A stretch of 54,327 nucleotides of DNA. Origin: a virus. Lineage: Duplodnaviria > Caudoviricetes. Below are positions 1-54,327 of this stretch, piece after piece. Position 1 is the first letter of the stretch. Each line of letters starts with the position of its first letter. The position numbers and the translations under genes are program-made. Location of the stretch: the IMG/VR virus record IMGVR_UViG_3300032246_002540, positions 1 to 54,327 of that record; one strand, 5' to 3'. Under the pieces are notes generated by a model. It was given only the letters and a program-made list of their open reading frames with translations. It searched no databases and was not told where the DNA came from.

Positions 1-141
1 CTGGATCGCAGCGACTGGATAACCACACAGGGCTTCAATGATTGGAGCATAGCCAACAAATTCGAGAGCAGTCCCATGGGGCATCCTCCTGAAGAGGCTC
101 ACAGACAGTGGCTGGAAGAACATTATAAATATATCAACTAG
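1..141 (+). CDS. 3' end of a gene truncated by the window edge; SGNH/GDSL-like C-terminus
   Basis: Frame 1 reads LDRSDW...MGHPPEEAHRQWLEEHYKYIN* (TAG 139-141); HPxxxxH resembles the SGNH block V, also seen in 42144..42932. Confidence 0.45.
   Translation: MDRSDWITTQGFNDWSIANKFESSPMGHPPEEAHRQWLEEHYKYIN
124..131 (+). promoter_or_regulatory. T4-type late promoter TATAAATA upstream of dps
   Basis: Exact T4 gp55 late promoter consensus, 18 nt before the ATG at 150, with AGGA SD between. Confidence 0.6.
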
Positions 142-149
142 GACATACC

Positions 150-587
150 ATGACAGATCAGATCACAGCAGCCAATCACGCTTTCGCAGACACATTCAAA
201 TTTTATCTGCTGGCACACAACTACCACTGGAATGTAGAAGGGATGTTTTTCGCCAGCCTGCACGAGCTGTTTGGTAACATCTATGAAGAAGTCTTTTCGG
301 CTGTGGATCCACTGGCAGAGCATATCAGAGCAATGGGGGCTTATGCTCCCGGCACGCTCAACCTGGTACAAGAGTACAGCAGTCTACCCGACAGAGACAG
401 CGAACTGCCAGATGCCCAGGGCATGATAGCAGACCTGTTGGCGCAGAATGATATAGTACTTGAGACGCTGCACAAGACAATGATGTATGCGGACGAAGCT
501 GACAATCCCGGATTCAGCAACTTCCTACAAGAGCGTATGGCGCAACACAAGAAACACGCCTGGATGCTCAGAGCCAGCCTAAAATAA
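150..587 (+). CDS. dps: Dps/ferritin-like DNA protection protein
   Basis: HNYHWNVEG, LHELF..IYEE, DPLAEHIRAMG and KHAWML ferroxidase-centre motifs; 145 aa. Confidence 0.92.
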   Translation: MTDQITAANHAFADTFKFYLLAHNYHWNVEGMFFASLHELFGNIYEEVFSAVDPLAEHIRAMGAYAPGTLNLVQEYSSLPDRDSELPDAQGMIADLLAQNDIVLETLHKTMMYADEADNPGFSNFLQERMAQHKKHAWMLRASLK

Positions 588-590
588 TTA

Positions 591-618
591 TTGACATATC
601 CGTATAATCATATATACT
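591..618 (+). promoter_or_regulatory. sigma70-type promoter for the tRNA pair
   Basis: TTGACA (591-596), 16 nt spacer, TATACT (613-618), just upstream of tRNA-Val. Confidence 0.6.
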
Positions 619-629
619 GATGAAACTTA

Positions 630-705
630 GGGTGATTAGCTCAGTTGGTAGAGCCCTGCTTTTACACAGCAGTTGTCGGCGGTTCGAGTCCGTCATTACC
701 CACCA
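630..705 (+). tRNA. tRNA-Val(TAC)
   Basis: Acceptor GGGTGAT/ATTACCC, D-arm AGCTCAGTTGGTAGAGC, anticodon arm CTGCT-TTTACAC-AGCAG, GGTTCGAGTCC T-loop, encoded CCA. Confidence 0.96.
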
Positions 706-707
706 AT

Positions 708-799
708 GGTGAGGTGCCTGAGTGGCCGAAAGGGGCGCACTGCTAATGCGTTGTAGGTGGCGACACCTACCCAGGGTTCGAATCCCTGTCTCACCGCCA
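708..799 (+). tRNA. tRNA-Ser(GCT)
   Basis: Acceptor GGTGAGG/TCTCACC, anticodon arm GCGCA-CTGCTAA-TGCGT, long variable arm GTAGGTG-GCGA-CACCTAC, GGTTCGAATCC, G discriminator + CCA. Confidence 0.96.
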
Positions 800-819
800 A
801 TTTTTTTTAGGGTCGATCA

Positions 820-1293
820 ATGAAAATTCTCATAATGGGATTGCCCGGAAGTGGTAAAACTACCTTGGCTCGCGCACTGGCACCCAAGTTAAAAGCTGTA
901 CACTGGAACGCTGATGCGGTGCGAGCCAATCTCAATACTCATTTAGGATTTAGCGAAGCAGACCGCATCGAACAAGCTCGCAGGATGGGCTGGCTTTGTG
1001 ATCGTGTCACTGAAGCTGGTCAGATAGCAATCGCTGAATTTGTATGCCCAACACCTGCTACACGTGCAGCATTCGGCAAGGCTGATTGTACCATCTGGAT
1101 GGATACTATCAACAAAGGTAGATACGAAGATACCAACAAGATGTTTGTTGCCCCTGAAATCTCAGGCGGTGATTATCGAGTAGACACACAGGACGCAGAG
1201 TTTTGGAGCAAGGTTATCTATGAAGACCTAGATTATCGCCTGCGCCCTTCTTGGGTCAAAGCACTATGGTTGGGTTTCAGGAGCGAACATTGA
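820..1293 (+). CDS. adenylylsulfate (APS) kinase-like P-loop kinase
   Basis: GLPGSGKTTLA Walker A, NADAVR, LGFSEADRIEQARR, FVCPT..TR pattern of CysC-family kinases. Confidence 0.8.
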   Translation: MKILIMGLPGSGKTTLARALAPKLKAVHWNADAVRANLNTHLGFSEADRIEQARRMGWLCDRVTEAGQIAIAEFVCPTPATRAAFGKADCTIWMDTINKGRYEDTNKMFVAPEISGGDYRVDTQDAEFWSKVIYEDLDYRLRPSWVKALWLGFRSEH

Positions 1294-1652
1294 CATACGT
1301 TTGGGACAATAAAGCACCAACAGTGCAGATGCTGGGTCGTTGGCAACCCTGGCACGACGGGCATCAGGCACTGTTCGAACGCCTGTTGGCTAAGACCGGA
1401 CAAGTGTGCATAATGATACGTGATACCAGCGGCACAGAAGGCAATCCTTTCAATGCGGAACACGTGCAAGGACTCATTCACAATGCTCTGTCAGAGAAAT
1501 ATGATGGAAGATATAAGATCTTGATAGTGCCTAACATTGTACACATCGGATGGGGTAGAGGAGTAGGATACACTGCTGGGGAGGAGACTTTCGACGAGAG
1601 CATCACTAGCATCAGTGCAACCAATATCCGTAAACAGATGGGTATCACGTGA
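1290..1652 (+). CDS. HxGH-family nucleotidyltransferase (cytidylyltransferase-like)
   Basis: GRWQPWHDGH, NPF and SISATNIR motifs; likely TTG start at 1290 after AGGAG, overlapping the kinase stop. Confidence 0.75.
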   Translation: MTYVWDNKAPTVQMLGRWQPWHDGHQALFERLLAKTGQVCIMIRDTSGTEGNPFNAEHVQGLIHNALSEKYDGRYKILIVPNIVHIGWGRGVGYTAGEETFDESITSISATNIRKQMGIT

Positions 1653-2269
1653 TAGACTATGTGATCTGGTGTCCCATAAGATGTGGAAGCATACTTGCGA
1701 GTAAAATATTACTGGCAGCGTTGTATGATCACCAGCACCATTTATTATACCATAATCACGAAAATACAACATATGAAGGTGACGCCAAGCTGGTTCATAG
1801 CCACAGTCCTGAATTTTTCATTAACAGCAGCGTTAAAATCAAAAAGATAGCTTTAACTAGAAACATATTTGACAGCGCAGTCAGTCAAGAAATCATGCTG
1901 CAAACTGGCATAGGCAATCTGGTAAATGATCAACAAGTTGAGGAATACCGTAACACATTTGCTGATAGCAAATTAACAGTGGATACTCAACGTTTTGTAA
2001 ACAGGCTGCATCAGATAGATGATAAATTCTCCCAGGTGTTTGATAGCACCGCATCATATGTAAGCATCAGTTATGAACAAATCAAAGATAACCCGTTGAA
2101 TGTCTTAAAATTGATAGGCGTAAACAAAAAACTAATCAATATTAAAAATGTTACAAAACCTATAACTAGTCGCAAGATTCCATTGGAAAAGTCACATATT
2201 GTCAGCAATTACACTGAATTACAGATGATATATGCTAATACCCGTCTTAAAAACAAGAGTTTAATATGA
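1649..2269 (+). CDS. putative sulfotransferase (Stf0-like P-loop fold)
   Basis: PIRCGS (5'-PSB-like), LTRNIFDSAVS (3'-PB-like) and ISYEQI; GTG start overlapping the upstream stop. Confidence 0.55.
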   Translation: MIDYVIWCPIRCGSILASKILLAALYDHQHHLLYHNHENTTYEGDAKLVHSHSPEFFINSSVKIKKIALTRNIFDSAVSQEIMLQTGIGNLVNDQQVEEYRNTFADSKLTVDTQRFVNRLHQIDDKFSQVFDSTASYVSISYEQIKDNPLNVLKLIGVNKKLINIKNVTKPITSRKIPLEKSHIVSNYTELQMIYANTRLKNKSLI

Positions 2270-2742
2270 AGAAGATTTATAAGAGTTGGCAAGAGGTAGA
2301 TGCTGATTGTATGCAGTTAGCATTGAATATTTTCAAGACAGACTGGCGTCCAGATTACATCGTGGGACTCACACGTGGTGGGTTAACCCCTGCTGTGCTG
2401 CTGAGCCATAAGTTGGCTGTGCCTATGCACACATTGAAGGTGCAACTTCGTGATGATGAACAAGATTGCGAGATGAACTGCTGGATGCCTGAGGATGTTG
2501 TGGACGGTAAGAACATCCTGATCGTAGACGACATCAACGACACAGGTGAGACACTAGCCTGGATCAGATCAGACTGGAGCAAGAGCGTGTTCCAGGGTGA
2601 TATTGCTTATCACTGGCACAAACGCATCAAGATAGCAGTGTTGGTAAATAACCTGGCCAGCAAAGAGTCAGTGGACTTCCATATCGATGAAGTCAACAAA
2701 GCCGAAGATCCTTGCTGGATCGTGTTTCCCTGGGAAAAATAA
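2266..2742 (+). CDS. type I phosphoribosyltransferase (xanthine/guanine PRT-like)
   Basis: IVGLTRGGLTPA, PRPP-binding ILIVDDINDTGET, C-terminal WIVFPWE. Confidence 0.9.
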   Translation: MKKIYKSWQEVDADCMQLALNIFKTDWRPDYIVGLTRGGLTPAVLLSHKLAVPMHTLKVQLRDDEQDCEMNCWMPEDVVDGKNILIVDDINDTGETLAWIRSDWSKSVFQGDIAYHWHKRIKIAVLVNNLASKESVDFHIDEVNKAEDPCWIVFPWEK

Positions 2743-3122
2743 TGAAACTTTTGTTTTTGGCCGAAAATCCGGAAAAGATAGCAGACAATATTCGCAATAG
2801 CACAGATGCGAAAGTCATTAGCGAACAAGACGTGATAAACGATACATTTTGGCGAGACAAAAAAGAAAGTCCCTTGTACAGCGAGTGGCTTGTTGAAAGG
2901 GTCAAGGGTCTCAGCCAAGTTTATACCTATAAACGACCTGTAGTGTTTGTGCTGGATCAGAAACACCAGACAGCAGTGGCGAAAATACCTCACGATGCCA
3001 GCATAAGAGTGCATACCGATGCTCAGCCCAAACGCCTGAGCCAAGCAGTCAGTTATGATTCCGATCTGGAGATAACTGAAGACCAGATCAACCCAGATTT
3101 TTATCAACAATTTTTTAGTTGA
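2742..3122 (+). CDS. hypothetical protein
   Basis: ATG overlaps the PRT stop (TAATG); no recognisable motif. Confidence 0.6.
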   Translation: MKLLFLAENPEKIADNIRNSTDAKVISEQDVINDTFWRDKKESPLYSEWLVERVKGLSQVYTYKRPVVFVLDQKHQTAVAKIPHDASIRVHTDAQPKRLSQAVSYDSDLEITEDQINPDFYQQFFS

Positions 3123-3146
3123 CATTCCTGTGTAAACTGCTATCAT
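3119..3146 (+). promoter_or_regulatory. sigma70-type promoter for tRNA-Arg
   Basis: TTGACA (3119-3124), 16 nt spacer, TATCAT (3141-3146), 8 nt before the tRNA. Confidence 0.6.
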
Positions 3147-3154
3147 ACAAATAA

Positions 3155-3231
3155 GGCCCCTTAGCTCAGCAGGATAGAGCAACAGCCTTCTAAGCTGTGG
3201 GTCGGACGTTCGAGTCGTCCAGGGGTCGCCA
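3155..3231 (+). tRNA. tRNA-Arg(TCT)
   Basis: Acceptor GGCCCCT/AGGGGTC, anticodon arm ACAGC-CTTCTAA-GCTGT, GTTCGAGTC T-loop, encoded CCA. Confidence 0.95.
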
Positions 3232-3253
3232 ACTACCACAGAAAGGTAATACA

Positions 3254-3448
3254 ATGGCTAATATCGCAGACAAACTGACCAAAGTGAATGAATCGTATAC
3301 CATCAATATGTACGATAACGGATATATGGTGGAAGTGGGCGGACGTGACGAAGAAGATGATTGGAAGACCGCCAAGATCATCTGCAACACGCTGAAAGAA
3401 GTGATCGACATTGTGCATCAAATTGACGCAATGCCACGCAACGATTAA
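3254..3448 (+). CDS. small hypothetical protein
   Basis: ATG 3254 after AAAGGT SD; MANIADKLTKVNESYTINMYDNGYMVEVGGRD... Confidence 0.75.
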   Translation: MANIADKLTKVNESYTINMYDNGYMVEVGGRDEEDDWKTAKIICNTLKEVIDIVHQIDAMPRND

Positions 3449-3455
3449 ATATCGG

Positions 3456-4073
3456 ATGACAGACATCTGGTACTATCGAGAATTGGATTATCCTCAGATG
3501 CCAGAGCAGTTGATAACCGCTGCTCTGGATCTCCTGCCGGATCTTGAAGTGGAATCTAAAAGTTATGGACATTTGTCCAATATAAACAAGCTACAAAATT
3601 TCAATAAAAATTTCCAGCATATGAGTTTAAAACGTCATATGAATATCGACGGCAAAAAAATTCTACACGCTCCTAATTTAGGTGTAGACTTAAATGCTGA
3701 AACAGAAAATTGGGCCAGAGCAAATATTGCAGAAGAATTTTTGCACATACAGATAAGCTGGACTCCTAAAAATCGCAAGATGAGCGGCGCACACAGCGAT
3801 GCTACCCGTAACTACACTATGTTATATCTGTTGGACACTGGCGGAGACGATGTTATAACCAGTTTTTATCAGGAAAAAAACCAGCCTGTACAGAGACTCA
3901 ATAAAACTTTTGTAGATGATTATGACAATCTTATCAAGCTGGCAGAGATCAAGGTAAAGCCTCGTACCTGGACAATATTGAACAGCACCATATTGCACGG
4001 AGTGGAAAACATACAGCATCCCCGTGTGGCCATACAGATAGGTTTCGATAAATTTAATCAAAAAATAAATTGA
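3456..4073 (+). CDS. putative 2OG-Fe(II) oxygenase/cupin
   Basis: HxD (GAHSD), distal His (ILHGVEN) and Arg (PRVAIQI) in dioxygenase order; ATG 4 nt after TAAATA. Confidence 0.6.
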   Translation: MTDIWYYRELDYPQMPEQLITAALDLLPDLEVESKSYGHLSNINKLQNFNKNFQHMSLKRHMNIDGKKILHAPNLGVDLNAETENWARANIAEEFLHIQISWTPKNRKMSGAHSDATRNYTMLYLLDTGGDDVITSFYQEKNQPVQRLNKTFVDDYDNLIKLAEIKVKPRTWTILNSTILHGVENIQHPRVAIQIGFDKFNQKIN

Positions 4074-4098
4074 CTGCTGTTATTATTTTTGTTATATT
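4070..4098 (+). promoter_or_regulatory. sigma70-type promoter with extended -10
   Basis: TTGACT, 17 nt spacer, TGT-TATATT. Confidence 0.65.
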
Positions 4099-4142
4099 AC
4101 AATGGTACTGTTGAAAAAACAGAGAAAAAGGAAAAAAACAAA

Positions 4143-4427
4143 ATGAAGATGAACAAGACACAGGTAGTCACCAAGCAGGACAAGTTGCTGAATGCTTTCA
4201 AAGCTGGTGAACAGTTGACAGCCGCACAGATCACTCATCGTTTCGGTGTTGCCAATCCACGTGCAACGGTAAGCGCATTGCGTTTCAAGGGTTATGCCAT
4301 CTATGCTAACCTGCACAAGGACAGCAAGGGTCGTGAAACCACCAAGTATCGCATTGGCAATCCACGTCGCGCAGTCGTAGCAGCTGGCTATCGTGCTCTG
4401 GCTGATGCAGGAATCAGCCTGGACTGA
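4143..4427 (+). CDS. winged-helix DNA-binding protein
   Basis: KLLNAF..GEQLTAAQITHRFGVANPRATVSALR..GY HTH pattern; basic; AAGGA upstream of ATG. Confidence 0.65.
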   Translation: MKMNKTQVVTKQDKLLNAFKAGEQLTAAQITHRFGVANPRATVSALRFKGYAIYANLHKDSKGRETTKYRIGNPRRAVVAAGYRALADAGISLD

Positions 4428-4442
4428 TTGTCGTCATAAATA

Positions 4443-4670
4443 ACTGGTCAGCACAGCGATGTGTTGGCCAGTGTAGCTTTTGAACGGCACACAACTAGCA
4501 TATGATAAATGTATTAGGCTAAACACCAAAATTTGGCCAACTAAATTAAGAACTTCACAAATTGAATAACTAGCAAATCATAAAAGAAAACTAAACCTTT
4601 AACTAGCGGAACCCATGAAAAACGGGGTGATTAGACGGAGACACCGGTAAGCAATTACCGGTGTTCTTCT
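4443..4670 (+). ncRNA. candidate late-expressed non-coding RNA
   Basis: TAAATA at 4437-4442; 13-bp stem with GCGA loop (4443-4472); A-rich ORF-free body with five AACTAR motifs; closing 10-bp stem with GCAA loop. Confidence 0.4.
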
Positions 4671-4671
4671 T
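4641..4671 (+). terminator. intrinsic terminator-like hairpin
   Basis: ACACCGGTAA-GCAA-TTACCGGTGT followed by TCTTCTT, between convergent transcription units. Confidence 0.7.
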
Positions 4672-5101
4672 ATTTGGGCTGCCAGCCGTTACAGCAACCA
4701 CGTGCTTCAACTGTTTCATTCAATCGGAAAACATCAGGCATTTTTTCATTTAGTGATTCAAATAAACCGCATTTATTAGGTTTGTTAAACCAACTGCAAT
4801 TTTCGCAACGAACTTTATGTTCCACATAACCAGCTTCCTTGGGAGTGACTGCCTCACGTATTACCTGGTCGTCATAGGGTTTGCCATACACATATAACCC
4901 GCAACTGGCATCAGCAATGACCTTGTCGTTCTTGCCAAATATGCTGCAACGCTGTTTTTCAGGCATGAACATGAAACAACTGCCACATTGAGCAAAGTCT
5001 TTTATGTCAGGATCAGGATCCAGATAAAGGAACGCACTGCGATCTGTTTTGGCAGATTCGGTTTTGCCTTCCATGATGTCTAATAGTCGCTTCATTTCCA
5101 T
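4670..5101 (-). CDS. Cys-rich protein with two HiPIP-like (CxxC...C...C) repeats
   Basis: CGSCFMF..CSIF..CGLY and CENCSWF..CGLF..GCCNGW; N-terminus MKRLLDIME. Confidence 0.55.
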   Translation of the reverse strand: MEMKRLLDIMEGKTESAKTDRSAFLYLDPDPDIKDFAQCGSCFMFMPEKQRCSIFGKNDKVIADASCGLYVYGKPYDDQVIREAVTPKEAGYVEHKVRCENCSWFNKPNKCGLFESLNEKMPDVFRLNETVEARGCCNGWQPK

Positions 5102-5106
5102 GCAAT

Positions 5107-5122
5107 TATTTATCTATAAATA
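5107..5122. promoter_or_regulatory. back-to-back divergent late promoters
   Basis: TATTTA (minus-strand TAAATA, 5107-5112) and TATAAATA (5115-5122) between divergent genes. Confidence 0.65.
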
Positions 5123-5151
5123 GGCTGGGCTAACCCAAAGGATCCTAATCA

Positions 5152-5955
5152 ATGAGAATTATTTTATCACTAATAGCTTTGGCTATAAGCACCTGCTACA
5201 GCCTAGCTGCCGAGCAACGTGCACCACTACCTGCCGCTCAATGCGCCCAACACGTGCCATATGGCCAGCCTGTGGTGACTAAACCTGACGCTGCACTGAT
5301 CTGTCGCCGGGGTTATTTCCTCTATCACGACAATGCTGCTAAAATCCCTGCTTGGGTCGCCTGGAACATCACTCCAGAGCACGTGAACGGTTGTATCGCA
5401 CGTACAGATGCTTTCGCCACTGATCAAAGCATTCCTGGTAAATCAGCTACTCCAGCCGATTATGCTGGTTCAGGTTACGACAAAGGACATCTGGCCAACG
5501 ATGCACACCAGAGCTGGGACCTGGCTGTGGAGAAGGAAAGCTTCTTGATGACCAACATGAGCCCACAACTGCCTGGTCTCAACCGTGGTATCTGGAAGCT
5601 GCTGGAAACTGCAACAGGTGCTTGGACATTCAGTCGTCAGCACACATTGATCATCTATGCTGGTAACATCTATGACACAGCCAGTGCCAAGAAGATAGGC
5701 AATGGTGTAGTGGTGCCAATGGCACTGTACAAGATCGTTATCGACAAGAACACCGGCGAAACACTGGCGTTCCTGTTCCCTCACAAGGAGAACCAGGGCA
5801 ATGATCTCACTGTAGTACAGACCACAGTGGCTGATATCGAATCACAATCAGGTATCACTTTCCCAGTACCTGGCGATAAGAAAACAAAAATAGCACTATG
5901 GCCCATAGATTTCAAAGCAGTAGCTGACAATAAAAAAGCCATCTGCAAAGGATAA
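5152..5955 (+). CDS. exported DNA/RNA non-specific endonuclease (NucA/Serratia family)
   Basis: Signal peptide; DYAGSGYDKGHLA, ESFLMTNMSPQLPGLNRGIWKLLE, VVVPMALYKIV. Confidence 0.92.
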   Translation: MRIILSLIALAISTCYSLAAEQRAPLPAAQCAQHVPYGQPVVTKPDAALICRRGYFLYHDNAAKIPAWVAWNITPEHVNGCIARTDAFATDQSIPGKSATPADYAGSGYDKGHLANDAHQSWDLAVEKESFLMTNMSPQLPGLNRGIWKLLETATGAWTFSRQHTLIIYAGNIYDTASAKKIGNGVVVPMALYKIVIDKNTGETLAFLFPHKENQGNDLTVVQTTVADIESQSGITFPVPGDKKTKIALWPIDFKAVADNKKAICKG

Positions 5956-5958
5956 TAG

Positions 5959-5986
5959 TTGACTCTGACTACAGCTCGTGTATAAT
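5959..5986 (+). promoter_or_regulatory. sigma70-type promoter
   Basis: TTGACT, 16 nt spacer, TATAAT; AGGAG SD and ATG 6013 follow. Confidence 0.65.
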
Positions 5987-6012
5987 GGGCTGTAGTTAAT
6001 TCAGGAGTTGTA

Positions 6013-6279
6013 ATGAAACGTTTACTTGCGCTGGCGATCATCAGTGTGTTGGGTTTGGCAAGTTTGCCAGCAATGGCTAAAGAAACTAACCCAGCAGTAC
6101 TAGCAGATTATCACAAACACAAACAAAAAAACAACAAGAAAACAACCAAGCATCAGAAGAAAAAAGCAAACAAAGTCGAGCGTGTACCCATGGCGAAATT
6201 ACGCAACTGCGAAATGAAACGAAAATGGGTACCCCCTCAGCGTATCAAAGAAGTAAAAATCTGTGAGGTAACACCATGA
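6013..6279 (+). CDS. exported Lys-rich hypothetical protein
   Basis: Signal peptide ending in AMA; basic tract; two Cys. Confidence 0.65.
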   Translation: MKRLLALAIISVLGLASLPAMAKETNPAVLADYHKHKQKNNKKTTKHQKKKANKVERVPMAKLRNCEMKRKWVPPQRIKEVKICEVTP

Positions 6280-6500
6280 AATATGTAATTTTAGCACTTG
6301 TAGCCAGTACGCTGGCAGGCTGTGTCAGCGTGTCAGATCGCCGGGACACAGTGGGATATTATCAGCCTAGCCCTGAATATACCAGGGTTTATGTGGCTCC
6401 CAGGCCCCATCCTGCTGCCCAGAAAGTATGCGTCTGGGAAGATTATTACAATCATCGGATTAGACGTTGGGTGCGTGAAGAACGCTGCCATTGGCGCTAA
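6276..6500 (+). CDS. small lipoprotein
   Basis: MKYVILALVASTLAGC lipobox. Confidence 0.7.
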   Translation: MKYVILALVASTLAGCVSVSDRRDTVGYYQPSPEYTRVYVAPRPHPAAQKVCVWEDYYNHRIRRWVREERCHWR

Positions 6501-6503
6501 TTT

Positions 6504-6526
6504 AAGGGGCTCTTGCCCCTTTTTTT
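6504..6526 (+). terminator. intrinsic terminator
   Basis: AAGGGGC-TCTT-GCCCCTT followed by a T run. Confidence 0.85.
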
Positions 6527-6557
6527 ATGCTTGACAAGACAATAAAAGGAGTGTAAT

Positions 6558-6749
6558 ATGAATAAACTGGACCATTTGGCAATGAAGCACAAGCTATTGG
6601 ATGACCAAATTGATGAACTGGAACAGAAATCCCAGCACCCATTGCCTCAAGAAATAAAGATGATAGCTGATCTCAAGAAAGAACGATTGAAAGTTAGAGA
6701 TATGATGGAACAGGTGAGAAAACAATTAGAGGCAATGGATGGACAGTAG
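6558..6749 (+). CDS. DUF465/YdcH-like coiled-coil protein
   Basis: KHKLLDDQIDELE...IADLKKERLKVRD pattern; TTGACA at 6531 and AAGGAG SD upstream. Confidence 0.7.
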   Translation: MNKLDHLAMKHKLLDDQIDELEQKSQHPLPQEIKMIADLKKERLKVRDMMEQVRKQLEAMDGQ

Positions 6750-6996
6750 GGTATTACGTCGCTTTTTGCGACACTTGGCTGTAGTGATAGCCTGGGCTGT
6801 GCTGAGCATAGGCAGCATAGCCGGTATCATGTTTGTCAGCGTCAACGTCACAGGCGATCTGCGTCTGGTTCCCATCATCGTGGGCATCCTGTTTATGGCT
6901 ATCTTAGGTTGCTACATCCTGTGGCATTATAGCCATCAAGAAGTACGGCACGAAGATCTACACAACGCAGAACGCGACAAGCGGATTAGGAAATAA
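6739..6996 (+). CDS. two-TM membrane protein
   Basis: Two hydrophobic segments with basic flanks. Confidence 0.65.
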   Translation: MDSRVLRRFLRHLAVVIAWAVLSIGSIAGIMFVSVNVTGDLRLVPIIVGILFMAILGCYILWHYSHQEVRHEDLHNAERDKRIRK

Positions 6997-7010
6997 CGAA
7001 AGGCAATCAT

Positions 7011-7421
7011 ATGACAATGCATCTGGTAGGTCCTTATCTGACCACGACCAAATACAACAGCAAGAGCAAGAAGTCAAAAAGTGCTCGTGCTGTTGCAGCC
7101 GCAGCTAAACACGATGAGTGGTTGCGAGCACGCGGATTGCATCCCGAGCAACGCAACCTGCAACGAGCTTTCCGAGGCAAATATCAGAATGACATACCAG
7201 ATTATACTGTCAATCGTCATAGTGCTGAACTTAGCAATGGCATTGGCAACGGTTTTAAGAAAGGTATAATGGCCAATCTGCACAAGGAATCGCCTGAAGT
7301 GCAACAAGCTATTATGGACAAAGCATCACGCTGTCTGCCCCTGTACAACAAGGGCGGCTATCAATACGCAACGCCAGATACCGACATGACAATGACCGGT
7401 AGCAAAAGCCGCAGAGGATAA
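7011..7421 (+). CDS. hypothetical phage protein
   Basis: AAAGG SD; MTMHLVGP...[10 protein letters not shown] pattern that I associate with large T4-like phages. Confidence 0.65.
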
Positions 7422-7425
7422 TAAA

Positions 7426-8034
7426 ATGCCGCATCTAGTTCCAATGGTAGTAGAAACTACTACTAAAGGCGAACGTGCCTTTGATATCTATAGCCGCCTG
7501 CTCAAAGAGCGAGTGGTAATGCTGGACACTGCTGTGGAAGATCACAGCGCAAGTCTGATCGTGGCACAGCTCTTGTATCTGGAGAGCGAAAATCCCGAAA
7601 AGGACATCTATTTCTACATCAACAGCCCAGGTGGTGTCATCACTGCCGGAATGAGTATCTATGATACTATGCAGTTCATCCGTCCAGACGTCAGCACAAT
7701 CGTGATGGGGCAGGCGTGCAGTATGGGATCGTTCCTGGCACAAGCAGGTGCACCTGGCAAGAGGTTGATGCTACCACACGCCAGACATATGATCCATCAA
7801 CCCAGCGGCGGCACACGTGGTATGCAGAGCGACATCGAGATCCAATACCAAGAGATAACCAAGATGAAGACAATGTTGACAGAACTTTATGTGCAGCACA
7901 ACACTGCGGGCAAGACCTACGCAGATTTCGAACGTGATATGGATCGCGACACGTTTATGAGTGCTAGTGAAGCTTTAGCATATGGACTGGTTGATCGTAT
8001 CATCAGCAAGCGCGAGATCACTCCTGACCGATGA
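7426..8034 (+). CDS. clpP: ATP-dependent Clp protease proteolytic subunit
   Basis: [17 protein letters not shown], catalytic ACSMG (Ser), MIHQP (His), DRD (Asp). Confidence 0.97.
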
Positions 8035-9503
8035 AATATGATATAATCTTATTCACAGATCTCAGCACAAGAGTTTGGCAAAACAAACCACTGGGATCGT
8101 ACAGATTAGCCTGTAGCCTGCGAGATGCAGGCTATTCTGTTAAAGTCATAGATTACTTCAGTAGCCTTTGCGAAGATAACACTACCTTTTTTAGTATATT
8201 AGACCTTTGTGTGGGTGACAACACCCTGTGGATAGGCTTCAGCAGTGTGTTTTATAGCAAAGCCAACAACATACAGATCACCGACTGGAAAGATTTTTAT
8301 AGTGCATCGCTGAATAAGTGGCCTTGTGATGATCGTAAAATAAAAGTAATATTGCGTGAAATTAAAAGTCGTTATCCTGCTGTCAAATTGGTGTATGGTG
8401 GTAAAAATTATCAATTGAAACAGGACACAGACCTGATCGATCATTATGTGCTGGGGCTAGCAGATGCCACAGCAGTGTCTCTCACTAAAAACATAAAAGG
8501 CGATCTACCCAGGATTTTAGATTATGATCCCAATGGTGCCAAATTTGATTTCCCCAACAGCGAGATGAAGTATCAAATACAGGATCATCTGTATCCTGGC
8601 GAAGTATTAGCGATGGAAACCAGTCGAGGTTGCCTGTTCAAATGCAGCTTTTGTAGCTATCCTCTCATCGGTAGGAAAAAATCCGACCCTGAATATCACA
8701 AACACACCCAGATAATCGCTAGGGAGTTTCTCAACAATAAACGATATGGTATCAGCAAATATATGTTTGTGGATGATACTTTTAATGAAACCACATCCAA
8801 GATAAGCAGCATCTTGGATGCTAAAAGAGCTGCTGACATAGATCTGGAGTTCAGTGCCTATCTCAGGGTGGATTTGCTTGCTAGATATCCAGAACAGATC
8901 AAATTGCTGCGTGATGCTGGTATTCGCAGTGCATTTGTAGGCATAGAAACACTGAACCTGGCCAGCGGCAAAGCCATTGGAAAAAACACCGATCCTGATC
9001 GTATTAAAGATACCTTGTATGAAATGAAGCACCAGTGGGGATCGGATGTGAGCATATTCGGCAGCTTCATATTGGGCCTGCCCTACGACACGCCAGATAA
9101 TATCCAATGGACAGAGTGGGTAATAGATAAAGATACGCCTTTGGACAGCTTCGTATTCAACGTGTTGGGAATAGAAAATCAAAATGGCAGCAGCGATATA
9201 GGCCGCAATCCTGAAAAATATGGTTATACATTCGACGACAAGAACAACTGGATAAGTCGAGGTTGGCAACAGACAGACGCAGAGCAGGTACAAGAACAGT
9301 TGATGTCGGAAAGCTGGCACAGCGGCAGATTAAAGTTAGCCGGCTGGGATTATATGGGCTTGCACAATATGGGTTATTCTCACGAAGAATTAATAAACAA
9401 ATCCATAAAAGACCTGGACTTTGCAGAAATCCGTGCTAAAAAACAAAAATTATATAGCAATTATATCCAGACTTTGTTACAGTATGAAAAAGGTTTAGTA
9501 TGA
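8031..9503 (+). CDS. radical SAM protein with a B12-binding-like N-domain
   Basis: [13 protein letters not shown] (CxxxCxxC), [22 protein letters not shown]. Confidence 0.85.
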
Positions 9504-9826
9504 CACAGGAACAAAAACAATTGATCCAAGAATTACAAATCATGATGGGTTTTGATAAGATAGGTGGCGAAACATGGGTGTTGGAAAGTCCTGATGGTGG
9601 CAAGACAGTGACCAAACGTAAGCCTGGTACCACTTCAGAAAAATTCATGTTGGAAAACATCAGCGGTCGTTGGCATAGTATGGATGAACTAAGAGTGCAG
9701 GCCAGACGAAATGACAGAGAGCAGGACCTGCGCCAGCAATTTCCTGCTTTGCAAGAGGCGTATGATGTCTATCAGAGCCTGTTACTACTGGCAGATCCTA
9801 ATATCGACAACAAACAAGAAAAGTGA
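9500..9826 (+). CDS. hypothetical protein
   Basis: ESPDGGKTV motif and C-terminal FPALQEAYDVY module shared with 43447..43890. Confidence 0.65.
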   Translation: MTQEQKQLIQELQIMMGFDKIGGETWVLESPDGGKTVTKRKPGTTSEKFMLENISGRWHSMDELRVQARRNDREQDLRQQFPALQEAYDVYQSLLLLADPNIDNKQEK

Positions 9827-9832
9827 TATAAT
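9804..9832 (+). promoter_or_regulatory. sigma70-type promoter predicted to give a leaderless mRNA
   Basis: TCGACA, 17 nt spacer, TGA-TATAAT; -10 ends 6 nt before ATG 9839 with no SD. Confidence 0.5.
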
Positions 9833-9838
9833 TACCAT

Positions 9839-10402
9839 ATGCAACTCATTTATGAAAATTTGACAGAAAATCTCACAGATAATCCGCAAATGTTGGCGCT
9901 GTACAAATACTGTGCCAAGAGCGATCATGTCACCATCGTGGGATTCGGAACAGGTCTCAGCACTTTGACAGCTATGGCCACCAAACCCAAGAAAGTAACC
10001 ATCTACGATCATATCTTGTATGACATCAGTGATTACCAGGAAATCGCCGATAGTGAAGGTATCCAACTGGAATACCATAATGTGCAATGCCTGGATGGCA
10101 TCCAGCCTTGTGATCTGTTCTATATCGATAGCTTTGCAGAAGGCAATTATGTGTACAGTGCCTGCTTGCGTAATCACGAAGTAGTAAGTCGTTATATTTT
10201 GGTCAATAACACTGTTAAATTCGCACACAATCCCGATCCGACGGTTAATTTGGGCAACCAACAACAGGGGGTGGGAGTGATCTTCGGCATCAACGGATTC
10301 ATTACCAACAATGACTCCTGGCACATCGCGGAAAACTATTATTGGGACCCAGGAATGACAGTGCTTTACAAGCGTAGGAATTTGACAGACAATGGTAGAT
10401 GA
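9839..10402 (+). CDS. degenerate class I SAM-dependent methyltransferase-like protein
   Basis: VGFGTGLST (motif I-like), DLFYIDS, terminal GMTVLY. Confidence 0.5.
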   Translation: MQLIYENLTENLTDNPQMLALYKYCAKSDHVTIVGFGTGLSTLTAMATKPKKVTIYDHILYDISDYQEIADSEGIQLEYHNVQCLDGIQPCDLFYIDSFAEGNYVYSACLRNHEVVSRYILVNNTVKFAHNPDPTVNLGNQQQGVGVIFGINGFITNNDSWHIAENYYWDPGMTVLYKRRNLTDNGR

Positions 10403-10754
10403 TCTGGAATTATTAATGAAACTGGACCGATTGATCACAAGCGACGACCCAACGGTAATGGATGCACTAAAGTCGGCCCTGGTCTTGGTGGAAGTCGCTG
10501 ATGAAGTCAAAGACAACGATGGCCCTTTCATGCGTATGTACAGCAAGATAGCTGATTTGCAATATCAGATAGATTTTCTTAATGGCAAGATAGCTGGTAT
10601 GAGTGAAAGCAATCCCTATCAGAACGTGACCTGGACCAATACCAACACTACTGCTGGGGGTCCTTATTGGAACGATCCTACTAGAAACTATCCTCCTGGA
10701 TATGTTTGGAATCCGTTGTTGGGAAAAGTCACCAGCGCAGATGGCACTAAATAA
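10392..10754 (+). CDS. hypothetical protein
   Basis: ORF overlapping the upstream gene in operon arrangement. Confidence 0.6.
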   Translation: MVDDLELLMKLDRLITSDDPTVMDALKSALVLVEVADEVKDNDGPFMRMYSKIADLQYQIDFLNGKIAGMSESNPYQNVTWTNTNTTAGGPYWNDPTRNYPPGYVWNPLLGKVTSADGTK

Positions 10755-10760
10755 CTGCTC

Positions 10761-10976
10761 ATGGCAAAAGAAGATCTGGTAAGAATGGACGGACAAGTAG
10801 TTGAAGTACTACCTGGTGGTATGTTCAAAGTAAATATTAATGAACACATATTGTTGGCTTATACCAGTGGCAATATGAAAAAAAACAAAATAAAAATAAT
10901 TCAAGATGACAGAGTGAGTGTGGAAATGAGCCCATACGATCTGGATCGTGGTAGGATAGTGTTTAGGTATAGATGA
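10761..10976 (+). CDS. infA: translation initiation factor IF-1
   Basis: MAKEDLVRMDGQVVEVLPGGMFKV...SGNMKKNKIKII..DRVSVEMSPYDLDRGRIVFRY. Confidence 0.95.
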   Translation: MAKEDLVRMDGQVVEVLPGGMFKVNINEHILLAYTSGNMKKNKIKIIQDDRVSVEMSPYDLDRGRIVFRYR

Positions 10977-11326
10977 TGACACAAGCAGTAACATTGACCG
11001 AAGCAGCACGTAGCCATATCCGCCGTGTGTTGAAAGATATGGACAAGCCCTACCTGGTTTTTGGACTCAAGGGCGGCGGGTGTGCAGGATTCGAGTATTT
11101 CTGGGAACCTGCAGATGAAGAATTGTATGCACGGAACGGTGATCCTAAACTGGACGAATTCATCGATCTGGGCGATGACAAGCAACTGGTAGTGGACCAT
11201 ACGGGCCTGGTATATCTGCTGGGTAGCGAGATCGATTACAAGACTGACTTTGTCAGCAGCCAATTGGTGGTCAATAACCCCATGGCCAAGTCTTCTTGCG
11301 GGTGTGGCACCAGTATAGCTGTGTAA
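10973..11326 (+). CDS. IscA/SufA/HesB-family Fe-S cluster carrier
   Basis: GGGCAGFEY, GSEIDY and NPMAKSSCGCGTS. Confidence 0.93.
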   Translation: MMTQAVTLTEAARSHIRRVLKDMDKPYLVFGLKGGGCAGFEYFWEPADEELYARNGDPKLDEFIDLGDDKQLVVDHTGLVYLLGSEIDYKTDFVSSQLVVNNPMAKSSCGCGTSIAV

Positions 11327-11332
11327 CTATTG

Positions 11333-11359
11333 CTCCAGCAGATAAATAATCTGCGGGAG
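11333..11359 (+). promoter_or_regulatory. late promoter inside an SD-sequestering hairpin
   Basis: CTCC-A-GCAGAT-AAATA-ATCTGC-G-GGAG; TAAATA at 11343-11348, SD GGAG forms the 3' stem. Confidence 0.65.
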
Positions 11360-11366
11360 ATTTTTA

Positions 11367-13013
11367 ATGGTACAGGCGAATATTAACATTGGTACAGCAC
11401 CTAATGACAGCACAGGTGATCCTTTAAGAACGGCATTTGCCAAGATCAATGCCAATTTTACAGATTTATACGGCAATTTGAACACTGGTGTTGTGCAACT
11501 CGTGGGCAACAGTGTGATCACTGTCAGTACCAATACCAATTTGAATCTGGTTCCCAACGGCACAGGCGACGTGGTAGTAGGCGCTAGCAACCAATTACTA
11601 GTGGTAAATCCCCAGACAACAAGCAGCCCCAGCACTGGTGCATTAGTGGTCACTGGCGGCGCAGGTTTTGGCAGCAACGTAAACATAGCCAGTTATGTCA
11701 ACAGCCAAGGAGCCAGCCTGGGCTTTTTGGAAAATACTGTAATAGGTGGCAATGTCAGAGCAGCTGGTACATTCAGCCAGCTTAATGCCAGCAATTTCAC
11801 CAGCACGAATTACACCAACACCAATATCCTATCGGCAACTTATGCCAGTATCGGCATCCTGATCAGCAACAATGCCACACTGGACAGCCCCACCATCACC
11901 AATGCTGCCATCAGCCTGGGCAGCTTGACAGTTCCCAGCATCAATGCCACTCCCATCGGTAATGCCAATCCCAGCAGCGGCGCTTTCAGTACATTGCTGG
12001 CAGGTACACAAGCCAACCTATTGGCAGGCACACCGCTGGCAGGCAATATCGTATATGTGGTAGGCAATGCCAACAGCTACAGCCAGATCAGCATCCAGAA
12101 TCTCAGCAGCAGCAGTTATGCCAGCAGTGACTTCATCGTCACAGCAGACAACGGCACAGACAGCACAAACTATATGGATCTGGGCTTGAACAACAGCGGT
12201 TACAACAATCCTGCCTACAACATCACTTATGCAGGCGATGGGTATCTGTACACCAGCAACGGAAACATCGCCATCGGTACTGCATTTAGCACAGCAAACG
12301 TGGTGTTCCACGCTGGTGGTACCACACAAGCAAACAAGATGTTCGCAGTCAATGCCAACGGCAGTGTCATTGCATACGCTCCATTCTATGCAGCAACACA
12401 CGCAGGCAATGTGACATTCACTGGCAACATCATCGCCAGCAACTACACCATCACAGGTAATATTTCAGGGTCGGCAGCAAGTGCCACCACCGCTACTGTG
12501 GCCACAAGTGCCAGCACAGCCAGTTTAGCCACCAATGCCACCAACGTCGTTGGCGCGACACAGAGCAATATCACTGCGGTGGGAACACTGACAGGATTGA
12601 CCATCAACGGCAACTTGACTGTTCTAGGCAGTGGTAACCTGTTCACCCTATATGGAAACGCAGCACTGGGTGGCAACACCAACATCAGTGGCGGCATTCA
12701 GTACAGCAACTATGTGGTGAACTTGAGCGTGAGTACCACACAGACCCTGGCAGCAAACGTGCCGGTTTGGGTTGTGGACAGCACAGCAGGTGCAACTATT
12801 GCCAGTGCCACTCTCACATTCCCAGCCAATGCAAGTGTCATAGATGGTAGCCAAGTGCAACTTGTCAGCAACATCACTGTCACATCATTGACTTGCACAG
12901 CTGGTTCAGGTACAACTATCAATGGTGCTCCCACAACATTAAGCAACACCACACCATATACATTCTATCTGTGGAAAGGTGCGCCTGGTGGAGCACGTTG
13001 GTTGAGAGCATAA
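11367..13013 (+). CDS. tail fibre/baseplate-attached structural protein
   Basis: N-terminal INIGTAPNDSTGDPLRTAFAKINANFTDLY (T4 gp9/gp10-like start); G/N/S/T/A-rich beta-type body. Confidence 0.75.
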   Translation: MVQANINIGTAPNDSTGDPLRTAFAKINANFTDLYGNLNTGVVQLVGNSVITVSTNTNLNLVPNGTGDVVVGASNQLLVVNPQTTSSPSTGALVVTGGAGFGSNVNIASYVNSQGASLGFLENTVIGGNVRAAGTFSQLNASNFTSTNYTNTNILSATYASIGILISNNATLDSPTITNAAISLGSLTVPSINATPIGNANPSSGAFSTLLAGTQANLLAGTPLAGNIVYVVGNANSYSQISIQNLSSSSYASSDFIVTADNGTDSTNYMDLGLNNSGYNNPAYNITYAGDGYLYTSNGNIAIGTAFSTANVVFHAGGTTQANKMFAVNANGSVIAYAPFYAATHAGNVTFTGNIIASNYTITGNISGSAASATTATVATSASTASLATNATNVVGATQSNITAVGTLTGLTINGNLTVLGSGNLFTLYGNAALGGNTNISGGIQYSNYVVNLSVSTTQTLAANVPVWVVDSTAGATIASATLTFPANASVIDGSQVQLVSNITVTSLTCTAGSGTTINGAPTTLSNTTPYTFYLWKGAPGGARWLRA

Positions 13014-13036
13014 CCTGCAATAAATACCAGCAGGAG
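13014..13036 (+). promoter_or_regulatory. late promoter in a hairpin overlapping the SD
   Basis: CCTGC-AATAAATACCA-GCAGG(AG); TAAATA at 13021-13026. Confidence 0.55.
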
Positions 13037-13045
13037 CAGATTTAG

Positions 13046-16000
13046 ATGGTAAGTTACAGCAGCAGTGCTACCAATGCACAACTCGGAGGTGAAAGACCTG
13101 ATCAGGCTGTAACTTGGAACATCAGCGAAACGACCATCAATCTTATCGCCCCTGGTTTACCTTATCACAGCTATGGCGGCGAGAATATAGTCAATGCCAC
13201 TCGTCAATACTACGATCTGACCTGGACAAATAATGGTGGCAAAAACATCTCCAGTTCCATAAGCATCCCCTTGCCTTTTGGCGCGATAGGATATGCTCTC
13301 AACGGCGTGGCCATACATAATCCCAAAGCTGGTCAAAAAGGTTATGACGGTAAAGTCAGTTCCTATTATCCAGAATGGAATTACAACAGCAGCACCCAAT
13401 CTGGAAAGACATTGGGTTATACATTCGGAGATGATCTAGCCGGCGGCCAGGTCACGCTCAATGGCCAATACCATTATAACGATTTCTCATTCAAAAGTTC
13501 CTGGCAGACTGGCGTGGGCCACAAGGCCGGCAGCACTATAACCACGGGCGTATCCGATGCCAGCATCGTTGGTTATCTTAACAACAGCCTGACCCACAGC
13601 GATGGCCACAGCAAGATACTGGGTTGGAGCATAGACGGTTATCCCATATATGGACCGTATGGATATAATCGTCCTTTGGATGCCACCAGCAGTGTTCGCA
13701 AGATGTTGTCCGGCTATGTTTTAAACAGCACCCGCATACCCATAGCAGACAAATTGCCTCCTGTGAGCATTTACCCGTTGGGCACATTCATAGAAGATTT
13801 CTCCTTCATAAACGTGGGCGATCTGGATATCCACAACGGCAGATATTGTGTCACACCTGATTTTCCCAACGGCACCTACGCCTATTTCCTGACAGTGAAT
13901 GCTCTAGATCAACCGGTATATCCTTATGTGATAGGCACCACATTCTATGGCACACCCAATCTCACAGCCAACACAGGCAACACTATCACTACCAGCGGCA
14001 GTTACCCTGTGTGGATTACCCCAGTGGGTGATCTGGGCAAGATACAGGCCCTGCAATTCGTAGAATTGGGATTATTAGCCATAGATCCACTGGGAGATCC
14101 CACTGGTGCTGACATAACTTTCGAAGTCATCGCAGGTAAGATGCCACCGGGCTTGCAACTGGATAGCAGCGGACAGGTCACCGGCAATCCCCAAGAAAAA
14201 TACAGCCTGGACGGGGTTCCTTTCGCTGTGAACCAAGATCGTGTCAGTAACTTCACTGTGCGATCGAAAAACAGGAGTGGCAAGATCACTGACAGGAATT
14301 TCAGTATCACTGTCACAGGCAACTATCCTCCTGAATTGTTGACTAGCAATTTCACACCGCTGGGATATTTCCTGGATGGTATAGAAGTCAATACCGATCC
14401 CGCCAACCTGAACTATCCTGCCCTGCAACTATCTGCCATCGATCTCAATTACGATGACACCATCGTCTTCAAGATAAGAGATGGAGCGTTGCCTCCTGGT
14501 CTGACACTGAGCGATACAGGACTGATCAGTGGTACAGTTATTCCCAATGTCAGTAATAATTTGAATCTGCTACCAGGCTGGGATGACAGCGGATGGCAGG
14601 CAGCTGGTTGGCAGTTCGTGACCCAGAGCGGTAATTTCATATACCAATTCACTGTGGAAATCACTGATGGCAAGACTACTACCAACAAAAATTATCAGAT
14701 AATCGTTTATGCCCACAATGACATCAGGGCAGATAACAATGCTATCCTTGCTGACAGCACCAAAGTAACAAGCGACACATTCGATAAAAGGCAGCCCATA
14801 CTGTTGACAAAAACAATGGGAGATCACAGTGTTTTCCGCAGCGGCAATTTCTTCACATTCAAATTCGATGGCATAGACTACGACAGTGTGCCAGTGAAAT
14901 ACAATATCGTGGGCGGTGCTGGTACTGGATGGGACAACGACGTTTTGGGTTGGGATGTGGGCGTGTTCGATGTGAGCGAATTCAGCTTGCCACCTGGTCT
15001 GACTTTGGACGCAAACACCGGCTGGTTGACAGGTCATGTGCCGGAATTTCCAGGCGCAGCATATGGTAGTTTGACCAGCTATAACTATGTGGCTTCAGGC
15101 GGTGATTATCAGTTGGATCCCATAACTGGCACCTACTACAGCGTGAGCCCTGGTACTGGTAACTACACCAGCGACACCAACAATTACAGCAAACAATACA
15201 CGTTCGGTATCCAAGTAGAAAACTTTTTCGATAACACCCTAGTGAGTCCCATTAGGCAGTTCTATATCACAATCCTGGGTGCCATCGATCTGCAGGTGAA
15301 TTGGGTAACCGGTACTGATTTGGGTCTGATAGACGCTGGCAGTGTCAGTCAATTGAAAATAGAAGCTACCGCTCCCAGCGGCCGAGAGTTATATTACAGC
15401 CTGAAATTGGGCAGTAAGATCCCCCAGGGCCTGGCACTGTTGAACGACGGTACCATCAGTGGCAGATGCAGTTTCCAGACTTTCAATCTCACAGATGTGG
15501 ATCAGTATGGCAACAGGGTGGTCACCACATTCGACCAGGATAACAAAGCCAAAGGCTATTATTCTGCTGGTACCACATTCGACCAAACATACAGCTTCAC
15601 TGTTATAGCACAGGACTACAGTGCTAAAGTGGTGGGCGAGAAAACTTTCAACCTGACAGTCAATGTCATAACTTATGAACCATACAACGATCTGTATATA
15701 CTGTGCAGGCCAGAATTGCCCAAACGCGAAATCATCAACCAGATCCTGGGCAACACCGATTACTTCCCCTTGGACGATGTATATCGCTATGGCGACCCTT
15801 GGTGGGGTGTCCAGAAGGATATAAAGTTACTCGTGGGTTACGGGTTGACCAGCAGCCAGAGCAGCAGTTATGTTAATGCTATGCAAAAGAGGCATTACAA
15901 TAAAAAACTGTATTTTGGAGATTTCCATTTAGCCCAGGCCAAGGACTATCTGGGCATTGTGCTGTACGAGGTCATCTATGTGGACATCTTGGAGGACACC

Positions 16001-17245
16001 AAGACCTATACTACCAAGAATGGCAGATTGTATAAAAACATACCACGCAGTGAATTCAATATGAATAACATAGTGAGCGACTGGAAGAATCCACACGCTC
16101 AAAGTTTGAGTTTGAATCAATTATATGCAGACATCAGCACCATCACTGCGGATGTGCTGTATATCAAAACCAATGACACCTGGGGTCCTATAATCCCGCT
16201 GAATGAAATATATCCAAATGATCTGGATTTGATGTTGAGCGATATAGTGATAGCTATCGGCAACGTCAATACCAACACGTTGCCACAGTGGCAAACCAGT
16301 GTGCAGAGCGATGGGAAAATATTGGGCTTTCAAACCAGTGCTGTGCTGGCATATATGAAACCAGGCACTGGCGCACGTTCATTGTTCAACCTCAAGAAAA
16401 AAATACCCTACGACATCAAGGATATTCCCTTCGATGTTGATAGATATGTGTTGGACAACAACCAGGATGCCAACTTCGATCTGGTGAACCGCAAATGGTA
16501 TACCAAGGAATATACCACGTTCGATGTCAGTGCAAAGCCACCCATCGCACCCAGTGAAACAGTGGATTTTGCAGTGGATACTCCCTTCAGTATCATCGAC
16601 GGCAGCACCATTTTACCACTGGGCCAACTGGAAGGTTGGGACAACAACGGTTGGGATTATGGGGACACCAGCAATAATGGCTGGGATGGTGTTAACATCA
16701 GCAGCGCAGAATATTTCGCCAATCTGAATCTGGTGAGAATAAATGAGATCGGTGGTCTGGATGGTACCATCACTGATTATGATAATAAGACCATAGTGTT
16801 CAGCACACAAGAAAACTTTCCCAGTTACTTGGGTCTGCCACAGGATGGCTGGATACAAGACAACAGCACCATACCTGGTTACACAGAAAAACAAAATGGC
16901 ACTAGCACGATAAATTATCGCGGCGGTGTATGGCGAATCAATGTAGTGAACAACTTCTTGAGATTGACATTTGTCAAAGAAATAAACGTTAACCAAGTGG
17001 TTAGTGTGAGATTCGGCACCAAAGGCGGCAAAAATTACCAGTACAGCGGCACCCACATAGGTTTGGTTGCCCAAACTGTGCCAAAATATGAGTATCTGCC
17101 CGTTTCCTACATAACTATAGGACAAGCAACAACTTTTGATAGATCGAGTACACTGTTCATCAATAACGAAGATCAGTATACCACACCGATGACAAACGAT
17201 AAATATCTAAAGTTCCCAAAGATTGGAGTATTTAATAATGTCTAA
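13046..17245 (+). CDS. large virion/baseplate protein with an N-terminal YHYH domain and Ig-like repeats
   Basis: GQYHY, HSKILGWSIDGYPIYGPYG, DLDIHNGR..TPDFPNGTYAYF; four GxLPPGLxL..GxISG-like repeats; GWD and TTFD repeats. Confidence 0.7.
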   Translation: MVSYSSSATNAQLGGERPDQAVTWNISETTINLIAPGLPYHSYGGENIVNATRQYYDLTWTNNGGKNISSSISIPLPFGAIGYALNGVAIHNPKAGQKGYDGKVSSYYPEWNYNSSTQSGKTLGYTFGDDLAGGQVTLNGQYHYNDFSFKSSWQTGVGHKAGSTITTGVSDASIVGYLNNSLTHSDGHSKILGWSIDGYPIYGPYGYNRPLDATSSVRKMLSGYVLNSTRIPIADKLPPVSIYPLGTFIEDFSFINVGDLDIHNGRYCVTPDFPNGTYAYFLTVNALDQPVYPYVIGTTFYGTPNLTANTGNTITTSGSYPVWITPVGDLGKIQALQFVELGLLAIDPLGDPTGADITFEVIAGKMPPGLQLDSSGQVTGNPQEKYSLDGVPFAVNQDRVSNFTVRSKNRSGKITDRNFSITVTGNYPPELLTSNFTPLGYFLDGIEVNTDPANLNYPALQLSAIDLNYDDTIVFKIRDGALPPGLTLSDTGLISGTVIPNVSNNLNLLPGWDDSGWQAAGWQFVTQSGNFIYQFTVEITDGKTTTNKNYQIIVYAHNDIRADNNAILADSTKVTSDTFDKRQPILLTKTMGDHSVFRSGNFFTFKFDGIDYDSVPVKYNIVGGAGTGWDNDVLGWDVGVFDVSEFSLPPGLTLDANTGWLTGHVPEFPGAAYGSLTSYNYVASGGDYQLDPITGTYYSVSPGTGNYTSDTNNYSKQYTFGIQVENFFDNTLVSPIRQFYITILGAIDLQVNWVTGTDLGLIDAGSVSQLKIEATAPSGRELYYSLKLGSKIPQGLALLNDGTISGRCSFQTFNLTDVDQYGNRVVTTFDQDNKAKGYYSAGTTFDQTYSFTVIAQDYSAKVVGEKTFNLTVNVITYEPYNDLYILCRPELPKREIINQILGNTDYFPLDDVYRYGDPWWGVQKDIKLLVGYGLTSSQSSSYVNAMQKRHYNKKLYFGDFHLAQAKDYLGIVLYEVIYVDILEDTKTYTTKNGRLYKNIPRSEFNMNNIVSDWKNPHAQSLSLNQLYADISTITADVLYIKTNDTWGPIIPLNEIYPNDLDLMLSDIVIAIGNVNTNTLPQWQTSVQSDGKILGFQTSAVLAYMKPGTGARSLFNLKKKIPYDIKDIPFDVDRYVLDNNQDANFDLVNRKWYTKEYTTFDVSAKPPIAPSETVDFAVDTPFSIIDGSTILPLGQLEGWDNNGWDYGDTSNNGWDGVNISSAEYFANLNLVRINEIGGLDGTITDYDNKTIVFSTQENFPSYLGLPQDGWIQDNSTIPGYTEKQNGTSTINYRGGVWRINVVNNFLRLTFVKEINVNQVVSVRFGTKGGKNYQYSGTHIGLVAQTVPKYEYLPVSYITIGQATTFDRSSTLFINNEDQYTTPMTNDKYLKFPKIGVFNNV

Positions 17246-18164
17246 TATCAACCCTAATAACATCAACGGTGCCTATCCGGTAGCAGGCGTTGATAACGAT
17301 AGCCAGGGCTTTAGAGACAATTTCACTAACATCAAGAATAACTTTACCTATGCTCAGGCCGAAATCAACGACCTGCAGAGCAAAGCTATCTTGAAAAGTG
17401 CATTGACTGGATCTACCCTGGATAACAACATGACAGGTGCTGTGCTCAGCAGCGCATCTATCAGAGATTTCCGTGAAATCCGCCAAGATAATGGTATCGT
17501 GGCCACTACAGTCACACTGGACCACAGCGTGGCGCACTATCAGACCGTGCAGACCAACGGCAGTGTCACACTGGCTTTCAGTAATCTGCCCACAGCTGGT
17601 TATATCGGCCGTATCCGTTTGAAACTGGTGGTAACAAACAGCAGCCACCGTTTGATCCTGCCCACGTTGAGTAACAGCAGTTACACCAGTAATGGTTGGG
17701 TAGGTACTCCTTATATCCTGGAATATGACAGCAGCACCAACAGCATCGGATTCACCCAAGCTGGAACAGGCACATACCATTTCGAATTCATCACCGATGA
17801 TGGTGGCAATACATTCATGATCCGTGATCTGACCCGCAATGGTCTGGCCAGCGATTACAAATATGCCAACATCAGTGCCAACAATTATAGCACGACAGTA
17901 CAAAATAAACTAATCCTGGATACCACTTTAGCTGGTTTAAGTAATATCTATGTTTACTTGCCCAACGTCCCAGTGGATGGACAGTTTGTCAGTATCAGTA
18001 CTATGCAGACAATCTACAGCAACCTGTATTTGATAGCCAACAGTTCAGCTGGTACTGTCATCCGCGGTAACGTCACTAGTTTGAACGGTAACAGCCACTT
18101 GGGTTACACCTACATTGGTAACAGCACTGCCACTGTCAACAAGTGGTTCCGTACCCAAGATTGA
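17238..18164 (+). CDS. virion structural/fibre-like protein
   Basis: YPVAGVDNDSQGFRDNFTNIKNNF N-terminus; TAAATA at 17200-17205 and GGAG SD; C-terminal module similar to 11367..13013. Confidence 0.65.
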   Translation: MSNINPNNINGAYPVAGVDNDSQGFRDNFTNIKNNFTYAQAEINDLQSKAILKSALTGSTLDNNMTGAVLSSASIRDFREIRQDNGIVATTVTLDHSVAHYQTVQTNGSVTLAFSNLPTAGYIGRIRLKLVVTNSSHRLILPTLSNSSYTSNGWVGTPYILEYDSSTNSIGFTQAGTGTYHFEFITDDGGNTFMIRDLTRNGLASDYKYANISANNYSTTVQNKLILDTTLAGLSNIYVYLPNVPVDGQFVSISTMQTIYSNLYLIANSSAGTVIRGNVTSLNGNSHLGYTYIGNSTATVNKWFRTQD

Positions 18165-18168
18165 TTTA

Positions 18169-18197
18169 TTGACTCCTGGTACTTTTATTGTTATATT
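18169..18197 (+). promoter_or_regulatory. sigma70-type promoter with extended -10
   Basis: TTGACT, 17 nt spacer, TGT-TATATT; AGGAG SD follows. Confidence 0.7.
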
Positions 18198-18215
18198 GGT
18201 ATCAGGAGTATTTTT

Positions 18216-18635
18216 ATGAACATCGACCTCAAGAAATATCAAGATTTCGTTCTCACCGTCACTAGCGATGAAAGCAAACACGCTTATGCTTTCCAGGAGC
18301 GATTCGAAGAACTATGTCAATACCAGACTGATCAGACCAAGATAAATCCCCCTCTCTTGCTTACCGCAGGCATCGGCTTAGTCAGCGAAACTGGCGAATT
18401 CAACGAGATCATCAAGAAGATGCTGTTCCAGGGCAAACCCTTGAACAAAGAAAACCTGTTCCATATGAAGAGGGAATTGGGCGACATCATGTGGTATTGG
18501 ATGAATGCCTGTACTGCTCTGGGTCTGGATCCCAACGAAGTCATAGATGAGAATGTCAGAAAGCTGGAAGCCAGATATCCAGGCGGTGTATTCGATGCAC
18601 ACTATAGTGAAAACCGCAAAGAAGGTGATTTGTAA
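18216..18635 (+). CDS. MazG-like NTP pyrophosphohydrolase
   Basis: GLVSETGEFNEIIKK, RELGDIMWY, NVRKLEARYP. Confidence 0.88.
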   Translation: MNIDLKKYQDFVLTVTSDESKHAYAFQERFEELCQYQTDQTKINPPLLLTAGIGLVSETGEFNEIIKKMLFQGKPLNKENLFHMKRELGDIMWYWMNACTALGLDPNEVIDENVRKLEARYPGGVFDAHYSENRKEGDL

Positions 18636-18868
18636 TGCATCCATTGTTAGCTGATCTCAGTGGCAAAACCACGGACGAAATAGTCAAAACAATGAATGAC
18701 ATCTATAAGCGTATGGCGTTTGCCAGCAGGACTGGCAACCAAAATATGATGAGCCAGCTGCAAAACATCTTGGCCAGTTACAAAGAAGAGTTTGGTAAAC
18801 GGCAACAGGCCGAAGTGAAGGCAGCAGAAGAAAACCCCATCTTTAAAGACAGTTTGGACATAGGCTAA
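18635..18868 (+). CDS. hypothetical helical protein
   Basis: Coupled by TAATG overlaps on both sides. Confidence 0.7.
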   Translation: MHPLLADLSGKTTDEIVKTMNDIYKRMAFASRTGNQNMMSQLQNILASYKEEFGKRQQAEVKAAEENPIFKDSLDIG

Positions 18869-19524
18869 TGACAGATATGAGTTGGAGCAGCACCTGGAGT
18901 TGCTGTAGTGTTATCGACGACTACATCGGACCCTGCTATTATGATGTGAACATCAGTTTCGAGATGTTAACAACAGATAACTGGGAACAAACTGTGGTGT
19001 TTGGACGTATTCGTAGTTTGATCAAAGATCTGTATCAGGATGGATTGTTCATCAGTCTGGATAATCCCTTGCTGCCTATCTTGAAGGAAAAAACCAAACA
19101 GTTGACAGTGACTTTTCCCACGGTGCCCAACGATCTGATGATCAGTCTGGCCACTTGGAAAAAGATAGACAGCATCTGTGAAGGCCGTGCCAGGGTTAAC
19201 AATGTCATGATCAGTTGTGATCAGAGCGACAATCTAACAGTGCATTACGATGAAGATTTCGCTCACAGCCAAGAAACCATCACAGAGTTCAATCTGATGC
19301 CCTGGCCCGAACAGGCTGCTTGGTGGTATCGTGCAGATTCAGGCGTAAGCGACTGGATGGAAACTGCCAAAGACAAAAACAAATTGCACGTGGAAGTCAC
19401 AGATTGGCAACCACTGCTACAGTGGGATTACAAGCTGGATAAAACCAAAAAGAAAAACACAGACAATGTGGTGCCCCTCAAAAAAACCTGGAAACCAGAG
19501 GTCATAAGCGGTGATAAAACTTAG
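18868..19524 (+). CDS. hypothetical protein
   Basis: 218 aa ORF, translationally coupled. Confidence 0.7.
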   Translation: MTDMSWSSTWSCCSVIDDYIGPCYYDVNISFEMLTTDNWEQTVVFGRIRSLIKDLYQDGLFISLDNPLLPILKEKTKQLTVTFPTVPNDLMISLATWKKIDSICEGRARVNNVMISCDQSDNLTVHYDEDFAHSQETITEFNLMPWPEQAAWWYRADSGVSDWMETAKDKNKLHVEVTDWQPLLQWDYKLDKTKKKNTDNVVPLKKTWKPEVISGDKT

Positions 19525-20032
19525 CACTGATCGATGCCATAGGACGGTGGCCACCGACTCGGAATTGGCCCAGCTGTTATACGAACATCCAAACATTAAC
19601 CTGCAAGCCATCAATGTGGCAGATCCAGAAAAATATAACGGTGCGATCGCTGGTTTGTATCTGGACTGGCCGCTATTGAAAAAAGCTGAGTTCTTGACAG
19701 ATAATCCACAGACATTCCATTCAGCCAATCAGCAGATGTGGCTGATGCCTGCGGAATATCAGGATCTGGACATCGCACAATTTGTACTGAAACAGTGTGC
19801 GGATCAAAATGAACTACAACGTGCAGGACAAGAGCTGTTGGAATATCAGAATCGTGATCTTTTCGGTATGTTGTGTTATCTGAAATATCTGGTAGATGTG
19901 GCAAAGGAAAACGATGTTGTCTTGGGAGTCGGCCGCGGTTCGAGTGTTGCAAGTTTTGTATTATACCTATTGGGGGTGCATCGTATTCATAGCTTGCGCC
20001 ATAATCTGGACTTTGCGGAATTTATGCGTTAA
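19511..20032 (+). CDS. short DNA polymerase III alpha (DnaE)-like fragment
   Basis: ELLEY..RDLF..L.YLVD...VVLGVGRGSSVASFVLYLLGVHRI; ends before the PDIDxD motif. Confidence 0.75.
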   Translation: MIKLSTDRCHRTVATDSELAQLLYEHPNINLQAINVADPEKYNGAIAGLYLDWPLLKKAEFLTDNPQTFHSANQQMWLMPAEYQDLDIAQFVLKQCADQNELQRAGQELLEYQNRDLFGMLCYLKYLVDVAKENDVVLGVGRGSSVASFVLYLLGVHRIHSLRHNLDFAEFMR

Positions 20033-20053
20033 ATATACGAAAGAGGATGAGAA

Positions 20054-20476
20054 ATGAGCATACACAGAACAGCCACCGGCAAGTTTATCGATATAAACGC
20101 TTTGAAAATACAACAGGAACATACCATTGCCGTGGGTAACGCTCGCACCAATGCCAGGGGAGATCTGTTGGGACCTGGTGGCCAGATCGTCAAGACACGT
20201 GATCAGATAATGACGGAATTCTACCAGGGCCAAGTGGGTAGACCCGCTACAAGCAGCCCAATCAGTCACAGCACAGAGCAGGCTCAAAGTCAGGCTGTGG
20301 CAGATATCTTCGCGGATCCAACGGAATCAGGTATGGATTTGATCAACAACAGTGCAGAAGTTCCCAATGAAGTGATCAGTCCTACCAATAATGCCACACC
20401 GTCAGGTGTGGCCGATGCCATCGCAAAAAGCGCAGAACTGGCTGCACGACTCAAAACATCGAGAAATCGCATATGA
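20054..20476 (+). CDS. hypothetical late protein
   Basis: TAAATA 20030-20035 and GAGG SD; AVGNARTNARGDLLGPGG motif. Confidence 0.7.
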   Translation: MSIHRTATGKFIDINALKIQQEHTIAVGNARTNARGDLLGPGGQIVKTRDQIMTEFYQGQVGRPATSSPISHSTEQAQSQAVADIFADPTESGMDLINNSAEVPNEVISPTNNATPSGVADAIAKSAELAARLKTSRNRI

Positions 20477-20865
20477 CACAAATCGAATTAATGAAGCAAC
20501 GCAGTAGTCTGTTGCATTATGAAACAGACTATCGCAAGATCACTCCCACCAAGGACAACATCCTGGTAGCTGATATGGACTTTGGTGAGCGTATCAGCAA
20601 GGGCGGTATCCTGATGATCGACGATGATAAAAAATCCCACGGCATCCGCCCCCGTTGGTGCCGCGTCATCGCCGTGGGTTACAAACAGGAAGATGTAAAA
20701 CCTGGAGAATGGTTATTGGTAGCACACGGACGCTGGACCCGTGGCCTGGATATGACCGACGAAAATGGTGAAACTGTGACAGTGCGCCTGGTAGATCCCA
20801 AAGAAATCCTGATGGCAAGCGACGAGATGCCCACAGATGATACTATTGCAAATACAATTAGCTAA
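20473..20865 (+). CDS. GroES-like co-chaperonin
   Basis: ITPTKDNILV, SKGGILM, VIAVG, VKPGEWLLV, EILM. Confidence 0.8.
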   Translation: MTQIELMKQRSSLLHYETDYRKITPTKDNILVADMDFGERISKGGILMIDDDKKSHGIRPRWCRVIAVGYKQEDVKPGEWLLVAHGRWTRGLDMTDENGETVTVRLVDPKEILMASDEMPTDDTIANTIS

Positions 20866-20893
20866 ATCAGCAGAAATGTGTTAGTATAAACTT

Positions 20894-21820
20894 ATGAAAA
20901 ATTATCTTTGGACTGAACGATATCGCCCACAGACTGTGGCAGAATATGTATGGCGTGATTCCGAACAAGAGAAACAAGTTCTCAACTGGATCACAGATAA
21001 AAATATCCCCCACTTGTTGTTTAGTGGGGGCCCTGGCACAGGCAAAACCACACTTGCCAAAGTGCTACTGAAAGAACTGGATGTGCAATCTTATGATGTA
21101 CTGCTGGTAAACGCCAGCCGTGACAACAATGTGGATTTCATTCGCGACAAGATCGAACGCTTTGTCAGCACTATGCCATTTGGATCATACAAAGTGGTGT
21201 TGTTGGACGAAGCTGACTATCTCAGTCCCAATGCACAGGCCGTGTTGCGTGGTCTCATGGAGACTTACAGTCTCAGCGCAAGGTTCATCTTGACTTGCAA
21301 CTATCCCAACAAGATCATTCCAGCATTGCACAGCAGATGCCAAGGGTTCCACATCGAGAAGCTGGATAAAACAGAATTCACAGCCAGGGTGGCAACAGTC
21401 CTGGTGACAGAGGGCGTGGAGTTCGATCTGGAAGTGTTGGACAGTTATGTAACTGCCAGCTATCCTGATCTGAGAAAATGTATCAACAGCATCCAGGCAG
21501 CTAGTCTAGATGGTGTGCTGGCATCGGTCACCAGCGATAGTGGCACCACCGCAGACTACAGATTGGCAGCAGTGGATATGTTCAAGGCCGGGCGCATAAG
21601 AGAAGCGCGAAAACTGCTTTGCAGCCAGGTACGTCCTGATGAAATGGAAGATATCTTCCGTTGGATGTATGACAACCTGGACTTGTGGGCACAGGATGAA
21701 ATGTTGCAGGACAAAGCCATCGTGATCATACGCAATGGGCTTGTTAACCATAGCATGGTGGCAGACACAGAGATCAATCTCAGTGCCACACTATGCGAAC
21801 TTGCAGAACTGGAAAGATGA
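20894..21820 (+). CDS. sliding-clamp loader ATPase subunit (T4 gp44/RFC-like)
   Basis: WTERYRP, GGPGTGKT, NAS, LLDEAD, SRC motifs. Confidence 0.93.
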   Translation: MKNYLWTERYRPQTVAEYVWRDSEQEKQVLNWITDKNIPHLLFSGGPGTGKTTLAKVLLKELDVQSYDVLLVNASRDNNVDFIRDKIERFVSTMPFGSYKVVLLDEADYLSPNAQAVLRGLMETYSLSARFILTCNYPNKIIPALHSRCQGFHIEKLDKTEFTARVATVLVTEGVEFDLEVLDSYVTASYPDLRKCINSIQAASLDGVLASVTSDSGTTADYRLAAVDMFKAGRIREARKLLCSQVRPDEMEDIFRWMYDNLDLWAQDEMLQDKAIVIIRNGLVNHSMVADTEINLSATLCELAELER

Positions 21821-22104
21821 TGGTCAAGAGTAATTTTTATATCGTAGCAACGTATCTGAGTGTGCCCAGGAAGGGCATCAAGACCGGCAAGCCCGAAATG
21901 CAGACCAACGAAGCCATCAGATGCACCAAGAACCTCAAGCGCAAAGACCAGACCGACAGCAGCGTGATACTGGACGTGGCTAATCAGCGTGTGATCAAGA
22001 ACCGATTCAGCGATACCCAGACTTTCGAAGAGTTATACCAGTATTACATCACCAATTTTGGCGACTACATCAATGAATGGCTAAAGCTACAGCTGGTAAG
22101 ATGA
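21817..22104 (+). CDS. hypothetical protein
   Basis: ATGA overlap with the clamp loader stop. Confidence 0.65.
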   Translation: MMVKSNFYIVATYLSVPRKGIKTGKPEMQTNEAIRCTKNLKRKDQTDSSVILDVANQRVIKNRFSDTQTFEELYQYYITNFGDYINEWLKLQLVR

Positions 22105-22427
22105 ACAGTATACTGAACGTTATACACAGTCAGTATAAAAGAACACGTAAACGCAAGTTTACTGACAGAGAAAAAGTATTACTAAGACCCCTGGCAGAAG
22201 TGGTGGCCATACTGGATGGCAATGCTTTCTGGGGGTTGACTATAGACGATGATGGCAATGATACCTGGTGGGAACAATACTTGCCAGAAGCCTGGATGAT
22301 ATATCGCAATAATCCAGCTGTGCTAGAAGGCACCAGTTGGTACAAAGATCATACACCGGAAAACGATACGGTTAAAGATGCTTATGACAACTGGCGCCTG
22401 TTAAAGATATTATCTAGAAAAAGTTAA
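22101..22427 (+). CDS. hypothetical protein
   Basis: ATGA overlap with the upstream stop. Confidence 0.6.
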   Translation: MNSILNVIHSQYKRTRKRKFTDREKVLLRPLAEVVAILDGNAFWGLTIDDDGNDTWWEQYLPEAWMIYRNNPAVLEGTSWYKDHTPENDTVKDAYDNWRLLKILSRKS

Positions 22428-23164
22428 ATGTCTCCATAAATTCGCAGCACTTCTTCAACGGCAGGATGTCTTTCGATATCTTTGCCTGTAAATTCTATGC
22501 ACCTGACGTATTCGCTGTCAGCGAAGTCTTCCATCAATTTGCTGAAATCTAGCAGTCCATTCTCGCCTTCCTTGCGATCGGTCTGCCTCACATCCCCCGT
22601 AACCAGTATGCGACTGCCATCACCTATGCGTGTGAGCAGCATCTTCATCTGATTGGGAGTGGCATTCTGCATCTCGTCTGCTATGATCAGACTGTTCTTG
22701 AACGTACGGCCACGCATGAAAGCCAGTGGGCATATTTCAATTATCTCATTTTCCAGCATTGTTGCCGACTCACGGGGAGTGTAATATTCGTGCAGCACGT
22801 CAAACAGGGGTTTTGTCCAAGGTTCCATCTTCTGTGTGAGATTACCTGGTAAAAAGCCGTGTTTCTCGTTTTCCACACCCACCGCTGGTCTGGTTACAAC
22901 AATCTTATCGATTTCTTTATTTTTCAGTGCTCTGATTGCTGCCTGCATCGCTAGCAGTGTCTTGCCTGTTCCGGCTGGGCCAGTGGCGATGATAACGCTG
23001 ATGCTGTTATCTAAAAGTAATTCCAAATATCGTTCTTGATTTAAATTCCTGGGGATTATCTCTACTTTTCGTTTCTTTTCTGGATATTTTAGAAAAGGTT
23101 CTATGTTAGTCACGTTGTTTTGAAATGAGTGGTTATTACTACGGTGCTTCCGCTTGTGCTGCAT
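22424..23164 (-). CDS. phoH: PhoH-family ATPase
   Basis: GPAGTGKT, TRPAV, GFLPG, AFMRGRTF, DEMQN, LLTRIG, GDVRQTD, RHPAV. Confidence 0.95.
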   Translation of the reverse strand: MQHKRKHRSNNHSFQNNVTNIEPFLKYPEKKRKVEIIPRNLNQERYLELLLDNSISVIIATGPAGTGKTLLAMQAAIRALKNKEIDKIVVTRPAVGVENEKHGFLPGNLTQKMEPWTKPLFDVLHEYYTPRESATMLENEIIEICPLAFMRGRTFKNSLIIADEMQNATPNQMKMLLTRIGDGSRILVTGDVRQTDRKEGENGLLDFSKLMEDFADSEYVRCIEFTGKDIERHPAVEEVLRIYGDI

Positions 23165-23198
23165 TTGATTTTTTCTTCAGGCTGGTTGTAGCCCAAAG

Positions 23199-23261
23199 TA
23201 TTTAAGATAGTGACCAGCAAGTTCTATATACAGACGTGACAGTGTCTGATCTGGCTAAATA
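23199..23261. promoter_or_regulatory. divergent late-type promoters
   Basis: TATTTA (minus-strand TAAATA) 23199-23204 towards phoH; TAAATA 23256-23261, 8 nt before ATG 23270. Confidence 0.5.
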
Positions 23262-23269
23262 TCCTTACG

Positions 23270-23872
23270 ATGAGTGATATTAAACGTAACTTAGAAAGCA
23301 TCAAAAAGATTTTCATGTCCGACGCAAGTCTGGATATGTTATGTGATTTTGAGCGTGTGTTGGACAATATGGACTTCTATGCGTTTCCCAACTGGCGTTT
23401 GGGAGAACTGGTGGAAGGTCCCAAGGTAAGCAAGTATTGGGTACAATGCACATTCATGTGGCCCAAGGATCGTATGCCAGATCCTGCTGCGGCCAAACGT
23501 CTGTTGCCCTACGGCGCCAGGATCACATATGAAAAGAAAAAAATCAAAGTACCAGTAAAGATCGAATCACCAGCTGATTATCGTCCTGGCAGCAAGAAAG
23601 GCAAGCTAGTGGATTTTCCAGTCTGGTATGTGGAAATGATGCTTCCTAAAAAATTGATGAGTGATATCAAACAGGGCAGTGTGGATATCGCCGGCGAAGA
23701 AGTGGATCTCAGCGATCTGCAAAACAGTATGGAAAAAGGCCTCACAGACCAGAGTGCTACCACTCAGCAACAGGGCCAGCCTCAACCCAATACTCCACAA
23801 CAACCACAAGTACCAGTACAAGGAGGCGGTCCAAATGCAGCACAAGCCGGCGCACCACCACCAACTTTCTGA
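23270..23872 (+). CDS. hypothetical late protein with Q/P-rich tail
   Basis: 200 aa; DFERVLD...MPDP; low-complexity C-terminus. Confidence 0.7.
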   Translation: MSDIKRNLESIKKIFMSDASLDMLCDFERVLDNMDFYAFPNWRLGELVEGPKVSKYWVQCTFMWPKDRMPDPAAAKRLLPYGARITYEKKKIKVPVKIESPADYRPGSKKGKLVDFPVWYVEMMLPKKLMSDIKQGSVDIAGEEVDLSDLQNSMEKGLTDQSATTQQQGQPQPNTPQQPQVPVQGGGPNAAQAGAPPPTF

Positions 23873-24374
23873 GGGTCTACAACAGGGTGATTTAAAATAC
23901 CTGGTTGACGACAGACTACATTTTGACGAATACAACAGCAAGATGGGACAACCCGCAGATGTGGTGACCATGAGCTTCAAAGTCCGCGACCTAATGCCAG
24001 CACAAGACCTGGTCAGTTTCCTGGAAAATGGTTATGATTGGGTGCTGGACGCAGACGTCAGCACAGGTGAAGTATCGGACAATAACCGTCTGGTATTCGT
24101 GGAAGCAGAACGCACCAGCGGCTTATACAAGCAGATACAAGAGATGCTTCAGGATTTGGATCATTTGACAGGTATCAAACCTGACAAATGGCGTTTCCGT
24201 TGGTTCAAGCAACGTAATTACGAACCCATGAACGAAGAAAATTTCAAAAAAAGCATACCCAGTACTCCAGAAAAATATATCGAGAGCGTCGACCACTTTG
24301 GTATAGTGGAAAAAAACAACAAACAGATCAGCGACGATCTTGATAGGATTAAAAAACTCAGTGGATTGATTTAA
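23835..24374 (+). CDS. hypothetical protein
   Basis: ATG 23835 after AGGAGG; QLSEGL near the N-terminus; ends RIKKLSGL. Confidence 0.65.
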   Translation: MQHKPAHHHQLSEGLQQGDLKYLVDDRLHFDEYNSKMGQPADVVTMSFKVRDLMPAQDLVSFLENGYDWVLDADVSTGEVSDNNRLVFVEAERTSGLYKQIQEMLQDLDHLTGIKPDKWRFRWFKQRNYEPMNEENFKKSIPSTPEKYIESVDHFGIVEKNNKQISDDLDRIKKLSGLI

Positions 24375-24773
24375 ATGTTCGGATTAAACTTTACCAATAT
24401 CATAGTGATAGGATTAGTGATCGCAGGTGCATTTGGTTATATGGTTTATAGCCAGAAAGAACGGGACGAACTCAATCAACAACTGGCGGCCAATAAATTC
24501 GCACTGGAACAAAGCCAAGCTACCATTGCCAAACAAAAAGCAGACCTGGAACAGGCTGCTAAGGTACTAGAATTAACCAACAAACAGATGCAGGAAGCCC
24601 GCAACCAGGTGGACAAACTGCACGACAAATTCAGCAAACAGGGCCGTGATTTTGGCAAGTTTGTGGACAGTCAGCCCGACAAAGCAGAAGATAAAATCAA
24701 TGCCGCCAGTAAAAAGAGCTGGCGCTGCATAGAGGAAACCATCAATAAAGGCGAGCACAATGGGGATTGTTAA
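24375..24773 (+). CDS. putative inner-membrane spanin (Rz-like)
   Basis: N-terminal TM, long coiled coil, C-terminal Cys; overlaps a lipoprotein gene. Confidence 0.65.
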   Translation: MFGLNFTNIIVIGLVIAGAFGYMVYSQKERDELNQQLAANKFALEQSQATIAKQKADLEQAAKVLELTNKQMQEARNQVDKLHDKFSKQGRDFGKFVDSQPDKAEDKINAASKKSWRCIEETINKGEHNGDC

Positions 24774-25173
24774 GTATATCGTATTAGCAAGTGTAGCTGT
24801 TGCTGTTGCAGGATGTCAAACAAACAGAGAACCAGCTACAGCAATAGTACAGGTGGAAAAGCCTGCTATCATGGTGCCAGCTGTGGACAATATCAAAATA
24901 CAGGATGCAGAATGGTATGTCGTTAAAAAGACTACGAGTCCTGATCAGGCAGGAAGTGCGGAAAAAGCATTTAGAGAAAGCAATAGCGATAGCTTGCTGG
25001 CAGTTACTCCCGATGGTTATGAATCCCTGGCTACAAACCAAGCTAACCTGGTTAAAATCATTCGTCAATATCAGGCCCAAGTCGCTGCCTACAGAGATTA
25101 CTACATCAAATCCACCACAGATGGTGGAACCAATACCCCAGCCAAGGATGCAAAAGATGGCAAATCCAAGTGA
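24760..25173 (+). CDS. putative outer-membrane spanin lipoprotein (Rz1-like)
   Basis: Lipobox VAVAGC, Pro-containing linker, overlap with the i-spanin gene. Confidence 0.65.
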   Translation: MGIVKYIVLASVAVAVAGCQTNREPATAIVQVEKPAIMVPAVDNIKIQDAEWYVVKKTTSPDQAGSAEKAFRESNSDSLLAVTPDGYESLATNQANLVKIIRQYQAQVAAYRDYYIKSTTDGGTNTPAKDAKDGKSK

Positions 25174-25717
25174 TGATGACGATGAGCCAACCGGCCCTGC
25201 TCGCATACTAGACGACGAGCGTGACGATTATGTGCCTCCAGCAGCCAAAGTAATCTCAGCATCTGGCAGCGATAGCGTGGAATTACGCAAGCTGGCACTG
25301 GAAGAAATGCGATTTCACCTGGAAGAACGCAAAGAGCTCCACAAGATGGAGATTGAAATGCGTAAAGTGGAACAAGAAGAAAGAGACAAAGAGCGTGAAC
25401 AATCACGCAAAGACAAAGAACAGGAAGCCAAAGAAGAAAAAGGCAATGAACATTGGGCTAAAAGTTTTTGGCGTCCTGCAATGGGCTGGCTGTATATGAT
25501 AATTTGCTTCATGGACTTTGTGGGTTTTCCAGTATTAACTATCTTTTTGCCTATTATATTCAAACCATTTGGTTTAACAATGCCTTACACTGCCTGGAAG
25601 AGCCTGACCTTGGACAACGGTGGATTGATCCACATCGCATTCGGTGCCATCCTGGGAGTGAGCGCATTTGCTCGCGGTCAAGATAAAGCGGCAGCGGGCA
25701 AATCTGTAACTAACTAA
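25157..25717 (+). CDS. putative holin (GTA 3TM-holin-like)
   Basis: WRPAMGWLY motif, hydrophobic segments, GAILGVSAFARGQDK; AAGGA SD; follows the spanins. Confidence 0.65.
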   Translation: MANPSDDDDEPTGPARILDDERDDYVPPAAKVISASGSDSVELRKLALEEMRFHLEERKELHKMEIEMRKVEQEERDKEREQSRKDKEQEAKEEKGNEHWAKSFWRPAMGWLYMIICFMDFVGFPVLTIFLPIIFKPFGLTMPYTAWKSLTLDNGGLIHIAFGAILGVSAFARGQDKAAAGKSVTN

Positions 25718-25721
25718 TGTT

Positions 25722-26579
25722 ATGACACATTACGACACTCTGGGTGTGGCCGAATCTGCCACACCCGAAGAACTCAAATCAGCATTCCGTAAATTGGCCA
25801 AGACGCATCATCCTGATCTGGGCGGCGACATACAAAAATTCCAACAGATCAACGAAGCCTATGAAACACTTAGCGATCCCGACAAACGGGCTCATTATAA
25901 CCATCAGCTGCGTAATCCACATCAAGGAAATCCCTTCGCTCACACCCATCATCACGGACATCCTTTCGAGTTTAATTTCGGTTTCGGACCAGGTCAGGAT
26001 CAGTTGAATGACATTTTCAGCCAGTTCGGATTCAATGTCAGACAACCTGCACGTAATAAAAACATACGCATACAGATAGAGTTGAGTTTTTTAGATACAC
26101 TGCAAAAACAAAACAAAGTCATAGAATATAAGACCACGAATGGCACTGAAAAATTACAACTGGATCTGCCGGCGGGCATAACAGACAACAGCAACTTCAA
26201 TATCCAAGGCCGCGGAGATGATGCCAACACTGCCATACCCCGTGGCAACCTGGAGATCGTGGTAAGGGTAGCCGGACATCCCAGGTTCCACAGGAATGGC
26301 GATAATATCATAGAAGATATAACCATAGACTGTTTCCAAGCCATCACCGGTTGTGTATTGAAATTAAATTTGCCCAGCGGTAAACAGATAGAATTAACTA
26401 TTCCGCCTGGCACCCAACACCAGAGCCAATTCGGCATCACGGATGAAGGTTTCCCCAGGAATAATGGCACCACAGGCAAGTACGTGGCCAGGATCAATGT
26501 GCTGATACCCACTGCGCTTACCCAAGACCAGCTGGATTTAGTAGCACAAATACAAAAAATCAAGCCAGTAAATACTTGA
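25722..26579 (+). CDS. DnaJ-class (CbpA-like) co-chaperone
   Basis: J-domain HYDTLGV..HHPD..FQQINEAYETLSDP, G/F region and C-terminal domain; no Zn fingers. Confidence 0.92.
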   Translation: MTHYDTLGVAESATPEELKSAFRKLAKTHHPDLGGDIQKFQQINEAYETLSDPDKRAHYNHQLRNPHQGNPFAHTHHHGHPFEFNFGFGPGQDQLNDIFSQFGFNVRQPARNKNIRIQIELSFLDTLQKQNKVIEYKTTNGTEKLQLDLPAGITDNSNFNIQGRGDDANTAIPRGNLEIVVRVAGHPRFHRNGDNIIEDITIDCFQAITGCVLKLNLPSGKQIELTIPPGTQHQSQFGITDEGFPRNNGTTGKYVARINVLIPTALTQDQLDLVAQIQKIKPVNT

Positions 26580-26603
26580 CAGACTTGATATATCTGTTAT
26601 ATT
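26576..26603 (+). promoter_or_regulatory. sigma70-type promoter for clpA (predicted leaderless)
   Basis: TTGACA, 16 nt spacer, TGT-TATATT, 6 nt before ATG 26610; TAAATA also at 26569-26574. Confidence 0.6.
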
Positions 26604-26609
26604 GGTAAT

Positions 26610-28826
26610 ATGACAACATTTAGTAGCAACGGCGACATCGAAAAAGTAGTGCGTTTTGCCAAGCAATTCGCTAATGAAAACTATCACGAATACTTCACCG
26701 TGGAACATCTATTGTTGAGTATGCTCCACGAGAAAAACTTTCTCAAGACCCTGGAAACGATGGGTATCAGCACTGATGAGTTGGTTTTAGAAGTAGAAGA
26801 TTATGTGCTGAACAACACTCCCATCAGGAAAATAGACCGCGAACCCCGCAAGACACAAAGCCTGGAGCGGGTATTCAATCGTGCCTTTACCCAAGTGATC
26901 CTACTGGGTCGTAACGTGATAACCATAAGTGATCTGTATCACAGCATCACCAAAGAACAACAGAGCCACGCTGCGTATTTCCTCAAGAAGTATGGTGTGG
27001 AACCAGATCTACTGGTCAAGACACTGGACAAAAACAAGAACAAAAAGGCTGGTGGATATGCAACCAAGGTCCTGGAAGAATACTGTGTTAATCTCAATGA
27101 CCAAGCTGCTGAAGGAAAGATCGATCCAGTCATTGGTCGCGAAACTGAGCTTGCTGATCTGGCGCAAATCCTGGCTCGTAAGAACAAGTGTAACGTGCTA
27201 TTGGTTGGTGATGCTGGTGTGGGCAAGACAGCGATTGCCGAAGGACTTGCACTAAATATCGTCAACGGTGACGTTCCTAAATTCCTCAAAGATAGTGAAG
27301 TTTACAGCCTGAACGTGGGACAACTGTTGGCTGGCACCAAATATCGCGGCGAATTCGAAGAACGTTTACAAGAGATCATCCAGGCAGTGACAGAACTTGG
27401 TAATGTGATCTTGTTCATCGACGAAGCACATCAGATGCGTGGTGCTGGTGGCGGTGGGCAGAGTCCAGTGGACCTGAGCAATATGCTCAAACCCAGTCTT
27501 GCTCGTGGTGCATTTAAAGTCATCGCCAGCACCACCTGGGAAGAATACACACAACATTTCGAAAAAGATCGCGCACTGATGCGTCGATTCAACCGTTTGA
27601 GCGTGGGAGAACCCACACCTGAAGTGGCAAAAGAAATCCTCCAGGGCCTTAAAATGGTCTATGAAACTTTCCACAATGTGAAAATCACAGACACAGCACT
27701 AACGGATGCGGTGGATCTCAGTGTCAGATTCCAGTCTGATAAACGACTGCCTGACAAAGCATTGGATCTGATAGACAGTGCCTGTGCTTTGCGTCGCACA
27801 CAGGCTCGCGGAAGCCGTACTATCGACAGTGCCCATATCAGACGAGAACTCAGCCGTATGACAGGCATCCCCGAAAGCCAGTTCAGCACTGATAAAAAAG
27901 AAACTATGTTGCCCACGATGGCATCAGATATCAAAGCCAAAGTTTACAACCAAGACACTGCTGTGGAGCAAGTGCTGGACCGTGTGTATGTGAGCCAGGC
28001 AGGGCTCAAAGCAGATGATAAACTAGTGGGCAGTTTCCTGTTCCTGGGCCCCACGGGTACAGGCAAGACCGAATTGGCTAAACAACTCAGTGACAAACTG
28101 GGTATGAAATTGTTGCGTTTCGATATGAGCGAGTATCAGGAAAAACACAGCATCGCCAGGCTGATCGGGGCTCCTCCTGGTTATGTGGGCTATGAAGATG
28201 CCAACCTGGCAGGTGGAATGTTGATCAGCGAAGTCAGCAAGAATCCACATTGTATCATCCTGTTCGATGAGATCGAGAAAGCACATCCTGACGTGGCACA
28301 AGTGTTGTTGCAGGTTATGGATGAAGGTTTCATCACTGGCAGCAATGGCAAGCGGGCAGATTGCCGCCAGAGCATCCTGATAATGACCAGCAACCTGGGT
28401 GCTGCTGATTCGGAAAAACTCAACATCGGATTCGGTGGCGGGCAAAAAACCGATGCTGTGGATGCAGCAGTAAAGGAGTTCTTCCGTCCAGAATTCCGCA
28501 ACCGTGTGGATGCTATCGTCACCTTCAACAAACTGGATCAGTCCACTATCCGTCAGATCGCCGAGAAGTTCATCGCGGATCTGAATACTCAGCTGGCACA
28601 ACAGAATGCTAGTGTCTCCCTGAGCGATGCTGCGATGGATTGGTTGGTCAAGAAGGGTTACAATCCTGCGATGGGTGCTCGTCCCATGTCTCGTTGTATC
28701 CACGAAAACATCAAAGTGCCGTTGGCCAAGAAACTATTGTTTGACAAAAACAGCAGCCATGCTAATATAATTGTAGATGTATCTGACGATAAACTTGAAC
28801 TTATCAGCAACTCAACCAAACACTAA
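26610..28826 (+). CDS. clpA: ATP-dependent Clp protease ATP-binding subunit ClpA
   Basis: N-domain HEYFTVEHLLL; two AAA+ modules (GDAGVGKT/FIDEAH, GPTGTGKT/LFDEIEK); IGF ClpP-docking loop; 738 aa. Confidence 0.93.
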   Translation: MTTFSSNGDIEKVVRFAKQFANENYHEYFTVEHLLLSMLHEKNFLKTLETMGISTDELVLEVEDYVLNNTPIRKIDREPRKTQSLERVFNRAFTQVILLGRNVITISDLYHSITKEQQSHAAYFLKKYGVEPDLLVKTLDKNKNKKAGGYATKVLEEYCVNLNDQAAEGKIDPVIGRETELADLAQILARKNKCNVLLVGDAGVGKTAIAEGLALNIVNGDVPKFLKDSEVYSLNVGQLLAGTKYRGEFEERLQEIIQAVTELGNVILFIDEAHQMRGAGGGGQSPVDLSNMLKPSLARGAFKVIASTTWEEYTQHFEKDRALMRRFNRLSVGEPTPEVAKEILQGLKMVYETFHNVKITDTALTDAVDLSVRFQSDKRLPDKALDLIDSACALRRTQARGSRTIDSAHIRRELSRMTGIPESQFSTDKKETMLPTMASDIKAKVYNQDTAVEQVLDRVYVSQAGLKADDKLVGSFLFLGPTGTGKTELAKQLSDKLGMKLLRFDMSEYQEKHSIARLIGAPPGYVGYEDANLAGGMLISEVSKNPHCIILFDEIEKAHPDVAQVLLQVMDEGFITGSNGKRADCRQSILIMTSNLGAADSEKLNIGFGGGQKTDAVDAAVKEFFRPEFRNRVDAIVTFNKLDQSTIRQIAEKFIADLNTQLAQQNASVSLSDAAMDWLVKKGYNPAMGARPMSRCIHENIKVPLAKKLLFDKNSSHANIIVDVSDDKLELISNSTKH

Positions 28827-28854
28827 CATCTAGACTATCAAAAAGGGTTCAAAA

Positions 28855-29205
28855 ATGAAAACTAGTCTTGCTCAAGCACTTATTGATCGCGGTATTATCA
28901 ATAGCACTACACGTATCATTGCCAAGTGTCCCATATTCGCGATGGGCAATGCGCCAGCAGAACAGACACTGCCACTGACAGTGAACCGCGTCATCTATGA
29001 AGCAGACGAGATCAAGTTTATCAGCACCACACGCACAGGCAAGAAATACAGCGTACCCAGCAGCAAAGTGGAGATGATCGACGGTATGCATCCTGTGAGA
29101 TTGGCAGCAGCTTATGACATCAAGCCAGATGGGCTTAAACGGGCACCAGGTAAGAAGCGTGGCAGAAAGCCCAGGATAAATACACAGGAGCAATTAAATG
29201 GCTAA
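28855..29205 (+). CDS. hypothetical protein with AT-hook-like tail
   Basis: IDGMHPVRLA and GKKRGRKPR. Confidence 0.7.
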   Translation: MKTSLAQALIDRGIINSTTRIIAKCPIFAMGNAPAEQTLPLTVNRVIYEADEIKFISTTRTGKKYSVPSSKVEMIDGMHPVRLAAAYDIKPDGLKRAPGKKRGRKPRINTQEQLNG

Positions 29206-29368
29206 ACTTAATCAAGATAAAATTACCATCACCATCAGTGAAATGGTTCGAAACGAAGAGCCCACCGCAGTTATACTGGATGCGGAAGTTTTAGAACAAC
29301 TTCTCACAGTGATCCAGGAACTAGTGGGTCAAAAAAGATTAGTAGAAGTGAGTTTTGAATCAGAATGA
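29198..29368 (+). CDS. small hypothetical protein (56 aa, not in the ORF track)
   Basis: TAAATA 29177-29182, AGGAG SD; MAKLNQDKITITISEMVR...RLVEVSFESE*. Confidence 0.7.
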   Translation: MAKLNQDKITITISEMVRNEEPTAVILDAEVLEQLLTVIQELVGQKRLVEVSFESE

Positions 29369-29736
29369 GTGGTACCCCCCAGATAGTATTAAGTGCAACC
29401 AGTTATGGTAACAGTTATCCTCCCTATGATGGGAGCAGTCCTGCCTTCAGCAGTGATAAGGTCAAAGGCAACGGATACTATGGGTACACAGACGGTTTGC
29501 ACACTGTCAGCTACAAGACAACTGGTTTCAAAGGCGTATTGAAATTCCAAGGCAGCCTAGCGACCAGTCCCAGTGAAGCTGATTGGTTTGATATTGCCAA
29601 TACCAGTATCGGCGACGGCACCACAGCCGTCACTGGCACTACTTTTTTCAATTTTACCGGCAACTTTGTCTGGTGCAGAGCGCACGTAACCAATTTCAAT
29701 GCTGGCACTATTGACAAAGTACTATATAATACATAA
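29365..29736 (+). CDS. hypothetical beta-rich protein, possibly virion
   Basis: GNGYYG..DGLHTV, QGSLATSPSEADWFDI, NFTGNFVWCRA. Confidence 0.65.
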   Translation: MSGTPQIVLSATSYGNSYPPYDGSSPAFSSDKVKGNGYYGYTDGLHTVSYKTTGFKGVLKFQGSLATSPSEADWFDIANTSIGDGTTAVTGTTFFNFTGNFVWCRAHVTNFNAGTIDKVLYNT

Positions 29737-29761
29737 TAATCAAGAAAGAGTAAATTTATCA

Positions 29762-30637
29762 ATGACAACACCTGGACCAGCACTAGAAACTGGTGGATTA
29801 CCACCTGAAGCACTCGAATTCCTCCGTAAACAACATATACACTTTTGCTTGCCCATGTATGGCGGTAATTGTAACGAAGCTACCTTTATCGCGATGATCA
29901 AGTTCGGTATCATCGCTGGCAAGTTGGGCATCAATTACAGCATCGATACCATGGTAAACGAAAGTTTGATCACACGTGGCCGCAATAATTTGGTGGCCAA
30001 GATGCTACACAACCAAGCTGCCACCCACCTGATGTTTATCGACGTGGATCTGGGTTTCGATCCTGAAGCTATCATCCGTCTGATCCTGGCCAACCAGGAC
30101 GTGGTGGGCGGTGTATATCCAATGAAACGCATCCCCATCCGATATGTGATCAACACTGTTCCCAATCCTGTGGTGATGGGCGATCTAGTAGAAGTCAGCA
30201 CACTGGGCACAGGCTTCATGATGGTAAAACGCCAGGTCTTGGAAAAGATGATCAGCCTGCATCCAGAGCTCAAGTACCGCGATAATATCGGTATCGGTCC
30301 GCAATATGAGCCGCTGATGTATGGCCTGTTCGACACCATGATCGACAAGGACGACAATTATCTTAGTGAAGATTGGACGTTCTGTTACCTGTGGCGCCTG
30401 GCAGGAGGCAAAGTGTTTGCTGACACTGGCATCAAACTGGATCACACTGGCTATCACAAGTATGAAGGCAGTGTTGAAGAACTTAAAAAAGTTTTGACCA
30501 ATCAAGTGAGCAACGGCGGACCACATCATCTGGATCCACAGAATCAAGTGGTAGCCAGCAAGCCAGCAATCAAACTCAAATTGAAGGATAAAAAAACAGC
30601 AGAGGCTCCCAAGCTGAAGTTGAAAGTCAAAGGATAA
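29762..30637 (+). CDS. GT-A-fold glycosyltransferase-like protein
   Basis: ESLITRGRN, THLMFIDVD (DxD), GGVYP, GTGFMMVKR, YLSEDWTFC. Confidence 0.75.
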   Translation: MTTPGPALETGGLPPEALEFLRKQHIHFCLPMYGGNCNEATFIAMIKFGIIAGKLGINYSIDTMVNESLITRGRNNLVAKMLHNQAATHLMFIDVDLGFDPEAIIRLILANQDVVGGVYPMKRIPIRYVINTVPNPVVMGDLVEVSTLGTGFMMVKRQVLEKMISLHPELKYRDNIGIGPQYEPLMYGLFDTMIDKDDNYLSEDWTFCYLWRLAGGKVFADTGIKLDHTGYHKYEGSVEELKKVLTNQVSNGGPHHLDPQNQVVASKPAIKLKLKDKKTAEAPKLKLKVKG

Positions 30638-30640
30638 ATC

Positions 30641-31117
30641 ATGAGCGATCTTGAACCAGTGGAATTTAAAATTTATCTTACTAGCCTATACTACAACGAC
30701 CCTCCTAAATTTGAAGTTCTACTGGACAATGAAGTTATAGAATATGGCGAGGTCACCGAACATCAGGACAGTGACCAGCAACGCATCATCAGTTTCACAA
30801 GAGAACTGGATGAAGGTGATCATACCATCAGTGTGCGGTTGCTGGGCAAAAAACCCAAACACACTCAACAAGATGAAAATGGAAATATCATCGAAGATCA
30901 GTTGTTGAATCTGATGGAAGTTGAGATAGATGAAATCGAATTGGGCAATCTGTTCTACGATCAAGGTTGTTTTTATAAACAAACAGGAGTGATCAAGGGA
31001 CAACCAGAGTTTGCAGCCGAACCAGAACCGCTCAAATACAGCAACTTTGGCTGGAATGGCGAATGGCGATTGAGATTCAGTGTGCCCACCTATATGTGGT
31101 TTTTAGAAAACCTGTAA
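30641..31117 (+). CDS. hypothetical acidic protein
   Basis: AAGGA SD; C-terminal GWNGEW..F..P.Y.WFLENL. Confidence 0.7.
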   Translation: MSDLEPVEFKIYLTSLYYNDPPKFEVLLDNEVIEYGEVTEHQDSDQQRIISFTRELDEGDHTISVRLLGKKPKHTQQDENGNIIEDQLLNLMEVEIDEIELGNLFYDQGCFYKQTGVIKGQPEFAAEPEPLKYSNFGWNGEWRLRFSVPTYMWFLENL

Positions 31118-31132
31118 CCAGATAAATATCTG

Positions 31133-32233
31133 ATGCGTATAAGAGAAATTATCACAGAGGCAGAAGCAGTAGATATTACTGGGCGAACTCCTCATCCTGA
31201 AGATGCCATCTTCGACGGCAGCAGCCACGCCGCACGTATGATACAGGCTCTCAGCAGTGTGATTAAAAATCCCGGCAGTCTCACAATCAAATGGGATGGC
31301 TTTCCCGCACTTATTTTCGGCAGATTGCCTGACGGTCAATTTACCGTTATGGACAAATATATGTACGACAATCCCCAGGGTCGTATCACTAGTGCCCAGG
31401 GTTGGGTAGACTATGACAACGCACGTGGAAAACCACGTCCTGACCTGTACCCTAAAATTGCCAACATCTGGGCAGGTTTGGAACAGGCTGTGGGAACCAG
31501 TCCTGGTTTTTACTGGGGCGATTTGCTGTGGAGCGATCCGCTCGCACCTGCACAAGGCAAATTTGTATTCCGTCCCAATCCCTGGGGCGTTACCTACAGC
31601 ATCGATGTCAACAGCGATCTGGGCAAACAGATCACCGGCAGACAGGGTGGCATTGTGGTACACACATTCATACCCAGCGATGGCGCACAACCGCAGCCTT
31701 GGAACGGTCAAGGCCTTAATATGAACACGCCAGTTGCAGTGTTGACGCCCAGTGCTAACATCGCTTTCACATTGAAAGATCCTGTGAAACTACGCAACAC
31801 TGCATCAGCAGTGCTGCAAAAAAATGGTGCTCTGGCAGATCAGTTCATGGCAGGACTGGACGACAAAGGTCGTATGGCTGTAAAGCAGTATGCCAACAAA
31901 TTGATCACCAAGCAAACAAACGACAGTATGGACAAATGGATAGTTAATGCCAACTTTAGCCAGAAACTAAAAAAGTTCTTGTTGGGTGAAAACAAAGATG
32001 GTTATCTGTATCAGAACAGCAAAGGCCTGGATGCCATATTCGCCATCTGGAATGCCATATACGCATTCAAGATAAACGTGACGGAACAGTTGGAAAAGCA
32101 GGTCAAAGGCATAGATCAGAGCATCAATGGGCAACCGGCTGGGGAAGGATTTGTTTTCAGCACACCGCAAGGACCAGTCAAGCTGGTAAATCGTGGCGTG
32201 TTCAGTGCGGCATTGTTTGCCAGAGGCGGTTGA
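31133..32233 (+). CDS. ligase-like nucleotidyltransferase (KxDG) with capsid-targeting-like N-terminus
   Basis: MRIREIITE start; HPED, TIKWDG (motif I), GEGFVF (motif IV), VKLVNR (motif V). Confidence 0.6.
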   Translation: MRIREIITEAEAVDITGRTPHPEDAIFDGSSHAARMIQALSSVIKNPGSLTIKWDGFPALIFGRLPDGQFTVMDKYMYDNPQGRITSAQGWVDYDNARGKPRPDLYPKIANIWAGLEQAVGTSPGFYWGDLLWSDPLAPAQGKFVFRPNPWGVTYSIDVNSDLGKQITGRQGGIVVHTFIPSDGAQPQPWNGQGLNMNTPVAVLTPSANIAFTLKDPVKLRNTASAVLQKNGALADQFMAGLDDKGRMAVKQYANKLITKQTNDSMDKWIVNANFSQKLKKFLLGENKDGYLYQNSKGLDAIFAIWNAIYAFKINVTEQLEKQVKGIDQSINGQPAGEGFVFSTPQGPVKLVNRGVFSAALFARGG

Positions 32234-32234
32234 T

Positions 32235-34313
32235 ATGAAAGCCAAACAGATATTCGAAGATGCACATCACACAATTTGCATTTATCCAGGCAGATTCCAA
32301 CCTCCCCACCGCGGACACGCAGCCACATATCGTTTGCTTGAAAAGAAATACGGACAGGAAAACACGTTCATAGCTACCAGCAATAAAACTGATGGCGACA
32401 AGAGTCCCTTCGATTTTGCAGAAAAGAAAGCACTGCTGATTGCTGCTGGCGTACCAGCTGAGCGCATAGTACAAGTGGTAAACACATACAATGCAACAGA
32501 AATAACCAGCCAATATGATCTGTCACACACTGTTGTGTTGTATGCAGTGGGGGAAAAGGATATGGGCACTGATCCCAGATTCAGCAACTTTGTTAAAAAA
32601 GACGGCACTCCCACTTATCTGCAACCTATGATTCCTGAGCCCGAAACTGCTGACAATCACGCCTATCTTATCATCGCTCCCACAGTTGAATTCAAGATGA
32701 ACGGCAAGCCCATCACTAGTGCTAGCGAGATAAGGCAGATGTTCAAGGACGCCGATCCCGCAGAACGTGCAGACATAGTGCATCAGTTGTATGGCATGGA
32801 CACAGCCAGCGTGTTGAAGATCTTCGAGAAAAAGCTGATGCCAGAGCATCCTGTGCAGGACTATATCAATACTAAAAATCCTGTCAAACCTGCTAAAAAG
32901 AAAAACAAGAAACAAGAACTGGAACTTCCTGAAAACTACACTATGGAGCAGTTCGATCGCATACTGAACAATATCATTCTTGAAGCATACAGCAAAGCGG
33001 AACCAGAAAAAGAACCTGTACATCCTGGTTCTAAGATAGATCCTGATACACTGATAGATCCTGATCTAGGAGCAGTACCTGCTCGCAAACCTGTTAGCAA
33101 ACAAAGCAACAGCAATGATGAATTAGAAAAAGAACTACAAAAGCGCATAGGCGAAAACTTCAAGGACGGCCGTCATCCCGAACACAAGGGTGACAGCCAG
33201 CGCCACGGTATCCCCAAGGGTGCTACTATGGCACAGGATAAAAGACTTAGTATTCCGGAAGTTGACCTTCATTATGATCCTAAATTCAAACTATCCACAC
33301 ATATGTATGACAAGGGATATGGCGTTACACCTCCTACTCAGTGGTCTGACGTCGGCAAAGATATGGTTATAAATCCAGATAAACCTACCATTATTGTTCC
33401 AGGCGGGAAGAAACAAATAGCGCCTGGCATCAAAGGCATGTTGAAGCAGCAGGGACGACAGCAATACGATCCAGGTACATATAAAGATTATCATCGCACT
33501 GCTTATAGTCAGGAAGATCCGGATGACATCGATACAGATGATACAGAGATGATCCAGGAACCTGTAGACGAGAACTTTGCAGATGGCAAGGGACCAGGTC
33601 GTCCGGGAGACAGCCAGCGCCACGGCATACCCAAACACGCCAGCGTCAGCACATTACGCAAGATAGCTAAACAAGGCGGCCGCAAAGGCCAGTTGGCTCA
33701 CTGGCAGGCTAATATGAAAGCCGGCAAGAAAAAAGCCAACGAAGAAACCATTTACAACTGGGCGGCAGTGCCCAATAAGCCTGTTCCAGCAGCACCGGTG
33801 GATATGCGTGGTGTTAAAATCCAATCTGTGTTAAAAAAATTACATGAAACCGATCAGCAGCTGATGGACGAAGGCATATTCGATGCCATAGGTAGAGGTT
33901 TATATGGAGCCGGCGCAGTAGACAGCGGTGCCGAAGCCTTGGACGCTATCAAACAGGGCGATTGGCAGACAGCACTAGGTGCTGGTTTGGAAGCTGGTGG
34001 TAGTGCGTTGGGTATGTTACCCAAATTCAGTCTGCCCACCGCTCTAGGTGGTGTGGCATTGAGTGCATTGGGATCAGCTATAAAACCTGCCCCCAAATAT
34101 CAGAATGGTTTACCTGTCCCAGATCATACACAAGCTGGAACAAAAACAGCAGGCAGGGCACCTGTGGATGTACCCAATCCTCCTATCATCAGGGATCCCG
34201 GAGCAGGCAGTGCTGCACCGAACACCACACCTGATAGCAGCACCAGCCCCAATCTAAGCACCAATAAACCCAAACCCGCTGTGAAAAAACCTCGTGCTCC
34301 AATAGCTAGTTAG
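32235..34313 (+). CDS. multi-module protein: N-terminal HxGH nucleotidyltransferase plus several small modules
   Basis: MKAKQIFE start; PGRFQPPHRGH, SPFDF, SASEIR; then basic/acidic modules with a duplicated ENFxDG..GDSQRHGIPK. Confidence 0.7.
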   Translation: MKAKQIFEDAHHTICIYPGRFQPPHRGHAATYRLLEKKYGQENTFIATSNKTDGDKSPFDFAEKKALLIAAGVPAERIVQVVNTYNATEITSQYDLSHTVVLYAVGEKDMGTDPRFSNFVKKDGTPTYLQPMIPEPETADNHAYLIIAPTVEFKMNGKPITSASEIRQMFKDADPAERADIVHQLYGMDTASVLKIFEKKLMPEHPVQDYINTKNPVKPAKKKNKKQELELPENYTMEQFDRILNNIILEAYSKAEPEKEPVHPGSKIDPDTLIDPDLGAVPARKPVSKQSNSNDELEKELQKRIGENFKDGRHPEHKGDSQRHGIPKGATMAQDKRLSIPEVDLHYDPKFKLSTHMYDKGYGVTPPTQWSDVGKDMVINPDKPTIIVPGGKKQIAPGIKGMLKQQGRQQYDPGTYKDYHRTAYSQEDPDDIDTDDTEMIQEPVDENFADGKGPGRPGDSQRHGIPKHASVSTLRKIAKQGGRKGQLAHWQANMKAGKKKANEETIYNWAAVPNKPVPAAPVDMRGVKIQSVLKKLHETDQQLMDEGIFDAIGRGLYGAGAVDSGAEALDAIKQGDWQTALGAGLEAGGSALGMLPKFSLPTALGGVALSALGSAIKPAPKYQNGLPVPDHTQAGTKTAGRAPVDVPNPPIIRDPGAGSAAPNTTPDSSTSPNLSTNKPKPAVKKPRAPIAS
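33153..33635 (+). repeat. duplicated ENF(K/A)DG...GDSQRHGIPK module
   Basis: Copies start at 33153 and 33570; identical 17-mer GACAGCCAGCGCCACGG at 33192 and 33609. Confidence 0.85.
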
Positions 34314-34339
34314 TACTGCTCTGCTAGATAAATAATTCT

Positions 34340-37300
34340 ATGAGCACCATATTTGACAAGTATAATCTTCATCGCCACATAATCGCAGAAGAACAGGATC
34401 TTTTGGAAGTCAACATGAGCCCAGGTGCTCTCAACGACTTCGCCAAGAGCGAATCAGCACAAGGTATGACCATCGGTTTCGAGATGGAACTAGTGATGAA
34501 TGATTTGCCTGACGAAGGGGGTTATAGTGGTGAGTCAGAAACTGAAGCTGACATGGAATATAACGATGACTTTCCCACTGGTTCAGGTTGGCGCAATGAT
34601 GTCATATCCTGGTTGGAAGGGGGCGATAATCCCAACGGTGATCGTGATGTTGAACGGACAATGGAATGGTTTGACGAACAGTTCTTTGAATATGCAGACG
34701 AGATGTTTGCTAATGCGTTAGATGAAGATGAGGATCTCCAAGAAGAAGTAAGAAAGGAGATTCATGATATCCTTGCACTTCAAGATAAACCAAGCGATAC
34801 AGATGCAATAGCTGCTGAATATGATGAACAGACTGACATTTATACTGACGCAGTTGATAGAGTCAAAGAAGGTTGGCAAGAAAACGAAATAGATAATGCG
34901 TTTGATGATTTCCGCAGACAATATCGCATCAGGGACATGGAAGATTTCCTCAATTATGTAAACCGTAACCATCCCCGCATCAGTCTAAACTGGCCTTACA
35001 TCACTTATTCTGGGGGCAATGGAGAAGGTGGCGATCTGGGAGATTATCTGCAAGATGTAGCTAATGAACTGGAAGTTAAATTAAAGAGAGTCAATAGTGC
35101 TTTCTATGTGGTGGTTAGCCAAGACTATCATGATGAAAGCAGAGAAGAAAACAAATTCATCATAGAGCCAGACGGCAGCATCAGTCCTCAGGGCAGAGAG
35201 TTCATTAGTCCAGCTATGCCGTTTGCAGATGGCATCGCAGCTATGCAAGTGATGTTCCAGTGGGCTCAGAACCAAGGTTATAAAACCAACCATAGCACTG
35301 GTTTCCATATGGGTATCAGCTTGCCCAATCACGAAACACAGAACATCGACCATATGAAATTCGTGCTGATGCTGGGGGATAATTATGTGCTGGAAAAATT
35401 CAATCGTGCCAAAGCACACTATGCAGTCAGCACCGCTGCCACTATGCGCGACACACTCAAAAGGAACAGCCAGGTCACAAAAGAACAGGTTGCTCAATAC
35501 CTGAGACAGATGGCAGATGGTGTACAGGATCTGGCTACGGCCGAACTGAACAAGCTGCTGGTACCTAGAGGCGAGCATCGCCAGAGCGTGAACATCAAGA
35601 AAAACTATATGGAGATCCGTTCAGCTGGCGACAACTATCTGCCCAGATTCGACGAGATCCGCCTCACACTGTTACGCTATCTCAAGACACTGGAAATCAG
35701 TGCAGACGATCAGGCATATCGCAAAGAATATGCCAAGAAGCTGAGCAAATTCCTGACCAATACCAATATGATCCGCACAGTGGATCCCATCACTGGTCGC
35801 AAGAGCGTGGCTGCTAAAGAAAGCCTGGATGCCACGGTACAACGGGCTTTCGAAGAATACTTTTCAGCACTCCAGCGCGGTGAATCGGGCGATGAAGCTA
35901 TCCAGAAACTCACAGAAAAATTAAATTCCTACAAAGGCGATAAGGTAGGCCAACTTAAACAACAACTGCGTAGCAAACGAGCTAATAATGATCCCAGTGC
36001 TACCAAGCTGAAATATCAGGGCAGCGACCGTGTGGAATTTTCAGCCACGGGCAGTGCTTATGATGTGCTCAACAGTTTCATCGAACAGCTGAGAGATGCT
36101 GGTATGGGTGTACAGCACGAAAAAGCCATGTATATAGAGGCTCCCAAAGGTCAGATATTATACAACGTGGAATTCCGATATCGTGCATCCACTCGCGAAT
36201 TTAGTTATTGGTGCTTTGCCACTGATAAACGCGGAGCGATGGAACAAGCCAAGAAAGCCTGGAACACTGGTGCAGATCAACCTGGCGACAGTTGGTTAGC
36301 ATACGAGCAGACAGGAGATAACCAGAGCCTTTACTATATCCTGAGGCACTACTTGGACAGCAACAAGACACCTCCGGCTTTACCAGTTGATCGCACTACA
36401 GGTAGTCCCGCACAGGCAGAACAGCCTGAGGAAAGGCCCATTACATACAGCTTGCGCGGTCTTGATGATCGTGGTATCGTTACTTTTACCACCACTAACG
36501 ATCAATCTGCCCTAGATGCTGCTAATCGGTTCATAAGCCAACATAGCCAGTATAACTATAACAACGTAGAGTTGTTTCGTTATGCGAATGATGGCGTGAG
36601 CAGACAACCTGTCAATCTATTCAATCATACATCTCTTGGTAATGCACAAGAGCAACCAGCACAAGCTAACATACCCGCTTGGTCGCCCAACGCACGAGTC
36701 GCATACCAGCTGGTAGACAGGAATGGCAGTCCTATAACAGCCTTCACAGATGGCGCCCGCATACCTACTAACAGCCTCTTCTACGCTGCTGATAGCTTAG
36801 AAGCAGTTCGTCGTGCTGCAGATCTGGATAGGATCCATGGCCTACCGCAAGGATATCGGGTTAGACCGTTCGGTGGACCTGGCAGTGGCAGTGGTGGCCA
36901 GTCCCAGGCCAATACAGCAGGTACAAGTGAAACCTACATCATCACCTATCGTGATCCACAAGGCCATGCACATCAGACTGCTTATGATGCTAACAGCGAT
37001 AGAGAAGCAGAAGCATTGTTCATGCGACAGCATCCTGCCGGCTATTGGATAGAAGCGATTGTCACTCAACAGCAACATTCAATCGAGGGCACTCCAGGTA
37101 CGTTTATCGTGACTTATCTTAGCCCTCAAGGTAATGAGCAGCAAACCACATATAATGCCAATAGTGCTACCGAGGCTGCATCCTTGTTCCGTATTCACCA
37201 CCCGGCCAGCTATCGCTTACACCAGATAGAAAGAGTGCGAGAGAGCGTAGGTGAAAGCGCAGAAGTCACAGAAACTCTGAAGAAAGTCAAAGGAAAATGG

Positions 37301-38275
37301 GCTCTGGTCAGTAGACAGAATCCAGAAAAAGTGCTACAATACTATCATGGATCAGGTCACCCCAGCAAAGAATGGGTAAGCAAGGTGGAACGCAGAGTAC
37401 ACAGTTTCGAAAGCACTCTAAACGAATATGATGTCCGCGGTTACACGCTGAAAAGTGTATTTCCAGACGGTGACATACAGGTTAGCGGTCACGTGTTGGA
37501 TCGTGCAGATGAGTATCACGTCAGCAAGCGTGAGATAGACACCTGCTTGCATCTGGCTGGACAAAAATATCAGAGACGTTTGTTCGATCTGGAAAATGTA
37601 AACTTTGTCGTCCGCAGCCATGGCGTGGGAATAAGCCTGGCTGTGAGCAAAGTGGAAGGAATAAACGGATACTACTATAAAGTCCGCACACTGCACAGAC
37701 AGCTGAGAACAGGTGTGGGCCAGGACGTATTGATGGTGGAAGACAGTTTCCCCGCCCACCAACCTTTCCGTGTGTATCTGGATATGGACGGCGTGCTGGC
37801 TGATTTCTTCGGCGAATGGAGCAGATTGTCTGGTGTCAATCACTACAAAGACATAGCAGATGTGGGTGCAAAGCTACAGATGGTCAGAGAACATCCCACA
37901 TTCTGGACCAACCTGCCAGTGCTACCACACGCCAAGACACTGGTACGTGCTGTGATAGATATGTTCGGTGAATATTACATTTGCAGCAAGCCGCTGGAAG
38001 GCGATCCTCGCAGCGCACCAGGCAAACGTGCCTGGATACAGCGTAACCTGTCGGAAATGCCACCAGCTGACATCGTGCTTACCAGCAACAAGGCGGAGTT
38101 TGCTACCACTGAGACTGGCCCAGCCATATTGATAGATGATTATGGCATCAATGTGAATCAGTGGCAGATGGCTGGTGGTATCGGTCTTAAATACGAAGAC
38201 ACTCCCGCAGGCACCAACTTGTCACACGTACTCAAAGTGTTGCAAACGTTCGCCAAAGCAGGAAGCCAACTATGA
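34340..38275 (+). CDS. polyvalent protein: amidoligase-like domain, small repeats, possible BECR-like module and C-terminal HAD 5'(3')-nucleotidase
   Basis: IGFEMEL, EPDGSI, EFISP, STGFHMGIS, EIRSAG; YLDMDGVLADF...GKRAW...LIDD. Confidence 0.7.
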   Translation: MSTIFDKYNLHRHIIAEEQDLLEVNMSPGALNDFAKSESAQGMTIGFEMELVMNDLPDEGGYSGESETEADMEYNDDFPTGSGWRNDVISWLEGGDNPNGDRDVERTMEWFDEQFFEYADEMFANALDEDEDLQEEVRKEIHDILALQDKPSDTDAIAAEYDEQTDIYTDAVDRVKEGWQENEIDNAFDDFRRQYRIRDMEDFLNYVNRNHPRISLNWPYITYSGGNGEGGDLGDYLQDVANELEVKLKRVNSAFYVVVSQDYHDESREENKFIIEPDGSISPQGREFISPAMPFADGIAAMQVMFQWAQNQGYKTNHSTGFHMGISLPNHETQNIDHMKFVLMLGDNYVLEKFNRAKAHYAVSTAATMRDTLKRNSQVTKEQVAQYLRQMADGVQDLATAELNKLLVPRGEHRQSVNIKKNYMEIRSAGDNYLPRFDEIRLTLLRYLKTLEISADDQAYRKEYAKKLSKFLTNTNMIRTVDPITGRKSVAAKESLDATVQRAFEEYFSALQRGESGDEAIQKLTEKLNSYKGDKVGQLKQQLRSKRANNDPSATKLKYQGSDRVEFSATGSAYDVLNSFIEQLRDAGMGVQHEKAMYIEAPKGQILYNVEFRYRASTREFSYWCFATDKRGAMEQAKKAWNTGADQPGDSWLAYEQTGDNQSLYYILRHYLDSNKTPPALPVDRTTGSPAQAEQPEERPITYSLRGLDDRGIVTFTTTNDQSALDAANRFISQHSQYNYNNVELFRYANDGVSRQPVNLFNHTSLGNAQEQPAQANIPAWSPNARVAYQLVDRNGSPITAFTDGARIPTNSLFYAADSLEAVRRAADLDRIHGLPQGYRVRPFGGPGSGSGGQSQANTAGTSETYIITYRDPQGHAHQTAYDANSDREAEALFMRQHPAGYWIEAIVTQQQHSIEGTPGTFIVTYLSPQGNEQQTTYNANSATEAASLFRIHHPASYRLHQIERVRESVGESAEVTETLKKVKGKWALVSRQNPEKVLQYYHGSGHPSKEWVSKVERRVHSFESTLNEYDVRGYTLKSVFPDGDIQVSGHVLDRADEYHVSKREIDTCLHLAGQKYQRRLFDLENVNFVVRSHGVGISLAVSKVEGINGYYYKVRTLHRQLRTGVGQDVLMVEDSFPAHQPFRVYLDMDGVLADFFGEWSRLSGVNHYKDIADVGAKLQMVREHPTFWTNLPVLPHAKTLVRAVIDMFGEYYICSKPLEGDPRSAPGKRAWIQRNLSEMPPADIVLTSNKAEFATTETGPAILIDDYGINVNQWQMAGGIGLKYEDTPAGTNLSHVLKVLQTFAKAGSQL
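36932..37230 (+). repeat. tandem ~50-aa repeats within the polyvalent protein
   Basis: TYIITYRDPQG..QTAYDANSDREAEALF..HPAGY vs TFIVTYLSPQG..QTTYNANSATEAASLF..HPASY. Confidence 0.8.
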
Positions 38276-38285
38276 GGGCTAATAA

Positions 38286-38546
38286 ATGTACAGCGACCAT
38301 CATGTCTGGGATCAAATATACAACATTTGTTTAACTTATACCGATACAACGCCTGCAATAAAAACTACAGATATCAAGAAAAAAGCTGCTAGATATCTGG
38401 CTATGGATCAGAAATCCAAGATAACCAAAAGCGATCAGAGACGCATCTGTGCCAAAGCAAAAAAAATCAAAAAACACAGTGAAAAGATGCTGAAACTACA
38501 GGAACAACTGATGGCTAAAAAAGTCATACAGGTTTATAATGGATGA
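38286..38546 (+). CDS. basic hypothetical protein
   Basis: GAGG SD; Lys-rich. Confidence 0.55.
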   Translation: MYSDHHVWDQIYNICLTYTDTTPAIKTTDIKKKAARYLAMDQKSKITKSDQRRICAKAKKIKKHSEKMLKLQEQLMAKKVIQVYNG

Positions 38547-38880
38547 TTTTGATTTTTACGTTATCCTGAGACCAGTTGATAAAATTAAAACAAAATTTTA
38601 TAGAGTGTATGCTTTTGTAAAAAAAGACAATCATGCTCATAGACAATTATTGGTAGAGCGAGATTGTACTGGATTAAAAGACAATCAGTGGATCATAGAG
38701 AGATTTACCTTGCGCCTAGATAAAACCAATGCCAAAGTAAATCTGGTATGCGAAGCAAATGATGGATCTTTGGAAATCTATGAAGTTGCCTATAATGGTG
38801 GCAAATTTTTTAATATTTTAAACACTAATCTCTACTCCTTTAACGCTTATCAGATTGATTTCAATTTAACATGTTCATAA
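38539..38880 (+). CDS. hypothetical protein (AT-rich)
   Basis: Overlaps the upstream gene; visibly lower GC. Confidence 0.55.
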   Translation: MDDFDFYVILRPVDKIKTKFYRVYAFVKKDNHAHRQLLVERDCTGLKDNQWIIERFTLRLDKTNAKVNLVCEANDGSLEIYEVAYNGGKFFNILNTNLYSFNAYQIDFNLTCS

Positions 38881-38906
38881 TAAATATGCTAAGAGGAAAA
38901 TAACCT

Positions 38907-40211
38907 ATGGCATACACTATCAAAGACAATCCAATTCATGGTAAACTGCTAGCAGATAGCAAAAATAAGATAGTTGTCACAGACTATAAAAAAGCTGTGC
39001 AACTGGCAGAAAATTACAGCGGTATCAATGTATTGAAAGCAAGTCCTGGCCGATTCATGGTACAGTTACCTGAACACGTCAACAGCATAGAAGAATGTGA
39101 TTGCCAGAACAACGATATCAGCTATTCCAGTGGTATGCCTAATCCTGCTAGTTACAACCAATATCCTGATCACGAAGTACAGATGGCCAGACAGGAATTG
39201 TATCGCACAGCCAAGCTGGCCATGATGACACACGAATTGCTCAAGCACGTGGGCGAGCGCCAGGGCCTGGAAGGCTGGGTGCAGAGCAAACTGACTCGCG
39301 CAGCGGATTACATCGAGACAGTATATGGCTACTTGGATTACGAGATGCGCTATCCCAGCGAAATGTACGAATCAGCGCCAGTAAAAAAAAACAAAGGCAG
39401 AATAAAAGAAGCGATTAAACCCATAACACCATTACCCAGACTGGGCCCAGCCCCACGAGGTATGGAAGGCAGTCCCATCACACTCAGTACAGAAGATCCA
39501 CAGAATCCCGGTCGTCCTCCCATCAGGGCGGAAAAGGTGCCAGGAATGGTCAAGATGGTACCAGTGGATGACAACGGTCAAGCAGAAGGTCCGCCCATCG
39601 ATGTTCCTGGTTTCGAAGTGGCACTGAAGCAGAAAGCCGGATACAAAGTGATCGGTGAGATGGCCAGTGCCGGTGCAAGCAGTGCCGGTGGTATGGCTGG
39701 CAGCCCAGCAGCTGGTGCAGGCAGTTTGTTTGGAGGTAATTTCCAACAACGTGGCAATCCTTTCCGTAAAAAGAAGAAAAAAGTGCGTGAAGTTATAATG
39801 AAACCAGAAGATATGTCTGATGAAAAACAAGACAGGATCAATAACAATAGACCGGAAGACACCACTGATATAATCAACAGGATGAAAACTAACCGTGCTA
39901 TGGATACGTTTCAATCTGGAATGCCCGACATCCTAAAACAAGTGAAAAAAGTCCGGGAAACAGATGATGATCCATTGGTGAAAAATCTGCCACCCATCAA
40001 CACCACAGGTGACAATAGCCGTACTGCCAAATTGGCCGCTGCTGCCACAGGTAGCACAGCGGCAACCCCTGCCGCTACAAACAGCCGTAAAAGCGCACAA
40101 GATTTCATGAAGATGGATACAAAAGAAAGCAGCACTGGTCCCAAATTCACTGGCTATTGGAAAGGCAAAGACAAGGGCAAGCCCGGCAACAAGATGGTAG
40201 GAAGCAACTGA
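38907..40211 (+). CDS. multi-module late protein (candidate polyprotein)
   Basis: TAAATA 38881-38886 and GAGG SD; modules separated by IEE, MYE, IKE, IGE, VRE, VRE; includes EVQMARQEL..LEGWVQSKLTRAADY. Confidence 0.7.
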   Translation: MAYTIKDNPIHGKLLADSKNKIVVTDYKKAVQLAENYSGINVLKASPGRFMVQLPEHVNSIEECDCQNNDISYSSGMPNPASYNQYPDHEVQMARQELYRTAKLAMMTHELLKHVGERQGLEGWVQSKLTRAADYIETVYGYLDYEMRYPSEMYESAPVKKNKGRIKEAIKPITPLPRLGPAPRGMEGSPITLSTEDPQNPGRPPIRAEKVPGMVKMVPVDDNGQAEGPPIDVPGFEVALKQKAGYKVIGEMASAGASSAGGMAGSPAAGAGSLFGGNFQQRGNPFRKKKKKVREVIMKPEDMSDEKQDRINNNRPEDTTDIINRMKTNRAMDTFQSGMPDILKQVKKVRETDDDPLVKNLPPINTTGDNSRTAKLAAAATGSTAATPAATNSRKSAQDFMKMDTKESSTGPKFTGYWKGKDKGKPGNKMVGSN

Positions 40212-40212
40212 T

Positions 40213-41013
40213 ATGAGAGCATATGAAATTATCACAGAAAATTTTGACAAAAGCCATGGCAGTGCCTATGATTGCGGCGGTGCAGACAGCTGGTATGGCC
40301 GCAGATTTGCTCCACACAAATATGTTGAAATGCCAAATGGCAACCGCCAACGTGTGGAATTGACAGATCCCGAAGAGATAGCTGCATACAAGGCAGGCTA
40401 TGAGGCTGAAGGCGGTCAGGGTAAAAATTATGGCGAAAGCGTAACAGAAGCGGCTAACGCTGCACAACAGGCCGCTATCGCAATCAGCATGAAGAAAGCT
40501 GGCAAGAAACCCAAACGCAAGATGAAAGAGGATGAAGAGCAAAGCTCATATCCCACTGATGCTCCCATCGGCACCAAATACGGCAGTTTCAGGACACCAG
40601 GTGGTGTCAAGATGAACAAGTTCACAGGACCTGAAATGGTACCTGATATCAGACCTGCCAGGTTAGGCGCCCCCAAGGCACGTTTTCCAGTCGATGCACC
40701 AGTAGGCACCAAATATGGCAGCTTCACTGATAAGGATACTGGTGAACAGATGGACAAGTATGTGGGCCATGAGCTGACACCACACTTCCAGCCTCGTAGC
40801 AAGGGTCCTTGGATACCCAAACCCGACGATACGGCAGCACAAGGTACACCAGCGCACGACGAAGCCACTTTTAAAACCACAGAGAGCGCAAAAAAAGGCC
40901 TGTATTATAATGTAAATAAACGTAAGGAAAAAGGCACCAGTCGCAGCAAGAACGATCCTGGAGCACCCAGCGAACAGGATTGGAAAAACGCCGCAAAGAC
41001 TGCTAAAAAATAA
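40213..41013 (+). CDS. multi-module protein with capsid-targeting-like N-terminus
   Basis: MRAYEIITE start; VTE-AANAAQQAAIAI, MKE, TTE-SAKKGLYYN modules; internal duplication. Confidence 0.7.
   Translation: MRAYEIITENFDKSHGSAYDCGGADSWYGRRFAPHKYVEMPNGNRQRVELTDPEEIAAYKAGYEAEGGQGKNYGESVTEAANAAQQAAIAISMKKAGKKPKRKMKEDEEQSSYPTDAPIGTKYGSFRTPGGVKMNKFTGPEMVPDIRPARLGAPKARFPVDAPVGTKYGSFTDKDTGEQMDKYVGHELTPHFQPRSKGPWIPKPDDTAAQGTPAHDEATFKTTESAKKGLYYNVNKRKEKGTSRSKNDPGAPSEQDWKNAAKTAKK
40549..40773 (+). repeat. internal duplication (Y/F)PxDAPxGTKYGSF...MxKxxGxE
   Basis: YPTDAPIGTKYGSF..MNKFTGPE and FPVDAPVGTKYGSF..MDKYVGHE; GGCACCAAATA(C/T)GGCAG(T/C)TTC at DNA level. Confidence 0.85.
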
Positions 41014-41024
41014 GGAATAGTAAT

Positions 41025-41171
41025 ATGGCCAAAGCACCCAAGCAAACTGTAATACAAAAAAGAATAAGTGTTAATAAGAAAACAAGTCAGGGTTTGGGTA
41101 ATATCAAGATGGCCAGTATGAACAAAAAAACCAAAGCCAGCTTTAAAAAGTACAGAGGACAAGGCAAATGA
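41025..41171 (+). CDS. small basic protein (48 aa, not in the ORF track)
   Basis: AAGGA SD; MAKAPKQ...SMNKKTKASFKKYRGQGK*. Confidence 0.7.
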   Translation: MAKAPKQTVIQKRISVNKKTSQGLGNIKMASMNKKTKASFKKYRGQGK

Positions 41172-41608
41172 GTGATATGCGTGAATTGATCGACAGATTG
41201 ACTGCAATCAGTGAAGATCGTCCTGCCAAAGGTGATGGTATCTATCTGGAGTTTGGCAACACTCTCTGTGTGGAATCAGAAATCATCGATATCACAGAAT
41301 CAGGTGATTTTATCATCAGTGGGGATGACAGATTCATGCGTGTTGTGGAAAGCCTGGAACTCATGGAAGCTGAGTATCATGGTCGCAAAGTGCCTCTGAA
41401 CAAGCCTATGCGCGGCGATGTTAAGAAAAGCAAAGTATACGTCAAGGATCCCAAGACAGGTAACATCAAGAAAGTCAACTTCGGCGATAAAAAGATGCGT
41501 ATCAAGAAAAGCATCCCTGGTCGTCGCAAAAATTTCCGTGCCAGACATCATTGTGAAAATCCCGGACCCAAGACCAAAGCCAGATATTGGAGTTGCAGGG
41601 CCTGGTAA
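41168..41608 (+). CDS. two-module protein (acidic module + basic Cys/His module)
   Basis: MSDMRELIDRLTAISE start; LME-AEYHGRKV..VNFGD..FRARHHC..ARYWSCRAW. Confidence 0.75.
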   Translation: MSDMRELIDRLTAISEDRPAKGDGIYLEFGNTLCVESEIIDITESGDFIISGDDRFMRVVESLELMEAEYHGRKVPLNKPMRGDVKKSKVYVKDPKTGNIKKVNFGDKKMRIKKSIPGRRKNFRARHHCENPGPKTKARYWSCRAW

Positions 41609-42147
41609 TGAGAGCAACAGAATTCATCACAGAAGCAGATGCTGTTGCTAAAAAACCTGCTGCTCCGGCTGCAGAAGTTAACCCTGAAAGCAATTTTGGT
41701 ACCGCTGTACAAAATGCCATAGGCAGTGCCATCAAGAACAGCCCTATAGGCAGTGCTATCGATACGGTAGACGCCATCCGCAAAGGCGATGTGGGCGGCG
41801 CTGTGGGGTCTGCTGTTGGTGGCGTAGGTAGGACCGCAGGCTATGCTTTGGGTGGCCTTCCTGGATTGGCTGTTGGTTCAGCATTAGATGCTGCTGGCAA
41901 CGCTATCAAAAACACTACTACTGGAGGGGCTGCACAGGTCAATCCCAATAAGCCAACAAAACCCAAGAAGATAGCCGAAGCCAGCGGTCACATTCCCAAG
42001 GACGAAGAAGAAGCAAAAGATCCCCGCTACAGCAATGCACTGACTGTGGACATACATCCTGGCGAAGATGCCAAACAAGCAGCCAAATTAGGGTTCCAAT
42101 TAGACAACGGTCGCCCACCACTTCTAAGCACGTCAGGCAAACGATGA
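41608..42147 (+). CDS. protein with capsid-targeting-like N-terminus and Gly-zipper module
   Basis: MRATEFITE start; GxxxG-rich segment; IAE-ASGHIP second module. Confidence 0.7.
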   Translation: MRATEFITEADAVAKKPAAPAAEVNPESNFGTAVQNAIGSAIKNSPIGSAIDTVDAIRKGDVGGAVGSAVGGVGRTAGYALGGLPGLAVGSALDAAGNAIKNTTTGGAAQVNPNKPTKPKKIAEASGHIPKDEEEAKDPRYSNALTVDIHPGEDAKQAAKLGFQLDNGRPPLLSTSGKR

Positions 42148-42932
42148 GTGTCCTGGAATACAATCGTAGCATCAACCCCCTGAGAGAATCCAAACATACA
42201 GATTATCACGGTCCCAGTGACAGTGCAGAAAACCGTCGTGCCAACTATACCGGCCCAGAATACACATACAGATTCAATGATCAGGGATTTAGATCTCCCG
42301 AACTAACACCCAATGATCCCTGTATAGTCAGTTTTGGATGCAGTATCACTATGGGTCAAGGCGTACCAGAAGAAAAAAGATTTGCCAATTTGTTAGCAGA
42401 AAGATATGATCTGAACCATTACTGCTTTGCAGCTGGCGGCAGTGACAACTTGTGCATTTTTAAAAATTTCACAAGTTTTTTCAAAAATAATCTGGAAGGT
42501 TTGGATACCAAGTTAGTGGTAATATTGTGGAGTTTTCCCAGTAGAGTAAGCATTTGCAAATTAGATGCAAAAGGTTTACCTTGGGAACGTACTTTAGTAA
42601 ATGACGAATCATATCCTGACGATGATGAGCTTGCTGATTTTCACCTTGGTTGGATCAATCATAGTGCCGATCTTTATACACTGCAATTTATCAAAGCAGC
42701 AGATATCATTGCTAAACTAGCAGGTATAAAATTGGTGCAGCTTTGTATCGAAGATATTAAAACCCCCTATCTGCCTATAGACAGTTTCCATAGTAAACCC
42801 GATTGGTACAAGCATCCTTCCTTGTTAGGTATCGTGGATCTGGGCAGAGATATACATCCAGGTATGGCTAGCCATCAAAATATTGCAGATATAATTATAG
42901 ATATTTGCGATATGCAACAGTGGCGATTTTGA
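42144..42932 (+). CDS. SGNH/GDSL hydrolase-like protein
   Basis: FGCSITMG, GGSDN, D..HPG..SH. Confidence 0.6.
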   Translation: MSVLEYNRSINPLRESKHTDYHGPSDSAENRRANYTGPEYTYRFNDQGFRSPELTPNDPCIVSFGCSITMGQGVPEEKRFANLLAERYDLNHYCFAAGGSDNLCIFKNFTSFFKNNLEGLDTKLVVILWSFPSRVSICKLDAKGLPWERTLVNDESYPDDDELADFHLGWINHSADLYTLQFIKAADIIAKLAGIKLVQLCIEDIKTPYLPIDSFHSKPDWYKHPSLLGIVDLGRDIHPGMASHQNIADIIIDICDMQQWRF

Positions 42933-42942
42933 TAAATAAAAT

Positions 42943-43296
42943 ATGCGTGTAAGAGAAATAACAGAAGCTGTGATGAGTGTGGGCATACAAGGTCGTAGCC
43001 CAGTGAGTCCAGGCGCACGTGGTTTGATGGCCAGTCGTTGGAAGTACAAGACTGTCACAGATGCAGCAGAACCTGTGAATATGAAAAATGCTGTAGCTAG
43101 GCTAGCTGCCAAATTGGATGACGTGGAAAAGATCGATTACGACAGCATAAATGATCTGATGCAACAGATTTGTATGACACAGGCCATAGACCCCAAAGAT
43201 CTACATAAAGAATTTGTCAAAAAATATAATTTGACTCCTGATCGTTATGCTGTTAAATTAAAGCATGATAGAAAAAACAGACCCCGTAGCGTTTAA
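42943..43296 (+). CDS. protein with capsid-targeting-like N-terminus
   Basis: MRVREITE start, ATG 4 nt after TAAATA; DYDSINDLMQQI..DLHKEFVKKY..TPD. Confidence 0.7.
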   Translation: MRVREITEAVMSVGIQGRSPVSPGARGLMASRWKYKTVTDAAEPVNMKNAVARLAAKLDDVEKIDYDSINDLMQQICMTQAIDPKDLHKEFVKKYNLTPDRYAVKLKHDRKNRPRSV

Positions 43297-43450
43297 AACG
43301 CCAGATCCCAGACTACACTTATACATCAGCCTCGTCAAAAGCGGTTTAAGGTTAGGTGCAGGCACCGCACTTATCTTCAATGATCCTGTGCTTGCAGGTG
43401 CTCTACTGATAGCAGCAGAACTCCTAGGTATTGCTGAGGAGCTGGTATGA
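43265..43450 (+). CDS. small membrane protein
   Basis: HLYISLVKSGLRL...LIAAELLGIAEEL, hydrophobic. Confidence 0.6.
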   Translation: MIEKTDPVAFKTPDPRLHLYISLVKSGLRLGAGTALIFNDPVLAGALLIAAELLGIAEELV

Positions 43451-43890
43451 GCACCACAGCCTACGACGATCAATTTGTAACAATAAACACTCACGGCAGT
43501 GGAAGCGGTGCTGGAACAACCTATACCGGATATGGTGCTGTTCCACCATTAGGTGCCGGCGCTGTTGGTGCCACTGGTAGTTTTTCAATTCCAAGTGGAA
43601 CATTAAGTATTGGTAGTAATAGTCCACAGTGGAGCAGTATAGGTTCAGGATCAACATCAATGACCACAAGTATCTTAAGTATAATGGCTGAGGGCGATGG
43701 TGACGCTATGATCAAAACCAAGAAGAATACCATCAACCTGGACCAGATGGCCACTATGATGGAAACCGTTAAAGAACGATTGCTGATCTTGGCACCAAAT
43801 TTCGAATTACATGAAAAATATCCAGCACTTAAAGAAGCCTATGAACACTACAAAGTGTTGGAAGCAATGATGGCGGCCGACGATAAATAA
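43447..43890 (+). CDS. hypothetical protein (G/S/T-rich N-terminus)
   Basis: GAGGAG SD; C-terminal KYPALKEAYEHYK module shared with 9500..9826. Confidence 0.65.
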   Translation: MSTTAYDDQFVTINTHGSGSGAGTTYTGYGAVPPLGAGAVGATGSFSIPSGTLSIGSNSPQWSSIGSGSTSMTTSILSIMAEGDGDAMIKTKKNTINLDQMATMMETVKERLLILAPNFELHEKYPALKEAYEHYKVLEAMMAADDK

Positions 43891-43893
43891 TCG

Positions 43894-44184
43894 ATGCTGC
43901 CAGTAACACTTAATGAATATGCACTAGATAATCTGAGTTTGAGCCATTGCCTGCGTCGTACTCGCACCAGTCCCAGGTACAACGTGCAATTAGTGGAATC
44001 AGGTATCCGTATCACAGATAATGAACACTTCGACATCTGTCTCACAAGCGATTTCCAATATGTAGAGGGCGCACCTGTATTCGTGTACAAAACTCTCAGC
44101 GAAAGCTGTGCATACAGCAAACGCCAGGAAATCACGGACTGGCTGGAAAGAGCTAAGATTAAATTTGAATCCGGCTACATTTAG
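43894..44184 (+). CDS. hypothetical protein
   Basis: ATG 4 nt after TAAATA (43884-43889). Confidence 0.55.
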   Translation: MLPVTLNEYALDNLSLSHCLRRTRTSPRYNVQLVESGIRITDNEHFDICLTSDFQYVEGAPVFVYKTLSESCAYSKRQEITDWLERAKIKFESGYI

Positions 44185-44213
44185 TAGTATAATATCAATC
44201 AATGGAGTGATCA

Positions 44214-44486
44214 ATGAGTACCAGAAACTTTAACCCGGAAGAACGGGCGAAACTTAAATCCCTTATGACCGAAAGCATGGGTGTTATGACAGAGATCGAA
44301 GTGCTGTCAGGCGGGCTGAACGATACAATCAGCGCCATCGCAGAAGAAATGCAGATTAAACCCAGTGTATTAAAGCGGGCAATCAAGATGGCACAGAAAC
44401 GCGACTTCGATCGTGTGCGCGATGACCTGGATCTGATCGAAAGCATCCTCAATAGTACAGATAAATTGCAGAATCCCGAAGACTAA
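44214..44486 (+). CDS. small dsDNA-binding protein (T4 DsbA/GapR-like)
   Basis: Helical 90 aa; DTISAIAEEMQIKPSVLKRAIKMAQK; just upstream of the polymerase; GGAG SD. Confidence 0.55.
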   Translation: MSTRNFNPEERAKLKSLMTESMGVMTEIEVLSGGLNDTISAIAEEMQIKPSVLKRAIKMAQKRDFDRVRDDLDLIESILNSTDKLQNPED

Positions 44487-44551
44487 ATTATAATAAGCCG
44501 TAGCGATACGATGCAGTATGGTAGGCCAACCACAACAGGCCAGGAGTATAA

Positions 44552-47209
44552 ATGAGTTATGTAGATGCTCTGCTGGATAGGCAGAAAGAAAGAATCCACG
44601 TGGTTGAACGTGTGGATGGTAAAAGAGTATACAAAGAGTTTCCAGTTGTTTATACTTTTTATTATGCAGATGCCAGAGGAAAATGGCAGAGCATCTACGG
44701 CACACCTGTTAGCCGTGTAAGCACACGCAGCAGCAAAGAGTTTCGCAAGGAACTGGCTGTACATTCAGGCAAAGAGATTTTTGAGAGCGACATCAATCCC
44801 ATCTTCCGCTGCCTAGCAGACAACTATCTGGAAAAAGATGCTCCGGAATTGAACATAGCGTTCCTGGATATCGAGACCGACTTCGATAGCAAGCGTGGCT
44901 ACAGCACGCCGGCTGATCCCTTCACTAAGATCACTGCGGTAACTGTATATCTCAACTGGATGGACCAGCTGATAACGCTGGCTATACCGCCAGCTGCGAT
45001 GACATTAGAGGAAGCCAATCAGATCGCTGCCAAATTCGACAACACGTTCATGTTCCAATCCGAAGCAGAGATGATATTGACGCTGCTGGATCTGATCGAG
45101 GATGCGGATATCCTGTCAGGTTGGAACTCAGGTGGATTTGATATTCCCTATCTGGTCAATCGCACTGCAAGGGTATTGAGTAAAGATGATACTCGTCGTT
45201 ATTGTCTGTGGAATCAGTTTCCCAAGGAGCGTGTGTTTGAAAAATATGGCGCGGATCAACTTACTTTTGACCTGGTTGGCCGGGTTCACATGGATTATAT
45301 GGAACTGTATCGTAAGTATACTTACGAAGAGCGCCACAGTTACAGCCTTGATGCTATCGGCGAGTATGAACTGAACGAACGCAAGACAGCATACGAAGGC
45401 AGCCTGGACCAGTTGTACAACCAGGACTTCGAAACATTCATCACATATTCCAGACAGGATGTGGCACTGCTGGACAAGCTGGACAAGAAGCTCAGGTTCA
45501 TCGATCTGGCCAACGAACTGGCACACGCCAACACCGTGCTGCTACAGACTACCATGGGCGCAGTGGCCGTGACCGAGCAGGCTATCATCAACGAAGCACA
45601 TCGTCGCGGTATGGTGGTACCCAATCGCAAGCAAAAGACAGACACTAGCGAAACACAAGTGGCTGGTGCTTATGTGGCTTATCCTAAAAAAGGCTTGCAC
45701 GAATGGATCGGTGCTATCGACATCAACAGCCTGTATCCGTCAGCCATTCGTAGCCTGAATATGGGGCCAGAGACCGTGATAGGCCAACTGCGGCCCATCA
45801 TGACAGACGCTTACATCAGTGCCAAATTAGCTGAAGGCAAGAGCTTTGCCTCAGCTTGGGAGGGACTGTTCGGCAGCCTGGAATATGAAGCAGTGATGCG
45901 ACAGGATCCAGCCACAGAGATCACTGTGGATTGGGAAAATGGCGAATCGGAAGTGTACAGTGCCAAGCAGTTGTACAATGTTATATTCAATACAAACAAA
46001 CCCTGGTGTGTCAGTGCCAATGGCACACTGTTCAATCTGGAAAAACAGGGCGTGATTCCCGGCTTGTTGGAACGCTGGTATGCCGAGCGTAAAGAACTGC
46101 AAGCCAAGATGAAAAGCAGTAACGATCCCAAGACCCGTGCGTTCTGGGACAAACGTCAGCTTGTGAAAAAGATTAACTTGAACAGCCTATATGGTGCTAT
46201 CCTCAACGGCGGATGCAGGTTCTTCGATCAACGCATCGGACAGAGCACTACACTGTGCGGCCGTGCCATCGCCAAGCATATGGATGCTACAGTGAATCAG
46301 ATGATCACTGGCGATTATGATCACGTGGGCAAGGCCATCATCTATGGTGATACCGATTCGGTGTATTTCTCGGCCTGGCCCACCATACAAGCCGATGTGT
46401 CCAGAGGACAGATGGAATGGGACAAGGACATCTGTGTGCAACTGTATGATCAGATAGCCGAACAGGTAAATGCCACATTCCCTGACTTCATGCATCAGGC
46501 GTTCCACACCACACCAGAGCTGGGTAGCATAATCAAAGGTGGTCGTGAACTGGTGGCCAACAGTGGATTGTTCATCACAAAGAAACGCTATGCTGTGCAG
46601 ATCTATGATCTGGAAGGCAAGCGCCTGGATACAGAAGGCAAGACAGGCAAAGTAAAAGCAATGGGCCTGGATCTCAAGAGATCAGATACTCCCAAGGTAG
46701 TACAGGACTTCCTAAGCGATATCTTGCAACAGGTGCTTAACGGTGCCAGCAAAGACCAGATCATCACTGCAATCAGACAGTTTAAGACCGAGTTTACCAG
46801 CAAGCCAGCTTGGGAGAAAGGAACACCCAAGCGTGTGAACAAGCTCACATACTACGGCGACCTAGAGAAGAAGCAGGGCAAAGCAAATATGCCCGGACAC
46901 GTTCGTGCAGCTATCAATTGGAATCATCTGAGACGATTGCACAGCGACAAGCACAGTATCGAGATAGTGGATGGTATGAAAACCATTGTTTGCAAATTGC
47001 GTAACAATCCACTGGGATTGACCAGCATCGGATATCCCACGGATGAAAGCCGTATTCCCAACTGGTTTAAAGAATTGCCGTTTGACGATGCTGATATGGA
47101 AGCATCAATCATTGACCAAAAGGTGGAAAATCTTTTGGATGTGCTGGAATGGAACATCAGCCAGAGCACAAATATCCGCAGTAACTTCAACAAATTGTTC
47201 AGTATGTGA
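44552..47209 (+). CDS. family B DNA polymerase (T4 gp43-like)
   Basis: Exo motifs DIETD and GWNSGGFDIPY; polymerase motifs DINSLYPS, KINLNSLYG, YGDTDS, KKRY. Confidence 0.97.
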   Translation: MSYVDALLDRQKERIHVVERVDGKRVYKEFPVVYTFYYADARGKWQSIYGTPVSRVSTRSSKEFRKELAVHSGKEIFESDINPIFRCLADNYLEKDAPELNIAFLDIETDFDSKRGYSTPADPFTKITAVTVYLNWMDQLITLAIPPAAMTLEEANQIAAKFDNTFMFQSEAEMILTLLDLIEDADILSGWNSGGFDIPYLVNRTARVLSKDDTRRYCLWNQFPKERVFEKYGADQLTFDLVGRVHMDYMELYRKYTYEERHSYSLDAIGEYELNERKTAYEGSLDQLYNQDFETFITYSRQDVALLDKLDKKLRFIDLANELAHANTVLLQTTMGAVAVTEQAIINEAHRRGMVVPNRKQKTDTSETQVAGAYVAYPKKGLHEWIGAIDINSLYPSAIRSLNMGPETVIGQLRPIMTDAYISAKLAEGKSFASAWEGLFGSLEYEAVMRQDPATEITVDWENGESEVYSAKQLYNVIFNTNKPWCVSANGTLFNLEKQGVIPGLLERWYAERKELQAKMKSSNDPKTRAFWDKRQLVKKINLNSLYGAILNGGCRFFDQRIGQSTTLCGRAIAKHMDATVNQMITGDYDHVGKAIIYGDTDSVYFSAWPTIQADVSRGQMEWDKDICVQLYDQIAEQVNATFPDFMHQAFHTTPELGSIIKGGRELVANSGLFITKKRYAVQIYDLEGKRLDTEGKTGKVKAMGLDLKRSDTPKVVQDFLSDILQQVLNGASKDQIITAIRQFKTEFTSKPAWEKGTPKRVNKLTYYGDLEKKQGKANMPGHVRAAINWNHLRRLHSDKHSIEIVDGMKTIVCKLRNNPLGLTSIGYPTDESRIPNWFKELPFDDADMEASIIDQKVENLLDVLEWNISQSTNIRSNFNKLFSM

Positions 47210-48057
47210 TGCTAATACAACAGGCCCAGCACAATTATAACCAGGTTAAACAGGCCGCTGAATTCTATATCACTTACGGCCAAGCTCACAGAAATTATCA
47301 GGAAACCTGTGATTGTTTTATAAAGTTGATGGATCAGTTGGAAAAAAGTCTGGAATATGGCAAAACACAATTATTGTTGAACAGCAACAATCTATGTACC
47401 ACACTACAAAATAAAGATGTGCAACAACGTCTGGATTTCGTAGAGATCAATCGTTTCAATGACCTAGAAGTAAATGCACTCGTACACTTGATATTTCAAA
47501 ACAGTGCAAATAATATTCCTGGAATGGAATTGTTCCCTGGTACTGGTCAGTTTTTACCTCACGCTGTGGCAATGGAGCCGTTGTATGTGGCTGACAAATA
47601 TCCAGAAATCCTGGAAAACGCAGTAAAAGTATTTAATAATGAGTTTTATGCTGATCGTAGAGTACGCAAAGTCCTAGTCATACCTGAAGACATCAGCAGT
47701 ATACCAGTGGGTGCTTTGGGGTTGGTCTATTGTTTCAATGAATTTTTTATGGCCAACACGGATTATATCCTAGCTTGGGCAAAGCAAGTGCTCATCATGT
47801 TGTACACAGGGGGAAAATTTGTTTTCAATTTTCTACCTGACGATCAAATTTGGGCTCAAGACCAGTGCCTGGCTCACAATTTTAGTGTGGTGAATGTAAA
47901 CAGACTTTGCACAGAATTGGAAATTATGGGCTATGACATAGAAAGATGCGTTATAAAGGAACTGAGATGCAGCCATATCGTAGCGGTCAAACGTCTGGGT
48001 CATTCCATACCCAGATTAAAAGTTGGTCCCAGTGTTGCAGAAATTATTGAACTATGA
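47206..48057 (+). CDS. class I methyltransferase-fold protein, possibly degenerate
   Basis: MELFPGTGQF, LYVADK, GLVYCFNEF, LYTGGKFVFNF. Confidence 0.5.
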   Translation: MMLIQQAQHNYNQVKQAAEFYITYGQAHRNYQETCDCFIKLMDQLEKSLEYGKTQLLLNSNNLCTTLQNKDVQQRLDFVEINRFNDLEVNALVHLIFQNSANNIPGMELFPGTGQFLPHAVAMEPLYVADKYPEILENAVKVFNNEFYADRRVRKVLVIPEDISSIPVGALGLVYCFNEFFMANTDYILAWAKQVLIMLYTGGKFVFNFLPDDQIWAQDQCLAHNFSVVNVNRLCTELEIMGYDIERCVIKELRCSHIVAVKRLGHSIPRLKVGPSVAEIIEL

Positions 48058-48094
48058 TACAAAAACCTATATACTATAAGAAAAGGAAAAGAGT

Positions 48095-48826
48095 ATGAGA
48101 GATTATCTATTAGACATTGTGGAACACGTACTGCCCACTGGTGTATTGAGTCTGGTCAAAGTCACTGGCACCGATAAGACAACAACCTTGGCATCAGCTG
48201 ACACCAGCAACGTGCTGTTGCTCAACGCCACGTTCCACGAACCACATCCTGATTTTGAAGGTGTGTTTGGTTTGCCCAATCTGCCCAATTTGAACACCAT
48301 CCTTAATATTCCTGAATACAGGGAAAATGCAACCATTTCCATCGTGAGAGAAAATGTGGATGGCGAACAAAAGCCACGCAGCATCCAATTTAAAAATGCC
48401 AATGGTGATTTCAACAACAACTTCCGTTTGATGTTGGACTACTTGGTTAAAGATAAAATCAAAGACATCAAATTCAATGGTACTAATTGGAACATCACAC
48501 TGGAACCCACTGTGGCTAGCATCAGCAGATTGAAATACCAGTCGCAGGCTCACAGTGAATATGAAAATTTCACTATCAAAACTGATGGCAGCGATTTGAA
48601 ATTTTTCTTTGGTGATCCCAGTGGACACGCTGGTAATTTCACATTCCAGAGCGGTGTGGCAGGAAAAATTACCAATAGCTGGGAATACCGTGTGACACTA
48701 TTCCAGTCTATCTTGAATCTGTCGGGCGATAAAGTGGTACAGTTCAGTGATGATGGTGTGATCCTTATCACTGTAGACAGCGGCTTGATCAAATACGAAT
48801 ACTACCTGCCAGCATTGACAAAATAA
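48095..48826 (+). CDS. probable DNA sliding clamp (gp45-like)
   Basis: 243 aa alternating beta/alpha pattern ending YEYYLPA; lies downstream of PolB, and a clamp loader is encoded in the window. Confidence 0.6.
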   Translation: MRDYLLDIVEHVLPTGVLSLVKVTGTDKTTTLASADTSNVLLLNATFHEPHPDFEGVFGLPNLPNLNTILNIPEYRENATISIVRENVDGEQKPRSIQFKNANGDFNNNFRLMLDYLVKDKIKDIKFNGTNWNITLEPTVASISRLKYQSQAHSEYENFTIKTDGSDLKFFFGDPSGHAGNFTFQSGVAGKITNSWEYRVTLFQSILNLSGDKVVQFSDDGVILITVDSGLIKYEYYLPALTK

Positions 48827-50370
48827 TGACAAATAGAGTAGATCTTAAAACCAATCAGGAAGACTATGCACTGTTCCTGCCAGCGTTAAGTGGATTCTAT
48901 TCCACTTACATTGGCAAGCAACGGTTTGCTGAGTATGTGGATCCGGCTCGCATACCCGCCGGGCTAGGTGGTATGGAAGGACTTAATTTTCTCAACAGCA
49001 AAGAAGGTCTTTTCCACTATCCCTGGTGCTTGTATTCAGCGGGCCACGCCAATCTGGAAATCGGTGTCGATCCCAAAGAAGATATGGTCAGGAACCGTGA
49101 AGAAGGCAGCTTCATCCTGGGCGACTCAGGCGGTTTCCAGATAGCCAAAGGCGTCTGGGAAGGAGACTGGCGAGCCAACAGTGGTTGCGATAAAGCACAA
49201 AAGAAACGTGTGCAGGTGCTGAACTGGATGGAAGAATATATGGACTATGGTATGGGTCTGGATATTCCTGGTTGGGTAGGTCGCACTCCACGTGGGCGCG
49301 AAGCTACTAAGATCAGCACATATGGCGAAGCTGTGGAAGCATCCAAGTATAACTTTGAATACTGGATGCGCCACAGGCAGCACAAGTGCAAATTCCTCAC
49401 AGTTTTGCAGGGTGATAACCACAAGCAGGCCGATGAGTGGTATGATGAGATGAAGAAGTATAGTGATCCCAAACAGTTTCCTGTGGATCATTTCAACGGT
49501 TGGGCTATGGGTTCGCAAAACAAATGTGATCCACATCTGGTGCTGAAACGTCTGGTGTCACTGATCTATGATGGCTTGCTGGAGTCAGGTGTGCAAGACT
49601 GGATCCATTACTTGGGTACCAGCAAACTGGAATGGGCAATGATGTTCACAGACATCCAACGTGCCATCCGCAAGTATCATAACCCCACGCTCAGCATCAG
49701 TTTCGACTGTGCTAGCCCATTCCTAGCCACAGCTAACGGGCAAGTATACCACGAAAACCGTCTGGCAGATCGTGGCAAGTGGATGTACAAGATGAGCAAG
49801 TGTGTGGACGACAAGAAGTATGCCACAGACCCCAGACTATTCCGCGATGCTGTGATGCAGGACGGATTGTTCACAGACTTTATCAAGAGTCCTATCATCG
49901 ATGCTTGCGGTATCAGCGACATCTGCCACTACAAACCCGGCGATCTCAACAAGATCGGCAAGGAAGGCCGTACCAGCTGGGACAGCTTCAGCTATGCACT
50001 ACTGATGGGGCATAATATCTTTGCACACTTGCGAGCAGTGCAAGATGGCAATGCCAGATATGACATCGGAATTGTGCCAGCAAGCCTGGTGCAAGAGAAG
50101 TTTGATCGTATCTTCTTCCGTGATGTGGTGGACCGCATCTTTGGTGCAAAAAGTCGTGCAGAAGCTGATCGTTACGTGGAAGAACACAATCGCTGGTATA
50201 TGGACATCGTGGGCAGCAGTGCCAATGGATTCTTGGGTAAGAAAGCTGTTAACAGTACCACGGCTTACGGCACGTTGTTTCAGGAAGTGGAGTATGAACC
50301 TACGACAGCCAGAGACGACAGTGGTCTAGATGAGAAGAAACTGGATAAACTGGAACAACAAATTGATTGA
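48826..50370 (+). CDS. TGT-family guanine transglycosylase (DpdA-like, deazaguanine insertion)
   Basis: LGDSGGFQ, GLDIP, VLQG, GWAMG, IHYLGTS, ISFDCASP TGT-barrel motifs; linked to QueD-like and FolE genes. Confidence 0.8.
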   Translation: MTNRVDLKTNQEDYALFLPALSGFYSTYIGKQRFAEYVDPARIPAGLGGMEGLNFLNSKEGLFHYPWCLYSAGHANLEIGVDPKEDMVRNREEGSFILGDSGGFQIAKGVWEGDWRANSGCDKAQKKRVQVLNWMEEYMDYGMGLDIPGWVGRTPRGREATKISTYGEAVEASKYNFEYWMRHRQHKCKFLTVLQGDNHKQADEWYDEMKKYSDPKQFPVDHFNGWAMGSQNKCDPHLVLKRLVSLIYDGLLESGVQDWIHYLGTSKLEWAMMFTDIQRAIRKYHNPTLSISFDCASPFLATANGQVYHENRLADRGKWMYKMSKCVDDKKYATDPRLFRDAVMQDGLFTDFIKSPIIDACGISDICHYKPGDLNKIGKEGRTSWDSFSYALLMGHNIFAHLRAVQDGNARYDIGIVPASLVQEKFDRIFFRDVVDRIFGAKSRAEADRYVEEHNRWYMDIVGSSANGFLGKKAVNSTTAYGTLFQEVEYEPTTARDDSGLDEKKLDKLEQQID

Positions 50371-50422
50371 CTTCTATACTAAGCTAGTGTAAAGTATTAT
50401 CATAACAATTACAGGAACAGTT

Positions 50423-50764
50423 ATGACAGACGATAACGCAGATCTCAGCAAGCGGATCTATCTGGAATGTGAATGTACCGATTTCGACCACACTGTGAGA
50501 GTCAGCCTGTGGGATTGGAACAACTATACCGATACCAGCAAAAGCCAACCACCGGAAATGATTGTGGAATATCATCTAAATAACCACGAAAACTGGTATC
50601 AGCGTGTATGGTCTGCTATCAAGTATGTGTTCAATCGTGAAAGCATCGTGTATCACGATGTCATGGTTGATCACAAAGGCGTGGAAAGATTGGAAAAGTT
50701 GTGCCAGGATTATCGTCTGGCACGTGAAGTATACAAATTAGGAACATCAACAGATGGCAAATAA
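50423..50764 (+). CDS. hypothetical protein
   Basis: TTGACT at 50367 and AGGA SD; CEC..DH motif. Confidence 0.65.
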   Translation: MTDDNADLSKRIYLECECTDFDHTVRVSLWDWNNYTDTSKSQPPEMIVEYHLNNHENWYQRVWSAIKYVFNRESIVYHDVMVDHKGVERLEKLCQDYRLAREVYKLGTSTDGK

Positions 50765-51281
50765 CGACTTATATGTAACCAGTGCGCTGGTAAACAAATT
50801 GACAGAGGCAGCACAGACACCTATTCCTGATGCTATCATCGATCCCAAAGATTTAATCACCGAGCCCTTTATCAAACGACCTTATGGCGATCATACGGAA
50901 CGCTACTGCGAGATCTGGGTCAAGTTCCAGCTGGAAGGCATCCACAAATATCCAGCAGCACTGAATGATCCCAGCCTGGCCGATGTGCAGTTTTTAGGTT
51001 ACCCACATCGTCATATGTTCCATTTCCGTGTGGGCATCGAAGTCTTCCACGACGATCGTGACATCGAATTCATCCAGTTCAAACGCTGGCTGATCAGCTT
51101 GTATGGCGGCAGCAACGAGCCTGTCATCCAGCTGGACTACAAGAGCTGCGAGATGATCGCAGACGAACTTTATGAACAGATCAATACCAAATACCCTGGC
51201 AGAAACGTAACAATAGAAGTAAGCGAAGATAATGAAAATGGCTGTTATGTCACATACAAAAAGGCAGAATACAATGATTAA
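50754..51281 (+). CDS. QueD/PTPS-like T-fold enzyme
   Basis: EGIH, HRHMFHFRV, DIEFIQFK, SCEMIA..L, VSEDNENG. Confidence 0.75.
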   Translation: MANNDLYVTSALVNKLTEAAQTPIPDAIIDPKDLITEPFIKRPYGDHTERYCEIWVKFQLEGIHKYPAALNDPSLADVQFLGYPHRHMFHFRVGIEVFHDDRDIEFIQFKRWLISLYGGSNEPVIQLDYKSCEMIADELYEQINTKYPGRNVTIEVSEDNENGCYVTYKKAEYND

Positions 51282-51489
51282 GAATCGTACAGTGAATCGT
51301 GTTTTTGAAGATCTGGAAGCCTATCAGGCTTTTTGTGTAGAGTATGGTTTCCGCTTCGACGAAGCAGATCTATACAAGCGCAACACACCATATGGCCAAT
51401 TCGAGAGGGCCAAACGAGGTGATCCCGTGCGTAACAACTGGCAGATCGACGGCGCACAATTTGCAGACGCTGAAACCCGTATGCACTGA
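51274..51489 (+). CDS. hypothetical protein
   Basis: VFEDLEAYQAFCVEYGFRFDEADLY; ATG overlapping the upstream gene. Confidence 0.7.
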   Translation: MIKNRTVNRVFEDLEAYQAFCVEYGFRFDEADLYKRNTPYGQFERAKRGDPVRNNWQIDGAQFADAETRMH

Positions 51490-51503
51490 AAAGGCACTGC
51501 CAG

Positions 51504-51767
51504 GTGTTCTTGCCCTACATACATAAACCCATAATCTATACACAATTCGACGATAACAATATCGTCGAATTTCCTGTCGATGGCAATGTATTCACACGCC
51601 AAAACATAATGTATTCTGTCAAACGCTGGTGTACTGAACAGGGTCTGCGAAACGGCACAGATTACTTGTTTATGAAAATGCAAGCTGACAACAAACATAT
51701 ACCCGTATGGTTCAAAGAACAGTGTTACGCCAGTATGCTTGCCATGGTCTTATATGCAAAAGACTGA
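51504..51767 (+). CDS. hypothetical protein
   Basis: GTG start; DYLF...WFKEQCYASML motif similar to the next gene. Confidence 0.55.
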   Translation: MFLPYIHKPIIYTQFDDNNIVEFPVDGNVFTRQNIMYSVKRWCTEQGLRNGTDYLFMKMQADNKHIPVWFKEQCYASMLAMVLYAKD

Positions 51768-52050
51768 TGAAAACATAACTTTCGACAGCAAGAAAATCAC
51801 GAACAGACCTGTGAACAATGGATATTGGATAGGTCCCGGAGATGGTTACGAAGGCGCCCTTAACGCAAATTATCAGGATGTGGAAGCAGCACTGATAATC
51901 GCCAACAGATTGGGCCAACAGGGATACCAATATCATACAGACTACACATTTGTCACCTGCGGTTTAGACGGTGTGACACTATATTTTTATAATAAAGAAG
52001 CTGCAACATTTGCGATATTGCAGTGGGATATATTGACTAGACAGTGGTAA
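51754..52050 (+). CDS. hypothetical protein
   Basis: DYTF...YFYNKEAATFAILQW. Confidence 0.55.
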   Translation: MQKTDENITFDSKKITNRPVNNGYWIGPGDGYEGALNANYQDVEAALIIANRLGQQGYQYHTDYTFVTCGLDGVTLYFYNKEAATFAILQWDILTRQW

Positions 52051-52068
52051 AGGTAGTAGAGTATAAAC

Positions 52069-52848
52069 ATGAGCAAAAAACAAAACAAAAGAGTAGTACT
52101 AGTAACAGGTGGTTTCGATCCACTGCACAGCGGACATATCAAATATATCACAGAAGCAGCAAAGCTGGGCGATATGCTGGTAGTGGGCGTCAACAGCGAC
52201 GCCTGGTTGACCAGGAAGAAGGGCAGGCCTTTCATGCCCTGGCTGGAACGTGCATCGGTGATCGATGCGCTTAAACCAGTTGACGTGGTCATCGACTTCA
52301 ATGATGACAACAACAGCGGCGCACACGCTATCCAGCAAGTGCTGGATATGTATCCAGATGCCACGATCGTATACGCCAACGGCGGTGATCGTGGACAAGG
52401 CAATATTCCCGAACAGGATCTGATCGATGATCCCAGGCTGGAATATGTTTTTGGTGTGGGTGGCGATGACAAAGCCAACAGCAGCAGTTGGATCCTGCGT
52501 AATTGGCAAGCACCGCGTACCGAACGCATCTGGGGCCACTATGATGTGCTGACAGAATATCCGGATGTCAAACTGAAAGAACTGGTAGTGGAACCTGGCA
52601 GATGCCTCAGTTATCAGCGACATTTCAAACGCAGTGAAGTGTGGTTTGTTCGCTCTGGCGTGGCACGTATCATCTATAATTTCGATCAGACCGAATACAC
52701 AGAGCTGATCGACACTCACGGAGTGTTCGTGATCCCACAAGGCGGCTGGCATCAGCTGATCAATCCTGGTAAGGATCCACTGCACATCATCGAGATCCAA
52801 TATGGTGAAGCCTGCCTGGAAGAAGATATCGAGAGAGTGAATCAGTGA
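52069..52848 (+). CDS. RfaE/HldE-like sugar nucleotidyltransferase fused to a ManC-type (PMI-II) cupin
   Basis: TGGFDPLHSGH, GVNSD, ANGGDR, NSSS; then RIWGHY..LSYQRH.KRSEVW..WHQL..IIEIQYG..EEDIER. Confidence 0.88.
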   Translation: MSKKQNKRVVLVTGGFDPLHSGHIKYITEAAKLGDMLVVGVNSDAWLTRKKGRPFMPWLERASVIDALKPVDVVIDFNDDNNSGAHAIQQVLDMYPDATIVYANGGDRGQGNIPEQDLIDDPRLEYVFGVGGDDKANSSSWILRNWQAPRTERIWGHYDVLTEYPDVKLKELVVEPGRCLSYQRHFKRSEVWFVRSGVARIIYNFDQTEYTELIDTHGVFVIPQGGWHQLINPGKDPLHIIEIQYGEACLEEDIERVNQ

Positions 52849-53918
52849 TAAACAACATCTATATCGTACCCATAGAACCCATCGACCAGCGTTATACACG
52901 CCAGTGGTATGACAACATCCCTGCCATCCTCGATGACATCATCGAGCGGTGGGAGGTGGACTACCAAGTCACGACCATAGATGGGGAGCAGCCCAAGACC
53001 GGCACCACAGCTGGTGCCTTCCTGGACTTTGCTGTGACCAATCAGTACAAAGCCAGCCAGACACAACGCATCGCAGAATTGTTCACAGCTGGTAAAGTTT
53101 TGCCAGGCGACAAGTTTCTTATCACGGATGCCTGGAACTTCGCCATAACTGCCATCAGATACATGAGCGACCTGCTGGACATTCCCGTGGAGATACACGG
53201 TATCTGGCACGCCGGTGCCTATGATCCCACGGACATCCTGGGTATGAAGATGCAGAAGCCCTGGCCCTGGCGCCAGGAGGCTGCCTGGTTCTATGCCTGC
53301 GACTACAACTATTATGCAACTGAATTCCACAAGAAATTGTTCTTGACAAATCTGGGTATCGATCCCAGTGCCTGGCACAAGGCTATTCGTTCGGGTCAGC
53401 CGCACGAATTGATCGTCAACGAAGTGCGAGCACATCGTCAGAGCAAGCGTGAAAAAACCGTGATGTGGCCACACAGGCTCAATGCTGACAAGCAACCAGA
53501 GATCATGCGTGATATATCCAAACATATGACAGTTGTTGTCACACAGGAACAAAACTGGAGCAAGCAGGAATACTATCAGCAGTTGGGCAAGACCAGCGTG
53601 GTGTTTAGTTGCAGCCTGCACGAAAATCTGGGCATCAGCCAGATGGAAGGTGTGTTAGCTGGTGCTATCCCAGTAGTGCCGGATCGTGCCAGCTACAGCG
53701 AAATGTATCCTGACATCTTTAAATATCCCACCGAGTGGACCAACAGTGTGGACAACTATTACAAACACAAGGATCGTATGATCGGTTTAATTGCGGATCG
53801 TATGGAAAACTATCAGTATTACGCCGATGCTCTGGCTGAATGTGAAAACAATTTGATTGCCAACTATTTAAATGCTAGTATAATGATAGGTAAACTCATA
53901 GGAAAAAACAGTGACTGA
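52845..53918 (+). CDS. GT-B (GT4-like) glycosyltransferase
   Basis: WPHRL..DKQP and ENLGISQMEG (ExxGxxxxE), VPDRASYSE. Confidence 0.8.
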   Translation: MINNIYIVPIEPIDQRYTRQWYDNIPAILDDIIERWEVDYQVTTIDGEQPKTGTTAGAFLDFAVTNQYKASQTQRIAELFTAGKVLPGDKFLITDAWNFAITAIRYMSDLLDIPVEIHGIWHAGAYDPTDILGMKMQKPWPWRQEAAWFYACDYNYYATEFHKKLFLTNLGIDPSAWHKAIRSGQPHELIVNEVRAHRQSKREKTVMWPHRLNADKQPEIMRDISKHMTVVVTQEQNWSKQEYYQQLGKTSVVFSCSLHENLGISQMEGVLAGAIPVVPDRASYSEMYPDIFKYPTEWTNSVDNYYKHKDRMIGLIADRMENYQYYADALAECENNLIANYLNASIMIGKLIGKNSD

Positions 53919-54327
53919 AATAAGCAAAATTATTAAACAGCGTTTGGATGAAGATGGCAAGCGTTATTGGGCTGGTGATAACATCAGCGAATATATCGGG
54001 CCAGGCGAGCGAGACAAGCTGATCGACGAATTGAATGCCAAGTTCGATGCGGTACTGGATAGCCTAGTGATCGATCGTGCGAACGATCCTAACAGTCGCG
54101 ACACGGGCAAGAGGCTTGCCAAGATGTACGTGAACGAGCTGATGCGAGGTCGCTACTATCCAGCACCGGATGCAACTAGTTTTCCAAATGAGATGGAGGA
54201 TCGCTATGAAGGAATGTTGGTGGTCAGGAGCGAATTGCGTAGTGTTTGTAGCCACCATCATCAACCTGTCAGTGGTGTTGCTTACATCGGTATTATTGCT
54301 GCCGATCGCCTTATTGGTCTCAGCAAG
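53911..54327 (+). CDS. folE: GTP cyclohydrolase I (partial, runs off the window)
   Basis: Own translation from GTG 53911: MTEISKII...DPNSRDTGKRLAKMY..EL..GRY...SVCSHHHQP..G.AYIG....IGLSK. Confidence 0.92.
   Translation, partial: MTEISKIIKQRLDEDGKRYWAGDNISEYIGPGERDKLIDELNAKFDAVLDSLVIDRANDPNSRDTGKRLAKMYVNELMRGRYYPAPDATSFPNEMEDRYEGMLVVRSELRSVCSHHHQPVSGVAYIGIIAADRLIGLSK

Follow-up and report, generated by a model that had tools for sequence, protein, structure and literature searches.

What is encoded by a 12-kb block of genes, several of which begin with nearly the same short peptide, in a DNA of 54,327 nucleotides from an uncultured phage (IMGVR_UViG_3300032246_002540; this whole stretch is referred to as the window)? 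The window is a fragment of a giant (jumbo) phage of the T4 superfamily (T4-type), corresponds to approximately 15% of a phage genome of about 350 kb, and is syntenic with G001, a complete record of 345 kb (polymerase identity, 66%). A preliminary description had proposed that the block encodes polyproteins that are loaded into the head, cut by the prohead protease and injected with the DNA. We lean towards a reading of this kind, in which the block is a variable head-cargo region with leader-tagged packing and prohead-protease processing, probable cuts at module joints included. Because the proteins combine a loading tag of T4 style with modules joined at protease-type motifs, they are, judging from their sequences, probably head-packed enzymes and small basic proteins. 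The genes and the promoter-like motifs are listed in Table 1; genes are named by their start position.

Table 1. Genes and promoter-like motifs of the block (window coordinates; strict and looser leaders are defined in the text).
Feature	Position	Strand	Remarks
GATAAATA late-promoter-like motif	31121..31128	+	4 nt 5' of the 31133 ATG
366-aa protein	31133..32233	+	strict 9-aa leader MRIREIITE, then Ala; DUF6267 body (PF19782, E 5e-29)
692-aa chain	32235..34313	+	strict 8-aa leader MKAKQIFE, then Asp
GATAAATA motif	34327..34334	+	5 nt 5' of the 34340 ATG
1311-aa chain	34340..38275	+	17-aa N-terminal piece ending HIIAE (looser leader); repeated small domains
Two small ORFs, 86 and 113 aa (38286, 38539)	38286..38880	+	leaderless; no family match
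TAAATA	38881		upstream of 38907
434-aa basic protein, pI 9.3	38907..40211	+	leaderless; ends in FTGYWKG module
266-aa protein	40213..41013	+	strict leader MRAYEIITE, then Asn
48-aa very basic protein, pI 11.5	41025..41171	+	leaderless
146-aa protein	41168..41608	+	16-aa leader-like start MSDMRELIDRLTAISE (looser leader); phrog_7595
179-aa protein	41608..42147	+	strict leader MRATEFITE, then Ala; Gly/Ala-rich module
262-aa protein	42144..42932	+	leaderless; homologue within the G001 island
GATAAATA motif	42931..42938	+	4 nt 5' of the 42943 ATG
117-aa basic protein, pI 9.7	42943..43296	+	strict leader MRVREITE, then Ala; phrog_10346

All of the leaders listed in the preliminary description were found where it had placed them, but its statement that most genes carry one was too strong: among the 12 ORFs, five have a leader of the strict pattern (M[RK]..[EQ][ILFVM].{0,2}E), two have a looser one, and five have none. 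The strict pattern was found at 5 of the 60 gene N-termini of the window, all five between 31 and 43 kb, versus 0 of 341 internal Met; when six frames were considered, 5 of 672 Met positions matched, every one on the + strand and at a gene start. The expectation from composition was 0.022; the resulting P of 3e-11 is too good, since the pattern was defined post hoc on data already seen; the pattern was seen again in other contigs after being defined. Related contigs (approximately 1 Mb) gave 81 matches (49 distinct), all on the coding strand, and the first ATG of the ORF was the leader start in 47 of the 49; in these phages one leader type is placed on many unrelated protein bodies. With a loose pattern, 117 of 1213 gene starts (9.6%) matched versus 163 of 5298 internal Met (3.1%). 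The consensus was M-[RK]-I-x-E-I-[IL]-[TLV]-E (8-9 residues, with a small residue next), and 59 of the 95 distinct leaders have A, S, G or N directly behind the Glu. Since the Arg codons differ (CGT vs AGA), it is the peptide that is conserved. In the AlphaFold model of the 31133 protein, residues 1-17 lie outside the fold (pLDDT <50; model mean, 88). For the cargo of the leaders, 22 of 28 cluster representatives were scanned (all except the four of the window and two from a relative, L001): three matched PHROGs named virion structural protein, one was endolysin-like, two matched families of unknown function, 16 matched nothing, and none matched replication or transcription families. These observations support the leaders being a real N-terminal tag of the same type as the T4 CTS/propeptides, shared between proteins and transferable. 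Where DUF6267 is part of a fusion, the leader aligns with residues that precede the domain (..ARFRSIVIE..); in the DUF6267 family alone, what looks like a leader may be an ancient N-terminal helix.

In the T4 record, ipII and ipIII start with MKTYQEFIAE then A, ipI with MKTFKEF...ITE then A, gp24 with MAKINELLRE then S, and gp22 with MLKEQLIAE then A, and gp23 has ...SFLTE then AEIGG; at the level of sequence, the leader of the block closely resembles these authentic gp21-processed propeptides. T4 propeptides of 10-19 residues direct proteins into the core, gp21 cleaves them off, and the CTS was suggested to let T4-like phages load diverse proteins (PMC9026906, in part). The likeness to IPI, IPII, IPIII and Alt (CTS, gp21) extends to a short leader that ends in hydrophobic-x-Glu and is followed by a small residue, to basic cargo, to late genes and to the protease family, which here is found in relatives. 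Unlike in T4, the leader has 8-9 residues with Arg/Lys as the second and Glu as the fifth, the bodies have no sequence similarity to T4 internal proteins (best E 0.34), and the cargo, known from sequence alone, includes large enzymes and multi-module chains of 266-1311 residues. The further parallel that had been drawn to the anti-restriction protein IPI* was not borne out, as no protein of the block resembled IPI or a known anti-restriction protein.

A leader at the start codon need not be a capsid tag. It may help translation to start where late 5' ends are very short, bind to another assembly, or be recognized by the ClpP/Clp ATPase of the phage itself; the proteins would then work as metabolic and DNA-binding factors in the cytoplasm during infection. 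We regard this as unlikely. TAAATA had been noted before several genes and was confirmed just upstream of 31133, 34340, 38907 and 42943 (window total, 24 copies on the + strand vs 5 on the - strand). GATAAATA stands just 4-5 nt before four start codons, so that the first codons could be selected for initiation. A TAAATA at most 40 nt upstream was found for 27 of 90 leader genes vs 180 of 1122 others (Fisher p 0.002), a link to late promoters that favours the head-cargo reading. The remaining 63 of the 90 leader genes, which have none nearby, argue against the explanation by translation start or another non-capsid role, as do the conservation at the amino-acid level despite different Arg codons and the fit of the pattern to the processed T4 N-termini. 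In favour of such a role are also a true ClpP (7426-8034; PF00574, E 6.6e-78) and a Clp ATPase encoded in the window, the absence of a leader from the G001 NTase orthologue, and the position of the corresponding cyanophage cassette among replication genes.

Purified virions bear on the same question, for leader-bearing homologues of the NMNAT-like domain of the 32235 chain were detected by MS in cyanophage virions (PMC10665884 and PMC9602691, both in part), which counts against a purely cytoplasmic role. S-CREM2 gp154, which starts with MKNFSSFLTE then A and matches PF01467, was represented by three peptides from CsCl-purified virions (PMC10665884 Table 3, in part). S-SCSM1 ORF91, an NMNAT starting with MKSFLQFLKE then A, is annotated as a virion protein together with its neighbours ORF89, 90, 92, 93 and 97. 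The similarity of the 32235 domain to these virion-detected proteins was weak (BLASTP E 0.001-0.004, shared Pfam matches barely over the cut-off), and carry-over of abundant proteins through CsCl purification is allowed for by the authors of PMC9602691 (in part). The MS-detected virion proteins of T4-like cyanophages (S-SCSM1 ORF91, S-CREM2 gp154 and S-CBWM1) belong to the Pfam fold family of the 32235 N-terminal domain and share with it the leader-like start and the neighbourhood of DUF6267 then NTase (ACG-2014e, C48C1 and Syn9); they differ in that the module tail of the window protein is much longer. In the parts of the cyanophage virion papers covered, no connection was made between these proteins and a leader for capsid targeting or joints for a protease. 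The homologues of phAPEC6 and GAP32 are leaderless, with the fold beginning at once; the word 'cytidyl' was absent from the phAPEC6 main text, the virion table of which was covered in part.

Behind the leaders, enzyme domains and basic modules were recognized. In the 31133 protein, K53, D55 and G56 are invariant across 18 homologues and 25 of the 28 best structural matches of the AF2 model are ligases (Z 5.0-7.5); the DUF6267 body is a probable ATP-dependent RNA/DNA-ligase-like nucleotidyltransferase. Its stop codon overlaps the start codon of 32235, the chain of which has an NMNAT-like cytidylyltransferase-fold domain (residues about 9-204; PF01467, 23.4 bits, cut-off 21, the NMNAT matches being weak), two basic modules of the NF.DG type, which begin at residues 308 and 447, and a tail rich in Gly; the L001 orthologue begins MKADQIFE. 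The 34340 chain contains a weak amidoligase-like region (residues 269-349; Amidoligase_2 E 0.0014, below its cut-off) and, behind LMVE, a C-terminal NT5C 5'-nucleotidase (residues 1141-1292; PF06941, 28 bits, cut-off 24.8; phrog_2643). Judged by eye on unaligned translations, the 38907 protein seems homologous to a cassette protein that pelagiphage HTVC008M and methylophage Melnitz have, sharing with it a W.Q.K.T.A.DY block, and the FTGYWK module sits behind a leader in L110. In the 40213 protein, VTE precedes a basic AANAAQQAAIAI module, and a GLYYNVNKRK module (residues 223-266) forms the C-terminus; the 41025 protein is weakly similar to ORF93, a virion protein of S-SCSM1 (E 0.004); the 41168 protein has acidic spacers, then a basic KV.LNKP module behind LME (residues 68-146, pI 10.8); and the module behind IAE in the 41608 protein recurs in a G001 protein of 695 aa. 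Searches of the proteins of the block gave no peptidase domain.

The borders of the modules had been described as falling on hydrophobic-x-E. The triplets named do exist, but the class was no denser than elsewhere (71 in 4020 aa, 1.77/100 aa, in the block vs 201 in 12138 aa, 1.66/100 aa, in the rest of the window), contrary to the expected excess, and about 9 of the approximately 25 named borders had any comparative support. Against their own shuffles, the 32235 protein alone was in excess (15 vs 8.1); the 1311-aa protein was not (22 vs 22.6). A blind test with 1064 alignment-start boundaries gave no excess of Glu at -1 (4.9% vs 5.1% background), the test being noisy because spurious ORFs and fuzzy BLAST ends were included. 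Both the density and the blind test speak for a second explanation, less probable than ours though quite possible: the tag is real and the leader is clipped, while the long chains remain uncut and serve as multi-domain cargo (cf. Alt, DarB and the documented class of 'polyvalent proteins'; PMC5512222, in part), the internal motifs being normal parts of helices or linkers and traces left by the fusion of genes. Copies of the motif at residues 286 and 318 also lie within the DUF6267 domain, which is well folded.

Whole chains are harder to reconcile with the edges of five module families, where the motif recurs in nearly all contexts with P2 variable and the residues further upstream unrelated. 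In contexts picked post hoc from the sequences, some of which may share ancestry within a module, hydrophobic-x-E was found directly upstream of the NF.DG module in 6 of 6 distinct contexts, at the upstream edge of GGWD in 6 of 6 and of GLYYNVNKRK in 6 of 7, upstream of KV.LNKP in 3 of 3 (and in HTVC008M, Melnitz and immuto), and 4-11 residues from PRIPHPED of DUF6267 in 23 of 23, where it is kept both in stand-alone proteins and when the domain is fused behind a 270-aa domain. The polyprotein proposal is supported in part: the joining of modules at hydrophobic-x-E across contexts held for these five families and failed in the blind test; the Glu at an edge could also belong to the module and not to a cut site. 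Stand-alone KV.LNKP copies in non-T4-type viruses begin M-A-x-Y-x-G in 5 of 7 cases, their Met standing where the P1 Glu would be and being followed by Ala, the predicted first residue after a cut. Podoviruses and a spindle-shaped virus of archaea, none of them T4-type, have this module too; a place in the head is thus not inherent to the modules. In L001, a 78%-identical relative, the body of 34340 is fused in frame behind the NTase chain, with homology beginning at residue 18, directly after HIIAE, and with KVDE at the junction. Repeated fixed linkers in relatives (e.g. QGVAE then G) likewise count against whole chains.

As for the protease, neither an S77 protease nor a capsid or portal gene was found in the window, and, the window being a 15% fragment, the protease was inferred from relatives. 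G001 encodes S77, portal and capsid proteins, S77 adjoins the portal, scaffold and capsid genes in syntenic relatives, and the G001 capsid protein has YLKE then NASAG where T4 is cut (L-x-E site). Of 10 related records, 5 have S77, as do 3 of the 4 with a completeness of 90% or more; the complete relative G003 had no S77 match at E 0.01. Processing at Glu by another protease, e.g. a Clp-type enzyme of host or phage, before or after packaging, would agree with the ClpP gene and the lack of S77 in the window. We consider it very improbable: this ClpP gene lies far from any head gene, S77 stands among head genes in the relatives, and ClpP degrades processively and is not known to make single cuts after Glu.

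The leader tag, S77 in the clade and the virion homologues favour T4-type head cargo, with the motif density and the blind test weighing against cuts between modules. Under this model, the genes would be transcribed late; the leader of 8-9 residues would carry the proteins into the assembling prohead, by analogy with the CTS of T4 internal proteins; and the T4-type (S77, gp21-like) protease would cleave it off after Glu and would probably also cut exposed hydrophobic-x-Glu joints in the long chains. The pieces so released would be the NMNAT-like nucleotidyltransferase, the 5'-nucleotidase, the amidoligase-like domain and several small very basic peptides, with the ligase-like enzyme as a separate leader-tagged protein, and they would stay with the packed DNA and enter the cell alongside it. 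Leader targeting, all of the cleavages, ejection into the host and any host role are inferred.

Comparable processing is documented in another phage lineage: in phiKZ, 201phi2-1 and SPN3US, a T4-related prohead protease cuts many head proteins after Glu, some at several sites, and these head, inner-body and ejection proteins lie within the DNA and are ejected (PMC9026906, PMC5694885, PMC10052503 and PMC7411985, all in part). The motif there is S/A-x-E, unlike the hydrophobic-x-E of the block, and the parts of this literature covered mention neither a shared N-terminal leader nor movement of modules at cut sites. The polyvalent proteins of phages and conjugative elements (Iyer, Burroughs, Anand, de Souza and Aravind 2017) combine unrelated enzyme domains in one chain and are predicted to be capsid-packed and delivered with the DNA; they are thought to process themselves with built-in peptidases (MPTase), whereas the joints of the block fit an external prohead protease (PMC5512222, in part). 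Many modules of the block are tiny basic peptides, unlike polyvalent proteins.

A fast-changing gene set with a common leader and differing bodies was reportedly first described by Repoila et al. in 1994, and the block is like it in these respects. That set consists of single small proteins, whereas the modules of the block shift between stand-alone genes and the interiors of long chains, and the present system extends over jumbo phages, cyanophages, a pelagiphage and a methylophage.

The leaders that the preliminary description had reported in the island (31133..43296; 12 ORFs on the + strand, named here by their start coordinates) were all found at the genes named. The strict leader pattern M[RK]..[EQ][ILFVM].{0,2}E was matched at 5 of the 60 gene starts in the window, every one within 31133-42943, at 5 of 672 Met positions in the six frames, and at 0 of 341 internal Met; the composition-based expectation was 0.022, and the P value for this pattern flatters it because the pattern was written after the data were seen. 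The five leaders comprised 8-9 residues and ended in I/F-x-E (I-T-E in three). The start codons of 32235 and 41608 overlapped the preceding stop codons, and the orthologues began at the same Met. Arg in the leaders was encoded by CGT in two cases and by AGA in two, which argues that selection acts on the peptide. The broader claim that most genes have leaders held in part: two looser starts (41168 and 34340) were added to the five strict ones and five ORFs of the interval were without a leader, so that "most genes" is 7 of 12 at best. A secretion signal was ruled out as the identity of the leader, which is short, charged and without a hydrophobic stretch. A RiPP-type leader for the radical-SAM enzyme of the window was dismissed by reasoning, the "cores" being enzymes of hundreds of residues. 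Coordinates of the features mentioned here and below are collected in the table.

The leader was surveyed in 76 related viral loci, found by search with the 31133 protein. In these loci and the window, the strict pattern occurred 81 times (49 distinct), always on the coding strand, and was placed at the first ATG in 47 of the 49 distinct cases, before many unrelated bodies. The loose pattern was found at 117 of 1213 gene starts vs 163 of 5298 internal Met, with a commonest length of 9 and the consensus M-[RK]-I-x-E-I-[IL]-[LTV]-E, after which comes A, S, G or N. In G001 (a 345-kb viral record, 99% complete), the stretch that corresponds to the island by synteny carried MRAQEFITE, MRAQDFIVE, MRAQEFIVSE, MRLREITE and MRFNELQE. 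Of 22 leader-bearing representatives from the relatives, 3 matched PHROGs that bear the name virion structural protein; families of replication or transcription were not matched by any of the 22. The T4 capsid-targeting sequence (CTS) is a textbook device and, to our knowledge, is known for a handful of small coliphage proteins. In T4, propeptides of 10-19 residues direct proteins to the prohead core and are removed by gp21, with residues 4 and 7 governing targeting and residues 8 and 10 processing; Asp in place of the P1 Glu stops the processing there and leaves targeting intact (PMC9026906, in part). In the T4 genome (NC_000866) these read MKTYQEFIAE-A (ipII and ipIII), MKTFKEF...ITE-A (ipI), MAKINELLRE-S (gp24), MLKEQLIAE-A (gp22) and ...SFLTE-AEIGG (gp23). 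T4 CTS cargo is marked by a propeptide of some 10-19 residues with (L/I)-x-Glu at its end; the window leaders show this feature at a length slightly below the T4 range. We consider it likely that the proteins with a leader are head proteins from which the leader is removed as a propeptide. The island block would work as the T4 internal protein (IP) system does, but it lies outside the IP families by sequence; in a BLASTP comparison of T4 IPI, IPII and IPIII with 15 proteins, namely the 12 ORFs of the island and 3 adjacent ones, the best E value was 0.34. As a separate observation, gp186 of cyanophage Syn9 starts with MLTFKQLSE and has the near-identical LLTFKQFNE mid-protein, an internal copy of its own leader.

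No S77 (gp21-like) prohead protease was found in the window, which is about 15% of the estimated genome. The protease was present in the syntenic relative G001, in which T4-type portal, S77 protease, scaffold and gp23-like capsid genes are consecutive, and in 5 of 10 related records altogether (3 of 4 nearly complete, 2 of 6 less complete). Among the less complete records, one of 76% completeness (G010) was positive and four fragments of 29-69% completeness were without a match; misses in fragmentary records are uninformative. The cut position of the capsid protein reads YLKE-NASAG in G001, FLTE-AEIGG in T4 and LLTE-APTQ in the cyanophage S-CREM2, and therefore the L-x-E rule seems to hold in these lineages. 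The ClpP of the window was rejected as a candidate head protease, since it is a full-length true ClpP adjoining the radical-SAM gene and is also conserved in G001 far from the head genes; G001 keeps both ClpP (69% identity) and the Clp ATPase (52% identity). The gp23-like capsid gene of G001 was read as two ORFs, possibly owing to an intron, a homing-endonuclease insert or a frameshift; in S-CREM2, an "intron-encoded endonuclease" adjoins the capsid gene.

Coordinates of features in the window and in related viral records
Feature	Record	Coordinates	Remarks
ClpP	window	7426-8034	full-length; PF00574, E 6.6e-78
Radical-SAM protein	window	8031-9503	490 aa; immediately downstream of ClpP
Clp ATPase	window	26610-28826	738 aa; Clp_N, two AAA modules, ClpB D2-small domain
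GATAAATA	window	31121-31135, 34327-34342, 42931-42945, 43882-43896	4-5 nt before ATG of four genes
34340 protein, residues 269-349	window	35144-35386	Amidoligase_2, weak (E 0.0014, 19 bits, below 22-bit cut-off)
KV.LNKP...RARH.C...YWSC basic module of 41168 protein	window	41369-41605	
243-aa protein outside island	window	48095-48826	phrog_12062 (unknown function); starts MRDYLLDIVE; fits loose leader pattern only
gp23-like capsid gene, two ORFs	G001 (= L092)	~193.2-194.5 kb, - strand	301 + 89 aa; match T4 gp23 residues 74-391 and 422-478
Leader-led module chains	L110, L101 (related contigs)	L110:5005-6378, L101:3955-6147	
Syn9 gp186	L119	4988-5716	
Leaderless NTase homologues	L120 (phAPEC6 gp393c), L121 (GAP32_069)	L120:2486-3019, L121:2486-3043	177-185 aa

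The 31133 protein is a DUF6267 protein, and it folded at pLDDT 88 with an 18-sequence alignment (residues 1-17 below 50). Motif I of the ATP-dependent RNA/DNA ligase superfamily, K-x-D-G with the catalytic Lys, is present in it as K53, D55 and G56, which were invariant in the 18 homologues. In the structural comparison (VIA-align), RNA or DNA ligases accounted for 25 of the 28 best chains with middling Z scores of 5.0-7.5 (best match 5cot_A: Z 7.5, rmsd 3.9, 179 aligned); Foldseek gave nothing at E 0.001 or better (best E 0.099), and the DUF6267 sequence had no meaningful match in the PDB. The fold matches together with the invariant residues suggest that 31133 is probably a ligase-like nucleotidyltransferase. 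The N-terminus of 32235 matched PF01467 (23.4 bits vs a cut-off of 21), with the H-x-G-H motif as PHRGH at residues 24-28; as an NMNAT it scored weakly, with E 0.047 in the PDB and 19 bits in NCBIfam, well under the cut-offs of the latter. This cytidylyltransferase/NMNAT-like fold (NTase) is followed by a string of small modules including two basic NF.DG...RHGIP copies. The 34340 protein (1311 aa) ends in an NT5C 5'-nucleotidase (PF06941, 28 bits vs a cut-off of 24.8; phrog_2643, E 4e-16), and its residues 303-475 were covered by phrog_33777. The other island proteins are small, mostly basic, and made of short modules recurring in many marine phages. Polyvalent proteins (Iyer et al. 2017) have at least two unrelated effector or enzyme domains per chain, as do 32235, with its NTase fold and repeated basic modules, and 34340, with NT5C, the weak amidoligase-like region and repeats. 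Many polyvalent proteins have a built-in processing peptidase (e.g. MPTase), whereas the island proteins are without one, no peptidase family being detected in them by Pfam, PHROGs or NCBIfam.

The pair of DUF6267 followed by NTase was syntenic in the T4-like cyanophages ACG-2014e, C48C1 and Syn9. Pelagiphage HTVC008M and methylophage Melnitz have the same cassette: a leader-NTase chain (596 and 650 aa, respectively), a protein that by eye looks homologous to 38907, and an NT5C that stands alone and has a leader-like start of its own. Three peptides, covering 11.2% of the cytidylyltransferase gp154 of S-CREM2 (N-terminus MKNFSSFLTE-A), were recovered from virions purified with CsCl (Table 3 of PMC10665884). 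In S-SCSM1, the annotation as virion proteins covers the NMNAT ORF91 (N-terminus MKSFLQFLKE-A) together with its neighbours ORF89, 90, 92, 93 and 97. The S-SCSM1 study (PMC9602691) remarks that NMNAT-like proteins recur in virion proteomes of cyanophages, and it also allows carry-over as a cause. In the tblastn search of phages with the NTase domain, only 2 records matched; therefore, the link to the cyanophage NMNAT-like proteins has its basis in BLASTP matches, which are weak, and in Pfam hits common to both. The NTases of the enteric jumbo phages phAPEC6 and GAP32 have no leader and begin directly with the fold; they are without the module tail, adjoin a Dam methylase, and contrast naturally with the marine forms, which bear a leader. 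The word "cytidyl" did not occur in the main text on phAPEC6, whose list of 62 virion proteins was covered in part.

The preliminary description had also placed the borders of unrelated modules on hydrophobic-x-E. As a bulk statistic this failed: the motif was as common inside the island (1.77 per 100 aa) as outside (1.66), and only the 32235 protein exceeded its own shuffles. In a blind test of 1064 boundaries (left BLAST alignment ends, 3783 ORFs), Glu was not in excess at -1; this test was judged weak, with spurious ORFs and fuzzy alignment ends, yet it is a negative. What stood was the motif at the edges of conserved modules across contexts, which were chosen by eye, may in some cases share ancestry, and have a Glu that could belong to the module itself: hydrophobic-x-E was directly upstream of NF.DG in 6 of 6 distinct contexts (MAE, LNE, IEE, IGE, VDE, MKE), upstream of GGWD in 6 of 6, 2-4 residues upstream of GLYYNVNKRK in 6 of 7, and 4-11 residues upstream of DUF6267 in 23 of 23, either stand-alone with a leader or behind a 270-aa domain. 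For KV.LNKP, it was found upstream in 3 of 3, and in addition in the cultured phages HTVC008M (LEE-AEF), Melnitz (MME-SEY) and immuto (LDE-GEY). In 5 of 7 non-T4-type viruses (podoviruses, a siphovirus-size pelagiphage and an archaeal spindle-shaped virus), this module is a separate gene starting with M-A-x-Y-x-G; the Met is in register with the P1 Glu, so that the predicted post-cut Ala is the first residue after Met. The KV.LNKP module was found in 27 phage records that differ widely in kind; podoviruses of pelagiphage and roseophage type are among them, as are two archaeal spindle-shaped viruses of Nitrosopumilaceae, and one of the 27 records names it an HVA1 family protein. In L001, a relative with 78% identity, the chain that holds the NTase is continuous in frame with the body of 34340, with homology beginning at residue 18 of the latter, straight after HIIAE, and with the junction KVDE; relatives also carry fixed repeated linkers such as QGVAE-G. 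Of the borders named earlier, roughly 25 in all, we count about 9 that had comparative support, and internal cutting of the long chains is, in our estimation, a little short of an even chance. Leader-led chains of related contigs (L110 and L101) include a module that matches sigma-70 region 4 (PF04545, E 6e-7) and a domain for peptidoglycan binding (PF01471, E 1.6e-18).

A T4-type capsid-targeting and maturation system acting on a variable cargo region is the most economical explanation of these data. CTS with gp21 and the variable CTS-bearing internal proteins of T-even phages are established (parts of PMC9026906), and capsid-delivered polyvalent proteins have been predicted (Iyer et al. 2017, sections of PMC5512222); in titles and abstract openings of the literature on capsid targeting in T4-like, cyano- and jumbo phages, such leaders or joints were not tied to marine or jumbo phage enzymes or to module chains. 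The tag, how widely it is spread, its resemblance to gp21 substrates, the protease of the clade and the placement of the motif at the edges of modules are direct observations, from which targeting, each of the cuts, ejection and an effect on the host are inferred; we hold this whole chain to be slightly more probable than its contrary. A bolder view, which appears rather doubtful at present, makes the prohead-protease site a universal joint in a wide range of T4-superfamily phages, among them jumbo phages and cyanophages as well as a pelagiphage and a methylophage. On that view, any module set behind a leader or a hydrophobic-x-Glu would be loaded into the head and freed by the maturation protease, and recombination could move modules from separate genes into long chains and back with delivery kept. 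The cargo would then be a first-minute toolkit that enters with the DNA and comprises NMNAT-like and ligase-like enzymes, a nucleotidase, basic peptides by the dozen and, in relatives, even a sigma-factor region-4 module; it might counter NAD-depleting or RNA-cutting host defences. If the main reading is true, abundant uncultured phages of aquatic habitats use the T4 device far more extensively, and for enzymes and chains of several modules; a simple sequence rule would predict the capsid-travelling proteins of uncultured T4-type phages, and the repeated, unexplained NMNAT-like enzymes of cyanophage virions would be accounted for. It would also point to a pool of proteins active in the first moments of infection and supply natural tags and joints for putting foreign proteins into phage heads.

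The window is the complete IMG/VR record of 54,327 bases, with genes almost all on the + strand. The nearest named relatives of its family-B DNA polymerase were the jumbo phages Phosso, Atu_ph07 and GAP32 (44-50% identity); the other genes included a clamp loader, PhoH, MazG, baseplate-type and virion proteins, and the true ClpP and Clp ATPase. Megablast of the island DNA against 50,697 phage records gave zero matches, and loci related to the 1311-aa protein were not found in the viral contigs searched. G001 has homologues of most window genes in the same order, with 66% identity in the polymerase.

Either GATAAATA or TAAATA lies directly upstream of 31133, 34340, 38907 and 42943, and the TAAATA hexamer occurs 24 times on the + strand of the window and 5 times on the - strand. 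In the relatives, the T4-late-like TAAATA was enriched before leader genes (27 of 90 vs 180 of 1122 others), with two classes of spacing to the ATG, about 4-9 nt and about 16-32 nt. If GATAAATA is a T4-type late promoter, its distance from the ATG in the window is too short for a Shine-Dalgarno-led transcript, and this close spacing may point to leaderless late mRNAs or to another role of the motif.
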